Positions 1 through 64,000 of a stretch of DNA of 64,000 nt are shown here, piece by piece. The notes under the pieces were generated by a model. That model worked only from the letters and a program-made list of their open reading frames with translations, was not told the origin of the DNA and did no database searches. Each line of letters opens with the position of its first letter. Within the stretch, counting starts at the first letter, position 1. The stretch spans positions 544,001 to 608,000 of the forward strand of contig OZ242011.1 in assembly GCA_965204755.1 (NCBI GenBank), given 5' to 3'. This DNA comes from Candidatus Marinacidobacterium sp. (GTDB taxonomy: Bacteria; Acidobacteriota; Vicinamibacteria; Marinacidobacterales; Marinacidobacteraceae). A program made the position numbers and the translations under genes.

Positions 1-879
1 CTTGTCCCCGATCTGCCGGAAATGGGTCGGGCGCGCCAGGATCAGCCGCTCCCGCGCCGCCTCCACCGCCTCGGGGCCGATCTCCCGGGTTCGGTCGAGC
101 CCGGCCTCGTCCTCGAAACAAGCCTCGTCGCCCAACGCGTTCACCAGCCAAGGTTGGCCGGCGGTCGCCTTCCAGATCTCCTCCACGGCCGCCGGAGCGA
201 AACGCTGACCCGTCTCCTCGGTGTGTTGGCCCAGCAGTTCCTCCACTTCCGCCCGCGAGAAGTCTCCCAGTCGCAGGGAGTGCTTCACGATGTTGAACGG
301 GCTCCCCGTCTCGAGCGGGTAGTCCTGCACATCGCGGAGTCCGCAGAACACGATGCTCCGCGGGAAGCGCTCCGGGCGGTCCCGGTAACCCGAACGCAGT
401 TGGGTCAACAACGCAAGGAGAATCCGTTCCCTAAGTCCGTCCGCCTCGTCCAGCAGGAGCACCAGGCGCTCGTCGCCGGACTTCTCCGACCAGAACATCA
501 GGGCCTCCCGCAGGCCGCCGGCAGGGCCGATGTCGGCCAAGGCTCGCGGCCAGATCTCCCGCAGGGATTCGTCGCCGAGCGCCGTAGCGGCGCCGGTGGC
601 GATCGCGCCCAGAATGCCGCGAACGGCGACATCCAGGTCGTCGCCGGCCGCCCTCGCATCTTCGCAATTCGCATAGACGCACCGCCAGCCGCGGCCGTTC
701 AGGTGCTCCTGGAGCGCGCCCAGCACCGAGGTCTTCCCCGTCTGGCGGGGGGCATGGAGGACGAAGTAAGCCCGCTTTTCCACCAGCCGGACGATCCGCG
801 CCAAGTCCAACCGGCTCAGCGGCGGGATCGTGTAGTGGACTTCCGGATCCACCGGCCCGGCCACATTGAAGTCGCGCAC
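1..879 (-). CDS. AAA-family P-loop ATPase, family A paralog (3' part runs off the left edge)
   Basis: GTG at 879 reads MRDFNVAGPVDPEVHYTIPPL, with Walker A HAPRQTGKT and Walker B LLLDE. DNA is closely similar to the copy at 947-2593. Confidence 0.85.
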   Translation of the reverse strand, partial: MRDFNVAGPVDPEVHYTIPPLSRLDLARIVRLVEKRAYFVLHAPRQTGKTSVLGALQEHLNGRGWRCVYANCEDARAAGDDLDVAVRGILGAIATGAATALGDESLREIWPRALADIGPAGGLREALMFWSEKSGDERLVLLLDEADGLRERILLALLTQLRSGYRDRPERFPRSIVFCGLRDVQDYPLETGSPFNIVKHSLRLGDFSRAEVEELLGQHTEETGQRFAPAAVEEIWKATAGQPWLVNALGDEACFEDEAGLDRTREIGPEAVEAARERLILARPTHFRQIGDK

Positions 880-946
880 GGATTCAGTATGGCAGAACCG
901 GGGGACTGCGCGCGAGGAGGCCGGGCGGCGAGAGCGCCCGGAAGGC

Positions 947-2593
947 CTACATCCCCCAGACGAGGATCGGGCGGGTCTCGGGAGCGGAGGCGTCGGGTCG
1001 AGGTTCGTCTTCGGGCGCGGCTTCCGCTGCTTCCCAGCCGAGTTCCGAGTCCGGGGCGGATACCCGCCGCGCAGCGAGCGCCCGCCGGAAGATCTTCTCC
1101 TCCCAGGTCTTGCCGTCGTCCTGGTCCATCACCACCAGATGCCCCTCCTCCGCGCCGCAGCGGTCCAGGTACGCCGCCGTCTGCGCCACCCCCTCCCGGA
1201 TCACCGTTTCGAGGCCGTCCCGCTCCCGGCGAACCTTGCATTCCACCACGAAGCGCTGCGTCCCGCCATCGTCCCGCCGCCACTCGATCAACAGGTCGGT
1301 GCGCCCCCGCCCGAGCCCGTACTCCCGCACGATCCGCCCCCCGGCGTTCACCACGCGCTGCAGGAACGCCTGCAGCAACACCTGCACCGCCGCCTCCCTC
1401 ACGGTGAACCCCTGCGACCACCACTCCGAGTGCTCCCGGAAGAACTGCTGGAACCCGGTCAGCAACCGCCCGACATCGAGACATCCGTCACCTCGCCGGA
1501 AACCCGGCACTCGGCCGTCGAACCGATCGTCGTCGTGAGCGGACAGCACGCGCGGAATCACCTCCCGATAGATCGGATTCGCGATCTCCAGCGGCCCGCT
1601 CGCCTTGACCAGCCCCAAGTCCCTCACATACGCGGAGTCTTTCCCGGTGCTCGGAAGGTACTCCCCACGGCCGGCGAGGATCGGTTCGATCACCCGCCGA
1701 ACCCGCTTCTCGCTCAACTTGTCCCCGATCTGCCGGAAGTGGGTCGGGTGCGCCAGGATCAGCCGCTCCCGCGCCGCCTCCACCGCTTCCGGGGCGATCT
1801 CCCGGGTCCGGTCGAGGCCGGCTTCGTCCACGAAACAGACCTCGTTCGCCAAGGCGTTGACCAACCACGGCTGCCCCGCTGTCGCGTTCCAGATCCCTTC
1901 GATCGCGGCGGCGGCGAAACGCTGCCCGGTCTCCTCCGCGTGCTGGCCCAGCAGTTCCTCCACCTCCGTTCGCGAGAAGTCCCCGAGACGCAACGACTCC
2001 TCCACGATATTGAACGGGCTCCCCGACTCGAGGGGGTAGTCCCGCACATCGCGGAGTCCGCAGAACACGATGCTCCGGGGGAAGTGCTTCGGGCGGTCCC
2101 CGTGACCCGAGCGCAGTTGGCCGAGCAGCGACACGAGCACCTTCTTGTGCAGTCCGTCCGCCTCGTCCAGAAGCAACACCAGGCGCCGGTCTCCGGACCG
2201 CTCCGACCAGAGCCTGAGCGTCTCCCGGAATGCGCTGTCAGGGCCGACATCCGCCAACTCTCGCGGCCAGATCTCCCGCAGGGATTCATCGCCGAGCGCC
2301 ATCGAAGCGCCGGTGGAGATCGCGACCAAGACGGCCCGAACGGCGGCGCGCAAGCCTCGACGTCCCCTCACATCTTCGCAACTCGCGTAAACGCATCGCC
2401 AGCCCTGCTCGTTCAGGTGATCGCGCAGCGCCTTAAGGGCCGAAGTCTTCCCGGTCTGACGGGGGGCATGGAAGACGAAGTAGGCCCGCTTTTCCACCAA
2501 CCGCGCGATCCGCGCCAAGTCCAGCCGGCTCAGCGGCGGTATCGTGTAGTGGACTTCCGGGTCCATCGGCCCGGCCACATTGAAGTCGCGCAC
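947..2593 (-). CDS. AAA-family ATPase with C-terminal PD-(D/E)XK nuclease-like domain (family A)
   Basis: Walker A HAPRQTGKT, Walker B VLLLDE, ANPIYREVIP, C-terminal GRTDLLIEW...FVVECK. Start set at GTG 2593 by alignment to paralogs (the ORF track extends upstream spuriously). Confidence 0.85.
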   Translation of the reverse strand: MRDFNVAGPMDPEVHYTIPPLSRLDLARIARLVEKRAYFVFHAPRQTGKTSALKALRDHLNEQGWRCVYASCEDVRGRRGLRAAVRAVLVAISTGASMALGDESLREIWPRELADVGPDSAFRETLRLWSERSGDRRLVLLLDEADGLHKKVLVSLLGQLRSGHGDRPKHFPRSIVFCGLRDVRDYPLESGSPFNIVEESLRLGDFSRTEVEELLGQHAEETGQRFAAAAIEGIWNATAGQPWLVNALANEVCFVDEAGLDRTREIAPEAVEAARERLILAHPTHFRQIGDKLSEKRVRRVIEPILAGRGEYLPSTGKDSAYVRDLGLVKASGPLEIANPIYREVIPRVLSAHDDDRFDGRVPGFRRGDGCLDVGRLLTGFQQFFREHSEWWSQGFTVREAAVQVLLQAFLQRVVNAGGRIVREYGLGRGRTDLLIEWRRDDGGTQRFVVECKVRRERDGLETVIREGVAQTAAYLDRCGAEEGHLVVMDQDDGKTWEEKIFRRALAARRVSAPDSELGWEAAEAAPEDEPRPDASAPETRPILVWGM

Positions 2594-2664
2594 GGGTTCA
2601 GTATGGCAGAACCGGGGGCGGGCTGCGCTCGAGGATGCCGGGCGGCGAGAGCGCCCGGAAGGGC

Positions 2665-4299
2665 CTACATCCCCCAGACGAGGATCGGGCGGGTCTCGGG
2701 AGCGGCGGCGCCGGGTCGGGGTTCGTCGTCGGGCGCGGCCTCCCAGCCGAGTTCCGAGTCCGGGGAGGACACCCGCCGCGCGGCGAGCGAGCGCCGGAAG
2801 ATCTTCTCCTCCCAAGTCTTGCTCTCGTCCTCGTCCATCACCACCAGGTGCCCCTCCTCCGCACCGCAGCGGTCCAGGTACGCCGCCGTCTGCGCCACCC
2901 CCTCCCGGATCACGGTTTCCAGATCGTCCCGCTCCCGGCGAACCCGGCACTCCACCACGAAACGCTGCGTCCCGCCGTTGTCCCGCCGCCACTCGACCAG
3001 CAGGTCGGTCCGCGCCCGCCCCAGCCCGTACTCCCGGACGATCCGCCCACCGCCCTTCACCGCCCGCTGCCAGAACGCCTGCAGCAGCACATGCGGCGCC
3101 GCCTCCCGGAAGAGGAACTTCCCCGACCACGCCTCCGAGTCCTCCCGGAACATCTGCCGGAACGCGACGAGCAGTCCCGCCACCTCCAAGCCGCCGTCCG
3201 GCCGCCGGGAACTCGCGGCGCCGCCGGACATCCAATGCTCCGCGCCGGCGAACAGGATGCGGGGTATCGCGTCCCGATAGATCGGGTTCGCGATCTCCAG
3301 CGGCCCCTTCCCCTTGACGAAGCCCAGATCCCTCACATAGGAGTGGTCCTTTCCGTTCGCAAGGAACGCCGCGCGGCCGGCGAGGATCGGCTCGATCACC
3401 CGCCGCACCCGCGCGTCCGTCAGCCTCTGCTCGAGGTGGCGGATGTGTGAGGGCCGTTCCCGGAACAACCGCTCGCGCGCGGCTTCCACCGCCTCCACCC
3501 CGATCTCCCGGGTCCGGTCGCGGCCCGCCTCGTCCTCGAAGCAGGTTTCTTTCGCCAGCGCGTTCACCAGCCAAGGTTGGCCGGCGGTCGCGTTCCAGAT
3601 CTCCTCCACTGCTTCCGGAGCGAACCGCTGCCCGGTCTCCTCCGTGTGTTGGCCCAGCAGTTCCTCCACCTCGGCCCGCGAGAAGTCCGCGAGGCGGAAA
3701 GTCTCGGCCACGATGTTGAACGGGATGTCCGCCGGCCCCGAATAGTCCTGCACATCGCGCAGCCCGCAGAAGACCATGCTCCGTGGAAAGAGCCGCGGGT
3801 GAAAGGTGTAACCCGAGCGCAGTTGCGCCAGCAGCGAAACGAGCACTTCGCGGTCCAGCGCGTCCACCTCGTCCAAGAGCAAGACCAGGCGCTCCTCGCC
3901 GGATTTCTCCGACCAGAGCGCGAGCGCCTCCCGGAATCCGCCGGCCGGGCCGATCTCGGCGAGCGTTCGAGGCCAGACGGCCTCCAGGGAATCGTCCCCG
4001 AGCGTCGTGACGGCGTCGTCGGAAATCGCGCCCAGGACGCCGCGAGCGGCGCCGTCCGGGTCCCAAAGCCCCGTCGCGTCCTCGCAACTCGCATAGACGC
4101 ACCGCCAACCCCGCTCGTTCAGGTGATCGCGCAGCGCCTTCAGCACCGAAGTCTTCCCGGTTTGGCGGGGGGCGTGGAGGACGAAGTACTCCTCCCACTC
4201 CACCATTCTCTCGACCCGCGCCAAGTCCAGACGGCCCAGCGGCGGGATCGTGTAGTGGACTTCCGGGTCCATCGGCCCGGCCACATTGAAGAAACGCAT
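2665..4299 (-). CDS. AAA-family ATPase with PD-(D/E)XK-like domain, ExK changed to ECR (family A)
   Basis: ATG 4299 reads MRFFNVAGPMDPEVHY. Same motifs as 947-2593, but RTDLLVEW...FVVECR. Confidence 0.85.
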   Translation of the reverse strand: MRFFNVAGPMDPEVHYTIPPLGRLDLARVERMVEWEEYFVLHAPRQTGKTSVLKALRDHLNERGWRCVYASCEDATGLWDPDGAARGVLGAISDDAVTTLGDDSLEAVWPRTLAEIGPAGGFREALALWSEKSGEERLVLLLDEVDALDREVLVSLLAQLRSGYTFHPRLFPRSMVFCGLRDVQDYSGPADIPFNIVAETFRLADFSRAEVEELLGQHTEETGQRFAPEAVEEIWNATAGQPWLVNALAKETCFEDEAGRDRTREIGVEAVEAARERLFRERPSHIRHLEQRLTDARVRRVIEPILAGRAAFLANGKDHSYVRDLGFVKGKGPLEIANPIYRDAIPRILFAGAEHWMSGGAASSRRPDGGLEVAGLLVAFRQMFREDSEAWSGKFLFREAAPHVLLQAFWQRAVKGGGRIVREYGLGRARTDLLVEWRRDNGGTQRFVVECRVRRERDDLETVIREGVAQTAAYLDRCGAEEGHLVVMDEDESKTWEEKIFRRSLAARRVSSPDSELGWEAAPDDEPRPGAAAPETRPILVWGM

Positions 4300-4358
4300 T
4301 CGCTTCAGTATGGCGCGCGGGTCCCGGCGGCGCCGGGCGGGCGGCGCCGGGGCGTCCG

Positions 4359-5018
4359 TCACTCCAGCGGGAACGAAGCGACGGCGTCGTAGATCGCGCC
4401 GTCCGGGTGGAGCGCGCTCCGGAGCAGGACGATCCCGGTCACCGGGAACGGATCCGGCCACAGGGCGCCTCCGGGAGCGGCGCGCTCCAGCGCCTCCGGC
4501 GGGACCCGCGCGCCCCGCCGCCGGAGGCGGGCGAGGGTCACATGCGGCGCGAAGGGGCGCCGCTCCGGCGGCAATCCCGCGGCGAGGGCGGCGCGTTCGG
4601 CCGCCTCGGCGAGCGCCGCGAGGAAGCCGGCGCACCCGGGGCCTTCGACGACTTCCGCCCAGACCATCCGGTGCTGGCCGGTCAGCGGCCGCGCCGCGAG
4701 CCGGGGGAGGGCGATCTCCGGCGGCAGCGCGCCGCGTTCCCGGAGCCGGTCGGCCTCGGCGGCGAACCGGGCGCGCAGTTTCGTTTCCAGGGTATGGGCG
4801 GTTTCGGGGGGTATTTCGCCGTAGAAACGCAGCGTGAGGTGCAGGTTCCCGGCGGGAACCACCCGGAGACGCGATTCGGGGGCGGCCTCGGCCACGGCCT
4901 GCGCCGCGGCGAAGAGCCGCTCGCGGACCTCCGGCGGCGGCAGCAGCGCGGCGAACAGCCGAGTCCTGATCTTCGCGGACGTCCGAGGCGGGTCGAGGTC
5001 GGGGTCGGCGGTCGTCAT
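4359..5018 (-). CDS. thpR: RNA 2',3'-cyclic phosphodiesterase (2H phosphoesterase, LigT family)
   Basis: N-terminal RLFAAL and two HxT motifs (NLHLTLRF, FAPHVTLAR); same strand as and downstream of cinA. Confidence 0.9.
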   Translation of the reverse strand: MTTADPDLDPPRTSAKIRTRLFAALLPPPEVRERLFAAAQAVAEAAPESRLRVVPAGNLHLTLRFYGEIPPETAHTLETKLRARFAAEADRLRERGALPPEIALPRLAARPLTGQHRMVWAEVVEGPGCAGFLAALAEAAERAALAAGLPPERRPFAPHVTLARLRRRGARVPPEALERAAPGGALWPDPFPVTGIVLLRSALHPDGAIYDAVASFPLE

Positions 5019-5091
5019 TCGCTGGTTCCCGTCAGCGGCCGGGGGCGCCCTCCCCGCGCCACGGTCCGGCTTCCGGCGGCGGGCCGCGGCG

Positions 5092-6207
5092 CTACGGCGC
5101 CGGCGCCCGGAGGATGTAGTCCATCAGGCTGGGAATGCCCGGTTCCCATTCCGGCATCGTGCCCGCCACCCAGACGAAACCCAGGTGACCGAGTTCCCTC
5201 GCCGCGGCGGCCACTTCGTCATCGCCGGCGGCATCCCCGAAACCTCGCCGGATGGCGGCCCGCAGTTCGCTGCCGGAGAGGACCGGACGCGACCGGAAGG
5301 CTTCCGCGACCGCCTGCGCCGGTCGGAAGAGTTCCAGTTCCCCCAGTTCGCTGTAGCGTTCGAGGTAGTAGTCGTCGCGCTGCCGGTCGAAAACGGCCTG
5401 GCAGGCGCGCACATCCTCGAAGGTGATCTCCCGGCGGGAGGCCGTGACCGCGCGCGCCCACACCGCTCTGCCCCAGTGTTGCACGAAGAACGGATACCCG
5501 TGGCTGTCGCGAACGAGGTGCTCCAACGCCTCGTCCGTGATGGCGAGGTCTTCGGCTTCCAGCGGCTTCCGGATCGCCTCCGCCGTGGCGCGGTCGTCGA
5601 GCCGTCCGATCCGCAACTTCTCGCTGCGATTCCAGAACGAGGCGCCCATGGTCGACAGGTGGGCCCGCAGGTTCGGCGTTCCCGCGAGCACCAGGAGGAA
5701 CGGCTCGGACTTCCCGACTTTCTGCGCCGCGTTCAAGAGCGAGCGGCCGGTCTTCGGGTCGAGGGTGTGCGCCTCGTCGAGAAGCACGATCAACGGCTTC
5801 CTCTTGGCCCGAAGAGCGAGGACCCGGGCGAGATCCGGCGCCGGTCGTTCGCCGGGACGCCAAGTGATCCCCCGAACGCCCAACTCGCCGGATCTCACGG
5901 ACCCCCACCACGAGTCCGGCAACAGCAACTCGGCCAAGCGGGCGGGGGAATCGAACTTCGACGGCGTGAGTTCCTCGACATCCACGCCGGTGGACGAACT
6001 TGCTCGCTCGCTGACCCACCCGAGGAGCGCCGTCTTGCCGTTGCCGCGCGGCCCGTAGAGGATCACTTCGCTCGGCGCCGGCCGGCCGCGGTCCAATTCG
6101 GCGACCAGCATCAGGAAGAGGTCCTGCTCCTCCTCCCGCCCGGCGAGGTGCGGCGGGGGTCGGCCGGGTCCGGGCCGGAAGGGCCCCGGACCGATTTCAG
6201 AGCGCAC
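5092..6207 (-). CDS. AAA_16/STAND-like ATPase, family B paralog 1
   Basis: PFRPGPGRPPPHLAGRE, Walker A GPRGNGKT, Walker B VLLDEAH, GYPFFVQ, C-terminal WEPGIPSLMDY; GTG start at 6207. Confidence 0.85.
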   Translation of the reverse strand: MRSEIGPGPFRPGPGRPPPHLAGREEEQDLFLMLVAELDRGRPAPSEVILYGPRGNGKTALLGWVSERASSSTGVDVEELTPSKFDSPARLAELLLPDSWWGSVRSGELGVRGITWRPGERPAPDLARVLALRAKRKPLIVLLDEAHTLDPKTGRSLLNAAQKVGKSEPFLLVLAGTPNLRAHLSTMGASFWNRSEKLRIGRLDDRATAEAIRKPLEAEDLAITDEALEHLVRDSHGYPFFVQHWGRAVWARAVTASRREITFEDVRACQAVFDRQRDDYYLERYSELGELELFRPAQAVAEAFRSRPVLSGSELRAAIRRGFGDAAGDDEVAAAARELGHLGFVWVAGTMPEWEPGIPSLMDYILRAPAP

Positions 6208-6320
6208 GAGAACCAGTTTAGCGGGAAGTCCCGACGCCGGGAGGCGGCGAGTTCCTCGCGGTTCCCGGAGTCGTGGAGCGCTGCCCGCGCCGCCCGGCTT
6301 CCGGCGGCGGCTCGCGGGGT

Positions 6321-7439
6321 TTACGGCGCGGGGACGGCGCGGAGGATGTGGTCCATCAGGCTGGGAATGCCCGGTTCCCATTCCGGCATCGCGCCGGTCT
6401 CCCAGATGAAACCCAGGTGATGGAACTCCGTTTCCGCCGCGTCCACTTCGTCGTCGGTGGCGGCCTCGCCCAAACCCCGCCGGATGGCGGCCTCCAGTTC
6501 GCTGTCGGTGATGACCGGGCGCGACTCGAAGGCTTCGGCGACCGCCCGCGCCGGCGGGAGCAACCGCGTTTTCCTGAGTTCGCGGTACCGGCGGTGGTAG
6601 TAATCGTCCCGGCGCCGGGCGAAGACGGCTTGGCAGGCGCGCGCATCCTCGGAGACGACGCGGTCGCGGGACTCCGCAACGGCGCGCGCCCACACCGCGT
6701 CGCCCCAGAGTTGGACGAAGAAGGGATACCCGTGGCTTTCGCGAACGATGTGCTCCAACGCCTCGTCCGTGATGGCGATGTCCTCCGCTTCCAGCGGTTT
6801 CCGGATCGCGTCCGCGGTCGCGCGCTCGTCCAGGCGTCCGATCCGCAAACTCCGGCTGCGGTTCCAGAAGGAGGCGCCCATCGTTCCCAGGTGGTCGCGC
6901 AGGTTCGGCGTTCCCGCCAACACGAGGAGGAACGGCGCGGACTTCCCAACCTCCTGCGCCGCGTTCAAGAGCGAGCGGCCGGTCTTCGGGTCGAGGGTGT
7001 GCGCCTCGTCGAGAAGCACGATCAACGGCTTCCTCTTGGCCCGAAGAGCGAGGACCCGGGCGAGATCCGGCGCCGGTCGTTCGCCGGGACGCCAAGTGAT
7101 CCCCCGAACGCCCAACTCGCCGGATCTCACGGACCCCCACCACGAGTCCGGCAACAGCAACTCGGCCAAGCGGGCGGGGGAATCGAACTTCGACGGCGTG
7201 AGCCTCTCGACATCCACGCCCGTGGACGAACCCGCTCGCTCGCTGACCCACCCGAGGAGCGCCGTTTTGCCGTTGCCGCGCGGCCCGTAGAGGATCACTT
7301 CGCTCGGCGCCGGCCGGCCGCGGTCCAATTCGGCGACCAGCATCAGGAAGAGGTCCTGCTCTTCCTCCCGCCCGGCGAGGTGCGGCGGGGGTCGGCCGGG
7401 TCCGGGCCGGAAGGGCCCCGGACCGATTTCGGAGCGCAC
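6321..7439 (-). CDS. AAA_16/STAND-like ATPase, family B paralog 2
   Basis: Same motifs as 5092-6207; GTG start at 7439. Confidence 0.85.
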   Translation of the reverse strand: MRSEIGPGPFRPGPGRPPPHLAGREEEQDLFLMLVAELDRGRPAPSEVILYGPRGNGKTALLGWVSERAGSSTGVDVERLTPSKFDSPARLAELLLPDSWWGSVRSGELGVRGITWRPGERPAPDLARVLALRAKRKPLIVLLDEAHTLDPKTGRSLLNAAQEVGKSAPFLLVLAGTPNLRDHLGTMGASFWNRSRSLRIGRLDERATADAIRKPLEAEDIAITDEALEHIVRESHGYPFFVQLWGDAVWARAVAESRDRVVSEDARACQAVFARRRDDYYHRRYRELRKTRLLPPARAVAEAFESRPVITDSELEAAIRRGLGEAATDDEVDAAETEFHHLGFIWETGAMPEWEPGIPSLMDHILRAVPAP

Positions 7440-7552
7440 GAGAACCAGTCTAGCCGGAAGTCCCGGCGCCGGGAGACGGCGAGTCCCTCGCGGTTCCCGG
7501 GGTCGTGGAGCGCTGCCCGCGCCGCCCGGCTTCCGGCTGCGGGCCGCAGGGT

Positions 7553-8671
7553 TTACGGCGCGGGGACCGCGCGGAGGATGTAGTCCATCAGGCTGGGAAT
7601 GCCGGGTTCCCACTCCGGCATCACGCCCGCCCGCCAGACGAAACCCAGGTGACGGAATTTCCGCTCCGCGGCGGCCAATTCGTCATCGCCGGCGGCCTCG
7701 CCGAAACCTCGCCGGATGGCCGCCCCCAGTTCGCTGTCGGAGAGAACGGGGCGCGACCGGAAGGCTTCCGCGACGGCTCGCGCCGTTTGCAGCAACTTCA
7801 GTTCCTTGAGTTCGCGGTAGCGGTCGGCGTAGTAGTCGTCGCGCTGCCGGTCGAAAGCGGCCTGGCAGGCGCGCGCATCCTCGGAAGTGATCTCCCGGCG
7901 GGAGGCCGTGACCGCGCGCGCCCACACCGCTCTGCCCCAGTGTTGCACGAAGAACGGATACCCGTGGCTGTCGCGAACGAGGTGCTCCAACGCTTCGTCC
8001 GTGATGGCGAGGTCTTCGGCTTCCAGCGGCTTCCGGATCGCCTCCGCCGTCGCGCGTTCGTCGAGCCGTCCGATCCGCAACTTCTCGCTGCGATTCCAGA
8101 ACGAAGCGCCCATGGTCGACAGGTGGGCCCGCAGGTTCGGCGTTCCCGCGAGCACCAGGAGGAACGGCTCGGACTTCCCGACCTCCTGCGCCGCGTTCAG
8201 GAGCGTGCGGCCGGTCTGCGGGTCGAGAGTGTGCGCCTCGTCGAGAAGCACGACCAACGGTTTCCTGCCGACCCGGTGAGCGATGACCTCGGCGAGATCC
8301 GGCGCCGGTCTTCGGCCCGGGCGCCAAGCGATCCCCCGGAAGCCGATCTCGTCGGGCCTTACGGACGCCCGCCACGAGTCCGGCAACAGCAACTCGGCCA
8401 AGCGGGCGGGGGAATCGAACTTCGACGGCGTGAGTTCCTCGACATCCACGCCGGTGGACGAACTTGCTCGCTCGCTGATCCACCCGAGGAGCGCCGTCTT
8501 GCCGTTGCCGCGCGGCCCGTAGAGGATCACTTCGCTCGGCGCCGGCCGGCCGCGGTCCAATTCGGCGACCAGCATCAGGAAGAGGTCCTGCTCCTCCTCC
8601 CGCCCGGCGAGGTGCGGCGGGGGTCGGCCGGGTCCGGGCCGGAAGGGCCCCGGACCGATTTCGGAGCGCAC
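7553..8671 (-). CDS. AAA_16/STAND-like ATPase, family B paralog 3
   Basis: 372-aa ORF with GPRGNGKT and VLLDEAH. Confidence 0.85.
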   Translation of the reverse strand: MRSEIGPGPFRPGPGRPPPHLAGREEEQDLFLMLVAELDRGRPAPSEVILYGPRGNGKTALLGWISERASSSTGVDVEELTPSKFDSPARLAELLLPDSWRASVRPDEIGFRGIAWRPGRRPAPDLAEVIAHRVGRKPLVVLLDEAHTLDPQTGRTLLNAAQEVGKSEPFLLVLAGTPNLRAHLSTMGASFWNRSEKLRIGRLDERATAEAIRKPLEAEDLAITDEALEHLVRDSHGYPFFVQHWGRAVWARAVTASRREITSEDARACQAAFDRQRDDYYADRYRELKELKLLQTARAVAEAFRSRPVLSDSELGAAIRRGFGEAAGDDELAAAERKFRHLGFVWRAGVMPEWEPGIPSLMDYILRAVPAP

Positions 8672-8713
8672 GAGAACCAGTCTAGCCGGAAGTCCCGGCG
8701 GCGCGCCGCCGGG

Positions 8714-9835
8714 TTAGGGCGCGGGGACCTCCCGGAGGATGTAGTCCATCAGGCTGGGAATGCCCGGCTCCCACCGCCGACGGGTTCCGGGGCGCCAGAT
8801 GTAACCGAGATGGCGGAACTGTTGCGCCGTCGCATCCACTTCGTCATCGCCGGCGGCGCCGCCGAAACCCCGCCGGATGGCGGCCTCGAGTTCGGCGCCG
8901 GAGAGGGCCGGGCGCGACTCGAAGGTCTCCGCGACCGCCCGCGCCGGTCCCAACAGCCGCAGTTCCTCCAGTTCGTCGTGGCGTTGGGAGTAGTAGCCGT
9001 CCCTCCGCTCGTTGAAGTCGGCTTGGCAGGCGCGCGCATCCTCGGAGACGACCCGTTCGAGGGAGCCCGCGACGGCGCGCGCCCATACCGCATCGCCCCA
9101 GAGTTGAACGAAGAAGGGGTACCCATGGCTTTCGCGAACGATGTGCTCCAACGCTCCGTCCGTGACGGCGATGTTCTCGGCCTCCAGCGGCTTCCGGATC
9201 GCCTCCGCCGCGGCTCTTTCGTCCAGTCTTCCCAACCGTATGATCCGGCTCCGACCCCAGAACGAAGCTCCCAGCGTGCCGAGGTGGGAACTCAGATTCG
9301 GTGTTCCGGCGAGCACCAGCAGGAAGGGCGCCTCCCGCCCCACTTGCTGGGCGGCGTTGAGCAGGGCTCGGCCGATCCCGGGTTGGAGCGTGTGGGCCTC
9401 GTCCAGCAGGATCACCAGTGGTTTCCTGCTCGCCCGCACCGCGAGGACCGATCGGATCTGGGGCGCCGGCTCGCTTCCGCCGGGCCGCCAAGTGAAGCCG
9501 CGAATCGCGATCTCCTGAGGCCTGACGGTCTCCCACCAATGACGGGGCAAGAGGCATTCCGCCAATTCCGACTTCGTGTCGAAGTCCGACGGCGTCAACG
9601 CCAGCACATCCACGCCGGGGAAGTCGGCTCCTTCCTTCCTCACCCACGCGAGAAGCGCGGTCTTTCCGTTGCCCCGCGGTCCGTAGAGGATGACTTCGCT
9701 GGGCGGCGCTTCGCCGCCGTCCAGGTGCGCAAGCAGCGCACGGAAGAGATCCTGCTCCGGCTCGCGTCCGGCGAGATACGGAGGAAGCCCGCCGGGTCCG
9801 GGACGAAACGGCCCCAAACCGATTTCGGAGCGCAC
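8714..9835 (-). CDS. AAA_16/STAND-like ATPase, family B paralog 4 (more diverged)
   Basis: GPRGNGKT and ILLDEAH; GTG 9835 aligns with the paralog starts (ATG 9844 is an alternative). Confidence 0.85.
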   Translation of the reverse strand: MRSEIGLGPFRPGPGGLPPYLAGREPEQDLFRALLAHLDGGEAPPSEVILYGPRGNGKTALLAWVRKEGADFPGVDVLALTPSDFDTKSELAECLLPRHWWETVRPQEIAIRGFTWRPGGSEPAPQIRSVLAVRASRKPLVILLDEAHTLQPGIGRALLNAAQQVGREAPFLLVLAGTPNLSSHLGTLGASFWGRSRIIRLGRLDERAAAEAIRKPLEAENIAVTDGALEHIVRESHGYPFFVQLWGDAVWARAVAGSLERVVSEDARACQADFNERRDGYYSQRHDELEELRLLGPARAVAETFESRPALSGAELEAAIRRGFGGAAGDDEVDATAQQFRHLGYIWRPGTRRRWEPGIPSLMDYILREVPAP

Positions 9836-9861
9836 GGAAAGCATTCTACTCGGCCACCGGG

Positions 9862-10950
9862 TTACGGCGCGGGGACCTCCCGGAGGAGGTGGGCCAGCAG
9901 GCCGGGAAGGCCGGGTTCCCATACCGGCCTCGTCCCCGGCATCCAGAGGAAACCCGAGCGATGGAGTTCCTTCTCCGCAGCGGCCACTTCGTCATGGTCG
10001 GCGGCCTCGCCCGAAACCCGGCGGATGGCGGCCTCCAGTTCGCTGTCGGAGAGGACCGGTCGCGACTCGAAGGCTTCCGCGACCGCCCGCGCCGTTCGCA
10101 GCAGCCGCAGTTCCTCCAGTTCGCCGCAGCGGCGGCGGTAGTGGTCGTTCCGCTGCCGGTCGAAGTCGGCCTGGCAGGCGCGAACATCCTCGGAGACGAT
10201 CTCCCGGCGAGAGGTCGCGGCGGCGCGCGCCCATACCGCCTCGCCCCAGAGTTGGACGAAGAAGGAATACCCCTCGCTTTCGCGAAAGATGCGCTCCAAC
10301 GCTTCGTCCGTGATGGTGAGGTCTTCGGCTTCCAGCGGCTTCCGGATCGCGTCCGCCGCCGCGCGCTCGTCCAGGCGTCCGATCCGGAACTTCCGGCCGC
10401 GGCCCCAGAAAGAGGCGCCCAGGGTCGACAGGTGGTCGCGCAGGTTCGGCGCTCCCGCGAGCGCCAGGAGGAACGGCGCGGACGAACCGACCTGTTGCGC
10501 CGCGTTCAGGAGGGCGCAACCGGTCTTGCGGTCGATGGTCTGCGCTTCGTCGATCAGCAGGGCCAGCGGGTTCCGGCTGACCCGAAGGTCGAGGGCCCGC
10601 GTGAGATCCGGCGTTACCGGGCCCCAGGCGCGGTCGCGGGCGGTCTTCCACGACGAGGCCGGCAGCAGCAACTCGACCAGCGCGGCGGAGGAATCGAACT
10701 CCGCCGGCGTGAGCGTTTCCACCTCCACGCCGGTGGACGCCCGCGCTTCCTCGCTGACCCACCCGAGGAACGCCGTCACGCCGCAGCCGGGCGGCCCGTA
10801 GAGGATGACCTCGCTCGGCGCCGGCCGGCCGCGGTCGAGGTCGAAGAAGAGCCTCCCGAAGTAGTCCTGCTGCTCCTCCCGCCCGGCGAGGTGCGGCGGC
10901 CTGAGGTCGGGTCCGGGCCGGAACGGCCCCTCGCGGGTCTCGATGCGCAT
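9862..10950 (-). CDS. AAA_16/STAND-like ATPase, family B paralog 5, degenerate Walker A
   Basis: Aligns end to end with the paralogs, but Walker A reads GPPGCGVT (Lys lost); Walker B LLIDEAQ. Confidence 0.8.
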   Translation of the reverse strand: MRIETREGPFRPGPDLRPPHLAGREEQQDYFGRLFFDLDRGRPAPSEVILYGPPGCGVTAFLGWVSEEARASTGVEVETLTPAEFDSSAALVELLLPASSWKTARDRAWGPVTPDLTRALDLRVSRNPLALLIDEAQTIDRKTGCALLNAAQQVGSSAPFLLALAGAPNLRDHLSTLGASFWGRGRKFRIGRLDERAAADAIRKPLEAEDLTITDEALERIFRESEGYSFFVQLWGEAVWARAAATSRREIVSEDVRACQADFDRQRNDHYRRRCGELEELRLLRTARAVAEAFESRPVLSDSELEAAIRRVSGEAADHDEVAAAEKELHRSGFLWMPGTRPVWEPGLPGLLAHLLREVPAP

Positions 10951-11016
10951 GGGAACCAGTCTAGCCCCGGGGTTCCGGCGCCGGGCGCCGGCGAATCCGA
11001 ATCCCCGGTCGGGGTA

Positions 11017-11651
11017 TCAGGGGGCCGTTCGCCGCCTCGGTTTCCGGCGGATGTCGTCGTTCGCTTCGAGCGAGGCGATGCTCTCGCCGCCCGGATTCGA
11101 GAGCCGCGCCGAGTCCCGGGGCGGGATCTGCCGCCGGTCGGCGAAGACCGGCGGGGACTCGAACTCCGGGGCGCGTCGGTGGAACCGGGGAAACCCGGTC
11201 GTCTTCAGCCGCGCCTCGCCGCGGTTCGGGAGGCCGTGGATTCGACGCGCGGCCGGGAGAGGAAGGCCAGGTCGCAGATCCGCGTCAAGGCCTGTCCGAA
11301 ACGGAAGAGGGAGAGCGACAACCGCTCCGGAGTCGTGTCGAGGACGAAGGCGCCTTCGTCCCATTCGAGCCCCGACTCGGTCATCACGCGCTCCAGCAGC
11401 ATTCCCCGAACGCCTTCGAAGAAGTCGTCCACTTCGTGCTCGTAACTGAGGTGCATCATCGTGTGCCCGCAGTCGGAGAGCCGCAGCCGCCCGTCAGGGG
11501 TTTCGGACAGGCGGATCGGATAGCGGTCGCCGTCCGGAAACGCGAAGGGCGTTCGCAGCCACCGGCTGCCGTCCGGCCGCGAGTCCACGCCCACTTCGCG
11601 GCACAGGTTTTCGCGGAGCCGGCGCTCCAGGTCTTTCGGGTCGAGGGTCAT
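11017..11651 (-). pseudogene. DUF1828/DUF1829-like gene, internally deleted and frameshifted
   Basis: 11205-11651 encodes a DUF1828-like N-terminus (TPFAFPDGD, LSDCGHT) that breaks after RVEST. A different frame continues GLPNRGEARLKT...FESPPVFADRRQIPPRDSARLSNPGGESIASLEANDDIRRK, which resembles the family C-terminus as I recall it. Confidence 0.6.
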
Positions 11652-11691
11652 TCGGGAAGGATGGCCATTTCCATACCGGAGCGTAGTCCGG

Positions 11692-12975
11692 TCAATCGCG
11701 TCGTCCTTCCCGGTCGGCGGCGAGGAGGGAGCGGCGGAGCAGGTCCAGCGCATAGGTGGAGGTGAGGCGGCGCACCAGGGGGCGGTCGCCGGGGAAGCGG
11801 TGGCGTTCGGCGCGATTGACCGGGCCGGCGACGGCGATCCATACCAGGCCGACGGGTTTGGCGCGGCTGCCGCCGCCCGGGCCGGCGATTCCGGTTACGG
11901 CGAGGCCCCAGGCGTTTCCGGCGCGGCGGCGGACGCCCTCGGCCATCCGTTCGGCGACCGCGCGGCTGACCGCGCCTTCGGCGGCGAGGGTGTCCGGGGG
12001 GACGCCGAGCAGGGCGGTCTTCGCTTCGTCGGCGTAAGCGGCGATGCCGAGGTCGAACCAGGCGGAGGCGCCGGGGACGCGGGTGAGGCGTTCGGCGATG
12101 AGGCCGCCGGTGAGGGACTCCGCCATGGCCGCGCGTTCGCCGCGGCGGGCGAGTTCGCGGCCCACGGCGTGTTCGAGGCGTTCGGCGGGGGCGCGGGTAT
12201 AGACGGCGTCGCCGAGGCGTTCCGCGATGCGGTCGGCGAGGGCGGCGGCGGCGGGTTTCTCCCCGGCGGGGGCGGAGACCCGGAGGGAGATTTCGCCGCC
12301 GGAGGCGAGGACGCTGACTTCGAGGGGGGACGGGGGCTTCGGGTAGAGGTCGGCGAGGCGCTCTTCCAGCCGGGATTCGGGGAGGCCGGCGAGGCCCAGG
12401 GTGAAGGCGGCCGGCGCTTCGGTCGCGCCGGACTTGCCGGCGAGCCGGGGCGCGGCTTCGGCGTCGAACATCGCCGCGAGTTCCCTCGGGGGGCCGGGGA
12501 GGAGGACGAGGACGGCGCCGGATGCGGCGCGGGCGAAGACTCCGGGGGCGGTCCCGGCGGGGTTCGGCAGCGCCTCCGCGCCTTCGGGGAGGAGGGCCTG
12601 GCGGCGGTTCACCGCCGGCATGGCGAAGCCGCGCTGCCGGAAGCGGGACTCGATGCGGCGGAGGGAGGGGGCGTGTTCCGCCAGCGGTCGCGAGAGGGCG
12701 GCGGCGGCCGCGGCGCGGGTGCGGTCGTCGGTGGTGGGGCCGAGGCCGCCGGCGGCCAGGACGAAGCGGAAACGGTCGAGGGCGGCGCGGATGGTTTCGG
12801 TGAGGAGGGCTTCGTCGTCGCCGACCACCGCCTGGTGGAGGGTGGGGATGCCGAGGGCGGCGAGGCGCTCCTTGAGGAGGGGGGTGTTGCGGTCGCGGCG
12901 GCGGGGGCGGAGGAGTTCCGAGCCGACCGCGACCACCGCGGCGCCGGCGGCGAGCCGGTCGCCGGCGTCCGTCAT
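11692..12975 (-). CDS. cinA: CinA family protein (MoCF-like domain plus NMN deamidase PncC domain)
   Basis: AVGSELL, GGLGPTTDDRT, NPAGTAPG, LPGPPREL, AESLTGG, GIAGPGGG, KPVGLVWIA. Confidence 0.93.
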   Translation of the reverse strand: MTDAGDRLAAGAAVVAVGSELLRPRRRDRNTPLLKERLAALGIPTLHQAVVGDDEALLTETIRAALDRFRFVLAAGGLGPTTDDRTRAAAAAALSRPLAEHAPSLRRIESRFRQRGFAMPAVNRRQALLPEGAEALPNPAGTAPGVFARAASGAVLVLLPGPPRELAAMFDAEAAPRLAGKSGATEAPAAFTLGLAGLPESRLEERLADLYPKPPSPLEVSVLASGGEISLRVSAPAGEKPAAAALADRIAERLGDAVYTRAPAERLEHAVGRELARRGERAAMAESLTGGLIAERLTRVPGASAWFDLGIAAYADEAKTALLGVPPDTLAAEGAVSRAVAERMAEGVRRRAGNAWGLAVTGIAGPGGGSRAKPVGLVWIAVAGPVNRAERHRFPGDRPLVRRLTSTYALDLLRRSLLAADREGRRD

Positions 12976-13099
12976 CAGCGGCGCCGCCGCGGCGCGCTCC
13001 CGCTCCGCGCCGCCGGCGAACGCGGTTCCGGGAGCCGGGGGCGCCGGGCGGGAAGCGCCGGGCCGGCGGCCGACACGGCGCCCGGAACGGGGGACGGAC

Positions 13100-14155
13100 T
13101 CAGTAGCCGAAGAAGGCGAACAGGAGGACGCGGGTGACGAGGCCGGCGGCGAGGTCGTCCGCCATGATGCCGAAGCCGCCGGGCAGGCGCTCGAGTTGGC
13201 GGATGGGCGGGGGCTTCGCGATGTCCAGCGCCCGGAAGAGGGCGAACGCGCCGAGCAGGAGCGCGGCGGGGGCGCCGGCGCCGAAGGCGGCGAGCCACAT
13301 CCCGCAGGCTTCGTCCACGACCACTTCCGGCGGGTCCTTGCGCCCGGAGGCGGCTGCGTAGCGGTGGGCGGCCCAGGTCCCGAGCGCGGTCGCGCCGACG
13401 AAGAGGGCGATCCCGGTCAGCGGGGACAGGCCGCGGGTGAGCAGGGCGGCGGCGAGGCCGACCAGGGCGCCGAAGGTGCCGGGGGCGTGGGGGAGGCGGC
13501 CGACGAAACCGACGGTGGCGAGGAGCCGGGCGAAGACGCCGGAAGCGGAGACTCCCTCGGCGCGGCGGCCGCGCCGGGCGACTTCGTCCCAGTCCGCGTC
13601 CTCCCAGTCGCGGTCGGGGTCGCGGTGCGACTCCTCCGCCGGCGGCGGGGGGTCCGGGTCGCCCAGCGGGCCGGGGGGGGACGGCTGCGGGGCGGCGGGG
13701 TCGGCAGGCGCGGGCGGCGAGGCCGCCGGGGGAGTCGCGATTCCCGAGGGGGCCTCTGCCGGGGCCGGGCCCGGAGCCGGGGCAACCGGGGAGCGCGAGG
13801 CGGTGGAGGCCCGGAGCCGCCGCTCCACCCGCTCGCGCACCGCCGTCTCCGGCCCGTCCGGCGAACTGACCGGCGAACCGCTCGGCAACCCGTCCGGCGA
13901 ACCGCTCGGCGAACCGGCCCGCGACCCGCTCGGCGAACCGGCCGGCGGCGCCTCCGGTTCGCTCGCGGGCCCGCGTTCGGCGCCGCCGTCGCCGCCGGGT
14001 TCCGGGCGGGCGTCGCCGATCGAGCGCACGCGGCGGCGAACCGCGTCGCTCCAGTGCTCGTCGTTCCGCGAGTCGGGCGGGGAGTCCGGGGAGCGGCCCC
14101 CGTCCGGCCCGGCCGCCGGGCGGCCCCCGGAACGCCGCCCGCCGTCCGGGCTCAC
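13100..14155 (-). CDS. pgpA: Phosphatidylglycerophosphatase A with long Pro/Gly-rich N-terminal extension (start uncertain)
   Basis: APGTFG, KDPPEVVVDE, FRALDIAKPPPI, GGFGIMADD. GTG 14155 preferred because TTG 14242 overlaps a TATAGT -10-like box. Confidence 0.85.
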   Translation of the reverse strand: MSPDGGRRSGGRPAAGPDGGRSPDSPPDSRNDEHWSDAVRRRVRSIGDARPEPGGDGGAERGPASEPEAPPAGSPSGSRAGSPSGSPDGLPSGSPVSSPDGPETAVRERVERRLRASTASRSPVAPAPGPAPAEAPSGIATPPAASPPAPADPAAPQPSPPGPLGDPDPPPPAEESHRDPDRDWEDADWDEVARRGRRAEGVSASGVFARLLATVGFVGRLPHAPGTFGALVGLAAALLTRGLSPLTGIALFVGATALGTWAAHRYAAASGRKDPPEVVVDEACGMWLAAFGAGAPAALLLGAFALFRALDIAKPPPIRQLERLPGGFGIMADDLAAGLVTRVLLFAFFGY

Positions 14156-14330
14156 CGCCCGCCGGGAGCCGACGCGCCCGCGTTCCCCGGTGGGCCGAGC
14201 CGCCGGAAACGGGGGAAATCGGACGGACGCACCGGCGGGCAACTATACGGCCCGCGGGGAGGGCGCCCCGCCGGCCCTTCCCGACCGGAAGGCACGAAAT
14301 CCCCGCGTGGTTTCCCGATGGGATCGGCGG

Positions 14331-17087
14331 TCAGGTCTTCCGGCAGCGGAGGAAGCGGTGCGCGTTTCCCGGGTCGAGCCCGGCGGGCGAATCGCCGTCC
14401 GGATCGCCGTCCCGGCCCTGGGCGTCCCACGAGCAGGTGAGGGAGACCTCGATCGTGCGCAGGCAGGCGTCGGACTCCTTGTACAGGGACAGCGTGAACC
14501 CGCCTTCGATCTCCACATCGTCCGCGTCGCAGCCGCGGCCGTCGGAGATGGTGCAGCGCGAGTGGCTGCCGGTGAAGTTGTCGGCGCGGCCGTTCCCCTC
14601 GCCGCCCCGGTCGAGGTCCACCTTGCCGAAGTCCCGGTAGGCCGGCTCGAGGTCCTCGTCGAGCACCGGGATGGTGAGCAGCGCGCGCTGGGGCCAGACC
14701 CGGCGGCCGGCGCCCTCGACCCAGGAGAGGCGCGGAAACGACAGCCGGTCGCCCCAGATCCACCAGGAGTCCTCCCGCCCCACCGAGTCGGTCCCGGCGT
14801 GGTCGGGAGAGGGGTAGTAGAGGTCCCGGTCGGCGCGGGTCCGGTCCACCTCCGGGCCGGAACCGGCTTCGCGCAGGTGGAGCCGGAAGAAGCGGCTCCC
14901 CGTCGGGCGGGGGAGGTTGCGGTACATCTCGCCGACTTCGGTGACCGCCGTACCGGTGCGGTCGGGGAGCGGCGCCAGGTTGCGGGCGAGTTGGAGCGCG
15001 GCGAGGCGGCCGCCCTCGACCAGGGCGCGGAGGCGGAATCGCCGGCGGCCGTCGCCGAACGCGTCCTCCGTCCCGCGCGGGGCGCCGTCGTATCGGGACG
15101 GCCCGAGGTCGGCGATGGAGCCGTCGCCCCAGAAGCGGTCGACTTCCTCCTCGAACAGGTCGCACATGTCCACCTGTTCGGCGGCGGGGAAGGAGAGCGG
15201 GGGGCACTCCACTTCGTCGAAGGGGTCCCGGCCGGTCGGCCAATCCACGCGGCTGCCGGCCCAGGGCGCGGCGATCTCCGGCGCGGCCCGCAGGGTGTAG
15301 CCGGCGAGGTGGTCGGCGCGGCTCTCGCCCCGGGCGCGGCGGCCGGCGAGACCCTTGCCGCGCTGGCCGGAGGTGTCGTCGGTGACGATGCGGAAGCAGT
15401 GGCGGGGCTTTTGGATGCGGTCGGCGCCGGGGATGTCGTAACTGCCGGTGTCGGTGAGCCAGGCGTTTTGGTGGGCGCCGCCGCCGGGGGCGAGGAAGGG
15501 GCGGCCGGGCTCGGCTTCCCCGGTGCGGACTTCCTCGGCGGTGAGGAAGAAACAGTCGTGGTCGCCGTTGCGGAGGGGGCCGGCGGTGGTCTGCGTCAGG
15601 TTCTCGGTTCCGTAGGCGCTCCAGGCGTCTTCGTCGGTTTCGAGGCGGCCGCCGAAGACATGGACGCGGGTTTCGTCGTCCCGGGTCAGGTCGAGCGGGG
15701 TCGGCCGGCGGGCGGCGGGGACTTCGGGGCCGCGGACCGCCAGGGGGCCTCCGCTGCCGGCGAGGGTGGCGAACTCGTGGGTGAGGGTTACCGGGGCGGT
15801 GGCGGTGTAGGTCCAGCCGGCGTCGAGTCCGTTCACCCGGTCCTGGCCGTCGTTCATGACCAGGCCGGCCTCCAACTCGAAGTCGGCGTCGAAGGCGGCG
15901 CAGACCGGGGAGTCGGCGGCGGCGAGCCGGGGGGCGGGAGGCGGTTCGTCGGCGGGTTCCGAGCAGCGGAAGGGGCCGCAGGTGAAGTAGAGGATGTCGT
16001 CGGTGGCCTCGGCCGCGGGGCCGGGTTCCGTCGTGAGGCGGGTGAAGGAGAAGGTGACGCCGTTTCGGGCGATTTCGGCTTGGAGGGCGCGCCAGGCGGT
16101 GTGGGCGAAGGGGGCGCTCGTTCCGGAGCGGAGGTCGAGCGGGGGGGCGTCGTCGTCGAACTCGGGCGCCATCCGGGCGGGGGCGGAAGCGGTGACGGTG
16201 AGCGCGGGGTTGACGCGGGCCGCCGCGCGGCGGGGGTCGGTTTCGTCGTCGGGACAGAAGACCTGGCCGGAGCAGTCGGGGTCGGCGGTTCTCGCCGGAA
16301 GGGCCAGGCGGACTTCGAGTTTCGGGGCGGCCGCCGGGGTGGTTCCGGCGACGGGGGGGCTCCAGGCGCTGAGGACCGGCGAGGCCGCGCCTCCGGCGGC
16401 GGCGCGGACCCGGAGGTAGACGGTGGTCTGCGGCGGGACGGCGGCGCGGTGGGTGGGGGCGGCGGTGGCGACGACGGCGGCGGCGGTCAGGGCCTCGGGG
16501 GTGGCGGCGACCTGGACCCGGTACACCAGGGCGTCGGGGACCGGGCTCCAGGCCCACTCGAGGTAGTCGGGGCCGGAGTCGGAGAGGTAGGGGAGCGGGG
16601 TGGCGAGGGTCGGGGGGGCGGATCGGGCGGCGCCCTGGGCGGTGGGGCTCCAGGGGCTTCGCCGGCTCCCGGCGAGGGCGCGGACGCGGGCGTAGCCGGC
16701 GGTTCCGGGGGTTACCGGGAAGCGGTGGGAGGTGGCGGTGGTTTCGGCGGAGGTGACGGAGGCGAAACTGCCGGCGACCCGGCTGAGTTGGGCTTCGTAG
16801 GCGGTGGCGCCGGGGACCGCGTCCCAGCGGAACTCGATGAAGTCGGGGCCGGCGGCGGAGGCGGCGAGGTTCGCCGGGGCGGCGAGCCCGGGCGGGGTGG
16901 TCGGGGTGGGGGTTGGGGCGGGCTGCGGGGTCGGGGCGGGCGTCGCCGGGGAGTCGCGGTCGCAGGCGGCGGCGAGGGCGGCGAGGGCCGCGAGGAGCAG
17001 CGCGGGAACGGCGAGGCGCGGGGCGATGCCCGCGGCGATGGCCGGGCGCGGGGCGATGGCCGGGCGCGGGACGGGCGGGCGGTGCAT
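14331..17087 (-). CDS. Large lipoprotein with two fibronectin type III-like domains and an uncharacterised Cys-containing C-terminal region
   Basis: Signal peptide and lipobox LAAAC, Pro/Thr linker, two repeats of type APANL..DFIEFRWDAVPGATAYEAQ / DYLEWAWSPVPDALVYRVQ. Confidence 0.7.
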   Translation of the reverse strand: MHRPPVPRPAIAPRPAIAAGIAPRLAVPALLLAALAALAAACDRDSPATPAPTPQPAPTPTPTTPPGLAAPANLAASAAGPDFIEFRWDAVPGATAYEAQLSRVAGSFASVTSAETTATSHRFPVTPGTAGYARVRALAGSRRSPWSPTAQGAARSAPPTLATPLPYLSDSGPDYLEWAWSPVPDALVYRVQVAATPEALTAAAVVATAAPTHRAAVPPQTTVYLRVRAAAGGAASPVLSAWSPPVAGTTPAAAPKLEVRLALPARTADPDCSGQVFCPDDETDPRRAAARVNPALTVTASAPARMAPEFDDDAPPLDLRSGTSAPFAHTAWRALQAEIARNGVTFSFTRLTTEPGPAAEATDDILYFTCGPFRCSEPADEPPPAPRLAAADSPVCAAFDADFELEAGLVMNDGQDRVNGLDAGWTYTATAPVTLTHEFATLAGSGGPLAVRGPEVPAARRPTPLDLTRDDETRVHVFGGRLETDEDAWSAYGTENLTQTTAGPLRNGDHDCFFLTAEEVRTGEAEPGRPFLAPGGGAHQNAWLTDTGSYDIPGADRIQKPRHCFRIVTDDTSGQRGKGLAGRRARGESRADHLAGYTLRAAPEIAAPWAGSRVDWPTGRDPFDEVECPPLSFPAAEQVDMCDLFEEEVDRFWGDGSIADLGPSRYDGAPRGTEDAFGDGRRRFRLRALVEGGRLAALQLARNLAPLPDRTGTAVTEVGEMYRNLPRPTGSRFFRLHLREAGSGPEVDRTRADRDLYYPSPDHAGTDSVGREDSWWIWGDRLSFPRLSWVEGAGRRVWPQRALLTIPVLDEDLEPAYRDFGKVDLDRGGEGNGRADNFTGSHSRCTISDGRGCDADDVEIEGGFTLSLYKESDACLRTIEVSLTCSWDAQGRDGDPDGDSPAGLDPGNAHRFLRCRKT

Positions 17088-17406
17088 CTCGGTGGGGGCG
17101 GCGCGATCCCGGGCCGGCGAATCGGGCCGGGCGAACGGACGCCGGCCGCCCGCGGCGGGTTCCCCGGCGACCCGAAGCGGGCGGGGGCGGCGCCTCGCGT
17201 TTCCGGCCCGGCCCGGGCCGGACGCCGTCGGGCGCGGTCGGGCTCACCTTCGCCGAGGTTCGGGATCGAACGCAGTCATTCTTTCACGGGAAAGCCCCCG
17301 GGAGGCGGCGCCGGGGCGGCCGCCGCGCGGGCGGCGCGGGCCGGACGGACGCGGGCGCGGCGGCCGCGCCGGCGCGGGGGCCGGGCGCGATAATGGTTCG
17401 CAAAAG

Positions 17407-18984
17407 ATGCGTCGCTTCAACACGGAAGGGCCGGTTCGCGCGGACCGGCACTACTGCGTCCCGCCGCTCGAGCGGGTGGACCTCGACGACATCCTGTCGC
17501 TGGTTCGCGACGAGCGGTACTTCGTCCTCCACGCGCCCCGCCAGACCGGGAAGACCACGACGCTGCGGGCGCTGCGCGACCGGCTGAACGAGGGGGCGGC
17601 CGGGCCGTTGCGGTGCGTGTACGCGAACCTCGAGGGGGCGGAGGCGCACCGCGAAGACCTCGAGCCGGCCATGCGCACGGTTCTGGCCGCCGTGGCTCGC
17701 GGGGAGCAGTCCGGGGGCGGCGGCGAGTTTCGCCGCATCTGGCCGAAAGCCCTGGCCGAAGTCGGGCCCGGCAGCGCCTTCAACGAGGCGTTGACGCAGT
17801 GGTCGCTGGCCTCCCCGAAGCCGATCGTGCTGCTCCTGGACGAAGTGGACACGCTCGTCGGCGACAGCCTGATTTCGGTGCTGCGTCAACTCCGTTCCGG
17901 CTACACCGATCGTCGAGGGGACTTTCCGCAGAGCGTGGTGCTGTGCGGCGTGCGGGATGTGCGCGAGTACCGGATGCAGTTCGACCCCGGCAAGAAGAAG
18001 ACCGGCGGGGGAAGCGCGTTCAACATCGAGGCGAAGTCGCTGCGTCTCGGGGACTTCGGCGAGGCGGAGATCCGCGCGCTGTACGCCCGGCACACGGAGG
18101 AAACCGGGCAGGAGTTCGAGCCGGGGGCGTTGGATACGGTCCGGGAGCAGACGCAAGGGCAACCGTGGCTGGTGAACGCGCTCGCCAACGAGGCGTGCTT
18201 CGAGAACGAGGCCGGCCGCGACCGGAGTCGGCCGATCACGGAGGCGAACATCCTCGCGGCCCGGGAAGCGCTGATCCTCCGGCGCGACACCCACCTCGAC
18301 CAACTCGCCGCGAAGTTGGGGGAGGAACGCGTGCGCCGGGTCATCGAGCCCATGCTCAGCGGGGGCCGCGGCCGCGCGACCCAGCCCGACATCCAGTATG
18401 TGCGCGACCTCGGACTCATCGCGCGCGACGCCCCGACCCGCATCGCCAACCCGATCTACCGGGAGGTCATACTCCGGGAACTCGGCTCGTTGGTCCAGGA
18501 GGAGTTGACGGTCGAGCCGGCTTGGTATGTCGCCGCCGACGGGTCTCTCGATGTTCCGAAGTTGCTGGCGGGTTTCCAGGAGTTCTTCCGGGAGAACTCC
18601 GAGCACTGGATGGGGCGTTTCGACTACCGCGAGGCGGGGCCGCAGGTGCTGCTGCGGGCGTACTGCCACCGCGTGGTGAACAGCGGCGGACGAATCGAGC
18701 CGGAGTACGCGACCGGACGGGGCCGGATGGACCTGCTGCTGGAGTGGCCGCGGGGCGAGGGGCGCCGGGACCGTTTCGTGGTGGAGTGCAAGGTGCTGCA
18801 CGGGAATCGGGAGGCGACCGAGCGGGAGGGCCTGGAGCAAACGGCCGCCTACATGGACCGCAGCGGCGCGAAGGCCGGCCACCTGGTGATCTTCGACCGG
18901 AGCGGGAAGCGTTCGTGGTGGGAGAAGATCTACCGGCGGGAAGCGGAGCGGGACGGCTTCCCGATCACCATCTGGGGGATGTAG
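17407..18984 (+). CDS. AAA-family ATPase with PD-(D/E)XK domain (family A)
   Basis: MRRFNTEGPV, HAPRQTGKT, VLLLDE, GRMDLLLEW...FVVECK, ends ITIWGM. Confidence 0.88.
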   Translation: MRRFNTEGPVRADRHYCVPPLERVDLDDILSLVRDERYFVLHAPRQTGKTTTLRALRDRLNEGAAGPLRCVYANLEGAEAHREDLEPAMRTVLAAVARGEQSGGGGEFRRIWPKALAEVGPGSAFNEALTQWSLASPKPIVLLLDEVDTLVGDSLISVLRQLRSGYTDRRGDFPQSVVLCGVRDVREYRMQFDPGKKKTGGGSAFNIEAKSLRLGDFGEAEIRALYARHTEETGQEFEPGALDTVREQTQGQPWLVNALANEACFENEAGRDRSRPITEANILAAREALILRRDTHLDQLAAKLGEERVRRVIEPMLSGGRGRATQPDIQYVRDLGLIARDAPTRIANPIYREVILRELGSLVQEELTVEPAWYVAADGSLDVPKLLAGFQEFFRENSEHWMGRFDYREAGPQVLLRAYCHRVVNSGGRIEPEYATGRGRMDLLLEWPRGEGRRDRFVVECKVLHGNREATEREGLEQTAAYMDRSGAKAGHLVIFDRSGKRSWWEKIYRREAERDGFPITIWGM

Positions 18985-19019
18985 GCCGAGTCCCGGCCGA
19001 GGCGCGACAATCGCGGGCG

Positions 19020-20600
19020 ATGCGAGTCTTCAACACGGACGGGCCGATTCGCCCGGATGAGCACTACTGCGTCCCGCCGCTCGAACGGCTGGACCTGAAG
19101 GGCGTTTACGAACTCATCCGGCTGAAGAAGTACTTCGTCCTCCACGCGCCCCGCCAGACCGGGAAGACCACGACGCTCCGGGCGCTGCGCGACCTGCTGA
19201 ACGAGGGGGCGGCGGGAGATCTTCGGTGCGTCTATGCGAATGTGGAAGGCGGCGAGGCCGAGCGCAACGACATCGGGAGCGCCGTTCGGGGGATCCTGAA
19301 CCTGTTGGCGGACCGGGCGAGAGCCGCCGGCGACGACTCGCTCGCGGGGATTTGGAAGGGGGCGCTGGAGGACGGCGGACCGCTCGACGGGTTGCGATCC
19401 GCGCTGTTCCGCTGGGCGCAGGTATCCCCGAAACCGATCGTGTTGCTCCTGGACGAAATGGATGCACTCGTGGACGACACGCTGCTGTCGGTGCTGCACC
19501 AACTTCGCGCCGGTTACGCCGATCGCCCCGAGGGTTTTCCGCAGAGCGTGGTCCTGTGCGGGTTGCGGGATGTGCGCGCGTACCGGATGCCCCCCGCGGT
19601 CGCCGCGCGGGCGCCCGCGGGGCAGGTCCCGTTCAACATCGTGTCGGAGTCGTTCCGACTCCGCGACTTCGACGAAGCGGAAACGCGCGCGCTGCTCACC
19701 CGACACACGGAGGAAACCGGGCAGGAGTTCGAATCGGAGGCCCTGGAAGCGGTATGGCAACAGACGCAGGGACAGCCCGGGTTGGTGAACGCGATCGCCG
19801 ACGAGGCATGTTTCCGCAGCGAGGCCGGCCGCGACCGGAGTCGGCCCGTCACGGCGGAGGACATCCGCGGCGCCGTGGAAACGCTGATCGTCGGTCGCAA
19901 CGCCCACTTCGACCGACTCGCCGCGGAGTTGCGGGACGAGCGCGTGCGCCGGGTCATCGAACCGGTGCTCACCGGGGCCACCTTGGGAGACGCCTCCGTC
20001 GAGGACATCCGGTATGTGCGGGACTTGGGCCTGACCTTCCCGGACGGGCCGACGCGGATCGCGAATCCCATCTACCGGGAGTTCGTTCCTCGCGAGTTGA
20101 TGCGTACCGTACCGGCGAGCCTTCCGCCGGAGATCCGGTGGTTCGTAACCGAGGACGGGGCGCTCGATGTCGAGGAGTCGCTTTCCCGATTCCAGAAGTA
20201 TTTCCGTGAGCACACCGAACACTCGGAGGAACGGTTCGACTACCCGGAGGCGGAGCCGCACCTGTTGCTGCAGGCGTTCTGCCAGCGGATCGTGGACGAC
20301 GGAGGCCGGGTGGAGCGCGAGTACGGGTTCTGGCGGCAACGGGCGGACCTGCTGCTGGAATGGCCGCGGGGCGAGGGGCGCCGGGACCGTTTCGTGGTGG
20401 AGTGCCGGGTCCTGGGGAAGAGTCGGGAGGCGACCGAGCGGGAGGGCTTGGAGCAGACGATGGCTTACATGGACCAAAGCGGCGCGGCGACGGGCCACCT
20501 GGTGATCTTCGACCGGAGCGGGGAGCGTTCGCGGCGGGAAAAGATCTACCGGCGGGAAGCGGAGCGGGACGGCTTCCCGATCACCATCTGGGGGATGTGA
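19020..20600 (+). CDS. AAA-family ATPase with PD-(D/E)XK-like domain, ExK changed to ECR (family A)
   Basis: ATG 19020 reads MRVFNTDGPI; HAPRQTGKT; RADLLLEW...FVVECR. Confidence 0.86.
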   Translation: MRVFNTDGPIRPDEHYCVPPLERLDLKGVYELIRLKKYFVLHAPRQTGKTTTLRALRDLLNEGAAGDLRCVYANVEGGEAERNDIGSAVRGILNLLADRARAAGDDSLAGIWKGALEDGGPLDGLRSALFRWAQVSPKPIVLLLDEMDALVDDTLLSVLHQLRAGYADRPEGFPQSVVLCGLRDVRAYRMPPAVAARAPAGQVPFNIVSESFRLRDFDEAETRALLTRHTEETGQEFESEALEAVWQQTQGQPGLVNAIADEACFRSEAGRDRSRPVTAEDIRGAVETLIVGRNAHFDRLAAELRDERVRRVIEPVLTGATLGDASVEDIRYVRDLGLTFPDGPTRIANPIYREFVPRELMRTVPASLPPEIRWFVTEDGALDVEESLSRFQKYFREHTEHSEERFDYPEAEPHLLLQAFCQRIVDDGGRVEREYGFWRQRADLLLEWPRGEGRRDRFVVECRVLGKSREATEREGLEQTMAYMDQSGAATGHLVIFDRSGERSRREKIYRREAERDGFPITIWGM

Positions 20601-20653
20601 ACCGAGGCGGGCCGCCGGGCGCGGAGCGGGTCGAGGCGCGATAATCGCGGGCG

Positions 20654-22231
20654 ATGCGGTTCTTCAGGACATCCGGGCCGGTTCACCCGGACAAGCACTA
20701 CGCGATTCCGCCGCTGGAGCGGTTGGACCTCGACGACATCCTTTCGCTCGTTCGCGAAGAGGAGTACTTCGTTCTCCACGCGCCTCGGCAGACCGGGAAG
20801 ACCACGACGCTGCTGGCGCTGTGCGACCTGCTGAACGAGGGGGCGGCAGGCGACCTCCGCTGCGTCTATACCAATGTGGAAGGCAGCCAACCCCGGCGCG
20901 AAGACGCCGGGAGCGCCATCCGGGGGATCCTGAACCAGTTGGCGGACCGCGCCAGAGGCGCCGGCGACGACGCGCTCGCCGGGATTTGGAAGGCGGCCCT
21001 GGAGGACGGCGGCCCGGGCGACGGGTTGCGATCCGCGCTGTCCCGCTGGGCGCAGATCTCCCCGAAACCGATCGTGTTGCTCCTGGACGAAGTGGACGCC
21101 CTCGTCGGCGACACGCTGCTCTCCGTCCTCCGGCAGTTGCGCGCCGGGTACGACCAGAAGCCGAGCAAGTTTCCGCAGAGCGTGGTCCTGTGCGGGTTGC
21201 GGGATGTTCGCGACTACCGGCTGCAGTTCGATCCCGACAAGCCCAGGACCGACAGCGGCAGCCCGTTCAACATCAAGGCGGAGTCGCTGCGTCTCGGGGA
21301 CTTCGACGAGGCGCAGATCCGCGCCCTGTACGCCCAGCACACGGAGGACACCGGGCAGGAGTTCGAGCCGGAGGCGCTGGAAGCGGCGTGGGAACAGACG
21401 CAGGGGCAGCCGTGGTTGGTGAACGCCCTCGCCCGCCAGGCATGTTTCCGCAACGAGGCCGGACGCGACCGGAGTCGGCCGATCACGGCCGAGAACATCC
21501 TGGAGGCCCGCGAAGCGTTGATCCTCCGGCGCGACACCCACCTCGACCAACTCGCCGCGAAGTTGCAAGAAGACCGCGTCCGCCGGGTCATCGAGCCCAT
21601 GCTCAGCGGGGGCCGCGGCCGCGCGACCCAGCCGGACATCCAGTATGCGCGCGACCTCGGACTCATCGCGCGCGACCCCCCGACCCGCATCGCCAACCCG
21701 ATCTACCGGGAGGTCATACCCCGGGAACTCAGCCAGACGGCGCAGGAGGAGTTGACGGTCGAGCCGGCCTGGTATGTCGCCGACGACGGGTCGCTGGATG
21801 TTCCGAAGTTGCTGGCGGGCTTCCAAGAGTACTTCCGGGAGAACTCCGAACACTGGATGGGGCGTTTCGACTACGCCGAGGCCGGGCCGCAACTGCTGCT
21901 GCAGGCGTATTGCCACCGGGTGGTGAACAGCGGGGGCCGAATCGAGCGGGAGTACGCGACCGGCCGGGGCCGGATGGACCTGCTGCTGGAGTGGCCGCGG
22001 GGCGAGGGGCGCCGGGACCGCTTCGTGGTGGAGTGCAAGGTGCTGCACCGGGGGCGGGAGACGACCGAGCGGGAAGGCCTCGAGCAAACGGCCGCCTACA
22101 TGGACCGGAGCGGCGCGAAGGCCGGCCACCTGGTGGTCTTCGACCGCAGCGCAGAGCGTTCGTGGGGGGAAAAGATCTACCGGCGGGAAGCGGAGCGGGA
22201 CGGCCTCCCGATCACCATCTGGGGGATGTAG
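20654..22231 (+). CDS. AAA-family ATPase with PD-(D/E)XK domain (family A)
   Basis: 525-aa ORF with the same motifs and FVVECK. Confidence 0.88.
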   Translation: MRFFRTSGPVHPDKHYAIPPLERLDLDDILSLVREEEYFVLHAPRQTGKTTTLLALCDLLNEGAAGDLRCVYTNVEGSQPRREDAGSAIRGILNQLADRARGAGDDALAGIWKAALEDGGPGDGLRSALSRWAQISPKPIVLLLDEVDALVGDTLLSVLRQLRAGYDQKPSKFPQSVVLCGLRDVRDYRLQFDPDKPRTDSGSPFNIKAESLRLGDFDEAQIRALYAQHTEDTGQEFEPEALEAAWEQTQGQPWLVNALARQACFRNEAGRDRSRPITAENILEAREALILRRDTHLDQLAAKLQEDRVRRVIEPMLSGGRGRATQPDIQYARDLGLIARDPPTRIANPIYREVIPRELSQTAQEELTVEPAWYVADDGSLDVPKLLAGFQEYFRENSEHWMGRFDYAEAGPQLLLQAYCHRVVNSGGRIEREYATGRGRMDLLLEWPRGEGRRDRFVVECKVLHRGRETTEREGLEQTAAYMDRSGAKAGHLVVFDRSAERSWGEKIYRREAERDGLPITIWGM

Positions 22232-22262
22232 CGACGGGGCGCGGCGCGGTCCCGGCAGGCGG

Positions 22263-23246
22263 ATGACGCGCCGGCAACGAAACCCCGCGGCCCGCCCCGT
22301 GCTGCTCGCCGTTCCCAACCTGAGCGAGGGGCGGGACGAGCGGCGGATCGGCGCGCTCGTCCGGGCGGTCGGCGGGACGCTGCTCGACCGGCACTCCGAC
22401 GCCTCCCACCACCGGACGGTGCTCACGCTCGCCGGCGACGAGGAGCGGTTGCGGGAGGCGGCGCTGCGCCTCTTCCGCGCGGCGCTCGAAGAACTCGACC
22501 TGCGGCGGCACCGGGGGGAGCATCCCCGGATCGGGGCGCTCGATGTGCTCCCGGTGGTTCCCCGGCCCGGCGCGGGGATGGAGGACGCCGCTGCCCTCGC
22601 CCGCCGCGTGGCGGAGGAGATCGCGGAGACGCCGGCGGTGGGGATCCCGGTGTTCCTCTACGGCGCCGCCGGGGGCCGGGCGCTGCCGGAGATCCGGCGG
22701 GGGGGGCTCGCCGGGCTGGCGGCGCGGTTGGCGGAAGGCCGGATCGAGCCCGACTTCGGGCCGACGCGGCTCCACCCCGCCGCCGGGGCGGTCGCCGTGG
22801 GGGCGCGCCTCCCGCTGATCGCCTTCAATGTGAACCTGGACACCGACCGGGTGACCCTGGCGCGCCGCATCGCCGCCCGCATCCGGGAGGGCGCGCCGGG
22901 CGGGCTGCCGGCGGTGAGGGCCCTCGGCGTCCGGCGGCGCGCGGGCGAAGAAGACGGGGAGCGGGCGCAGGTCTCGATGAACCTGCTCGACTTCCGCCGC
23001 ACCTCGCTGCGGGACGCGTTCGACCGGGTTCGCCGGGAAGCGGAGGAGGCCGGAGCGGCGGTCGCGGACTCGGAGATCGTGGGGCTGCCCCCGGAGGCGG
23101 CGCTGTGGCCGAGCGCCGAAGCGGACCTCCGCCTCGCCGAGCCGCCCCGCAGCCTCGAAACCGCCCTCGACGAGGCCGGGTTCGGCGAGGCCGGAACGCC
23201 GCCGGACCCCGTTGTACCCTGCCCTCCGGCGAGCGAATCCCGGTGA
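22263..23246 (+). CDS. ftcD: Glutamate formimidoyltransferase
   Basis: VPNLSEGR, DASHHRTV, GEHPRIGALDVLP, GARLPLIAFNVNL, QVSMNL. Confidence 0.9.
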   Translation: MTRRQRNPAARPVLLAVPNLSEGRDERRIGALVRAVGGTLLDRHSDASHHRTVLTLAGDEERLREAALRLFRAALEELDLRRHRGEHPRIGALDVLPVVPRPGAGMEDAAALARRVAEEIAETPAVGIPVFLYGAAGGRALPEIRRGGLAGLAARLAEGRIEPDFGPTRLHPAAGAVAVGARLPLIAFNVNLDTDRVTLARRIAARIREGAPGGLPAVRALGVRRRAGEEDGERAQVSMNLLDFRRTSLRDAFDRVRREAEEAGAAVADSEIVGLPPEAALWPSAEADLRLAEPPRSLETALDEAGFGEAGTPPDPVVPCPPASESR

Positions 23247-23722
23247 AGTGCCCCTACTGCGGCCATCCCAAGGACCGGGTGGTGGACTCGCGGGAGAGCC
23301 GCGAGGGGGAGGTGATCCGGCGGCGGCGGGAGTGCGACGGCTGCGGGAAGCGGTTCACCAGCCACGAGACGGTGGAAGAGATCCCGCTCATGGCGATCAA
23401 GAAGCACGGGGGGCGGGCGCCCTTCGACCGGGAGAAGGTGCTGGCCGGGCTGCGGCGGGCCTGCGGGGCGCGGGTGGCCGAGGAGACGCTGGAGGAGATC
23501 GCCGACCGGGTGGCCGCGGCGGTGGCGGAGAGCCCGGACCGGGAGATGCCCACCAGCGAGATCGGGGCGCTGGTGATGGAGGCGCTCAAGGGGCTCGACC
23601 ATGTGGCGTTCGTGCGGTTCGCCTCGGTGTACCGGGACTTCCAGGACACCCAGGACTTCGTGAAGGAGATCCGGTCGCTGATCCGCAAACGCCGCGGCAA
23701 GCCCCGCCGTCCCCGCGCCTGA
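23243..23722 (+). CDS. nrdR: Transcriptional repressor NrdR
   Basis: KCPYC...VVDSR...IRRRRECDGCGKRFT zinc ribbon, ATP cone, VAFVRFASVYRDF; GTGA overlap with ftcD stop. Confidence 0.95.
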   Translation: MKCPYCGHPKDRVVDSRESREGEVIRRRRECDGCGKRFTSHETVEEIPLMAIKKHGGRAPFDREKVLAGLRRACGARVAEETLEEIADRVAAAVAESPDREMPTSEIGALVMEALKGLDHVAFVRFASVYRDFQDTQDFVKEIRSLIRKRRGKPRRPRA

Positions 23723-23765
23723 CCGGCCCCGGGGCGGCGGCCCCGGGCGCCGAGATCGGACGCCG

Positions 23766-23793
23766 AGAACCGGGGCGCGCCCGATTTCGTTAT
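23766..23793 (+). promoter_or_regulatory. Putative ECF-sigma-type (autoregulatory) promoter
   Basis: GAAC (23767-70), 17-nt spacer, CGTT (23788-91) directly upstream of an ECF sigma gene; matches the AAC...CGT signature of ECF promoters. Confidence 0.55.
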
Positions 23794-23849
23794 CGAACGC
23801 TGACCGGGAGAAGACTGAAGCGCCCTCTACGGACCTCCCGGCCCCCGAT

Positions 23850-24422
23850 GCCGACGCCGACCTCGTCCGCCGCTGCCTCGCCGGGAGCGAACCGGCCTGG
23901 CGCGAGTTCGTGGACCGGTTCCAACGCCCGATCTGGCGCATCGCCTACCGGTTCAGCACCACGGTGGACGACGCCGACGAACTGACCCAGGACATCTTCC
24001 TGCGGCTGCTGACCGTGCTCGCCGGCTACGACCCGACCGGTTCGCTCGGCGCCTGGGTGCGCCGGGTCGCCGGGAACGCGGCGATCGACGAGTGGCGGCG
24101 GAAGCGGCGGTCGCCGGCGCTGGCCTTCGGGGAAGACCTGCCGGAGCCGGTGAGCGAACCGGCGGCCGGGCCCGACGCGGTGGCCGAGCGGCGGGAGGAG
24201 GCCGCCCGGGTCCGGCGGCTGCTCGACGGCCTGCCGGCGGAACTGGCGGAGCCGGTGCTCCTGCGCGACCTCATGGACTGCGACTACCCGGAGATCGCGG
24301 AGCGGCTGGACATCCCGCTGGGCACCGTCAAGTCGCGGATCCACCGGGGGCGGCACGCGCTGGTGGAGGCGCGCCGGAGCCAGGCCGCCGCCTTCGCCGC
24401 GCGGAGGGCGTCGTCGCCGTGA
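23850..24422 (+). CDS. ECF (sigma-70 group 4) RNA polymerase sigma factor; true start unresolved
   Basis: DADELTQDIFLR, WVRRVAGNAAIDEWRR, YPEIAERLDIPLGTVKSRIHRGR. In-frame ADADLVRRCLAGSEPAWREF lies upstream of the first canonical start (GTG 23910). Confidence 0.88.
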   Translation, partial: ADADLVRRCLAGSEPAWREFVDRFQRPIWRIAYRFSTTVDDADELTQDIFLRLLTVLAGYDPTGSLGAWVRRVAGNAAIDEWRRKRRSPALAFGEDLPEPVSEPAAGPDAVAERREEAARVRRLLDGLPAELAEPVLLRDLMDCDYPEIAERLDIPLGTVKSRIHRGRHALVEARRSQAAAFAARRASSP

Positions 24423-25411
24423 CCGGGCGGACGCTCTCCGACCGGGAGATGCGGGACCTCTCCGCGCTGGCCGCCGGGGAACTCCCGGAGGAGGAAGCGC
24501 GGGCGGTCGAGGAGCGCGTCCGGAGGGATCCGGAACTGGCGCGGCGGGTCGCCGCCCTCCGCCGGGCGCGGCGGGCGCTCGCCGACTTCGCGGCGGGGGC
24601 GGACGATCGGGCGGACCACGAAGCGGTTCCCGGCAGCGGGGCGGACGCGGTTCCCGGCGGCGGGGATCGGCCGGAGTTGCGGGAGCGGCTGCTGGCCGCC
24701 ACCCTGCCGGCCTTCCGCCGCCGCTACGCGCCGGCGCCTCCGGAGGTCGGCGGCGCGGACGGGCGGAGGCCCGCCGGGGCGGAAGCCGCCCTCTTCGACC
24801 CGCTGGAGCGCTCGCTCTCCGCGCTGGCCGCCGGGGAACTGCCGGAGGGCGAGGCGCGGCAGGTCCGGGAGCGGATGCGCCGGGAGCCGGAGGTGGCGAG
24901 CCGCTACGGGGACTACTGCCGGGCGCGGCTCGCGCTCGCCGACTTCGCCGCCGCCGCCGAGTCGGTTCCCGGCGGCGGGGGCGCCCGGCCGGAACTGCGC
25001 GACCGGATCCTCGCGGCCACCCTGCCCCCCTTCCGGCGCCGCTTCGCGCGGCGGACCGCCTACTGGCCGGCGTGGCTGGCCGCCGCGGCGGCGCTGCTCC
25101 TGGTCGCCGTCGTCCGCCCGCCGCCGGTCGCGTCGGCGCTGGACCGGCTGTTCGGCGACTCCGGCCGGGTGAGCCGGCTGGCGGAGGCCGCCGCCGACCG
25201 CCGGGGCCGAGCCGCCGCCGAACTGGGCGAGATGCGGGCCGAGTTCGGGGCCGCGCTCGACGACGGGATGGACCGGCTGGGCGACCGGCTGCGGGACTTC
25301 GAGCAGGCCACCCGCGGACGCCGCCGTCCGCCGCCCGCCCCGGAAGCCCCGGGGCCCGCGGGCGAAGGCCGCCCCGCGCCCCCGAACCGGAGAGGAGACA
25401 CCGCTCCATGA
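24419..25411 (+). CDS. Membrane anti-sigma factor with duplicated N-terminal anti-sigma domain
   Basis: GTGA-coupled to the sigma gene; two copies of LSALAAGELPE.EAR.V.ER.RR.PE...RPELR.R.LAATLP.FRRR, followed by a TM helix (WLAAAAALLLVAVV). Confidence 0.7.
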   Translation: MTGRTLSDREMRDLSALAAGELPEEEARAVEERVRRDPELARRVAALRRARRALADFAAGADDRADHEAVPGSGADAVPGGGDRPELRERLLAATLPAFRRRYAPAPPEVGGADGRRPAGAEAALFDPLERSLSALAAGELPEGEARQVRERMRREPEVASRYGDYCRARLALADFAAAAESVPGGGGARPELRDRILAATLPPFRRRFARRTAYWPAWLAAAAALLLVAVVRPPPVASALDRLFGDSGRVSRLAEAAADRRGRAAAELGEMRAEFGAALDDGMDRLGDRLRDFEQATRGRRRPPPAPEAPGPAGEGRPAPPNRRGDTAP

Positions 25412-25956
25412 ACCGTTCCCCCGCCGTCGCCGGCGTCCTCTCCGTGGTCTTCCCCGGCCTCGGCCACTTCTACGCCGGAGCGAACCACCGCGCCGTCGCG
25501 CTGGGCGCGGTCTGCGTGGCCTTCCTCCAGGCGGTGAACCACACCGGCGGCACGCTGCTCATGCTGGCGCTGCCGGCGGTCTGGCTGTTCGGCATCGTGG
25601 ACGCGATCCGGGTCACCGAGGAGACGGCGCGCGCGGCGGCGGCCGGACGGCCGGCCGAGGTCGGGATCGACCGTGACTGGGCGGTGGCGCTGGTCGCCGC
25701 CGGGGTGGTCTGCACCTTCGCGGTAGTCCCCGGGCTGGAGTTCGCCACCCGGCTCTGGCCGCTGGCGCTGGTGGCCATCGGGATCCAGATCCTGCGGGGA
25801 CAGCCGATCCTCCCGCGGGGCCGCGCCGAGGCCGCCGCGCCGGGGGAGGCCCCGCCGGCGCCGCCGCCGCCTCCGGCGGAGGGAGCGGACGCTCCGGTCG
25901 GGGCGCCGTCCGACCTGGCGCCGTCCGAACCTGCCGCGGAAGGCGAAGGGAAGTAA
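25408..25956 (+). CDS. Membrane protein of ECF envelope-stress operon
   Basis: SPAVAGVLSVVFPGLGHFYAG motif, several hydrophobic helices, LWPLALVAIG; SD AGGAG upstream. Confidence 0.7.
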   Translation: MNRSPAVAGVLSVVFPGLGHFYAGANHRAVALGAVCVAFLQAVNHTGGTLLMLALPAVWLFGIVDAIRVTEETARAAAAGRPAEVGIDRDWAVALVAAGVVCTFAVVPGLEFATRLWPLALVAIGIQILRGQPILPRGRAEAAAPGEAPPAPPPPPAEGADAPVGAPSDLAPSEPAAEGEGK

Positions 25957-25963
25957 TCGGAGG

Positions 25964-26161
25964 ATGGCCGAGAAGAACCCCTGGAGCGGCTGGGTCTTGA
26001 TCCTGGTCGGCGTCGTCCTGCTGCTGCACAGTCTGGAAGTCGTGAGCCTGTGGGCCTTGTCCCGCTACTGGCCGCTGGTCCTCATCGCCGTCGGCGTCCG
26101 GCTGGTCGTCCAGGCGCGCGGCGGCCGGACCGGCGGCCCCCCTCCCCCGCCGGGCGCGTGA
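25964..26161 (+). CDS. Small LiaF/LiaI-like (DUF5668-type) membrane protein
   Basis: GWVLILVGVVLLL...YWPLVLIAVGV; SD GGAGG upstream. Confidence 0.7.
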   Translation: MAEKNPWSGWVLILVGVVLLLHSLEVVSLWALSRYWPLVLIAVGVRLVVQARGGRTGGPPPPPGA

Positions 26162-27930
26162 CCCCCGAAGGCGCGGCCGGTCCCCCCGGCGCGGCCGGCC
26201 GCCGGGGGGCCGGCGGCGGCTGCGCCACCGCCTTCGGGCTGGCGCTGATCCTCTTCGGCGGGTTCGCGCTGTGGGTGAACCTGGCGGGGGCGGACGCGCT
26301 GGTCGTCCTCCTGTCGCTCGCCCCGCTCCTCGCGGTGTGGTGGCCGGCGGCGCTGGTGCTCTGGGGGATCGGGAAGGTCGTCCAGCGGCTGGCCACCGGG
26401 CGGAGCCGGATGGGCGCGGGCGAGGTCGTCCTCCTGCTGCTCGTGGTGTTCCTCGGGCTGGCGCTGACCGGGGGACGGCGCCTGCTGGAGGGCCTGGGGC
26501 TGGAAGCGCGGTTCGGCGAAGTGCGGCACTGGGTCGCCGAGCAGGCGGAGCCGCTGCCCCAGCACGCCTTCGTCCGCGAACTCCGGGTGGCCCTGCCGGC
26601 GGAGGGGCCGGCGACGCTCGAGATCGAGTTGCCGGCGGGCGGGGTGATCGTGGAGGCGGTCCCGGCGCCGCCGGGCGGGGCGGAGGCGACCGCCGAAGGC
26701 GCGGGCGCGGCGGAGGCGACTGCCGAAGGCGGGGGCGCGGCGCGGCCGCGGGAGGCGGCGGTGCGGCTGGGGATCCGGGTGCGGGCCGCCGACCGGGCGC
26801 GGGCGGAGGCGCGGGCGGAGCGGATCCGGTTGGTGGAGACCCGGCCCGGCGGTCACCGGGACAGTGACCGGGACGGGGACCGCGGTGGGGACCAAGGCGT
26901 TGTCCGGATCGGGATCGAGGACGAGGGCGGGACCGAAGCCGCCTTCGACCTGACCGTGGAGGCGCCTCCCGGGATCGGGGTGTCGGCGGCCACCGACCGG
27001 GGGGCGGTGCGCATCCGGGGGGCGTTCGCCCGCGTCTCCGCCGAGACCGGCGGCGGGCCGGTGGCCGTCGAAGGGGCTCGGGCCGAAGTGTCCATCGTGG
27101 GGCGGGACGGGCCGGTGCGGGCGGAAGGGCTCGGCGGCGCGTTGACCGTCCGCGCCCGGCGGGCGCCGCTGACCGTGGAGGGGGTCGCCGGGGCGGTCTC
27201 GGTGGAGTCGTCGCGGGCGCCGATGTGGATCTCCTCGGTGGCCGGGCCGGTGACCGTCCGGGCGGACGGGGGGGCGGTGGAAGTCTCCGGGGCCGGGGGG
27301 GCGGTGGAGGTGGACGCGCGGCTCGCGCCGGTGTCGCTGGTCGGGGTGGAGGGCCGGGCGGAAGTGAGCGTGGAATACGGCGGGGTGTTCGCGGTCGGGG
27401 TGGCCGGGGCGCTGGATGTCCGGGCGGAGTCGGGCCGGGTGGAGGCGCGGGGGATCGGCGGCGGCGCGCGGATCACCGCGGGGGCGAAGCCGGTGCTGCT
27501 CGCGGACGCCGCCGGCGAGGTCTTCGTGCAGAGCGCGGGGGAGGCGGACCTGGATGTGCGGCTCGCGGGCGTGTCGGCGACAGGCGGGGCGACGGGCGGG
27601 TCGGCGACCGGCGAGTCGGCGACGGGCGAGCCCGCGTTCGGCGGGCCGGCGTTCGGCGGGCCGGTGACGCTGACGACCGGGGGCGGCGATGTCTGGCTGG
27701 AGTTGCCCCCGGCGGGGGCCTTCGCGCTGAGCGCGGAGGTGGCGGGCGCGGTCGGCGCGGGGGAGGTGGAGAGCGACGAGGCGCTCGGCGAGGTATCGCG
27801 GGTCGGGGAAGGCGGCGCGGCTCGGTGGACCGGGTTGCTCGGGACGGGGGGAGCGGGGGATCCGGCGCCGGTGTCCGTGCGCACCGGCGGGGGCGATTTC
27901 ACGATCCGCGCGGCGGGCCCGGAGCGATGA
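26158..27930 (+). CDS. DUF4097-type beta-strand repeat protein with N-terminal TM region
   Basis: Three N-terminal hydrophobic helices (WWPAALVLWG), then many G.V.V....G.V repeats; GTGA coupling. Confidence 0.72.
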   Translation: MTPEGAAGPPGAAGRRGAGGGCATAFGLALILFGGFALWVNLAGADALVVLLSLAPLLAVWWPAALVLWGIGKVVQRLATGRSRMGAGEVVLLLLVVFLGLALTGGRRLLEGLGLEARFGEVRHWVAEQAEPLPQHAFVRELRVALPAEGPATLEIELPAGGVIVEAVPAPPGGAEATAEGAGAAEATAEGGGAARPREAAVRLGIRVRAADRARAEARAERIRLVETRPGGHRDSDRDGDRGGDQGVVRIGIEDEGGTEAAFDLTVEAPPGIGVSAATDRGAVRIRGAFARVSAETGGGPVAVEGARAEVSIVGRDGPVRAEGLGGALTVRARRAPLTVEGVAGAVSVESSRAPMWISSVAGPVTVRADGGAVEVSGAGGAVEVDARLAPVSLVGVEGRAEVSVEYGGVFAVGVAGALDVRAESGRVEARGIGGGARITAGAKPVLLADAAGEVFVQSAGEADLDVRLAGVSATGGATGGSATGESATGEPAFGGPAFGGPVTLTTGGGDVWLELPPAGAFALSAEVAGAVGAGEVESDEALGEVSRVGEGGAARWTGLLGTGGAGDPAPVSVRTGGGDFTIRAAGPER

Positions 27931-28961
27931 ACGGCGGCGGTCGGGTCGGCCGGCGGGTGGGCCGGCGGGTCGGTCGGGGAATCGGTCGGGTCGGCCTTCG
28001 GCCCGCCGGGGGCGTCCGCGCGGCGCGGTTCGCCGGGGCGGCGGCAGTCCCGGCGGGAGTCCCGGCGGGAGTCACTGCGGGAGTCTTGGCCGCCGCGCTG
28101 GCGCTCGGGAGTTGCGGCTCGCGGGTCGAGGAGGAGTCGCGGGAGACCCTGCGCGAGACCGGCGCGTCGGCGCTGTCGGTGGAGTTGGACCGGGGGACGG
28201 TGGAAGTCGCCGGACACGCCGGGAGCGAAGTGGAGATCGAGGTCCACCGCGCCGCCCAGGGCTGGTCGCGGGAAGCGGCGCGTTCGTCGCTCGACGCGAT
28301 GCTGGTGGAAACGCGCCTCGACCCGGCGACCGGCGAGTTGACCGTCCGGGGCCGGACGGCGAACGCCGGGCTCTACCGGCCGGGCGAATCGCGGTCGCTC
28401 CGGCTGGAGGTCCGGGCGCCGGCCGGCCTCCCGCTGGAAGTGCGCACCGGCGACGGGCGGATCGAACTCGAAGGGCTGAGCGGGGCGGTCCGCGCCATGA
28501 CCGCCGACGGGCGGATCCGGGCGTCGAGCCTCGGCGCGGGCGGGGACGGCCCCCCGGCGCGGCTGCGCACCGGGAGCGGGCGCATCACCGCGGACGACCT
28601 CGAAGGCGCGGTGGTCGCCGAGACCGGGCGGGGGCGGATCCGGATCGAGGGCCGGCTGACGGAAGTTACGGCGGTCTCCGGTTCCGGCAACATCGTGGTG
28701 GAGGCGACCGGGGCCGGGTCGGCGCCGCGCGGGGTCTGGCGGCTCCGCGCCGGGGACGGCGATGTCCGGCTGCTCCTGCCGGAGGCGGCGTCGGCCTCGC
28801 TCTCGGTGGTCGCCGACCGCTGGACGACCGGGGAACGCAACACCCTCGCCTGGCGCCGCCGGGGCATCGCGCGGGTGGCGGAACTCGGGGACGGCGCCGG
28901 CGCCCGGATCCTGGTCCGCGCCGACGACGAGGCCGAAGTCTCCGTCGGCCCCCGCCGCTGA
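27927..28961 (+). CDS. DUF4097-type beta-strand repeat lipoprotein
   Basis: Lipobox LGSC; repeats TGDGRI / TADGRI / TGSGRI / SGSGNI; ATGA coupling. Confidence 0.72.
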   Translation: MNGGGRVGRRVGRRVGRGIGRVGLRPAGGVRAARFAGAAAVPAGVPAGVTAGVLAAALALGSCGSRVEEESRETLRETGASALSVELDRGTVEVAGHAGSEVEIEVHRAAQGWSREAARSSLDAMLVETRLDPATGELTVRGRTANAGLYRPGESRSLRLEVRAPAGLPLEVRTGDGRIELEGLSGAVRAMTADGRIRASSLGAGGDGPPARLRTGSGRITADDLEGAVVAETGRGRIRIEGRLTEVTAVSGSGNIVVEATGAGSAPRGVWRLRAGDGDVRLLLPEAASASLSVVADRWTTGERNTLAWRRRGIARVAELGDGAGARILVRADDEAEVSVGPRR

Positions 28962-29179
28962 CCCGCGCCCGCCGTAACGTGGCGCCGGCGAGCGCTTCAG
29001 AACGGCAACGACAGCCGGCGCCGCTGAGCGCTGCGCTCTTCATCGACGCCATTACCATCCTCCCGCTCGTCTCCGATTGCACCGCCCACGCCTCGGTCAC
29101 CGTATTCACACCGGCGCCGGCCGCCAGATTCCCGAATACCGCCAACGCTGCTTCGCCCGTGGCTTCCCACGCGCCGGCG

Positions 29180-30265
29180 ATGCCGGGAGCCGAAGACAGC
29201 GGCGAATCCACCGGAAGACGCGCAGCCCCGATGGGACGCTTGGCTGCCTCGAAACGACGCCGAACCCTCGTCGTTATCGCCATCCTGCTCGGCCCGATCG
29301 GGTGGGCAGCCTTGGCCATCATCCACTACCGGGAGCCCATCAGGGCTTTCTCCAAAAACGCTTGGCGCGCACTCGCAGACGCTGCCCGGTCGGCATTCGC
29401 CTTGTCGGGTCGAACCCCCTCGCCAGCGCCGGAATCACCGACTTCGTCGCCCACCGCTTGGGCGGACAGTTCCCCGGAACCGAGACCGCCCCGTGCTTCC
29501 GCGCCACAGCCAAAGGGCGCTTCACCGCCGTCCCCGACCCCCAAACCGGAGGACGAACACCTCCGGCGCTCCGGTGCCCCGCTCCCGAGCACGGCCCGCA
29601 CGGAGGCCCCGGAGTACACCGTCGCCAAAGCCATGGATCTCGACCTCCTCGACGACATCGAGGCGGCGCTCGCTCGGGCCCTCGCCGAGGGAACGACCGT
29701 CTCACAGTTCCAGAAGGACCTCGCTCCACTTCTCCAGCGGAAAGGCTGGTGGGGACAGAAGGAAGTGGTCGATCCGCGAACGGGCAGGCGGGTCACTGTC
29801 CAACTGGGCAACCCCGACCTTCTCCGCGCCATCTACCGGTCCAACATCCGCGCCGCCCGCACCGCGGGCGTTTGGGAGCGCGCCCAGCGCACCAAGGGGT
29901 CCCTCCCCTTCTTCCTCTACGAACTCGGACCGAGCAGACAACCGAGAAAAGAGCACAAAGCCTGGGCGGGCACGATGCTGCCGGTGGACGATCCGTGGTG
30001 GGACGACCACTTCCCGCCGAACGGCTGGGGCTGCAAGTGCAGGGTCCGCCAAATCAGCAAGCGCGAAGCCCAACGGCGGGGCGGCCCAACGACACGCCCC
30101 GCCCGGAAGCCGACGGAGTGGCTGGACCGCCGAACCGGAAGCGTCGTGATCGTGGACGCAGGTCTCGACCCCGCTTGGGCATCGAACACCGGAAAGACCG
30201 GGCGCCGGTTCTTCGGGTTCCTCGCTCATCATGAGCGGTTGACTTGGCAAATCGTTGAAAAATAA
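29180..30265 (+). CDS. Phage Mu gpF-like (MuF, minor head morphogenesis) domain protein with N-terminal hydrophobic helix and Pro-rich linker; start 29180 or 29231
   Basis: TVAKAMDLDLLDDI...FQKDLAPLLQRKGWWG...IYRSNIRAARTAGVW...R.EH.AW.G..LPVDDPWWDDHFPPNGWGCKCRV. Confidence 0.8.
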   Translation: MPGAEDSGESTGRRAAPMGRLAASKRRRTLVVIAILLGPIGWAALAIIHYREPIRAFSKNAWRALADAARSAFALSGRTPSPAPESPTSSPTAWADSSPEPRPPRASAPQPKGASPPSPTPKPEDEHLRRSGAPLPSTARTEAPEYTVAKAMDLDLLDDIEAALARALAEGTTVSQFQKDLAPLLQRKGWWGQKEVVDPRTGRRVTVQLGNPDLLRAIYRSNIRAARTAGVWERAQRTKGSLPFFLYELGPSRQPRKEHKAWAGTMLPVDDPWWDDHFPPNGWGCKCRVRQISKREAQRRGGPTTRPARKPTEWLDRRTGSVVIVDAGLDPAWASNTGKTGRRFFGFLAHHERLTWQIVEK

Positions 30266-30382
30266 GCCCATCGCATCCCGCGCTACGCCGGCGCGACTCG
30301 AAACGGCCCCGATCCGCCGGATCGCCAAAGAAGAGACGAGGTGGCGAGTCTCATTGCAAAGCAGAGTCATGTCGTTAGCATA

Positions 30383-30410
30383 TTGATAAATATTTACACA
30401 TTGTTATAAT
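30383..30410 (+). promoter_or_regulatory. Near-consensus sigma-70 promoter of the RM operon
   Basis: TTGATA, 16-nt spacer, TATAAT with extended -10 TGn, in a strongly AT-rich patch 9 nt before the TTG start at 30420. Confidence 0.75.
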
Positions 30411-30419
30411 GCCGACATC

Positions 30420-31109
30420 TTGCGCCTCTCCGAACTCGCCTCCGTCTCGCCGGGAATGGCCCGGTCGGGGCGGGGCGCCGGCGCCCGTCCGGGAGACTGG
30501 ATGCTGTCCCTCGTGGAGAGCCGGAACCTGCGGGGCGGCCGGCTCGATCTGGACGGCCTGCGCCGGGTGGGCGTCGTCCGGAACGCCTGGAGCGAGCGGC
30601 ACCTGCTGCGTCCCCACGATGTGCTGGTCACGGCGCGCGCCGAGTCCGTCCGGGTCGCGCTGACCCCGCCCGGCGTCTCCCGGACGGCGGCGGGGGCGAC
30701 GGTGCTCGTCGTCCGCGCCGGGGATCCGGGGTCGGGCCTCGCCCACTGGCTCCGGCTCTACCTCGGCTCCGGCGTGGGCCGGGCGCGGATCCTCCGGCGG
30801 ATGACCACCGGCGTCGCGACCCCGCTGCTCACCGCCGCCGCGCTGGGCGAGGTGGAAACGCCCGTCCCGTCGGCGCGGCGCCTCCGTACCATTCCCGCCC
30901 TCGTGGAGACCCTGGAAGCGGCGCGGGAGGCGGAGGTTCGGGCGAGCCTCGGCCGGGAGGCGCTGGTGGACGCGCTGGTCGCCGACCTCGGCGGCCCCGA
31001 CCGGAGGGACCCCGGCGCCGCCGGACGGGGCTCGGCTCTCGGGAAGCGGGAGTCGGGCGCCGCCGACCGGGTGGATTCCCCCGCCTGGGCGGCGCGGGGG
31101 ATGGACTGA
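30420..31109 (+). CDS. Half-size HsdS-like protein (single TRD plus helix)
   Basis: MRLSELASVSPG, LLRPHDVLV, WLRLYLGS..GR, LGEVETPVPS followed by a long helix; lies immediately 5' of hsdM. Confidence 0.65.
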   Translation: MRLSELASVSPGMARSGRGAGARPGDWMLSLVESRNLRGGRLDLDGLRRVGVVRNAWSERHLLRPHDVLVTARAESVRVALTPPGVSRTAAGATVLVVRAGDPGSGLAHWLRLYLGSGVGRARILRRMTTGVATPLLTAAALGEVETPVPSARRLRTIPALVETLEAAREAEVRASLGREALVDALVADLGGPDRRDPGAAGRGSALGKRESGAADRVDSPAWAARGMD

Positions 31110-31116
31110 GTCCGCC

Positions 31117-32697
31117 ATGCCGCTGAGCCAGAAGGAACTCGAGCAGAAACTCTGGCAGGCCGCCGACCTGCTCCGCGGGCAGATCGACGCCGCCGACTAC
31201 AAGAACTACATCTTCTCCATCCTCTACCTGAAGCGGCTGTCGGACCGCTTCGCGGAGGAAGTCGAGGAAGCGGTCCACGGCCCGGACCGCGTCCCGCGGG
31301 AGGCGGCGCTCTCCGACGCGGACGAGCACGAGTTCTTCGTCCCCGAAGAAGCCCGCTGGCCGGCGCTCACCGCGCCCGGCATGGCCCTCGGCGAGCGGCT
31401 GAACATGGCGAGCCACGCCGTCGAAGACGCGAACGACCGCCTCGAAGGCGTCCTCACCACGACGAATTGGAACGACGAGTCCAAACTCGGCAGCCCGGCC
31501 AACCGCGAACGCATCCTCCGCAGTCTGCTCGACCACTTCGGCGCGCTCGACCTGAGCGACCGGAACCTGGTCGGCGACGACGGCGCCGGCGCCGGGAATG
31601 TGCTCGGCGACGCCTACGAATACCTGATCCACCAGTTCGCCGACGACGCCGGCAAGAAAGGCGGCGAGTTCTACACGCCGCGTTCGGTCGTCCGCCTGAT
31701 CGTGGAGTTGCTGCGCCCGGAAGAGGGAATGCGCATCTGCGACCCCACCGCGGGGTCCGGCGGGATGCTCATCTTCACCGCGCAACATGTCGCGGAGCGG
31801 GGCGGCAATGTCGAGAACCTGACGCTCCACGGCCAGGAACGAAACCTCGGGACGCTCGCCGCCGGGAAACTCAACCTGCTGCTGCACGGGCTCCGCGCCG
31901 CGCGGCTCGAAGCCGGGGATGTGATCGCCGAACCGGGCCTGGTGGACCGGGAGGGCCGCCTGTTCGCCTACGACCGGGTGATCGCCAATCCCCCGTTCAG
32001 CCTGAAGAACTGGGGCCACGACTTCGCCCCCCACGACCCGCACCACCGGTTCGACCGGTACGGGGCGATCCCGCCCCGGACGCGCGGCGACCTGGCGTTC
32101 CTCCTCCACATGCTGGCGGTGACGAATCCCGGGGGAATGGTGGGCGTGGTGATGCCGCACGGCGTGCTCTTCCGGGGCGGCGCCGAAGGGAAGATCCGCC
32201 GGGGCATCGTCGAGGACGACCGGTTCGAGGCGGTGATCGGGCTCGCGCCCAACCTGTTCTTCGGCGCCGGCATCCCGGTGGCGGTGCTGGTGCTGAACCG
32301 CGCCAAACCGCCGGAGCGCCGGGGGAAGGTGCTGTTCGTGGACGCCGCGCAGCCGGAGTGCTTCCGCAAGGGCACGGCGCAGAACCATCTCGATCCGGAA
32401 CATGTTTCGCGGATCGCGGAGGCGTACCACGCCTTCGAGGAAGTGGAGCGGTTCGCCCATGTGGCCGACCGCGACGAAATCGCCGCCAACGACTTCAACC
32501 TGAACATCGCCAGGTATGTGGACACCTCCGAACCGCCGGAGGTGATGAGCGTCGAACGGGCGCTCGCCGAGTTGCGCGAAGCCGAACGCCGCCGCGAAGA
32601 AGCCGCGGCGAAGATGCATGCGCTCCTCGCGGAAATGGGCTTCACCGCGCCGGACGACTCCTCCGAGTCCGGCAAGCGCACGCCCGACAACCGCTGA
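31117..32697 (+). CDS. hsdM: Type I RM N6-adenine methyltransferase
   Basis: LWQAADLLRG, GEFYTP, DPTAGSGG (motif I), ANPPF (motif IV), PHGVLFRG, FNLNIARYV. Confidence 0.95.
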   Translation: MPLSQKELEQKLWQAADLLRGQIDAADYKNYIFSILYLKRLSDRFAEEVEEAVHGPDRVPREAALSDADEHEFFVPEEARWPALTAPGMALGERLNMASHAVEDANDRLEGVLTTTNWNDESKLGSPANRERILRSLLDHFGALDLSDRNLVGDDGAGAGNVLGDAYEYLIHQFADDAGKKGGEFYTPRSVVRLIVELLRPEEGMRICDPTAGSGGMLIFTAQHVAERGGNVENLTLHGQERNLGTLAAGKLNLLLHGLRAARLEAGDVIAEPGLVDREGRLFAYDRVIANPPFSLKNWGHDFAPHDPHHRFDRYGAIPPRTRGDLAFLLHMLAVTNPGGMVGVVMPHGVLFRGGAEGKIRRGIVEDDRFEAVIGLAPNLFFGAGIPVAVLVLNRAKPPERRGKVLFVDAAQPECFRKGTAQNHLDPEHVSRIAEAYHAFEEVERFAHVADRDEIAANDFNLNIARYVDTSEPPEVMSVERALAELREAERRREEAAAKMHALLAEMGFTAPDDSSESGKRTPDNR

Positions 32698-32710
32698 GGG
32701 CCTCGCTGGA

Positions 32711-34102
32711 ATGGCCTTGCCCGCACCGCCTCCCGAACCACCCGGCTCGGGGACCGGCGTCTCGGGAAGCGGACGCCGCAGGTCGCCCAATTTCGGGGAC
32801 GCAGCCGAACTTCTGGAGTTCTACGGGTGGCGTGAAAGCCGGGCGAACGGTCAGCGGATGTACCGGCATACCGTCGAGGCGGAAGAAGACGATCCCCGTC
32901 CCGCGCCCGAACCGGCCAAGCGCCGGGAACCGACCACCGAGCAGCGACCTCGGCGCCGACCCGCGCTCGTCGGTCAGCGCGGAGCGCTCGACCGGGAACG
33001 CCGGGAGTCGAGGCGCGCCTTTCCTGTCGTCGTGAAGCGCGGCCGCCGTGAATTCGGCGCGTACGCCCCGGAAGTCCCGGGGTCGTTCGTCGTCGAACGC
33101 ACCCCCGCCGACGCCCGGCGACGGGTCGAGGAGGCGATCGCAACGCATCTCCGGTTGCTCGGCGAGATGGGGGACGAACTTCCCGAACCGGACCCCGAAG
33201 TCGCCCGCGCGCTGGCCCGCGTCACCGATCCGGATTCGAGGCTTCCGCGCGACCCGAATGTCGAGGTCGTCACGGTGGAGGTCGGCCCGGAGGACGCTCC
33301 GCCCGACGCGCCGAGTAGCCCGCCGTCAGACCCGACGACTCCTCGGGAACCTCGGCGCGAGACCTTCGTGGCGATCCTCGGGAAGACCGCCAGGAACTAC
33401 TCCGGGGAGGCGCCCGACCTCGGCGCCTGTGTCGCCGCCGGCGACACGATGGACGAGTTGCGGTCGAAACTGGCGCGAGCGATCTCGGCCCATGTCCAGG
33501 CCATGGTGGACGACGGCGACCCCCTGCCCGAGCGCCGCCTTACCCCGGAGGAAGCCTTGGCGCAGCGAAGCGGAGGGCGCGGCGGCGACTCGGCCGGTCG
33601 GTCTGACCCCGACGAGGAGAGGGAGGTCGCGGAACTCCTGACCGTCGAGGTGCTGCCGCCCCGCCCGCAGGCCTTGGCGCTGAACGCACTGTGGCGCCGA
33701 TCGTGCCGGAACGAGTCTTCCTTCGAGGCGGACTGCGTCATACCGGCGCCGCTCGCGGCCGGCGAGACCTGGAGCGGCGCTTACGCCGCGGACCTCCTCT
33801 ACGCGGACGACATCTGGTACGGCCGGATCGCCGAGTGGCAGTACGCCGTAGAGACGGGCGAGAGCCGCGAAGAACTCCGCCGGAACCTGCAGGCCGCGGT
33901 CACCCGCGCCCTCCTCGAGTCCGTCGCCAACGACGGGACGATCCCCCTGCCTCGTCGCACGGCAGAGTCGGCGCTGGCCCAACGCCTTCTCCGCCGGGCC
34001 GGCAGGGGGAACGACGAGATCCTCGACCGCGACGAGGCCGTCGAGATGATTCCGGTCCGGATCACGGCGCCGGAAGCCGCCGTCTCGCGTCGAGGCGAAT
34101 GA
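32711..34102 (+). CDS. Triple HicB-like domain protein with HicA-like N-terminal remnant
   Basis: Three units: FPVVV..FGAYAPEVPGS, FVAIL..YSGEAPDLGACVAAGDTMDE, YAADL..WYGRI..GESREELRRNL, each ending in a (D/E/T)-(L/P/I)-P motif. Confidence 0.75.
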   Translation: MALPAPPPEPPGSGTGVSGSGRRRSPNFGDAAELLEFYGWRESRANGQRMYRHTVEAEEDDPRPAPEPAKRREPTTEQRPRRRPALVGQRGALDRERRESRRAFPVVVKRGRREFGAYAPEVPGSFVVERTPADARRRVEEAIATHLRLLGEMGDELPEPDPEVARALARVTDPDSRLPRDPNVEVVTVEVGPEDAPPDAPSSPPSDPTTPREPRRETFVAILGKTARNYSGEAPDLGACVAAGDTMDELRSKLARAISAHVQAMVDDGDPLPERRLTPEEALAQRSGGRGGDSAGRSDPDEEREVAELLTVEVLPPRPQALALNALWRRSCRNESSFEADCVIPAPLAAGETWSGAYAADLLYADDIWYGRIAEWQYAVETGESREELRRNLQAAVTRALLESVANDGTIPLPRRTAESALAQRLLRRAGRGNDEILDRDEAVEMIPVRITAPEAAVSRRGE

Positions 34103-35229
34103 CCGACGCGCCGCCTTTCGTTTCCGCGCCGGAGACGGGCCGAGCGTCCCGAGAGCGCAACTACCCGGTGATCGTCCGGCGCGGGGGCGGCCGGTATGGC
34201 GCGTACGCGCCGGAAGTGCCCGGTTCGTTCGTCACGGCCGCGACGGTCGAGGACGCCCGCCGCCTGGTGCGCGACGAGATCGCCTCGCGCCTCCGGCTGC
34301 TCCTCGAAATGTCCGAAGACGAAGTCCCGGAACCGGAAGCGGAGGTGCTGGACGCGCTGGCCGAAGCCACGAACCCGAACCTCGGCCACCCGGTGGACCC
34401 GAGCGTGCGCGTCCTGGTCGTCGAAGTGGGCCCGGAAGACGCGCCGCCCGATGCCCCCTCGGTTCCGCCGCGCGAACTCGCGGTCGCGAGAACCCATCGG
34501 CCTCGGCCGGAAACCTTCGCGGCCGTCTTCACCCGAGCGCCGGACGGGTATTCCGGCGAAGTCCCGGACCTGCCCGGCTGTCTCAGCATGGGCGACACGC
34601 TGGCGGACATGCGGCGCAACATGCGCGAGGCCATCCACCTCCATGTCCAGTCCTCGGTGGACGACCACGAGCCGGTCCCGCAGCGCCGCCGCTCCCCGGC
34701 GGAAGCGCTGGCTCACTACTACGAAGACGAGGACAACGATCCGGATAACCCGTACGAGACGGCCACCTCCGAACTCGTGACGGTACCCATCCTTCCGCCC
34801 CGCCCGCAAGCCCGTCTGCTGACCGCGATGTGGCGACGAGCCTGCCGCGACAGGGACGCTTTCGAGCGGGACTCCGCGGTATGGCATCCGATCGCGCCGG
34901 GCGCGTCGTGGAGCGGGACCTACGCCGCCGTCGTCCGTCCTCTCGACGATGTCCGGTGGGGCCACTTTCCGGATGTGGCTCGTTCCCTCGCCGCCGGTCC
35001 CACCCGCGCGGAACTCCGCCGGGAACTGCGGGCCGTCCTGGTCGAGCGTCTCTTCGAGATCTTGGCGGCGGAAGGCGCCATCCCCTTGCCCCGCCGGACG
35101 CCGGCGCTGGCGATGGCCGCGGACATCCTCCACAGCGCCGGACACGGCGGCCGGGTCTCGGAGCGGGAAGCCGCAACCGAGATGATCCCGGTGGAAATCA
35201 CGGCGCCCGGCGCCGGTGGCGCCAGTTGA
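34099..35229 (+). CDS. Triple HicB-like domain protein
   Basis: YGAYAPEVPGSFVTAATVEDA, YSGEVPDLPGCLSMGDTLADMRRNMREAI, WGHFPDV..GPTRAEL; ATGA coupling. Confidence 0.78.
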   Translation: MTDAPPFVSAPETGRASRERNYPVIVRRGGGRYGAYAPEVPGSFVTAATVEDARRLVRDEIASRLRLLLEMSEDEVPEPEAEVLDALAEATNPNLGHPVDPSVRVLVVEVGPEDAPPDAPSVPPRELAVARTHRPRPETFAAVFTRAPDGYSGEVPDLPGCLSMGDTLADMRRNMREAIHLHVQSSVDDHEPVPQRRRSPAEALAHYYEDEDNDPDNPYETATSELVTVPILPPRPQARLLTAMWRRACRDRDAFERDSAVWHPIAPGASWSGTYAAVVRPLDDVRWGHFPDVARSLAAGPTRAELRRELRAVLVERLFEILAAEGAIPLPRRTPALAMAADILHSAGHGGRVSEREAATEMIPVEITAPGAGGAS

Positions 35230-35316
35230 CGCGCCCGAACCGAACAACGACCTTGCCCTCACAACGCTTCGCGCCCGTCCTCCTCCGGGACCGGCGCCTA
35301 CCGCGGGTGGGGGCGT

Positions 35317-35523
35317 ATGTCGAAAAAGGTCCGTGACATCGTCAAGATCTTGAAGAAACACGGCTGGAGGCTCGACTACATCGAGGGGAGCCACCACCAC
35401 TACACTCACCCGACGATCCCCGACAAGGTCTCGGTCCCCGGCACCCGCAACAAGGACTTGGGGGTGGGTCTCTGGCAACGCATCATGAAGCAGGCGCAGA
35501 TCCCGCGCAGCGAGTGGCCATGA
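35317..35523 (+). CDS. hicA: HicA family mRNA interferase toxin
   Basis: 68 aa, basic; KVRDIVKILKKHGW...GSHHHYTHP...VSVP...DLGVG...IMKQA. Confidence 0.9.
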   Translation: MSKKVRDIVKILKKHGWRLDYIEGSHHHYTHPTIPDKVSVPGTRNKDLGVGLWQRIMKQAQIPRSEWP

Positions 35524-36590
35524 AGCAGACCTTCGCCATCGTCGTCGAACGCGCCCCGAACGGCTACGGGGCGTACGCGCCGGACCTGCCGGCCTCCTTC
35601 GTCACCGCGGAGACTCTCGAAGGCGCCTTCCGCGGCGCGAGGGCGGCCCTGGCTTCCTATCTCCGCCTCTTCGCGGAGATGGGAGACCGGCTGCCGCAGC
35701 CGCGCCCGGAAACCGCGCCGGCGCTGGAACGCGCCAACCGAACGGCGGCGGGCAGCCCCGCCGACCCGGGCGTCCGCGTCCTGCTCGCGGAAATCGGGCC
35801 CGACGACGCGCCGCCGTCGCCGCGCTCCCTCCGGCCGCTGACGCCGCCCGCTTCGCCCCGCCGACGAGAGACCTTCGCGGTCGTGTTCGAGTCCGGCGAC
35901 AACGGCTTCGGCGCCTATTGCCCGGATCTTCCCGGCTGCGTCAGCATCGGGGACACGGACGGCGAAGCCCGCGAGACGATGCGCGCCGGACTCGCGGACT
36001 TCGTCCAGCGCCTGGTGGACGACGGCGAACCGGTCCCGACGAAGCGGCTGTCCGTCGAAGCGGCGCTGGCGGCCCACCACCGGGAATACGGAACCGCCGA
36101 CTCGCCTCCGGACGACGGGCGGGTTTTCGCCGAGCCGATCACCGTGGAAGTGCGGCCGCCCCGCCCCGGCGCCCGGCGACGGCGCGAACTGTGGCGCGAC
36201 GCGCACCGCCGGAGGATCGAGTTCGAGGAACGCGCCTCCCCGACCGCGCCGCTCGCCCCCGGCGCCTGTCGCTGCGACGCTTGGGCCGCCGTCTTCGAGA
36301 CGGCCGCCGACGGGGTGACCGCCCATGTCCCGGACCTGCCGGCCTGCCGCGCCGAGGGAGGAAGCCCGGAAGTCGCCCGCGCCCGCCTCCGCGACGCCAT
36401 CGCCGATCACCTGGAACGGCGGCGCGAGGCCGAGGGCGTGATACCCCTGCCCCGACGGACGCCGACCCGGGCGCTGGCTCACCACCACCGGGAGTGCGTG
36501 GAGTACGGACTCGAAGTCCCGGACCCCGACGCGACCGTCGAGTTGATTCCGGTCGAAGTCGCTGCCCCGTCCATCGCCTGCGCCAGTTGA
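35520..36590 (+). CDS. Triple HicB-like domain protein (cognate antitoxin position)
   Basis: ATGA-coupled to hicA; YGAYAPDLPASFVTAETLEGA, FGAYCPDLPGCVSIGDTDGEA, VTAHVPDLPACRAEGGSPEVA; no recognisable HTH/RHH. Confidence 0.82.
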   Translation: MKQTFAIVVERAPNGYGAYAPDLPASFVTAETLEGAFRGARAALASYLRLFAEMGDRLPQPRPETAPALERANRTAAGSPADPGVRVLLAEIGPDDAPPSPRSLRPLTPPASPRRRETFAVVFESGDNGFGAYCPDLPGCVSIGDTDGEARETMRAGLADFVQRLVDDGEPVPTKRLSVEAALAAHHREYGTADSPPDDGRVFAEPITVEVRPPRPGARRRRELWRDAHRRRIEFEERASPTAPLAPGACRCDAWAAVFETAADGVTAHVPDLPACRAEGGSPEVARARLRDAIADHLERRREAEGVIPLPRRTPTRALAHHHRECVEYGLEVPDPDATVELIPVEVAAPSIACAS

Positions 36591-37834
36591 CGCGGACACC
36601 GAACGCCCTGCCGGACGGCTGGGCCGTCGTTCCGCTGCAGGAAATCGCCGAAGTGGCGTTCAGCGGGGTGGACAAGAAGACCGTGGACGGAGAGGTCCCG
36701 GTCGCGCTCTGCAACTACACGGATGTCTTCTACAACCGCCGGATCCACGGTCGGCTGGACTTCATGTCCGCGACCGCGACCCCGGCGGAGATCGGGCGCT
36801 GGTCGCTCCGGAAGGGCGATGTCCTCTTCACGAAGGACTCCGAGACCCCGGACGAAATCGGCGTCCCGGCCTATGTCGAGGAAGACTTGCCCGGCGTCCT
36901 CTGCGGCTACCACCTGGGCCGGGCCCGGCCGCTCCCCGGTCGGGTGGACGGCGCGTTTCTCGCCGCGTCCCTGCGTACTTCCCGCGCCCGGCAACACTTC
37001 GCCCGCATCGCGAACGGCGTAACCCGCTTCGGCCTGACACTCGGCGCGACCCGCGGTTTCCCCGTCCCGCTGCCGCCCATGAGCGAACAGCGCCGCATCG
37101 CGACGATGCTCGACTCTGTTGATCGCACCATCAACGAGACCTCCGCCCACATGGGCGCCGTAGAGAGATTTCGCGAAGGGCTGCGCCACGGACTCCTGAC
37201 AACCCACGCCGCCTGCGACAAATGGCGTGTTCGCCCACTCCGAAGTGTCGCCTCCATCGGCGCAGGCGATCCCGCGCCCCAGGACCCTGGAGACTTCGAG
37301 GGAGGCAGTCGTCCCTTCGTGCGGACGGCGGATGTCGGTCGCGTTCGACGATCCGCGGCATTCCGCGGCTCGCGAGACCGTCTCACCGACGACACGGTTC
37401 GACGGCGGCGTATGCGCCTGTGGCCGGCGGGAACGATCCTCGTTCCGAAAAGCGGCGCATCCCTCACCCTCAACAATCGTGTGCGCCTCGCAGAGCCCGC
37501 CTACGCATCATCCCATCTCGCGACGGCCCGAGCCCGTCCCGGGACCGACGGCGCCTTCCTCTACCACGCACTCTGCCACCTGGATGCACGGCGCCTGATG
37601 GGCAATGCCGGCTATCCCTCGCTTAGTCTCGAAGACTTGGGATCCGCACCGGTGCCTGTTCCCGCACTTTCCGCACAGCGGTCCATCGCCAGAGCGCTCG
37701 GCCGCGTCGAACGAGCCATCACGGAAGTTGCGGGACTCGTGGCCTCGTTGGGTCGATTTCGGGAAGCCCTTGGGCACGACCTCTTGACCGCCGGCCGGTC
37801 TCGTGTCCAGAGAGAGGAGAGAAGATGCCGTTAG
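36587..37834 (+). CDS. hsdS: Type I RM specificity subunit (two TRDs)
   Basis: TTGA-coupled; LPDGWAVVPL, PLPPMSEQRRIA, W.VRPL, PVPALSAQRSIA, GLRHGLLT / ALGHDLLT conserved regions. Confidence 0.9.
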   Translation: MTRTPNALPDGWAVVPLQEIAEVAFSGVDKKTVDGEVPVALCNYTDVFYNRRIHGRLDFMSATATPAEIGRWSLRKGDVLFTKDSETPDEIGVPAYVEEDLPGVLCGYHLGRARPLPGRVDGAFLAASLRTSRARQHFARIANGVTRFGLTLGATRGFPVPLPPMSEQRRIATMLDSVDRTINETSAHMGAVERFREGLRHGLLTTHAACDKWRVRPLRSVASIGAGDPAPQDPGDFEGGSRPFVRTADVGRVRRSAAFRGSRDRLTDDTVRRRRMRLWPAGTILVPKSGASLTLNNRVRLAEPAYASSHLATARARPGTDGAFLYHALCHLDARRLMGNAGYPSLSLEDLGSAPVPVPALSAQRSIARALGRVERAITEVAGLVASLGRFREALGHDLLTAGRSRVQREERRCR

Positions 37835-37969
37835 CGACACGACGCCCCTTCCCTTCCCGAGGGGAAGGAGCGAGAGCATCTTGTCGGTGACTTCCGAGGG
37901 CTATGCCATGGCCGATGGCGACAAGCGACAACAGCAGGGGGTCGAACACCACTGGGAGCGAGACCGACG

Positions 37970-40900
37970 ATGACACCGAGGGCGAGAGAACGAACGGTGG
38001 CCGAAAGGCCTGCGGAAGGGCTGCTCAGCGCGCTGGGCTGGCAGCAAGTAGAGGCTGCAGCGCTGGGCGCCGAACGCGGCGGCGATCGCGATGTGCTGCT
38101 CCGCGGGCGCCTTCGGGCTGCGCTGCTGCGGCTCAACGAGTGGATGGGGCAAGCGGAGGCCGAGCGGGTGGTCGGGCGGTTGGGGCGGGAGGAAGGGGCC
38201 GGGATCGCGGAGAACCGGCGGGTGCATGAACTGTTGATCTACGGGATGCCGTTCGACGCGGAGGGGCCCGGAGGGCGGCGGACGCGGACGGTGCGGTTCT
38301 TCGACTTCGAGCATCCGACCGGGGGGCGGAACGAGTTTCTCGTCGCCACGCAGTTCCGGGTGGCCGGGCCGAAGGACTCCGTGATCCCCGACCTGGTGCT
38401 GTTCGTGAACGGGATTCCGCTGGTGGTGATGGAGGCGAAGTCGCCGACGATCGGGCCCCGGTGGAAGACGGAAGCGGTGGAGCAACTGCTCCGGTACCAA
38501 GGGGCCGGGCGCTACCGGGGGAAGGGCGCGCCGGATCTCTTCCGCTACAACCTGCTGTCCGTGGCGCACTGCGGGACGAGGGCGGCGTATGGCGCGGTCG
38601 GAGCCGGGGAGGACGGGTATGCGGAGTGGAAGTCCGTGGCGCCGTTCACCGAAGACGAAGCGCGGGAGCGGTTCGGGGTGGAACCCGCGGGGCAGGCGCG
38701 GCTTATCGTCGGGCTGCTGTCGCCCGCCGCCGTGCTCGAAGTGCTGCGGGACTTCGTGCTCTTCGAGCCGGAGCGCGGCCGCCTCGTCAAGAAACTGCCG
38801 CGTTACCAGCAATACCGGGCCGTCGGGAAGGCGCTGGAGCGGATCCGGTCCGGGGGGCGACCGAAAGAGCGCGGCGGGGTGATCTGGCATACCCAGGGAT
38901 CGGGCAAGTCGCTCACCGCGTTCTGGCTGGCGACGAAACTGCGGCGCGATCCGGCGCTCGGGAACGCGACGATCCTGGTGGTCACCGACCGGCGGCAACT
39001 CGACCGGCAGATCGCGGAGACCTTCGACCGCTGCGGCTTCCCGGCCCCGAAGCCGGCGAAGAGCGGGAAACACCTGGCGGAGTTGCTGACCGAAGGGCGC
39101 GGGCGCACGGTGATGACGACGATCCAGAAGTTCGAGGAGGCGCTGCCCGCGGGGGAGCGGGCGACCGCCGCGCTCGACGCCTCGGACGAAGTGGTGGTCA
39201 TGGTGGACGAAGCGCACCGCACGCAGTACGGGACGCTCGGCGCGCTCCTTTCGCAGGCCCTGCCCCGCGCGGCGCTGATCGGGTTCACCGGGACTCCCAT
39301 CGACGACGGGTTCCGGCGCAGCACGATGGGGCGGTTCGGGCCGCTCATCGACCGGTACTCCATCGAGCAGGCGGTCGAGGACGGCGCGACGGTGGAGATC
39401 CGCTACGAAGCGCGGCTGCCGGAGTTGGCGGTCGCCGGGCCGAACACGCTCGACCGCATCTTCGACGCGATGTTCCGGGACGAACCGGAGGAAGTGCGGG
39501 AGGAGATCCGCCGGAAGTACGCCGGCAGGGAATCCGTCGCGGAGGCGAGTCAGCGGATCCGGACGATCGCGCTCGACATCGCGGACCACTTCGGGAAGCA
39601 CATCCGCCCGAACGGGTTCAAGGCGCAGGTCGTCGCGCCGAGCCGGAAGGCGGCGCTCCGGTACCGCGAATACCTGAACGACTGCGGGGTGAAGGCCTAC
39701 GCCGTCATCACGGTGGACCGGAGCGACGGGCCGGAGTTCGATGCGGCGCGGGACATTTCCGAAGAGGAGATCGTCTCCGCGTTCAAGAATCCCGAAGGGG
39801 AACCGGAAGTCCTCGTCGTCGTGGACAAACTCCTCACCGGTTTCGACGCGCCGGTGGAGCAGGCGCTCTACCTCGACCACCCGCTGCGCGAACACGCGCT
39901 GCTCCAGGCCGTCGCGCGGGTGAACCGCCGGTTCCGCCACGACTGGAACGGCGCGGCGACCGAGAAGACCTACGGCCTGGTGGTGGACTACTGCGGGGTT
40001 TCGGCGAACCTGGAACAGGCGCTGTCCGCGTTCTCGCCGGCCGATGTGCGCCGGGCGATGCTGCCGAACGACGAGGAAGACCCGGCCGCGGTCATCGAAG
40101 CCGCCGCGGTCCGCGCCGAGTCCCGCTTCGAGGGACGGGCGCTCGACGATCCGGTCGGCGCGGCGTTGGTCTTCGCCGGCGATTCCGGGTCGGCGGACGG
40201 GTTCCGCGCGGAATCGTTCGAGCGGTTCGAAGCGGACTGCCGCACCTTCGCGCGGTTGATGGACCGACTCCTGCCCGACCCGCGCGCGCTCGCGTACCGG
40301 GATCGCCTCGCGCGGCTCACCGCGATCCGGCAAGTCGTCCGGGCGCAATACCTGCGGGAGGACGCGGCGGCGAACCGGGCGGAGATCGGGGCGAAGGTGC
40401 GGCGGCTGCTCGACGAACACATCGGCGCCGAAGTGCGCGGGCTGATGGCGCCGGTCTCCATACTCGCCGGGGACTTCGAGGAGAAGATCGCGGCGCTGCC
40501 CCACGACGAGGCGCGGGCGTCGCTGATGGAGCACGCGATCCGGGCGGAGATCAACGAGCGCCTCGCGGAGAACCGCGCCTACTACGAGAAGTTGTCGGAG
40601 AAACTGGCCCGCATCATCCGCGAACTGCGGGAGCAGGTGATCGACGCCGCCGAAGCGGTGCGGCGGCTGCGGGAACTGGGCGGCGAAGTCCGGAGCGAAG
40701 CGGACGCGGCGCGGGCGAGCGGGCTGACGGCGTTTTCCTATCCGGTGTTCCAACTGCTGGAGCGGACGCCGCTGGAGTCCGGGCCGGGCCTGGTGACCGG
40801 CGAAGTCGCGCCGGCGCCGGGGCCGGACGAGCGGCGGAAGAGCGCCGCCGAAGGAATCGAAGCCGTCGTCGCGCGATACCAGCGGTTCGTGGACTGGCAG

Positions 40901-41035
40901 TCGAACGAGGAGGCGCTGCGGCGGATGCGCCGGGAGATCAAGCGGCTGCTGCGCCGCCACGGGTTGCCGGAGTTGCATCTCGACCGGGTGACGGTGCAGG
41001 TCGTGGAGGTCGCGCGGCGCCGGTCGGCGGGGTGA
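37970..41035 (+). CDS. hsdR: Type I RM restriction subunit
   Basis: PDLVLFVNGIPLVVMEAK nuclease motif, WHTQGSGKS, DEAHR, GFTGTP, LLTGFDAP, QAVARVNR. Confidence 0.95.
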   Translation: MTPRARERTVAERPAEGLLSALGWQQVEAAALGAERGGDRDVLLRGRLRAALLRLNEWMGQAEAERVVGRLGREEGAGIAENRRVHELLIYGMPFDAEGPGGRRTRTVRFFDFEHPTGGRNEFLVATQFRVAGPKDSVIPDLVLFVNGIPLVVMEAKSPTIGPRWKTEAVEQLLRYQGAGRYRGKGAPDLFRYNLLSVAHCGTRAAYGAVGAGEDGYAEWKSVAPFTEDEARERFGVEPAGQARLIVGLLSPAAVLEVLRDFVLFEPERGRLVKKLPRYQQYRAVGKALERIRSGGRPKERGGVIWHTQGSGKSLTAFWLATKLRRDPALGNATILVVTDRRQLDRQIAETFDRCGFPAPKPAKSGKHLAELLTEGRGRTVMTTIQKFEEALPAGERATAALDASDEVVVMVDEAHRTQYGTLGALLSQALPRAALIGFTGTPIDDGFRRSTMGRFGPLIDRYSIEQAVEDGATVEIRYEARLPELAVAGPNTLDRIFDAMFRDEPEEVREEIRRKYAGRESVAEASQRIRTIALDIADHFGKHIRPNGFKAQVVAPSRKAALRYREYLNDCGVKAYAVITVDRSDGPEFDAARDISEEEIVSAFKNPEGEPEVLVVVDKLLTGFDAPVEQALYLDHPLREHALLQAVARVNRRFRHDWNGAATEKTYGLVVDYCGVSANLEQALSAFSPADVRRAMLPNDEEDPAAVIEAAAVRAESRFEGRALDDPVGAALVFAGDSGSADGFRAESFERFEADCRTFARLMDRLLPDPRALAYRDRLARLTAIRQVVRAQYLREDAAANRAEIGAKVRRLLDEHIGAEVRGLMAPVSILAGDFEEKIAALPHDEARASLMEHAIRAEINERLAENRAYYEKLSEKLARIIRELREQVIDAAEAVRRLRELGGEVRSEADAARASGLTAFSYPVFQLLERTPLESGPGLVTGEVAPAPGPDERRKSAAEGIEAVVARYQRFVDWQSNEEALRRMRREIKRLLRRHGLPELHLDRVTVQVVEVARRRSAG

Positions 41036-41793
41036 GCGAGCGGGATCGGCTCCGCCTCGACGGCGCGGTCGTCGAGTACGAGATCCGGCGCAGCGGCCGC
41101 CGGCGGAAGACGGCGCGGATCGCGGTGGACGGGGGGCGGGTGGTGGTCACCGCGCCGGAGGCGATGCCGGTCGACGAGATCCGGGAGGTGGTGTGGCGGC
41201 GGCGGGCCTGGATCCGGCGGAAACGGGAGGCGCCCGCGCCGGAGGCGGCGCCCCCGAAGCGGTTCGTGAGCGGGGAGACGCTGCCCTACCTGGGGCGGAA
41301 TGTGCGGCTCGTCGTCGAGGACGGGGGGGCGGGGTCGGCGCCGGCGGACGGGGGGCGGCGGGCGCCGATCCGGTTCGACCATTGGCGGCTGCGGGTGGCC
41401 GCGCCGGCGGGGCTGGAAGCGGGCGAGCGGGCGGAGTTCGCGCGGGGCGCGGTGATCGCCTGGTTCCGGGAACGCGCCGCCGACCGGGTGGGGGCGAGCG
41501 TGGCGCGGTACCTGCCGCGGTTCGGGCGGACGGAGGCGCCGCCGGTGCTCATCCGCGACCAGCGGAAGCGCTGGGCGAGTTGCGCGCCGGGAGGGGCGCT
41601 GCGGTTCAACTGGCGGGTGGCGATGCTGCCGCCGGCGCTCCTCGACTATGTGGTGGCGCACGAACTCGCGCACCTGGCGCTCCCCGACCACTCGCCGGCG
41701 TTCTGGGCCCACCTGGCGGGCGCGATGCCGGACTGGCGCGAACGCCGGCGGCAACTGCGCGAGTTGGGGCCGTCGCTGCCGCTCGGGCCGTAG
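41032..41793 (+). CDS. YgjP/DUF45 (M48-like) zinc metallohydrolase, common hsdR neighbour
   Basis: SGETLPYLG, RWASC, FNWR, DYVVAHELAHL, HSPAFW; GTGA coupling. Confidence 0.88.
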   Translation: MSERDRLRLDGAVVEYEIRRSGRRRKTARIAVDGGRVVVTAPEAMPVDEIREVVWRRRAWIRRKREAPAPEAAPPKRFVSGETLPYLGRNVRLVVEDGGAGSAPADGGRRAPIRFDHWRLRVAAPAGLEAGERAEFARGAVIAWFRERAADRVGASVARYLPRFGRTEAPPVLIRDQRKRWASCAPGGALRFNWRVAMLPPALLDYVVAHELAHLALPDHSPAFWAHLAGAMPDWRERRRQLRELGPSLPLGP

Positions 41794-41811
41794 GGCCGCG
41801 AGTCCGCGGCC

Positions 41812-42026
41812 TGTCAACCGGCGCCGAAAATGTCCCACTTTCAAGCAACGAAAACGCCCCACCTCGGGGAGTGTCGAGAGACACCAACTCTTACGCCGTT
41901 GGGAGACACCGACTTTTGGGCGCCCGGAGGCGGCGGAGGGGAGGAGGGGAGGAGGGGTCCGGCGGGTCGTGTCAACGGGCCGCGAATAGTGGACAGAAAT
42001 GGGATCCGAAAAGTGGACACTTTTCG
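41812..42026. mobile_element. Three stacked IS21-family-like terminal sequences, no transposase
   Basis: Three TGTC-initiated ~50-bp segments (41812, 41872, 41970), each with an internal direct repeat: CGAAAAtgtCCCAC/CGAAAAcgcCCCAC; GAGACACCaACT/GAGACACCgACT; CGAAtAGTGGACA/CGAAaAGTGGACA. Confidence 0.6.
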
Positions 42027-42390
42027 TCCTCGGGTCGCGGGTCGGAGGGAAGGGCCGGGACGGGGCCTGGGGCGCCTTGGCGGTGGTGGCGCCCCGGGAT
42101 CCCGGCGCCCCTCCGGGAAGGGAAGGCCGAGGCGGGGTCCGGGGCGTCTCGGCGGAGCGTCCGGGCCGGTGGGCGCGACGGCCGGGGACGGAGGGAGCGG
42201 AGCGACCGGAGCGCCACGACCGCAGACGACGGGGGCGGTGACGGCGGGCGCGCAAGGCCGCGGCCCGCCGGGGGCGTGTCATGAGACCCGACTCCTGCGC
42301 ACCCGGCGGCGAAGAGCCCCGGCAGAGGGCGGCCGCGGGGCGCGAGGGGGATGACGGTTCCTGTCGCGGGGGCGCCCTACCCTCCTCGTC

Positions 42391-43857
42391 GTGGCGATTC
42401 ACGATGGTTCCGACGCCCCGGCGGGGGCGCTTCGGCGGGTTCCCGATCGCGGGCCCGATTGCGTTCCCGATCGCGAAGATCCGGCGGCGGCGCTCCCGGC
42501 CGAGGGCGCCGCGCGGCGGGGTCGGGGCGGCGGCCGGCGGTGGCGGGTGCGGGCGGCGGTTGCGGCGGCGGTTTGGGCGGGGGTCTTCGGCGGCTGCGGC
42601 GGCGACGCGCCGACGACTCCGGGGGCGCCGGCGGCGCCGGCCGCGGCCGGTCGGGGCGCGGGGTCGGCCGGCGGGGCGGGCGGTAGGTTCCTCTGGAGCG
42701 TCGAAGTGCACGACGGGGGCGGCGACTTCCGGTGGGCCGTCGACGAGGAGCCCGTCGCCGCCGGGGCGACCGGTTCCGCTTCGCTGCCGCGGGGTTTCTT
42801 CCACGGGCGCCTGCAGCAGCCGGTGCTCCACTTCCTGGTGAAGCGGCAGGGCGGCGGCGGGCCGGTCGGGCTGTCCGTCGTCTCGCGCACCGCGCCGGAG
42901 TTCCGGCCGTTCGAGTCGCCGTTCGGCGACTCGTTCGGGGACGGCGAGGCCTATGTGTATGTCGGCGGCTACGGCGGGGTAACCCTCGAGGCGCGGGGCG
43001 ACGGGGCCGGGGACCGGTCGCGGTTCGTCGTCGAGGTCGGCGACGCCGGGGACAACGCGCCGGACATCGAGACCGTGTGGTACGCCGGGGATCATGCGCT
43101 GCCGGTCGTTCCGGTTCTCGGACGGAGGCCGCCGACCTGCGACGGCTCGGTCCGGGAGAGCGCGCTGCGGTTCACCGGGCGGGTCTGGAGCGGCTGGCGG
43201 CTGCCGATTCCGGTGGACCTGGTGGACAACTTCCCGACGGACCGCGTGCCCTGGACCTGGTCGGGCGAGGTTCCGACGGACTGGCACGAGCCGTTCGACC
43301 TCGGTCGGATCCGGGAGCAGGTCGAGGCCTACGCCGAGCAGATCGAGCGGAACCTCGGGTTCGCGGTCATCGAGACGGGGAAGGTGATCTCCGAGGAGAC
43401 GCTCGCCGCGGAGGGCGGCGCCGACCGGCCGCGCCGGACGGAGCGGTTCCACCTCGGCTACCGCGTGGGGGACTGTCCGTTCGGGTTCACCGCCGCCTGC
43501 GCCCATATCGAGTCGGGGTTCGCTTCGTGGGCCGCCCGCGCTTCGGTCGGGGACTTCGGGGAAGCGATCGGCGTCGCTCACGAGATCGAACACCTGCTCG
43601 GCTTCAAGCGCGAATACAACGCCTTCGACGACACCTCGCTCGCTCCGGACGGGGTGGCGATGGACCAGCCGGCCTACCTCAACTTCCTGCCCGGCCAGCG
43701 GTACTGGACCGGAAACCACGAATGGCGGTGCGGGCTGGTCGGGCGGAACCACATCGCCTCGACCAGCGACTGCTACAAGGAGTGGGACGACTCGCGCTAC
43801 ACGGCGTCGGCGACGCTGGCGAACCTCTACTGCATCTTCGAGCCGCAGTCGCGATGA
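42391..43857 (+). CDS. Putative lipoprotein with HExxH zinc-metalloprotease-like motif (start may be GTG 42547)
   Basis: AAVAAAVWAGVFGGC followed by GGDAPTTP linker; VAHEIEHLLGF near the C-terminus; good GC3 coding pattern. Confidence 0.6.
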   Translation: MAIHDGSDAPAGALRRVPDRGPDCVPDREDPAAALPAEGAARRGRGGGRRWRVRAAVAAAVWAGVFGGCGGDAPTTPGAPAAPAAAGRGAGSAGGAGGRFLWSVEVHDGGGDFRWAVDEEPVAAGATGSASLPRGFFHGRLQQPVLHFLVKRQGGGGPVGLSVVSRTAPEFRPFESPFGDSFGDGEAYVYVGGYGGVTLEARGDGAGDRSRFVVEVGDAGDNAPDIETVWYAGDHALPVVPVLGRRPPTCDGSVRESALRFTGRVWSGWRLPIPVDLVDNFPTDRVPWTWSGEVPTDWHEPFDLGRIREQVEAYAEQIERNLGFAVIETGKVISEETLAAEGGADRPRRTERFHLGYRVGDCPFGFTAACAHIESGFASWAARASVGDFGEAIGVAHEIEHLLGFKREYNAFDDTSLAPDGVAMDQPAYLNFLPGQRYWTGNHEWRCGLVGRNHIASTSDCYKEWDDSRYTASATLANLYCIFEPQSR

Positions 43858-43870
43858 GACACGACCCGGC

Positions 43871-43914
43871 GCCGGTTGACGCCGGTTGACGCCGGTTGAC
43901 GCCGGTTGACGCCG
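43871..43914. repeat. Perfect 10-bp tandem repeat (GCCGGTTGAC)x4 plus partial copy
   Basis: Read directly from the sequence. Confidence 0.95.
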
Positions 43915-43964
43915 CCTCCCGGCCCGGCCTCCCCCCCGGAGCGCCGGAGCCGGTGTTTTCGAGG

Positions 43965-44080
43965 GAGCCTGTGTCTTTGGCCTGTGTCTTTCCGGGGGAG
44001 CCTGTGTCTTTAGCCTGTGTCTTTCCGAAGGAGCCTGTGTCTTTAGCCTGTGTTTCTTACTCGGGAGCCTGTGTCTTTCG
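43965..44080. repeat. Iteron-like direct repeat cluster A: 7 copies of GCCTGTGTCTTT (one variant) in a ~33-bp higher-order period
   Basis: Copies near 43965, 43979, 43998, 44012, 44031, 44045 and 44065, plus a degenerate copy at ~43947. Confidence 0.9.
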
Positions 44081-44276
44081 TATGTAACTTGTTGTTTTTC
44101 ATGGACTTATCTGACTCATGCCCTTCGGCGGGCGCGAAGCGGCGGGGAAAGGCCGATCCGGCGCGCGGCAGGCGGAGGGGGCTCGATCCGGCGGCTTTCC
44201 GGGCAGCCATCGGGGGCTCCGGCTCGCGCGGCTCGCTGCCGGAGCGGCGGAGCCGGTGTGGCGGACGCAGGGTCTC

Positions 44277-44406
44277 GAACCTGTGCTTTTCGACGGCGAG
44301 CCTGTGCTTTTCGAGCGAGCCTGTGTCTTTCGAGCGAGCCTGTGCTTTTCGAGCGAGCCTGTGTCTTTCGACGGTGAGCCTGTGTCTTTCCGGCCTGTGT
44401 CTTTCC
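44277..44406. repeat. Iteron-like direct repeat cluster B: 7 copies of CCTGTG(TC/CT)TTT, mostly 19-21 bp apart
   Basis: Copies near 44277, 44298, 44317, 44336, 44355, 44376 and 44392; same orientation as cluster A. Confidence 0.9.
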
Positions 44407-44465
44407 GGCGGGGGTTTTCTGCAGCCCGCAGAGACCGGCGGAGCGACGACCGGGGAGGGCGCCGG

Positions 44466-45617
44466 TCAGTGGCCGAGGTCGCGGAGGATGCCCGGGTTGT
44501 CGCGCCAGCCGGCGCGGACGCGGACCTGGAGGCCGAGGAAGACCTTGCGGCCCAGGCGGGACTCGAGGCTGGCGCGGGCTTCGGAGCCGACGCGCTTCAG
44601 CATCGAGCCGCCGCGGCCGATGACGATGCCGCGCTGCGAGTCGCGGTCCACCAGGACGGAGGCGCGGATGCGGACGAGGCCGCCTTCCGGGGCGGAGTCG
44701 TCGTACTCCTCGATGCGCACCGCGGCGGCGTGCGGGACCTCCTGGCGGAGGTGGTGGAGCATCCGTTCGCGCACCTCTTCGGCGGCGAAGAAGGCCTCCG
44801 GGAGGTCGGTGATCCGGTCCTCCTCGTAGAGCGGCGGGCCGAACGGCAGCCGGGCGGCCACCGCCGGGAGCAGCGGGCCGGCGCCGGCGTCGGCGCGTTC
44901 CGCCCCGCGCCGCGCGGGGGCCTCCTCCACATTCGCTCCGGTGAGGGCCGAGAAGACGACGACCGCCACCGGCGCCGGCGGCGCATCGGAGTCGGGGTCG
45001 GGAGCGCGAGCGGGGTCGGGGTCGGCGGGTTCGCCCGGGGTCCGGCGGGGGGCGAGGGCGTCCCGGAACTCGGCGGCGGTCCGGGCGAGGCCGGCCGGCG
45101 AAGCGAGGTCGCTCTTGTTGAGCCCCACCACCACCGGGCCGGCGAACCCGCGAAGGCGGCGGAGCAGGCGGTCCCGCTCCTCCCCGGCGCCGGGGCGGGC
45201 GCCGTCCACGACCGCGAGCGCGACATCCGCTCCGGAGAGCGTCTCCGAGACGGCGCGCATCATCGCCCGGCCGAGGCCGTGCCGGGGGCGGTGGACGCCG
45301 GGGGTGTCCACGAGGACGCACTCGAGACCCGGCCGCCGCGCGATCCCCAGGATCCGCCGCCGGGTGGTCTGCGGCTTCCGGCTCACGATGGCGAGGCGCT
45401 CGCCCACCAGCCGGTTCAGCAGCGTGGACTTCCCCGCGCCGGGCAGGCCCACCAGCGCCACGAACCCCGACCGGTGGGACGCCGCCGCGCCGCCGGCCGA
45501 CCGGGCGGGCGCGCCCCCGCCGTCCCCCGGCGCGTCACCCGCCGCGTCCCGCGGCGCGTCCCCTCCCCCGGCGGCCGCCGCCGACCCGCGGCGCCGGCGG
45601 GCCGCCCCGGCCGTCAG
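44466..45617 (-). CDS. era: GTPase Era (start uncertain, possibly CTG)
   Basis: HRSGFVALVGLPGAGKST, KPQTTR, DTPG, NKSD, KH domain with IVIGRGGSMLK, WRDNP. Confidence 0.93.
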   Translation of the reverse strand: MTAGAARRRRGSAAAAGGGDAPRDAAGDAPGDGGGAPARSAGGAAASHRSGFVALVGLPGAGKSTLLNRLVGERLAIVSRKPQTTRRRILGIARRPGLECVLVDTPGVHRPRHGLGRAMMRAVSETLSGADVALAVVDGARPGAGEERDRLLRRLRGFAGPVVVGLNKSDLASPAGLARTAAEFRDALAPRRTPGEPADPDPARAPDPDSDAPPAPVAVVVFSALTGANVEEAPARRGAERADAGAGPLLPAVAARLPFGPPLYEEDRITDLPEAFFAAEEVRERMLHHLRQEVPHAAAVRIEEYDDSAPEGGLVRIRASVLVDRDSQRGIVIGRGGSMLKRVGSEARASLESRLGRKVFLGLQVRVRAGWRDNPGILRDLGH

Positions 45618-46918
45618 TCCTCCGCCCCCGACGGGGCCGACGGAGGGGCCGACCCCGGGCCCGACGGGCTCGCCGGGGACGCCTCCGGCGGCGCCTCCCG
45701 GAACACGCGCATCCGGTGCACCCGCCGGGCGTCCGCCTCCAGCACCTCGACCCGGACGCCCTCCGCCTCCACCACTTCGCCGGGCTCCGGGATCCGCCCC
45801 GCCGCCGCGACCACGAACCCCGAGAGGGTGTCGTAGGCGGCCCCGCGCACCGACTCCGGCAGCCGGAGACCGGTCATCCGCGACACCAGGTCCGGCTCCG
45901 CGCCCCCCCGCGCCAGGAAGACCCCCTCGGACTCCTCCTCCACATCGGCGCCTTCGCCGTCCTCGCGCACCTCGCCGACGATCTCCTCGGAGATGTCCCG
46001 GAGGGTGACGATCCCGGACACGCTGCCGCGTTCGTCCACCACCACCGCGAAGGTCTGCCGGCTGCGCTTGAACTCCTCGAGCAGGTCGTCGAGGCGCTTC
46101 GTCTCCGGCACCACCCGCACCTCCCGGAGGAGCGGCCCGAGCCCGCCCCCGCCGCCGCGCTCCCGCCGGGCGGCGATCAGGTCCACCGCGTCCACGAGGC
46201 CCGCGACGCCGCCCTCGCCCCGGTCGCGGAAGACCGGGATCCGGTGGTGGCGGCTCTCGGCCACCAGGCGTTCGACTTCCGCCACGCCGGCGCCGCTCTC
46301 GACGGAGACCACCGCCGGCCGGGGGGTCATCACCTCGCGGACGAGCATCTCGTCGAGTTCGAGGACGCCCCGCACCATCGCCGCCTCGTCCTCCTCCAGG
46401 ATGCCCTCCTCCTCGCCGGTCTCGAGGAACGCTTCGACCTCCTCGTCGGTGGCCTCTTCGCCCACCTCTTCGGACAGCGGGAAGAAGCGCCGGAGGAGCC
46501 GGCGGAGCGGCTCGGCCGCCGGCCGGAGGAGCGCCTCGAACCGGCGGAAGAGCGGCAGCAGCCGCCGGAGGACGCGCTCCGGGTCCCGGAGCAGCACCGC
46601 CGCGGGGACGACTTCGCGGAGGAGGAGATAGCCCCCCGCGGCGGCCGGCGGGAACCAGGCCCAAGCCCCGCCGTCGGGACCGGACTGCCACGCCGCCGCG
46701 CCGGCGAGCCCGGCGCAGCCGAGGAGGCCGAGGCGGGTGGGGATCAGCACCGCGAGCGGGTCCGCCAGCCGTTCGCGCAGCGCCCGCGCTTCCTCCGGCT
46801 CCTCGTCGAGCGCCCGCACCGCGATCTCGCTCGACGAGAAGAACGCGATCTCGAACAGGGCGAGCAGCACCACGCCCGCGGCGCAGGCGAAGAGCAGCAG
46901 CCCCTGGAGCGCGCTCAC
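45614..46918 (-). CDS. Hemolysin/CorC-like CBS-domain membrane protein (DUF21-CBS-CorC)
   Basis: N-terminal TM helices, VREVMTPR, HHRIPVF, VPETK, VVDERG...GIVTLRD, YDTLSGFV. Confidence 0.88.
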   Translation of the reverse strand: MSALQGLLLFACAAGVVLLALFEIAFFSSSEIAVRALDEEPEEARALRERLADPLAVLIPTRLGLLGCAGLAGAAAWQSGPDGGAWAWFPPAAAGGYLLLREVVPAAVLLRDPERVLRRLLPLFRRFEALLRPAAEPLRRLLRRFFPLSEEVGEEATDEEVEAFLETGEEEGILEEDEAAMVRGVLELDEMLVREVMTPRPAVVSVESGAGVAEVERLVAESRHHRIPVFRDRGEGGVAGLVDAVDLIAARRERGGGGGLGPLLREVRVVPETKRLDDLLEEFKRSRQTFAVVVDERGSVSGIVTLRDISEEIVGEVREDGEGADVEEESEGVFLARGGAEPDLVSRMTGLRLPESVRGAAYDTLSGFVVAAAGRIPEPGEVVEAEGVRVEVLEADARRVHRMRVFREAPPEASPASPSGPGSAPPSAPSGAED

Positions 46919-47568
46919 GCCGACCCCTCCCCTCCCGCCGCCGAACCGCCCGCCGACGAACCACCCGCCGCCGGACCGCCCGCGGCGGACGCCGGGGCGA
47001 GCCCGTGGCGACGGCGCAGCAGGCGTTCGAGCCGCTCCATCTCGCCCCGGTCGCGCTCGTGGTCCCAGCCGAGCAGGTGCAGCACGCCGTGGAGCGCCAG
47101 CAGGCGCAGTTCCGTCTCGAGCGGGTGGCCGCGCTCCGCCGCCTGGCGCGCCGCCGTCTCCGCGGACACCGCCAGGTCGCCGAGGTACGCCGGCTCGCCG
47201 CCGAAGGCCCCCTCCTCCGGCGCCCCGGCGGGGAAGGCCAGCACATCGGTCGGGCGGTCCTTCTCCCGGAACCGCCGGTTCAACTCGCGCATCTTCCGGT
47301 CGGAGAGGACGCGGAGCGTCGCGGCCCGCCGGTCGCCGGGCGCGGCGTCCTCCGCGACCCGGACGAGGAAGGCGGCGAGCCCGGCGGCGTCCACCGGGAA
47401 CCGCCGCTGGCGGTTCTGGACGACGAACCGGCCGGCGGCGCGGCCCCCGGAATCCGGAGGGGGCTCCGCGTCGCCGGCCGGCAGCGGCCCCGCAGACGGG
47501 GAAGCCGACGGGGAGGCCGACGCGGAGACCGCCGCCTCGACCGCGCCGCCCGCGGAGGAGGGGATCAC
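46915..47568 (-). CDS. ybeY: rRNA maturation endoribonuclease YbeY
   Basis: LNRRFREKDRPTDVLAF, LGDL, HGVLHLLGWDH; GTGA coupling. Confidence 0.93.
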   Translation of the reverse strand: MIPSSAGGAVEAAVSASASPSASPSAGPLPAGDAEPPPDSGGRAAGRFVVQNRQRRFPVDAAGLAAFLVRVAEDAAPGDRRAATLRVLSDRKMRELNRRFREKDRPTDVLAFPAGAPEEGAFGGEPAYLGDLAVSAETAARQAAERGHPLETELRLLALHGVLHLLGWDHERDRGEMERLERLLRRRHGLAPASAAGGPAAGGSSAGGSAAGGEGSA

Positions 47569-49898
47569 GCTTCGGCGGCCGCCGGCGCCCCGGCGCGGCC
47601 GCCGACGGCGGAGTCCTCCGGCGGCGGGGCGGACGGGCGGCTGAAGTCGAACCCCGGGTAGGGCACGCGGCCGTGGTGGATGCCGCCCAGCGTCGAGAGG
47701 AAACTCGTCCGGATCGCCCGCATGTCGCCCAGCGTCAGCCCGGACTCGGTGAGTTGGTCGTCCTCGACCAGCGACTCGACGATCCGGTCGATGACCCGCG
47801 CCAGTTCCGCCGGCCCCGGGGTCTCCAGACTGCGCGCCGCGGCCTCCACGCTGTCCGCCATCATGATGATCCCCGCCTCGCGGGTCTGGGGTTTCGGCCC
47901 GGCGTAGCGGAAGGCCGCCTCGTCCACCGCCGCGCCGTTCGCTTCCGCCTTCGCCTTCTCGTAGAAGAAGCGGATGAGGCGGGTGCCGTGGTGCTGCGGA
48001 ATCACATCCACGATGTCCGGGGGCAGTTTCAGCCGGCGGGCGTCCTCGATGCCGTCGGAGACATGGCGGCGGATGATGTCGGCGCTCACTTCCGGCGGCA
48101 GTTCGTCGTGCGGCGACTCGTTCCCGCGGGTGTTCTCGACGAAGTACCGGACCCGGTTCAGTTTGCCGATGTCGTGGTAGAGCGCGGCGGTGGAGCAGAG
48201 CGTCGGGTTCGCGCCCACCGCGTCGGCGGCGGACTCGGCGAGGATGCCCACGAGGACGCTGTGCTGGTAGGTCGCCGGCGCGGAGACCGCCAGCGAGCGG
48301 AGCACCGGGCTGTCGCGGCGGGCGAGTTCCATGAGCCGCAGGTCGCTCGTCCGCTCGAAGACCGCTTCGGCGACCGGGAGGACGAGTTGGACCAGCGCCA
48401 CCGACAGCAGGGCGCCGATGAGGGCGGCCCCGGCTTCGAGGGCGAGCCGGGGGAACCCGCTGAAGACGCCGCGCACCACTTCGAGCGCGACGACCACCGC
48501 GACCGCCGAGAGCCCCACCGACGCCCCCACCCGCAGCAGCCGCACCGGGCGCTCGGCGCGCCGGTGGAAGAACACCGCCGCGCAGCCGGTGAGCAGGGAG
48601 AACAGACCCAGCGTCGGGTGGCCGGTCATCATCGTGAGCGACGCGGAGAAGAGCGCCGTGGTGAGGAGCGCGGCGGCGGCGTTCTCCAGCAGGAGCACCA
48701 CCAGCGCGACCGAGGCGAAGGGGGCGGCCCACACCAGCGCCGTCGGGTCCGAGAACGGCTCCTGCGCCACCTGCGCGGCGAGCGCCCGGGCGAAGAAGCC
48801 GAGCAGGCGGGCGACCGCCAGGTGGAAGACCAGGATCGTCCCGGCGAGCGCGAACCCGTGGGCCAGCCACCGCTCGCCGGGGCGGGCGGGCAGGAGCAGC
48901 GTCCGGAGGAGCCAGACCACCACCCCGGCGAACACCAGCGCGCCGAACCCCACCCAGCCGGAGGCGGTGGGGGAAGTCGCCGAGAGTTCCAGCATCTGCC
49001 GGTGGGCGAGCGGGGTCACTTCGTCCCCGGCGCGGATGATGGTGCGCCCCCGCCGGACGCGCAGCACCACGGTTTCGACGGCCTGGCCGGCTTCGCTGCG
49101 CAGCCGGGTGGTCTCGACTTCGTTCCGGTCGAGGGTGGGCCGGAGGAAGGCCGAGGAGAGCCCGGCGAGCGCGCGGCGGGGCCCGGCGCCGAGTTCCGAG
49201 AGCGCGAGCACCTGGAGGCTGGCGGCTTCGGTGGCCTCTTCCAGCGACAGGATGTTCGAGAAGTCGCTGATGACCCGGGCGGCGTCGGACTGCGGGTCGT
49301 GGCGCTGGATCGGGCGGCCGAGGGCGGCGATGGCGCTCTTCTCCGTCAGGATGTCGCGGGCGAGGACGCTGCCCACCGCGTCGGCGAGGCTCTGCTCGAC
49401 CTCCGGGGCGAACGCCAGACGCTCCAGCAGGTCGAGCCCCTCCGGCGGGAGGTCGGTGTCCAGCAGGCGGGCGAAGGTGCTGCGGAAGGCCGGCTCGGCG
49501 ACGGTGCCGGAGACGACCGCCTCCCGGCCGAAGGAGAAGGCGGCGGCCAGCCGGGCGCGCACCAGGTCGCGGGCCTGGGGGTCGAAGTCGTAGACATCGG
49601 GCACGAGTTCGACCGCCTCGCGGCGGCGCTCCTCGGTGGCGGCGGCGTCCTCGTAGGTGAAGTCGCGGGCCGCCCGCACGGTGCGCGAGGCGATCTCGCC
49701 GACCTCATAGACCGGGGCGCGGAGGCCGAGGCCGGGCCAGATGAGCAGCGCCAGCGCGACGGCGAACACCGACCCGACGAGGCCGGTGCGGGCGAAGGAG
49801 TAGTCGCGCGCCCGGAGGAAGAGGCGGCGGAACCGCAGGGCGAGTCCGGCCCGGGGCTCGACCTCCGGGGCGCCGCCGGCGGGGGTCGGTTCGTCCAT
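47565..49898 (-). CDS. 7TM-HD (HDIG) phosphohydrolase, PgpH-like
   Basis: Extracellular domain, multiple TM helices, APATYQHS, YHDIGK, YFVEN, QHHGT, MMADSVEAA. Confidence 0.9.
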   Translation of the reverse strand: MDEPTPAGGAPEVEPRAGLALRFRRLFLRARDYSFARTGLVGSVFAVALALLIWPGLGLRAPVYEVGEIASRTVRAARDFTYEDAAATEERRREAVELVPDVYDFDPQARDLVRARLAAAFSFGREAVVSGTVAEPAFRSTFARLLDTDLPPEGLDLLERLAFAPEVEQSLADAVGSVLARDILTEKSAIAALGRPIQRHDPQSDAARVISDFSNILSLEEATEAASLQVLALSELGAGPRRALAGLSSAFLRPTLDRNEVETTRLRSEAGQAVETVVLRVRRGRTIIRAGDEVTPLAHRQMLELSATSPTASGWVGFGALVFAGVVVWLLRTLLLPARPGERWLAHGFALAGTILVFHLAVARLLGFFARALAAQVAQEPFSDPTALVWAAPFASVALVVLLLENAAAALLTTALFSASLTMMTGHPTLGLFSLLTGCAAVFFHRRAERPVRLLRVGASVGLSAVAVVVALEVVRGVFSGFPRLALEAGAALIGALLSVALVQLVLPVAEAVFERTSDLRLMELARRDSPVLRSLAVSAPATYQHSVLVGILAESAADAVGANPTLCSTAALYHDIGKLNRVRYFVENTRGNESPHDELPPEVSADIIRRHVSDGIEDARRLKLPPDIVDVIPQHHGTRLIRFFYEKAKAEANGAAVDEAAFRYAGPKPQTREAGIIMMADSVEAAARSLETPGPAELARVIDRIVESLVEDDQLTESGLTLGDMRAIRTSFLSTLGGIHHGRVPYPGFDFSRPSAPPPEDSAVGGRAGAPAAAEA

Positions 49899-50006
49899 CA
49901 GCGGCCGCCCGCGGAAAAAGCGCCCCGCCGTCCGCTCCTCGACGCGCCCCTCCCCGGGCGGCGCTTCGCGCCGACGGGCGCTCCCCGGACTTCCTCCACC
50001 GGCCCG

Positions 50007-51059
50007 CTAGCCGACTTCGGCGGGTTCGGGGGCCGGGCGGGCCGGGGCGGCGTCCTCGGCGGCGTCTTCGGCGCGGCGCCGCCCGGCGCGGCGGGTCCGG
50101 GAGGCCTCGCTCGAGGCGTAGGCGCGGACGATGGCCTGGACGAGCCGGTGGCGGACGACATCGCTCTCTTCGAACCGCACCACGCCGACCCCTTCGAGCC
50201 CGCCGATCACGCCCAGACTCTCGGTGAGCCCGCTCACCCGGCCCGCCGGGAGGTCGTTCTGGGTGAGGTCGCCGGTGACCACCGCGCGGGCGCCGTTGCC
50301 CATGCGGGTGAGGAACATCTTCATCTGCTCCGAGGTGGTGTTCTGCGCCTCGTCGAGGATGATGAAGGAGTCGTTGAGGGTGCGGCCCCGCATGAACGCG
50401 AGCGGGGCGATCTCGATGACGCCGCGCTCCCGCAGGCGCTGCGCCTTCTCGGCGTCCATCATGTCGTGGAGCGCGTCGTAGAGCGGGCGGAGGTAGGGGT
50501 CCACCTTCTCGATGAGGTCGCCGGGGAGGAAGCCGAGTTTCTCGCCGGCCTCGACCGCCGGGCGGGTGAGGACGATGCGGCGCACCGCCTGGCCGTGCAG
50601 GGCTTCGACGGCGACCGCCATGGCGAGCCAGGTCTTGCCGGTGCCCGCCGGGCCGACGCCGAGCACCAGGTCGTTCGCCCGCAGCGCGCGGATGTACTCC
50701 AACTGGCGGAGGCTGCGGGGGCGGACCGCCTTCCCCGGCGAGGGGGCGATGACCGTGTCCACGAAGTAGTCGCGGAGCGAGGCGCCGGGGTCCTGCCGCA
50801 GGATGCGGATGGCGGCGCGCACATCGGACATCCGGTACCGCTGGCCGGTCTCCCGGTCGAGGGCGGCCAGCCCGTCGAGGGCGGCGGCGAGGAGCGCGAT
50901 CCGGTGCTCCGGGCCTTCCGCCAGCAGGACATCGCCCCGGCTCGCCAGCGTGAGGCCGAGGGAGTCCTCGAGCGAGCGGAGGTTGCGGTCGCGGATCCCG
51001 AAGAAGGCGAGCCCCCCCTCGCCGGGGATGGGGATGCGGGTCATGGCGGGGGCGCTCAC
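50007..51059 (-). CDS. phoH: PhoH-like ATPase (start GTG 51059 or ATG 51044)
   Basis: GPAGTGKT, RPAVEAGEKLGFLPGD, APLAFMRGRTL, DEAQN, VVRHRLV. Confidence 0.93.
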   Translation of the reverse strand: MSAPAMTRIPIPGEGGLAFFGIRDRNLRSLEDSLGLTLASRGDVLLAEGPEHRIALLAAALDGLAALDRETGQRYRMSDVRAAIRILRQDPGASLRDYFVDTVIAPSPGKAVRPRSLRQLEYIRALRANDLVLGVGPAGTGKTWLAMAVAVEALHGQAVRRIVLTRPAVEAGEKLGFLPGDLIEKVDPYLRPLYDALHDMMDAEKAQRLRERGVIEIAPLAFMRGRTLNDSFIILDEAQNTTSEQMKMFLTRMGNGARAVVTGDLTQNDLPAGRVSGLTESLGVIGGLEGVGVVRFEESDVVRHRLVQAIVRAYASSEASRTRRAGRRRAEDAAEDAAPARPAPEPAEVG

Positions 51060-51174
51060 CCGGTCGCGCGCGGCGCGGGAGCGGCGCTTCGCGGCGTCGG
51101 CGCCGGGACCGGCGAACGGACGGGGAGCCCGCGCGGGGACTCGGGGGCGGCGGAGGCGCCGCGGAGAGGACCGG

Positions 51175-52167
51175 TCAGAGCAGGCGGAACTCGACTTCGA
51201 TCTCGGCCAGCACATCCACCGGTTCGCCGCGGAACATGCCGGGGACGAAGGTCCACTGGCGCACCGCCGCGATCGCCTTGCCGTCGAGCCCGGCGTCCAG
51301 ACTGCGCACCACCCGCGCCGGGCCGACGCGGCCGTTCTTGAGGATGACCACTTCCAGGATGACCTTGCCCTCGATCTTCCGCGCCAGCGCGTCGTCGGTG
51401 TATTCGGGGGTGATCCGCCGCCGCAACTGCGGGGGGTCCACGCCGCTGCCGATCCGGTAGGCGCCGCCGCCGAAGCCGCCGCCGGTCCCTTCGCCGAGGC
51501 CGTCCCCGTCGCCCTCCCCCACGCCGCCGCCGGAACCGGTTCCGCCGCCGCCCCCGCTGCCGCTGCCGGCGGTGTCGAACAGCGCCGAGGCGTCGCGGAT
51601 CAGCCCGGCCAGCATCTCCGGGTCCGGGGCGGTGGTGTCGAACGGGGCGTCGAGCGCGTCTTCCGCCGTCTCCTCCTCTTCGAGGTTCGGTTCGTCCGGG
51701 TCGTCGAAGACCAGTTCCTCCGGGTCGGGGGCGGCTTGGACCGCCGCCAGCGCCGCGTCCTCGCCCTCGACCTGCAGCGGCGCGGCCTCTTCTTCCTCCG
51801 ACTCGTCGCCGCCTCCGCCGCCCCCGCCGCCGGGGCCGGCTTCGACCACGAAGACCAGGCCGGGGAGGTCGAAGGGGGAGTCTTCGGCGGCTTCCTCGAC
51901 CGCGAAGAAGCCGAAGACGATCAGGGCGAGGATCGCGCCGTGGAGCCCCATCGCCGAGGCGAACCCCTTGCGCCCGGAAGCGAGCCCGCCGTCGAGGTGG
52001 CCGAGCGGCAGCCCGGTGATCGGGCTGATCTCCGGCGCCGGCGGGCGGAGCCGGGCGCGGAGCGCGGCGAGGAGCGCGGTGGGGAGTCCGGTGGGGAGTC
52101 CGCGGAGACGCCGGTCGGACTGCGGCGGCCGGGCTCGCGCGGGGTCGTTCGCCGGTTCGTCGGACAA
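51175..52167 (-). CDS. Energy transducer TonB family protein (start approximate)
   Basis: TM helix SAMGLHGAILALIVF, Gly-rich linker, PEYTDDALARKIEGKVILEVVI...GLD..AIAAVRQWTF.PG. Confidence 0.85.
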   Translation of the reverse strand: MSDEPANDPARARPPQSDRRLRGLPTGLPTALLAALRARLRPPAPEISPITGLPLGHLDGGLASGRKGFASAMGLHGAILALIVFGFFAVEEAAEDSPFDLPGLVFVVEAGPGGGGGGGGDESEEEEAAPLQVEGEDAALAAVQAAPDPEELVFDDPDEPNLEEEETAEDALDAPFDTTAPDPEMLAGLIRDASALFDTAGSGSGGGGGTGSGGGVGEGDGDGLGEGTGGGFGGGAYRIGSGVDPPQLRRRITPEYTDDALARKIEGKVILEVVILKNGRVGPARVVRSLDAGLDGKAIAAVRQWTFVPGMFRGEPVDVLAEIEVEFRLL

Positions 52168-52584
52168 GGGTTTCGGGAGGGGGCGTCGGAGCGGGAATCC
52201 CGCGGCCGTTCTCGGATTGTAGCCACCGGTCGGGCGGCCTCCCGTGTTAGCCTCCCGCGCCTTCGAGGGCGCTTCCGCGGCGGTATTCCGCCGCGTCGGG
52301 AGCGCGGTCGGGGGGGGCGTTCGGGGTCGGTTTCGGCGTCGGTTTCGGCGTCGGTCCGGGAGGCTCTTCCGGGAGCGGCCGGGCCGGTCGGCCGGCGGCC
52401 TCCGTCCCCGGTGAGTGAGGCGCCCCCCGGCGCCGGTTCCTTCTTCGGCGCCGCCTTCCCCGGCGCCTTTCCGGTTGCCCCTCACCCGCCGCCCGCCGGC
52501 CCCCGCCGCGCCGGGCCGTTGCTCCCTCCCGGCGAGCGGCCCCCGCCTTCCCGCGTCCCCGACGCCCCGCCGTCCCCACCCTCC

Positions 52585-53127
52585 ATGCTCGTCCCCTTCG
52601 GCGCCAAGAAGCCCGTCGTCCCGCCCACCGCGTTCGTCGCGCCGAACGCGGCGCTGATCGGCGATGTGGAACTCGGCGAGGAGGCCTCGATCTGGTTCGG
52701 CGCGGTCCTCCGGGCCGACCTGAACTCGATCCGGGTCGGGCGGCGGTCCAACCTGCAGGACGGGGTCGTGGTGCATGTGAACGCCGGCGACGACCGGACG
52801 ACGGTGGGCGAGGAAGTGACCGTCGGTCACCGGGCGGTGCTCCACGGGTGCCGGCTGGAGCGCCGCTGCCTGGTGGGGATGGGCTCGGTGGTGCTCGACG
52901 GCGCCGTCGTCGGGGAAGAGGCGATGGTGGCGGCGGGCGCCTTGGTGCCGCCGGGCCTGGTCGTCCCGCCCCGGATGCTGGTGCGCGGCGTCCCCGGACG
53001 GGTCGCCCGCCCGCTGACCGGGTCGGAGGTCGCCCGCCTCGAGTGGTCGGCGGCGCACTATGTGGAGTTGCACCGGCGCTACCGGTCGGGGGAGGCGCCG
53101 GGGACGGCGGCGGGGGGCGGCGAATGA
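52585..53127 (+). CDS. Gamma carbonic anhydrase family (YrdA-like) protein
   Basis: IGDVELGEEASIWFGAVLRAD, SNLQDGVVVH, TVGHRAVLHGC hexapeptide repeats. Confidence 0.9.
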   Translation: MLVPFGAKKPVVPPTAFVAPNAALIGDVELGEEASIWFGAVLRADLNSIRVGRRSNLQDGVVVHVNAGDDRTTVGEEVTVGHRAVLHGCRLERRCLVGMGSVVLDGAVVGEEAMVAAGALVPPGLVVPPRMLVRGVPGRVARPLTGSEVARLEWSAAHYVELHRRYRSGEAPGTAAGGGE

Positions 53128-54926
53128 GCGCCGGGACGCCCCCCCCGGCGGGGGCGGCGCCGCCGACCCGCCGCACCCACTGCTGCGGCGACCTGCGGCG
53201 CGGGGACGCCGGGAAGCGGGTGGTGCTCATGGGCTGGGTCGAGCGCGTCCGCGACCTCGGCGGGCTTTTGTTCCTCGACCTCCGGGACTACCGGGGGGTA
53301 ACGCAGATCGTGGTGCGCCCGGAGTCGCCGGCCGCCGAAGCCGCCGGACGCGCCGGGCCCTGGTGGGTGATCGCGGTGGAAGGCCCGGTGCTCGAACGGA
53401 CGCCGGAGACCGTGAACCCGAAGGTCGCCACCGGCGAAGTCGAAGTCGAGGCGGAGGCGGTGCACCTGCTGAGCGAGTCGCGGACGCCGCCGTTCGCGCC
53501 GACGGACTCGGACGCGGTGGCGGAGGATCTGCGGCTCCGCTACCGCTACCTCGACCTCCGCCACCCGAACCGGCAGCGCAACCTGCGCGTCCGGGCGCGC
53601 CTCGCCGCCGAGATCCGCGCCCACCTCGACGGCAGCGGCTTCGTGGAGATCGAGACGCCGTTCCTGACCCGGTCCACGCCGGAAGGGGCGCGCGACTACC
53701 TCGTCCCGTCGCGCGTCCACCGGGGCCGGTTCTACGCCCTGCCCCAGTCGCCGCAACTGTTCAAGCAACTCCTGATGATCGGCGGCGCCGACCGCTACTA
53801 CCAGATCGTCCGCTGCTTCCGCGACGAGGACCTGCGCGCCGACCGCCAGCCGGAGTTCACGCAGGTGGACATCGAGATGTCCTTCGCCGACCCCGACCAG
53901 GTGATCGAAGTCACCGAGGGGCTGTTCGCGCGGGCGCTCGCCGCCGCGGAAGTCGCGGTCTCGCCGCCGTTCCCCCGGTTCACCTACGCGGAAGCGATGG
54001 CGCGGTTCGGGGTGGATCGCCCCGACCTGCGCTACGGCGCGGAGATCCGCGACCTCTCGGCGGAGGCCGCCGGGTCGGGGCATCCGCTGCTCGACCGGGC
54101 GCTCGGGGAGGGGGGGACGGTGCGCGGGCTCGCCGCGGCCGGGTGCGGGGGGTACTCGCGGAAACTCCTCGACGGCCTGGCGGGGACGGCGCGGGCGAAC
54201 GGCGCCGGGGGGCTGCTCTGGGCGGCGTTCCCGCCGGGCGGGTTGCGGTCGCCGTTGCTGAAGACGGTGGGGGAGGAGCGCCTGCGGCGTTGGCTGGAGG
54301 CCTGCGGCGGGGGGCCGGGGGACTTGCTGCTGCTCGCGGCGGGGGCGCCGGACGCGGTCCTCCCGGCGCTCGGCGCGGTGCGGCGGGAACTGGCGCGCAA
54401 CGAGGGGTGGGACCGGGGCGGGGAGTTCCGCATGTGCTGGGTCACCGACTTTCCGCTGTTCGCGTATTCCGAGCAGGAGGGGCGGCTGACCTCGGTGCAC
54501 CACCCGTTCACGCGGCCGCACCCCGACGATGCGGCGCTCCTGGAGAGCGACCCGGCTTCCGCGCGGTCGCTCGCCTACGACATCGTGGCGAACGGGCACG
54601 AACTCGGCGGCGGGAGCATCCGGATCCACGACGGCGCGATGCAGCGGCGCATCTTCGACGCGCTGGAGATCCCCCGCGAAGAGGCGGACGAGCGGTTCGG
54701 GTTCTTCCTCGAAGCGCTCGCCTACGGGACGCCGCCGCACGGGGGTATCGCGCTCGGGTTCGACCGCATCGCCATGCTGGCGTCCGGCGCGTCCAGCCTC
54801 CGCGAAGTCATCGCGTTCCCGAAAACCACTTCCGCGTCCGACCTGATGACCGGCTCCCCCGGCGGCGTCTCCGAAACCCAACTCACCGAAGTCGGCATCA
54901 CCCTCCGGGAGCGGGAGACCGAGTGA
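53124..54926 (+). CDS. aspS: Aspartate-tRNA ligase
   Basis: RTHCCG, RDLGG, RYRYLDLR, STPEGARDY, LPQSPQLFKQ, FRDEDLRADRQPEF, GGGSIRIH, PPHGGIALGFDR. Confidence 0.97.
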   Translation: MSAGTPPPAGAAPPTRRTHCCGDLRRGDAGKRVVLMGWVERVRDLGGLLFLDLRDYRGVTQIVVRPESPAAEAAGRAGPWWVIAVEGPVLERTPETVNPKVATGEVEVEAEAVHLLSESRTPPFAPTDSDAVAEDLRLRYRYLDLRHPNRQRNLRVRARLAAEIRAHLDGSGFVEIETPFLTRSTPEGARDYLVPSRVHRGRFYALPQSPQLFKQLLMIGGADRYYQIVRCFRDEDLRADRQPEFTQVDIEMSFADPDQVIEVTEGLFARALAAAEVAVSPPFPRFTYAEAMARFGVDRPDLRYGAEIRDLSAEAAGSGHPLLDRALGEGGTVRGLAAAGCGGYSRKLLDGLAGTARANGAGGLLWAAFPPGGLRSPLLKTVGEERLRRWLEACGGGPGDLLLLAAGAPDAVLPALGAVRRELARNEGWDRGGEFRMCWVTDFPLFAYSEQEGRLTSVHHPFTRPHPDDAALLESDPASARSLAYDIVANGHELGGGSIRIHDGAMQRRIFDALEIPREEADERFGFFLEALAYGTPPHGGIALGFDRIAMLASGASSLREVIAFPKTTSASDLMTGSPGGVSETQLTEVGITLRERETE

Positions 54927-55186
54927 TGGCGTCCCTGCGCATCCGTCGATTGGACGACGAGGTCCTCCGCCGGCTGGAAGTCCGGGCGCGCGCGGAGTCC
55001 GTGTCCGTGGAGGAATTGGCTCGACGCATCCTGAGCAGAGCCTCCGTCACCAACTCCGGGAAGCCCGTGGGCGCCGCGATTCGAGAGATCTTCGGCGGAG
55101 AGGGCGTGGACCTCGAGATCCCGCCCCGGGAAATGGTTCCCGATCGCGTGGACTTCTCCACGCCGGAGTACGGCCCCGACGACTGA
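54926..55186 (+). CDS. FitA/Arc-like ribbon-helix-helix antitoxin, apparently orphan
   Basis: MASLRIRRLDDEVLRRLEVRA...SVEELARRIL...GVDLEIPPR; coupled to the aspS stop. Confidence 0.75.
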   Translation: MASLRIRRLDDEVLRRLEVRARAESVSVEELARRILSRASVTNSGKPVGAAIREIFGGEGVDLEIPPREMVPDRVDFSTPEYGPDD

Positions 55187-55365
55187 TTCGGGGAATGACC
55201 CGGGAATGATCCCGCCGGGCGCGAAGGTGGTTTCCCGGCCGGGCGAACCACCTTCGATGCGACGGAGGGCCGGGACGGCGGGATCGAATCGCGGCCGTCT
55301 CGCGCTGAACTCGGGATTCCGGCGGGCGGCCGCGGGCCCTTCATAACGATTCGTCCGATCTCCCG

Positions 55366-56865
55366 ATGAACCGCCTGCCCTTCCCGTCGCTCCCGCCGCC
55401 GCCATTGCGCGAAGTCGAGGTATCCGGGCTCCGGCGTATCGCGCTGCCGCCGGCGGGCGGCCCGTGGGAACGCCCGATCGAGGGACTCCTCGCGACGCCG
55501 CTGCCCGAGCCGAAAGACGCGTTCGAAGTTCGGGACGCGTCCTGGCGCATCCGGAGTATGGACCGGCTGGCCGCCGACGAGCGTCCCGACTCGGCGTTTC
55601 GCCGTTTCCATCCCTCGCGGTCGGGGCTCTTCCTGACCACCGACCGGCGGCGCGGACCCCACTACGGCGGGAACGAGACCGGCGTCATCCACTACGACCG
55701 CAGCGGCCGCGTCACGGCGCGGGCGACGCTGCCCCACGGCAGCCGCCGCTTCTACTGCCCTCCCTTCGGGCAGGCGCTGGTAACCGTCTCCCGGCGCGGG
55801 ATCGTCCGCGCCTACGACGAGAGCCTCGCAGTGATCCTGGAGACGCCGCTCGAAGAGGCGCCGGAAACGCGGGCGTGGGAGTCGGGACTGCCGGAAGGAC
55901 GAACCGAGCCGGAGGTCTTCGCCCCGGCGATCGCGATCGCTCCCGACGCCCGGCGCTGGCTGTTCGCCCTCGACGATCGGGTCTGGTGCATGGCCCGGGA
56001 CGGACGAGGACTCTGGGGTATGCGATTCCCGAAGGCCGGTTGGCTCCGGGCGGACGACTACTACCCGGAAGACGAAGAACCGCCGGACCTCGGCCCGCCG
56101 CCCCCGCCCGAAGAACGGCGCCGACCGCAGAAGCGGGAGATCCTGAGGTTTCCCGGCGGGATGGACCTGGAGGAATTCATCCGGGTGTTCGGAGGCGATG
56201 AGGCCGCCGAAGCCGGAGACGAACGACCCGACGCGCCGGCGCCCGAACGGCCCGATCCCTGGATGCCGGAGTTCATCCGCGAACGGTCCCGGCAGGAGGT
56301 GGAAACTCCCTTCGGCGCACTCTCGGTCCGGAAGATCGAGGCCTGCGACGCGAGACCCGCTCGCCCGATACTCGATGTGGCGTTCTCGTCGAGCGACGAC
56401 ACGGCGTTCCTCGCCACTCGGGACGACCTCATCGTCGCGGTGGACGGTGACGGGGAACCGCTTCGCGTGTATGAGGGACTCGCCGGCCAACGCCCGCCGA
56501 AACGCCGGGAGGCGCCGGGCTCGATACCGGGCCCGGCGGACCTGTCGGCGTCGCCGCGCGACCCGCGCCGAATCGTCCACCGCGACGACTACCTCTACCT
56601 GACGACGGCGGGCCAGGTGTATGTCCTGCGCGGGGACACGCTCCTCGTCGTCCTCGACCTGGGCAACGAGGAAGACTTCTACTGCGCCCGCAACGGTTTC
56701 TTCCTCCACGACCCGAAGCGCATCCGCGCCTTCCGCAAGGACGGCGGCCTCCTCGGCAGCGTCCTCTCGCAGGATCCGATCCGCCGCCTCTACCAGGCGG
56801 GAACGAACACGGTCATCGAAACCCGAACTCGCCGCGCCGTCATCACCGGAATCCCCGTCTGGTAG
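55366..56865 (+). CDS. Hypothetical beta-rich (propeller-like) protein, paralog 1
   Basis: 499-aa ORF aligning along its whole length to the C-terminal ~480 aa of the next gene. Confidence 0.75.
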   Translation: MNRLPFPSLPPPPLREVEVSGLRRIALPPAGGPWERPIEGLLATPLPEPKDAFEVRDASWRIRSMDRLAADERPDSAFRRFHPSRSGLFLTTDRRRGPHYGGNETGVIHYDRSGRVTARATLPHGSRRFYCPPFGQALVTVSRRGIVRAYDESLAVILETPLEEAPETRAWESGLPEGRTEPEVFAPAIAIAPDARRWLFALDDRVWCMARDGRGLWGMRFPKAGWLRADDYYPEDEEPPDLGPPPPPEERRRPQKREILRFPGGMDLEEFIRVFGGDEAAEAGDERPDAPAPERPDPWMPEFIRERSRQEVETPFGALSVRKIEACDARPARPILDVAFSSSDDTAFLATRDDLIVAVDGDGEPLRVYEGLAGQRPPKRREAPGSIPGPADLSASPRDPRRIVHRDDYLYLTTAGQVYVLRGDTLLVVLDLGNEEDFYCARNGFFLHDPKRIRAFRKDGGLLGSVLSQDPIRRLYQAGTNTVIETRTRRAVITGIPVW

Positions 56866-58941
56866 GTGGTCTCGACGAGCGGGTCGGAACCGCACCTCCC
56901 AGGCGAGGAACCCCGCAAAGCCGGGGATGCCTACTTCGATGCGATGCATCACCTGGAGGCGGCGCTCGATCGGCGCGACTACGCCGGGGCGGCCCCGCAT
57001 GTCCACGAGAGCCTGCAGTGGCTCCCCGGGTGGGTGCGCGAGTTGCGCGCGGAACGGCGGCGCTTCGATGTCCAGGTGATTCACGCGCTGGAACGGGGAG
57101 GCACGGCCTTGGCCCTCATCGGCGACCGCGAGGGGCTCGCCGAAATGCGCCGCGTCGTCGAGTCGGAACCGGAACTCGAACCATGGCTGAAGCGCGTCCG
57201 CCAGCACGAGATCGCCGCGCGGATCGTTCCGCAGATCGAAGACTTGACCAAGACCCGGCCCGTGTGTCTGCAGAGCGAGATGAAGGGGCTGCTCGGGGTG
57301 GACGACGGCCCGCTCGTCGGGCGGCTGATCCAGTACCTGGAGAAGGCGGGGCGGATCGCGCGCGTCCGAACGGGCCGCACCTGGCGTCTCCTTCCTCCGG
57401 ACTCGCCGGAGATCCCGCCGCCGGAACCGCGCGAACCCGTACCGATTCGTCCGGTTCGGTCCCACCGCACGGACGACGAGCCTCCGCCGCTCCGCGAAAT
57501 CGAGGTGTCCGAACTTCCGCGTATCGATCTGCGGGAGGCGGCCGGCCATCGCGAACTCCCCGTCGGAGGAGACTCGGCGCCCATTCCCGCGCCCAGGGAC
57601 GCCTTCGAGGTTCGGGACGCCTCCTGGCGCATCGTCAGCATGGAGCGGCTGCCCCGCGCCGCGCGACCCGATCCCGCTCTACGCCGGTTCCATCCCTCGC
57701 GGTCGGGGCTTTTCATGACCACCGACCGGAGACATTTCCCGCACTACGGCGGGTACGAGACCGGCGCCATCCGCTACGACCGCAGCGGCCGAATCTCGGC
57801 GCGGGAGACACTGCCGCAAGGCAGTTACCGCTTCTACTGCCCTCCCTTCGGGCAGGCGCTGATCGCCGTCTCCCGGCACGGGGTCGCCCACGCCTACGAC
57901 GAGAGCCTCCGAATGATTCTCGAAACGCCGCTCGAGGAAGCGCCGGAGGTGCGGGCCTGGAAGTCGGGCCTTCCGGAAGAACGCACCGACCCGATGCCCT
58001 TCGCCCCGCCGATCGCCATCGCTCCCGACGCCGACCGCTATCTCTTCGGCCTCGACGACCGGGTGTGGTGCGTGAACCGGCGCGGGCGGGGGCTCTGGGG
58101 TCTGCGATTCCCGAAGGCCGGGTGGCTCTCCGCGGATAACTACTACGGGGAGGACGAAGAACACCTGGATCTCGGCCCTCCGCCCGCGCCCGACGAGCGA
58201 CACCGGACGCAGGGGCGGGAGGTCTGGAAGTACCCGGACGAGATGGATCTGGACGACTTCTTCGGAAGCCAGAAGGCGGTCGAGCCGGACGATGAACGGC
58301 CGGGCCTCCCGACGCCCGACGAGCCCGTCCCCTGGATGCCGCGTTTCATCCGGGAAGTGTCGCGACGGGAGGCCGTGACGCCACTCGGCGAAGTCTCCTT
58401 GCGAGAGATCGAAGTCAGCGACACCAAGCCCGCGCACTTCGTGCTCGATGTCGCGTTCTCGTCGAGTGACGACACGGCCTTCATCGCCACTCGGGACGGC
58501 CTCATCGTGGCCGTAGACGGTGACGGAGAAGCGCTTCGCGTATACGACGGACTCCGCGACCCATCGCTTTCGCAGTGGGACGAGGAAATCCCGGGCTGGA
58601 TACCGGCACCCGCCGACCTCTCGGTATCGTCACGGTTTCCGCATCGAATTGTCCACCACGACGACTACTTCTACCTGATGACAGCCACGCAGTTGAATGT
58701 GCTGCACCGCGATGCGCTCCTCGTCGTCCTCGACTCGACCCGTCACGAGGATCTCTATTGCACCCGTAACGGCTTCTTCCTCCACCAAACGAAACGAATC
58801 CGCGCATTCCGCAAGGACGGCGGTTTCCTCGGCAGCATCCTCTCGAAGAATCCGATCCGCCGTCTCTACCAGGCCGGAACGGACACGGTCATCGAGACCC
58901 GAACCCGCCGCGCCGTCGTCACCGGAATCCCGGTCTGGTAA
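56866..58941 (+). CDS. Hypothetical protein, paralog 2, with extra N-terminal helical and winged-helix-like region
   Basis: 691-aa ORF; extra region ends LQSEMKGLLG..VGRLIQYLEKAGRIARVRTGRTWRL; same C-terminus RTRRAV.TGIPVW. Confidence 0.75.
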   Translation: MVSTSGSEPHLPGEEPRKAGDAYFDAMHHLEAALDRRDYAGAAPHVHESLQWLPGWVRELRAERRRFDVQVIHALERGGTALALIGDREGLAEMRRVVESEPELEPWLKRVRQHEIAARIVPQIEDLTKTRPVCLQSEMKGLLGVDDGPLVGRLIQYLEKAGRIARVRTGRTWRLLPPDSPEIPPPEPREPVPIRPVRSHRTDDEPPPLREIEVSELPRIDLREAAGHRELPVGGDSAPIPAPRDAFEVRDASWRIVSMERLPRAARPDPALRRFHPSRSGLFMTTDRRHFPHYGGYETGAIRYDRSGRISARETLPQGSYRFYCPPFGQALIAVSRHGVAHAYDESLRMILETPLEEAPEVRAWKSGLPEERTDPMPFAPPIAIAPDADRYLFGLDDRVWCVNRRGRGLWGLRFPKAGWLSADNYYGEDEEHLDLGPPPAPDERHRTQGREVWKYPDEMDLDDFFGSQKAVEPDDERPGLPTPDEPVPWMPRFIREVSRREAVTPLGEVSLREIEVSDTKPAHFVLDVAFSSSDDTAFIATRDGLIVAVDGDGEALRVYDGLRDPSLSQWDEEIPGWIPAPADLSVSSRFPHRIVHHDDYFYLMTATQLNVLHRDALLVVLDSTRHEDLYCTRNGFFLHQTKRIRAFRKDGGFLGSILSKNPIRRLYQAGTDTVIETRTRRAVVTGIPVW

Positions 58942-58965
58942 GTGGTCCCGGCCGGGGGCGCCGGC

Positions 58966-59475
58966 TTACTCGTTCTGGAAGACGCCGGAGTAGGTGCGCT
59001 CCGCGGGCGCGGACAACCGGAAGAACACCAACTGGAGGATCCGGGCGCCCTCGGTCAACTCCAGACCGTCCGGGTGGCTGACGACGAGCAACGAACCGCT
59101 CCGTCCGGAGTAGCCGGAGTCCCAAAGCGCGGTGCCGATCTGCGCGCCGCAACGCAGGAGGGACGACCGGGTGCGCCCGATGGCGAAGACATCCGCCGGG
59201 ATGTTGACCGTCTCGCGGTAGCGCACCCAGTAACTGCCCGGCGCGAGCCGCCATACGCCGTCCGCTTCGGGCGCGATCGGGACGGTTCGGGGGATCCGCC
59301 GCGTCCGGTTGTCGAAATCCACCCTGCCCGGCCCGGCTCCCGGCGCGCCGACCTCCGCCAGCGTGAGGTCCACCCCGTTCATCTGGATTTGCGTCCGGGG
59401 GTCGGTGAGCCCGGACAGGAGCGGCGGCTCCCCCGCCAGCCGCCGCCGCAACTCCTCCCCGGCGATCAGTTCCAC
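58966..59475 (-). CDS. Trimeric dUTPase/dCTP-deaminase superfamily protein (probable dUTPase)
   Basis: NGVDLT, RSSLLRCG, WDSGYSG, GARILQLVF, YSGVFQ. Confidence 0.82.
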   Translation of the reverse strand: MELIAGEELRRRLAGEPPLLSGLTDPRTQIQMNGVDLTLAEVGAPGAGPGRVDFDNRTRRIPRTVPIAPEADGVWRLAPGSYWVRYRETVNIPADVFAIGRTRSSLLRCGAQIGTALWDSGYSGRSGSLLVVSHPDGLELTEGARILQLVFFRLSAPAERTYSGVFQNE

Positions 59476-59628
59476 CGGAGACTCCTCCCGCAGGGCGCGC
59501 CGGCCATGGGCCGCAATGGTAGGGGACGCCCGGGCCCCGGTGGTCGGCGGAGAGACTTCGTCTGAATACTGACGATATTTATATGATTTCGGCTAATATT
59601 CTGACTGAATCTCCGCAACATCGTCGTC

Positions 59629-60777
59629 ATGAAGACCGACCGGCATGTCCCCCGGGCACAACTGGACGGTCTCGTCCGCGCCGTCGCTCCGGGCAAGGTG
59701 GTCATCCTCTACGGCCCGAGGCGGGTCGGCAAGACGACCCTGCTCCGGCGCTATGTCGAAGAGCGCGCCCCGGAAGCGGTGGTCGCGTCCGGCGAGGACA
59801 TCACCGTCCGGGAGGTGCTGGAGAGCCAGTCCATCGACCGCCTGTCGAACTTCGTCGGCCGGAACCGCATTTTGGTCGTGGACGAGGCGCAGCAGGTTCG
59901 CGAAATCGGCCTGAACCTGAAACTGATGGTGGACCACATCGAGGGCCTGCGCATCATCGCCGCCGGTTCGTCGTCGTTCGATCTCTTTCAGACGAGGGGC
60001 GAACCCCTGACGGGAAGGAAGAAGACGCTCCACCTCCTGCCGCTCGCCCAACTCGAACTCCGAGAAGTCGAGGGGCCGCACGAAACGAGCGCGCGCCTGC
60101 CCACCCGACTCATCTACGGCTCGTACCCGGAGGTCACGCAACTGGACTCCGACCGGGAGCGCCAACTCCTCCTCCAGGAGATCGTCTCCTCCTGCCTCTT
60201 CCGCGATGCGCTGCAGTTCCAAGGGATCCGCCGCTCCGACCGCCTCCTGCGGCTCGCCCAACTCATCGCCCACCGAGTCGGCTCGGAGGTCTCGCTCAAC
60301 GAACTCGGAGCGCAACTGGAAATGAGCAAGAACACGGTCGGCCGCTACCTGGACATCCTGGAGATGACTTTCGTGCTCTACAGCCGGGGCGCCTACTGCC
60401 GGAACCCGCGGAAGGAAGTCCGCCGGAGCCGCCGCTACTACTTCCACGACAACGGCATCCGCAACGCCGTAGTCTCGGACTTTCGACCGCTGCCGCTCCG
60501 GAACGACATCGAGGCGCTCTGGGAGAACTACATCCTCGCCGAGAGGATGAAACAGAATCTCTACACCGGCACGCTCACCAACAGTTACTTCTGGCGCACC
60601 TACGACCGCCAGGAAGTGGACCTCGTAGAGGAGTGGAACGCGGCCCAGCACGCCGCCCAAATAAAGTGGGCCGCCCGGAAGACCATCCGCCCGCCCGCCG
60701 GCTTCCGCCGCGCCTACCCCGACGCTTCCTTCCGCGTCGTCCACCGCGAGGATTACCTGGACTTCATCACGGCGTAG
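59629..60777 (+). CDS. AAA_14 plus DUF4143 ATP-binding protein
   Basis: GPRRVGKT, VVDEAQ, AGSS, EPLTGR, YGSYP, YFHDNGIRN, FWRT..QEVDLV...QIKW. Confidence 0.88.
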   Translation: MKTDRHVPRAQLDGLVRAVAPGKVVILYGPRRVGKTTLLRRYVEERAPEAVVASGEDITVREVLESQSIDRLSNFVGRNRILVVDEAQQVREIGLNLKLMVDHIEGLRIIAAGSSSFDLFQTRGEPLTGRKKTLHLLPLAQLELREVEGPHETSARLPTRLIYGSYPEVTQLDSDRERQLLLQEIVSSCLFRDALQFQGIRRSDRLLRLAQLIAHRVGSEVSLNELGAQLEMSKNTVGRYLDILEMTFVLYSRGAYCRNPRKEVRRSRRYYFHDNGIRNAVVSDFRPLPLRNDIEALWENYILAERMKQNLYTGTLTNSYFWRTYDRQEVDLVEEWNAAQHAAQIKWAARKTIRPPAGFRRAYPDASFRVVHREDYLDFITA

Positions 60778-60807
60778 CCGGCGCGGCTGGGCCGAGCGAC
60801 CTTCGGT

Positions 60808-61653
60808 CTATCCGGCGTAGCGATCCCGCACAAAGTCGAACGCCCCTGTCAGTTCGTCCGGCATGGCGCCGGCGTCGTGTTTCCAGAAAGGGAGACCGAG
60901 AAGGGCGTAGTTGCTGGGGTGCGTCGTGATGAGGAACCACACCGGTCGTCCTCCGATTTCTCCTTTGGCGACATCCGAGAGGCGGTTCCTCTCGGGTGGC
61001 TTGTGCCCAACAGCCCAAGTCGGAAGTGTCTTGGAGGCCCATCGCTTGACGATCTTGCAGCCGAACGCCGTGCAGACGCCCAGAGGATGACCCTTTCCCT
61101 GGGCGATCACGATGTCAGGCTCGAAGGCGAGGAGCATCTTCTGGAGCTGTTTCCGACAGCGCCCCTTCATCGTCTCGCTCACATTCGAGACCATCAACTC
61201 ACCCTTCGGCCCCCGCTTCGCCGGCGGCCCACAGAAGACGGCGTTCACCAAGGCGAACTGCCGACATCGGTCGTCCGGACTCGTGCCGTCCTCCACCAAG
61301 TACTCCAATTCCGCATCCACGCCCCCCATGTGCGGGTTGCCGCGGTAACGGGCACCTTCCCTCCACTCCGTTTGTGTACGGAAGTACTCCAGAGAGTTGC
61401 CCCCACCCTTGCCCGGTCGGTCCATGCCCACGAAGAGCACCCGCGCCGGCTTGCCGCCGACCGATGCGCTCCCGTAGTGGCTCCCGACATACGCCCAGTC
61501 ACCCTTGCGGCCCTCCGAGAGAGCAGGCTCCACACTCCGATTGCAGTCGTCGAAGTACTCGCAGCAGAAGGCGCCTTCCTCGGCACCGATCCCCAACTTG
61601 TTCTGCAAGAGGTAGATCTTCTCTTGCCACTCTGTCCTCTTCCGTTCGGTCAT
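60808..61653 (-). CDS. Uracil-DNA glycosylase superfamily-like protein
   Basis: RVLFVGMDRPG, FALVNAVFC, EPDIVIAQG and LITTHPS occur in the order expected for the UDG fold; visibly lower GC than neighbours. Confidence 0.55.
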   Translation of the reverse strand: MTERKRTEWQEKIYLLQNKLGIGAEEGAFCCEYFDDCNRSVEPALSEGRKGDWAYVGSHYGSASVGGKPARVLFVGMDRPGKGGGNSLEYFRTQTEWREGARYRGNPHMGGVDAELEYLVEDGTSPDDRCRQFALVNAVFCGPPAKRGPKGELMVSNVSETMKGRCRKQLQKMLLAFEPDIVIAQGKGHPLGVCTAFGCKIVKRWASKTLPTWAVGHKPPERNRLSDVAKGEIGGRPVWFLITTHPSNYALLGLPFWKHDAGAMPDELTGAFDFVRDRYAG

Positions 61654-61729
61654 GTGAGCCCTCCCCGCCGGTGCGGCGTGGGTTGCCGCGGCTCGGGCCG
61701 GGCGCCCCTCCGCGTTGGCGGGACCTATA

Positions 61730-62308
61730 TCACACTCCGCCGTCCCCCTTCAGGATCGTCGGGAGGGTGATGCGTTGCTGGCCCTGGTACTTGCCATGTT
61801 TGTCGCGGTAACTGGTTTCGCATTCCTCGTCGCTCTCGAAGAACAGGACCTGGGCGATTCCCTCGCCGGCGTAGATGCGGCACGGGAGGGGAGTGGTGTT
61901 CGAGATTTCGAGGGTGGCGTTGCCTTCCCACTCGGCGTCGAAGCCGGTCACATTGATGATGATGCCGCAGCGGGCGTAGGTGGACTTGCCGATGCAGATG
62001 CCGTACACATTGCGGGGCATCCGGAAGTTCTCGATCGTGTTCGAGAGCGCGAAGGAGTTGGGCGGGATGACGCAGACTTCCCCCTTGTAGTCCACGAAAC
62101 CGTTTTCGTCGAAGTTCTTCGGGTCCACGATGGTCGTATAGACATTCGTGAAGATCTTGAACTCGTCGGAGACGCGGATGTCGTAGCCGTAGGCCGAGAG
62201 GCCGTAGGAGATGACGCCTTCGCCGACCTGGCGGTCCACGAAGGGGTGGATCAGGCGGTGCTCCCTCGCCATCCGGCGGATCCAGCGGTCGGACTTGATG
62301 CCGGCCAT
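61730..62308 (-). CDS. dcd: dCTP deaminase
   Basis: [58 protein letters not shown]. Confidence 0.95.
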
Positions 62309-62318
62309 GGACGGGGTC

Positions 62319-62729
62319 TCAGGCCAACTCGACGCCGGGGAAGAAGTAGCCGATCTCGAACGCCGCGGACTCGGGCGAATCCGAACCGTGGATGGCGTTC
62401 CGCTCGATGGAGGAGGCGAACCGGGCGCGGATCGTTCCCGGCGCCGCTTCCGCGGGATTCGTCGCGCCCATGAGTTCGCGGAGACCCGTAATCGCGTCGT
62501 CGCGTTCGAGCACCGCCGGGACCGCCGGGCCCGAGGACATGAACTCGCAGAGGCTCCCGTAGAAGGGGCGCTCGCGATGCACGGCGTAGAAGCCGCCCGC
62601 TTCCTCCCGGTCGAGGCGCACCAGCCGCATCGCCACGATGCGGAACCCGGCCTCCTCGACGGCGGCCAGGATGGCGCCGGTGTTTCCCGCCGCCACCGCG
62701 TCGGGTTTCACGATCGTCAGCGTTCGCAT
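62319..62729 (-). CDS. ndk: Nucleoside diphosphate kinase
   Basis: [39 protein letters not shown]. Confidence 0.97.
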
Positions 62730-62757
62730 GGCTCGACTCTTCCCTTTCCACGGGCCG

Positions 62758-63633
62758 TCAGCGGGCGGCGAGCGCGCGTTCCATGGCCGCGCCGAGGTCG
62801 GCGGGGCTTTCCACGACTTCCGCGCCGGCGGAGCGGAGCGCGTCCATCTTCGCGGCCGCCGTCCCCTGCCCGCCCATCACGATGGCGCCGGCGTGGCCCA
62901 TCCGGCGGCCGGGGGGCGCGGTCTGGCCGGCGATGAAACTCACCACCGGTTTCGGGAACTCGCGCCGGATGAACTCCGCCGCTTCTTCCTCCGCGCCGCC
63001 GCCGATCTCGCCGATCAGCACTACCGCCTCGGTGCCCTCGTCGGCGGCGAACAACCGCAGCACATCGAGGAAGGTCGTCCCGATGACCGGGTCGCCGCCG
63101 ATCCCGACGCAGGTGCTCTGCCCGATGCCGCGTTCGCTCAACTGGTGCACCGCCTCGTAGGTGAGCGTCCCGCTGCGCGAGACGACGCCCACCGCGCCTT
63201 CCCGGTGGATCGGCCCGGGCATGATGCCGACCTTGGCGCGGCCCGGCGAGATCACGCCGGGACAGTTCGGCCCGACCAGGCGGGTGGCGCCGCCTTCGAG
63301 ATAGCGCGCCACCCGCACCAGGTCCCGGGCCGGTATGCCTTCGGTGATCGCGACGACGAGTTCCAGGCCGCTCGCCGCGCACTCGGCGATGGCGTCGGCG
63401 GCGAACGGGGGCGGGACGAGCACCATCGAGGCATTCGCGCCGGTCTTCTCCGCGGCTTCGGCCACGGTGTCGAACACCGGGATGCCGTCCACTTCCGTTC
63501 CGCCCTTGCCCGGCGTCACGCCGGCGACGAGTTCGGTGCCGTAGTCCCGGCAGGCGCGGGCGTGGAATCCGCCCTCGCTCCCGGTGATTCCCTGGACGAG
63601 GAGCCGGGTCTCCCGGCCGACGAGGACGCTCAC
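62758..63633 (-). CDS. sucD: Succinyl-CoA ligase alpha subunit
   Basis: [46 protein letters not shown]. Confidence 0.97.
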
Positions 63634-64000
63634 GCCGAAACCCCCAGTTTCGCCACGACCGCGTCCGCCGCGTCGCGCATACCGTCGGCGGTGGTGAAGT
63701 CGAGGCCCGACTCCTCGAGCATCTTGCGGGCGATCTCCACATTGGTGCCCTTCATGCGGATCACGATGGGGAGGCGGGTGTCCAGTTTGCGCACCGCGGC
63801 GATCAGTCCTTCCGCCAGCCGGTCGCATCGCAGGATGCCGCCGAAGATGTTGATGAGCACCGCCCGCACATCCTCGTCCTGCGTCAGGATGCGGAAGGCG
63901 TTCTCGATCTGTTCCGCGTTCGCGCCGCCGCCCACATCGAGGAAGTTCGCCGGGGAAGACCCCGCGAGTTTCACGATGTCCATGGTGGCCATCGCCAGCC
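63630..64000 (-). CDS. sucC: Succinyl-CoA ligase beta subunit (3' part; 5' beyond the window)
   Basis: [37 protein letters not shown]. Confidence 0.95.

Follow-up and report, generated by a model that had tools for sequence, protein, structure and literature searches.

Canonical HicB neutralises HicA directly and has no sensor role. In canonical HicAB loci (E. coli K-12, 6HPB; B. pseudomallei, 6G26; Y. pestis HicA3-HicB3, 4P78) the gene for a small, basic HicA with a Gly-x-His motif is followed by an overlapping hicB. Toxicity of the B. pseudomallei HicA requires Gly22 and His24 (available text of PMC3969222). In the available part of the classification by Gerdes (2024) (PMC10865869), class 1 has the order hicA-hicB and a HicB without a DNA-binding domain, but this HicB is single-domain and 67 to 97 aa in length. 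Class 7 HicB contains two HicB-like (DUF1902) domains and class 8 HicB is a long, three-domain protein (331-356 codons), both lacking a DNA-binding domain. The order in these two classes is hicB-hicA, however, the class 7 examples are gammaproteobacterial, and in class 8, with an archaeal example (Thermococcus), the HicB fold is restricted to the C-terminal domain. Genes embedded in type I restriction-modification (R-M) loci are also described. DarTG2 of EPEC is a toxin-antitoxin pair between the hsdS and hsdR genes of the RRDM island, read from the island promoter, and its embedding site has been proposed as a recombination hotspot; the toxin is a DNA ADP-ribosyltransferase, present in single copy and with a dedicated repressor, RptR (portions of PMC12255303). 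PrrC, encoded inside the EcoprrI locus, is an RNA-cleaving ABC-ATPase-nuclease that is restrained by the R-M enzyme (portions of PMC12707154; 10.1101/2024.01.29.577857).

The locus analysed here lies in a 64,000-nt stretch of DNA (the window) from a marine, sponge-associated acidobacterium. The interval between hsdM and hsdS contains three paralogous genes (A, B and C) and one intact hicA (Table 1). Each paralogue encodes three HicB folds in tandem (a protein referred to here as HicB3, with domains D1, D2 and D3 in order). On balance, the array probably arose from a lineage-specific type II toxin-antitoxin cassette of the HicA/HicB kind, which entered the operon between hsdM and hsdS and was then tandemly amplified. 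It differs from canonical HicAB in its three HicB folds per chain, the lack of an RHH or HTH domain, the tandem cassettes, the orphan antitoxins and the location inside an hsd operon. Unlike PrrC, the toxin has a protein antitoxin of its own, and no regulator comparable to RptR was found. The gene order and the junctions given in the original prediction agreed with the coordinates: hicA and gene C overlap via ATGA, and the TTG start of hsdS overlaps the stop of gene C (TTGA).

Table 1. Features of the hsd locus and the embedded HicA/HicB3 array (positions in the window).
Feature	Position	Strand	Evidence or remark
Candidate operon promoter, sigma-70-like	30383..30410	+	TTGATA-16 nt-TATAAT with TG; 11/12 consensus positions
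Half-size HsdS-like specificity gene, 229 aa	30420..31109	+	PADLOC Specificity_I E 1.9e-8
hsdM, type I methyltransferase	31117..32697	+	Pfam N6_Mtase E 9.8e-93, HsdM_N E 7.4e-24; PADLOC MTase_I E 8.5e-140
Decayed cassette head (degenerate leader and hicA relic), in frame with gene A	32698..33007	+	Aligns with L034 leaders and hicA genes
Gene A, triple-HicB ORF from ATG	32711..34102	+	Conserved core 33008-34102; true start uncertain
Gene A domains	A1 33008-33292, A2 33347-33664, A3 33674-34075	+	
Gene B, triple-HicB, 376 aa, no hicA of its own	34099..35229	+	ATG overlaps TGA of A (ATGA)
Gene B domains	B1 34153-34437, B2 34498-34803, B3 34813-35211	+	
Conserved leader hairpin, ends 2 nt before hicA ATG	35255..35314	+	RNAalifold
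hicA, intact toxin gene, 68 aa, pI 10.2	35317..35523	+	PF07927 E 9.4e-19
Gene C, triple-HicB, 356 aa, pI 5.5, cognate partner of hicA	35520..36590	+	
Gene C domains	C1 35520-35804, C2 35856-36164, C3 36174-36572	+	
hsdS, full-size specificity subunit	36587..37834	+	Pfam Methylase_S E 7.8e-17, 2 stretches; PADLOC Specificity_I E 5.4e-47
hsdR, type I restriction/translocase subunit	37970..41035	+	Pfam SWI2_SNF2 E 2.6e-73, HSDR_N, T1RH-like_C; PADLOC REase_I E 6.6e-130
YgjP-like metallopeptidase, end of conserved hsdM-S-R-ygjP operon	41035..41793	+	PF01863 E 2.8e-51

The three proteins could be aligned end to end at 40-49% identity (A-B 49%, A-C 40%), and the shared linker motifs noted previously (GPEDAPP; PPRP...LWR; IPLPRRT) were present in this alignment. 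Domains were scanned individually. PF15919 was matched by D1 (E 1.1e-5, 6.6e-5 and 2e-6 for A, B and C; 23.5-28.4 bits against a Pfam cut-off of 27) and by D2 (E 8.1e-8, 1e-11 and 1.2e-8). For D3, where three HicB domains per ORF had been predicted, matches were sub-threshold only (UPF0150 E 0.014, 0.17 and 0.01; PF15919 E 0.0014 for C3), yet profile-profile comparison and structure both identified it as HicB-like. D3 was homologous to D2 by hhalign (98.8%, E 1.4e-16, 99 columns), as was D1 (98.4%, E 8.1e-15). The AF2 model of C (pLDDT 89.5, pTM 0.79) comprised three strand-strand-strand-helix-helix-strand repeats. D3 of C modelled alone (pLDDT 91.2) superposed on B. pseudomallei HicB (6g1c_B) with Z 10.7 and an rmsd of 2.1 Å over 85/86 residues. 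Solved HicB chains, whose N-terminal fold is the part matched, aligned to D2 within the full C model (Z 8.4-10.5, 9 entries), as did 9 entries to the separate D3 model (Z 8.2-10.7), where the next unrelated row scored ≤4.3. The Foldseek top 10 for both models were HicB or HicB-fold chains; the D3 list consisted of nine labelled HicB chains plus 3kwr. D1 within the full model gave dsRBD-like matches only (Z 3-4), although the list gives each chain a single row, for its best-matching domain. In each of A, B and C, HicB similarity extends to all three domains, and not to one per ORF. No HTH or RHH family reached E 0.01 in a profile scan of the three proteins, as had been predicted. The most acidic domain was D2 (charge -8 to -11).

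HicA, with the catalytic motif G24-S25-H26, is basic (pI 10.2, charge +6.9), and the HicB3 proteins have pI values of 4.8-5.5. It is the only HicA match in the 3.98-Mb genome. Its gene begins 87 nt downstream of gene B. A conserved hairpin over the ribosome-binding site precedes every hicA. The RNAalifold consensus of four leaders contained 20 pairs, 2 of them with compensatory changes. The MFE was -37 kcal/mol (z -2.94), and 96.3% of cells were paired, versus 44-56% in slid controls. Covariation across these 4 sequences was not significant, the observed score being matched by 55/500 shuffles.

The promoter-like site upstream of the half-size HsdS-like gene was, as a consensus match only, unique across 30000-42000 (shuffles averaged 0.3), and no terminator-like sites were found on the + strand of this interval. 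The array is probably co-transcribed with the hsd operon, judging from these sites; the conserved leaders could hold promoter types outside the scan. The half-size HsdS-like gene had zero matches in a Pfam scan and is 70% identical to the syntenic gene of the sister genome (L034). A ygjP gene follows hsdR in 5/8 related operons examined (L055, L056, L057, L059, L061). Beyond the hsd operon, the surroundings were mostly housekeeping genes and not a large defence island.

Gene A is a triple-HicB gene as predicted, but approximately the first 99 codons of its ORF (32711-33007) are a hicA relic and not HicB sequence, and its true start is uncertain. The relic retains an EFYGW stretch; G-S-H has become G-Q, with loss of the catalytic His, and the ATG start has become AGG. 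It had no HicA Pfam match at E ≤1, BLASTP found no similarity between it and the intact HicA of the window, and its codon-position GC is flattened (0.79/0.63/0.74). An N-terminal extension with G-S-H was also found in metagenomic P0007 and five further 427-aa forms, among 15 members listed of an 18-member cluster. The extension departs from the HicA sequence after G-S-H; on our reading, a broken hicA was probably fused to HicB3 by frameshift. The toxin gene thus decays while the antitoxin frame stays open.

At the same site, L034, the one other genome of the genus, carries five triple-HicB genes and three hicA genes. In both genomes, all matches to HicA (1 and 3) and HicB3 (3 and 5) lie inside this hsd locus, in keeping with the R-M association proposed in the original prediction. 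The HicB3 tree contained two old clades (100/100 support). Clade II genes (C and L1) follow the window hicA and L034 hicA1, and clade I genes (L3, L4 and A) follow L034 hicA2, hicA3 and the window relic; hicA type and HicB3 clade thus go together. Gene A, whose terminal branch was long (0.52), clustered with L2-L4 of L034. In 8/8 related operons (hsdM 54-57% identical) hsdR starts ≤1.35 kb past hsdM, with only hsdS or a remnant between, and tblastn with HicA and HicB3 gave zero matches; the hsdM-to-hsdR distance is 5.3 kb here and 8.9 kb in L034. In all eight, hsdM and hsdS are contiguous, which identifies the array as an insertion. In runs X4 and X6, from two metagenome studies, contigs join 32697/32695 to 35248/35249. 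Depth at the joint was 344 in X4, against 8-98 over A and B, and 27.3 in X6, against 5-22. The dominant strains in both studies therefore contain hicA-C only, and HicB3 copy number is 1, 3 or 5 by strain.

Three clusters among 1.84 billion representative proteins had the triple-HicB architecture, and the available part of PMC10865869 gives no class of hicA with triple-HicB among its 14, in keeping with the original prediction that it lies outside described systems. By these searches it appears extremely rare and so far confined to this lineage. Tandem PF15919 in one chain also occurs in two-domain HicB proteins (for example P0021, P0026, P0058, P0142; 147-257 aa), in which 9/10 tested had 2 PF15919 stretches; two matched stretches were present in 26 of the best 150 matches to public protein sets. 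These have two domains, not three, and similarity at domain level only (E 1e-22 or weaker, vs 1e-102 to 1e-160 for the HicB3 family).

One possibility, which we consider rather unlikely, is that the array is a selfish hitch-hiker in decay. Addiction modules would then have landed in the operon and be disappearing piecemeal without host gain, and the extra HicB3 genes would be remnants, or anti-addiction copies active against HicA from outside. The relic upstream of A, the recurrent broken-hicA-HicB3 fusions (P0007 and the five others among the 15 listed), the variable copy number, the long branch of A and the mostly housekeeping neighbourhood are all compatible with this. However, all 8 HicB3 genes of the two genomes have uninterrupted, full-length reading frames, the 20 metagenomic representatives examined are full-length (40-98% identity; P0018 is 96% identical to gene B), invariant residues are present in each of the three domains, and A, B and C show a coding-like GC pattern across codon positions. 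Purifying selection, and not free decay, therefore appears to act on the orphans. Both species, moreover, share the insertion site and the pairing of hicA with a clade II gene.

The original prediction proposed a sensor or decoy panel, in which diverged HicB domains sense phage proteins or the state of HsdM/HsdS/HsdR and free HicA upon restriction inhibition, as with PrrC in EcoprrI. Such a guard would accord with the fixed site in a type I operon in 2/2 genomes, with the embedded back-ups PrrC (PMC12707154) and DarTG2 (PMC12255303), as far as the available parts of these sources describe them, and with old, diverged paralogues whose frames are all open and whose mean pairwise identity per domain is merely 50-60%. 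It is nevertheless improbable, and nothing was found in support of sensing or of contact with Hsd proteins. The dominant strains of two studies lack A and B, so a complete panel is not needed. The locus has no PrrC-like ATPase or nuclease, and PADLOC models matched neither HicA nor HicB3. Canonical HicB acts on HicA directly. Amplification followed by toxin decay is the simpler history because A lies behind a dead hicA, which fits cassette decay and not a designed panel, because A and B are missing in dominant strains and because copy number differs in the sister genome. Very improbable is a role of the triple-HicB proteins as regulators that bind RNA or resemble RNase H, acting for instance on hsdS translation, with HicA as a side partner. 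In favour of it, the HicB fold derives from that of RNase H (available text of PMC2701414), 3kwr (Z 9.7-10.3) bears the deposition title 'putative RNA-binding protein', C has Arg-rich linkers (pI 11.7-12.0), and in both genomes hsdS begins within the stop codon of the final HicB3 gene. However, every hicA has a tightly coupled HicB3 gene whose clade goes with the hicA type, the linker charge is not kept in A or B, and related operons work without such a gene.

For the amplified toxin-antitoxin cassette, the following model is proposed. One cassette comprises a leader hairpin of ~60 nt, hicA and an overlapping gene for an acidic HicB3. After insertion, the copies would have diverged into the two old clades and toxin genes would have decayed first, leaving orphan antitoxins (A behind a dead hicA, B with none) and the hicA-C pair as the only core unit here. 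A costly selfish element would account for repeated toxin decay and for the dispensability of A and B just as well as a useful element. HicA would act as an mRNA-cleaving toxin with a catalytic Gly-x-His. Because the cassettes are without a repressor of their own, they would be read from the hsd operon promoter, and the hairpin over the ribosome-binding site may keep HicA output low; throttled hicA translation would throttle the coupled hicB3 too, unless hicB3 initiates independently. One antitoxin chain may offer up to three putative toxin-binding folds, and thus excess antitoxin sites without autoregulation. Where operon expression stops, by loss or disruption of the locus or by phage host shut-off, and the antitoxin is degraded, HicA would be freed. 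The freed toxin would arrest translation, by which the restriction operon may be stabilised, backed up by abortive infection, or both.

The genes at 30.4-41.8 kb on the + strand formed a single string, from a half-size HsdS-like gene through YgjP, as judged by ORF calls, Pfam and PADLOC. The type I restriction-modification locus was complete: hsdM, hsdS and hsdR were all matched by both Pfam and PADLOC, and all three frames were open. The original prediction placed a HicA toxin gene and three triple-HicB paralogues (A, B and C; the HicB3 family) between hsdM and hsdS, and ORF calls returned its coordinates and its ATGA and TTGA junctions unchanged. No terminator-like site was returned on the + strand of 30000-42000 by pattern scan. 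PADLOC held no family matching HicA, A, B or C, NCBIfam held none for these four proteins, the half-HsdS or YgjP, and the window was without an Rfam match.

Features of the hsd operon and its HicA/triple-HicB array (window coordinates)
Feature	Coordinates	Strand	Remarks
Sigma-70 promoter-like site	30383-30410	+	TTGATA-16-TATAAT, 11/12 consensus positions; pattern match only
Half-size HsdS-like gene	30420-31109	+	
hsdM	31117-32697	+	Pfam, PADLOC
Gene A	32711-34102	+	ORF from ATG 32711; conserved core from 33008
Gene B	34099-35229	+	ATG overlaps TGA of A
Spacer B-hicA			87 nt
Leader hairpin	35255-35314	+	~60 nt; 3' arm purine-rich, ending 2 nt before hicA ATG
hicA	35317-35523	+	
Gene C	35520-36590	+	ATGA overlap with hicA
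hsdS	from TTG 36587	+	TTGA overlap with stop of C; Pfam, PADLOC
hsdR	37970-41035	+	Pfam, PADLOC
YgjP-like metallopeptidase gene	41035-41793	+	

A Phage_Mu_F-like domain protein (29300-30265, +, E 7e-15) was located immediately upstream of the operon promoter. GC content dropped from ~0.78-0.80 over 24-29 kb to ~0.66-0.72 over 29-41 kb, which hints that the entire hsd block may have been acquired. Approximately 10 kb upstream of the operon, two large paralogues (16804-18984 and 20654-22231, +) each combined an AAA_22/AAA_16 ATPase with a C-terminal PD-(D/E)XK nuclease domain (PDDEXK_9), and may be a further defence-type pair. Two large Gly/Ala/Arg-rich repeat proteins (26050-28961, +) were syntenic with 855-3826 of L034, a sister genome of the same genus, at 53-57% identity. 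The L034 copies gave weak DUF4097 'toastrack' matches (E 1.5e-4 and just under cut-off) and the window copy a weak match to DUF3060 only. The source genome (G000) contained two more hsdM-like genes (C1:3723496-3725049 and C1:1158715-1160286), 33-38% identical to the operon hsdM, each with one in-frame TGA within the match.

A, B and C were full-length paralogues (identity A-B 49%, A-C 40%). Each was split into three parts (D1-D3, the successive HicB-like domains), and every part was scanned separately against Pfam. D2 of A, B and C matched PF15919 at E 8.1e-8, 1e-11 and 1.2e-8, and D1 at E 1.1e-5, 6.6e-5 and 2e-6, with 23.5-28.4 bits against a cut-off of 27 and two of the three just below it. 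D3 returned sub-threshold Pfam matches only. Domain profiles comprised seven copies from the window and L034. By hhalign, D3 was homologous to D2 (98.8%, E 1.4e-16, 99 columns), as was D1 (98.4%, E 8.1e-15). Searched against PDB sequences, the D2 and D1 profiles found HicB 6g1c (E 2.8e-6 and 1e-4, respectively), and the D3 profile found only the HicB-fold proteins 2dsy (E 0.008) and 2yzt (E 0.043).

The AF2 model of C (21-row alignment; pLDDT 89.5, pTM 0.79) comprised three repeats of strand-strand-strand-helix-helix-strand, with a long linker helix (216-239) before the third. All of the top ten PDB entries by Foldseek were HicB. VIA-align placed nine HicB or HicB-fold entries on residues 114-218 (Z 8.4-10.5), D2 reaching 10.5 to 6g1n/6g1c. 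Since VIA-align lists each chain only at its best domain, D3 was modelled alone (26-row alignment; pLDDT 91.2). The Foldseek top ten for this model were nine entries labelled HicB plus 3kwr (probability 1.00, best E 2.4e-3). It superposed on 6g1c_B with Z 10.7 and rmsd 2.1 Å over 85/86 residues; nine HicB-fold entries scored Z 8.2-10.7, and unrelated rows 4.3 or less. No whole-protein analogue of C was present among 48,161 PDB representatives, and the ESM Atlas had no entry for C or the metagenomic protein P0006. At the level of profiles and predicted structure, these tests settle the HicB homology of D3, and profile comparison supports that of D1. Three HicB-like domains per ORF, as originally proposed, were confirmed by Pfam for D1 and D2, by hhalign for D1 and D3 and by fold Z for D2 and D3. 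The proposed absence of a DNA-binding domain also held, no RHH, HTH or Phd/YefM Pfam family being found at E <= 0.01. The model of C was fully explained by three HicB folds and the linker helix, with no residue left for such a domain.

The HicB3 proteins were acidic (pI 4.8-5.5), D2 most strongly so. The two inter-domain linkers of C (35805-35855 and 36165-36260) were strongly basic (pI 12.0 and 11.7, approximately +4 each), the second corresponding to the long helix in the model; the linkers of A and B were not strongly basic. Six of the eight HicB3 genes of the window and L034 ended alike: their last few encoded residues were identical, and AGTTGA was followed by a CCGAAC-like stretch (35224-35250 and 36582-36606 in the window); the exceptions were A and the L034 gene L5. 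With this ending a cassette closes on a potential TTG start overlapping the stop, as at the hsdS junction. A copy of the hsdS start was considered as its source and set aside, the shared stretch being too short to argue from.

HicA matched PF07927 with 67.7 bits (cut-off 27, E 9.4e-19; 66.9 bits in the genome scan) and had a pI of 10.2. The Gly and His of the HicA loop are reported as required for toxicity in B. pseudomallei HicA (PMC3969222); G24-S25-H26 was present in the window HicA and invariant in all five aligned HicAs. C overlapped hicA, three of the five L034 HicB3 genes directly followed a hicA, and B was without a hicA of its own. The conserved core of A has no start codon near its beginning; candidate translation starts are 32711, the ATG at 32858, or a site elsewhere. 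The 300 nt between hsdM and this core aligned with the leaders and hicA genes of L034. In this relic, the part corresponding to helix 1 and strand 1 of HicA was retained and the remainder had drifted, G-S-H had become G-Q with loss of the His, and the start ATG had become AGG. Pfam gave no HicA match to it at E <= 1, BLASTP did not align it with the window HicA, and it was recognisable solely by comparison with the hicA2 type of L034. Its codon-position GC was flat (0.79/0.63/0.74); that of A, B and C was coding-like, with GC3 of 0.84-0.87. From the alignment, the lost motif and start, and the flat codon-position GC, A is an antitoxin gene preceded by a toxin gene that has decayed.

Toxin decay may have occurred a second time in the metagenomic protein P0007 and, among the 15 members listed for its cluster, in five other forms of 427 aa; in all of these, an N-terminal extension contains G-S-H and then departs from HicA. 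The extension of P0007 was compared with alternative reading frames of L034 hicA1, and is read as a frameshifted hicA continuing into HicB3. The 427-aa forms (P0007, P0212-P0215 and P0217) were found beside 360-aa members of that cluster in several assemblies, which makes it probable that the break in hicA is real.

A conserved stretch of approximately 75 nt preceded every hicA and was degenerate before the relic. The consensus contained 20 pairs, two with compensatory changes. The window leader folded with an MFE of -37 kcal/mol (z -2.94), 1 of 200 shuffles folding equally well, and 96.3% of cells were paired compared with 44-56% for slid partners. Covariation was not significant over the four sequences, 55 of 500 shuffles reaching the observed score. 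From these figures the hairpin is conserved and its structure plausible, and it would cover and so occlude the hicA ribosome-binding site. The leaders were also considered as attC-like recombination sites. This idea was dropped since no integrase was seen, and unequal crossing-over is explained by the homologous cassettes.

For comparison, eight related operons were taken from relatives in the same family or order, hsdM identity being 54-57%. In all eight, hsdR lay within 1.35 kb of hsdM with only hsdS or a remnant between them; hsdR was cut short in three, and ygjP followed hsdR in five. HicA, A, B and C had no tblastn match in any of these operons. The hsdM-hsdR interval was 5.3 kb in the window and 8.9 kb in L034. 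By this comparison of sequences, the array is an insertion into a normally tight operon. A DUF3644 gene (15518-16456, +, E 3.7e-29) lay between hsdS and hsdR of L034 and was absent from the window, so the operon accepts inserts at a further site.

L034 was the one other genome of the species collection with the HicB3 family. Its locus was syntenic with the window and longer, hsdM being 86% identical, with the order hicA1 - L1 - L2 - hicA2 - L3 - hicA3 - L4 - L5 - hsdS - (DUF3644) - hsdR. The three hicA genes (hicA1-3) were intact with G-S-H, and the five HicB3 genes (L1-L5) were open. All HicA and HicB3 matches of both genomes fell inside the hsd locus. A tree of 28 proteins resolved two clades with 100/100 support, clade II including C, L1 and L5, and clade I including A (on a long end branch, 0.52), L2-L4 and B. 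The hicA types tracked these clades, a clade II gene lying downstream of the window hicA and of hicA1, and a clade I gene downstream of hicA2, of hicA3 and of the relic.

Copy number was compared in contigs of four public sequencing runs, aligned to 30300-38300 with a likeness threshold of 85%. A and B were present in runs X2 and X5. In X4 and X6, from two further studies, one contig each passed from the hsdM stop (32697/32695) into the hicA leader (35248/35249); 2-5 other letters separated the two sides of this joint, which were 30-32 letters long. Depth in X4 was 344 at the joint, approximately 300-960 over hsdM, approximately 470-500 over C and 8-98 over the A-B stretch; a minor contig (depth 6.6) was identical to the window over 32668-35618. 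Depth in X6 was 27.3 at the joint compared with 5-22 over A-B. Extra X6 'joints' were not counted, being the same contig matching paralogous genes. Contigs and depth profile together indicate that the dominant X4 and X6 strains carry only hicA-C, which makes hicA plus a clade II HicB3 the core unit and A and B accessory.

A word-based search recovered 18 clusters, all metagenomic (356-427 aa), each covering 100% of the query. Equal contig sizes are no more than a hint that different HicB3 types share a contig. An exhaustive hmmsearch of 1.84 billion representatives returned 4,918 proteins at E <= 0.001, and only three at E <= 1e-30 with the three-domain architecture. Two matched stretches occurred in 26 of the best 150 of the 4,918. 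Nine of ten such proteins tested have two PF15919 domains, so two-domain HicBs exist; three-domain HicBs are confined to the HicB3 family. In a stricter first look at 400 other genomes of the phylum, 89 had short single-domain matches and none a full-length match. JGI metagenomes gave eight loci, all partial single-domain matches, and no relatives were found among 79 pattern matches in viral contigs. Plasmids and phages gave one record each, in both of which only D2 matched, to a single-domain HicB.

A working type II toxin-antitoxin pair is usually marked by gene overlap, cognate pairing of types and toxin decay with the antitoxin kept, and from its sequence the array would appear to be of this kind. 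Lacking a DNA-binding domain, the antitoxin is not expected to repress its own transcription or to show conditional cooperativity as in E. coli. The cassettes would instead ride on the hsd transcript, the hairpin would throttle HicA, and the three predicted binding folds of each antitoxin chain would provide a surplus of neutralising capacity. Should the operon be lost or silenced, HicA would be freed, which would stabilise the operon and could serve as an abortive back-up to restriction. A difficulty is that, for a translationally coupled hicB3, throttling of hicA would extend to it as well, unless it has initiation of its own. The best reading, which we favour by a little over even chances, is an amplified, partly decayed HicA/triple-HicB array hitch-hiking in, and probably coupled to, the type I restriction operon.

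The sensor or decoy panel of the original prediction was unsupported and is considered improbable. We give an equally slim chance to a multivalent antitoxin with split roles, in which one fold caps HicA and the other folds sense what state the restriction complex is in, or bind factors of phage origin. The array would then be a diversifying guard that responds to a blocked type I enzyme or a silenced operon by firing an mRNA-cleaving toxin. If true, PrrC would have a counterpart here that works through a protein antitoxin and carries its own repertoire.

The general kind of arrangement is already known. PrrC, an ABC-ATPase plus anticodon nuclease held inactive by the R-M enzyme, is embedded in the type I operon EcoprrI (PMC12707154), DarTG2 lies between hsdS and hsdR in EPEC (PMC12255303), and embedded genes are reported as frequent in type I systems (preprint 10.1101/2024.01.29.577857), the main text of which does not mention HicA/HicB. 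The embedding is common to PrrC and the present array, whereas the domains here are HicA/HicB, without PADLOC family matches. No paper was found describing a toxin-antitoxin between hsdM and hsdS; supplements of the Payne et al. preprint list R-M-embedded gene families and may include HicAB. Gerdes sets out 14 HicA contexts (PMC10865869), including single-domain HicB without a DNA-binding domain (classes 1 and 2), two-DUF1902 HicB in the order hicB-hicA (class 7), and a long HicB of unknown, LysRS-like and single HicB-fold parts, also hicB-hicA, exemplified from the archaeon Thermococcus (class 8). In contrast to classes 7 and 8, the order here is hicA-hicB, with three HicB folds and no DUF1902 Pfam match. 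Autoregulating HicBs (classes 3-5) carry RHH, HTH or Phd/YefM domains, none of which is found here. A hicA with a three-HicB-fold protein is in none of the 14 contexts as set out there, in keeping with the original remark that the architecture was not recognised from described systems, and no three-HicB-domain protein was described in the literature found on tandem HicB domains. New here are an antitoxin built from three HicB folds, arrays that include orphan antitoxins, and placement between hsdM and hsdS.

As a very small family restricted to uncultured marine symbionts, HicB3 is of limited general importance, unless sensing proves to be a role of its multivalent antitoxin. A new protein architecture with testable regulatory consequences is set in a very narrow, uncultured lineage. 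With this locus, a HicA module joins the few toxin systems that lie inside type I restriction operons, the setting of PrrC and DarTG2. It also shows in one place toxin-antitoxin cassettes amplifying, diverging and losing toxins, with orphan antitoxins persisting. HicAB biology rests on one-fold antitoxins that repress their own promoter. The locus provides a natural, directly testable alternative, with no DNA-binding domain, three folds predicted to bind toxin in every chain, a structured leader covering the toxin start and expression borrowed from the host operon.
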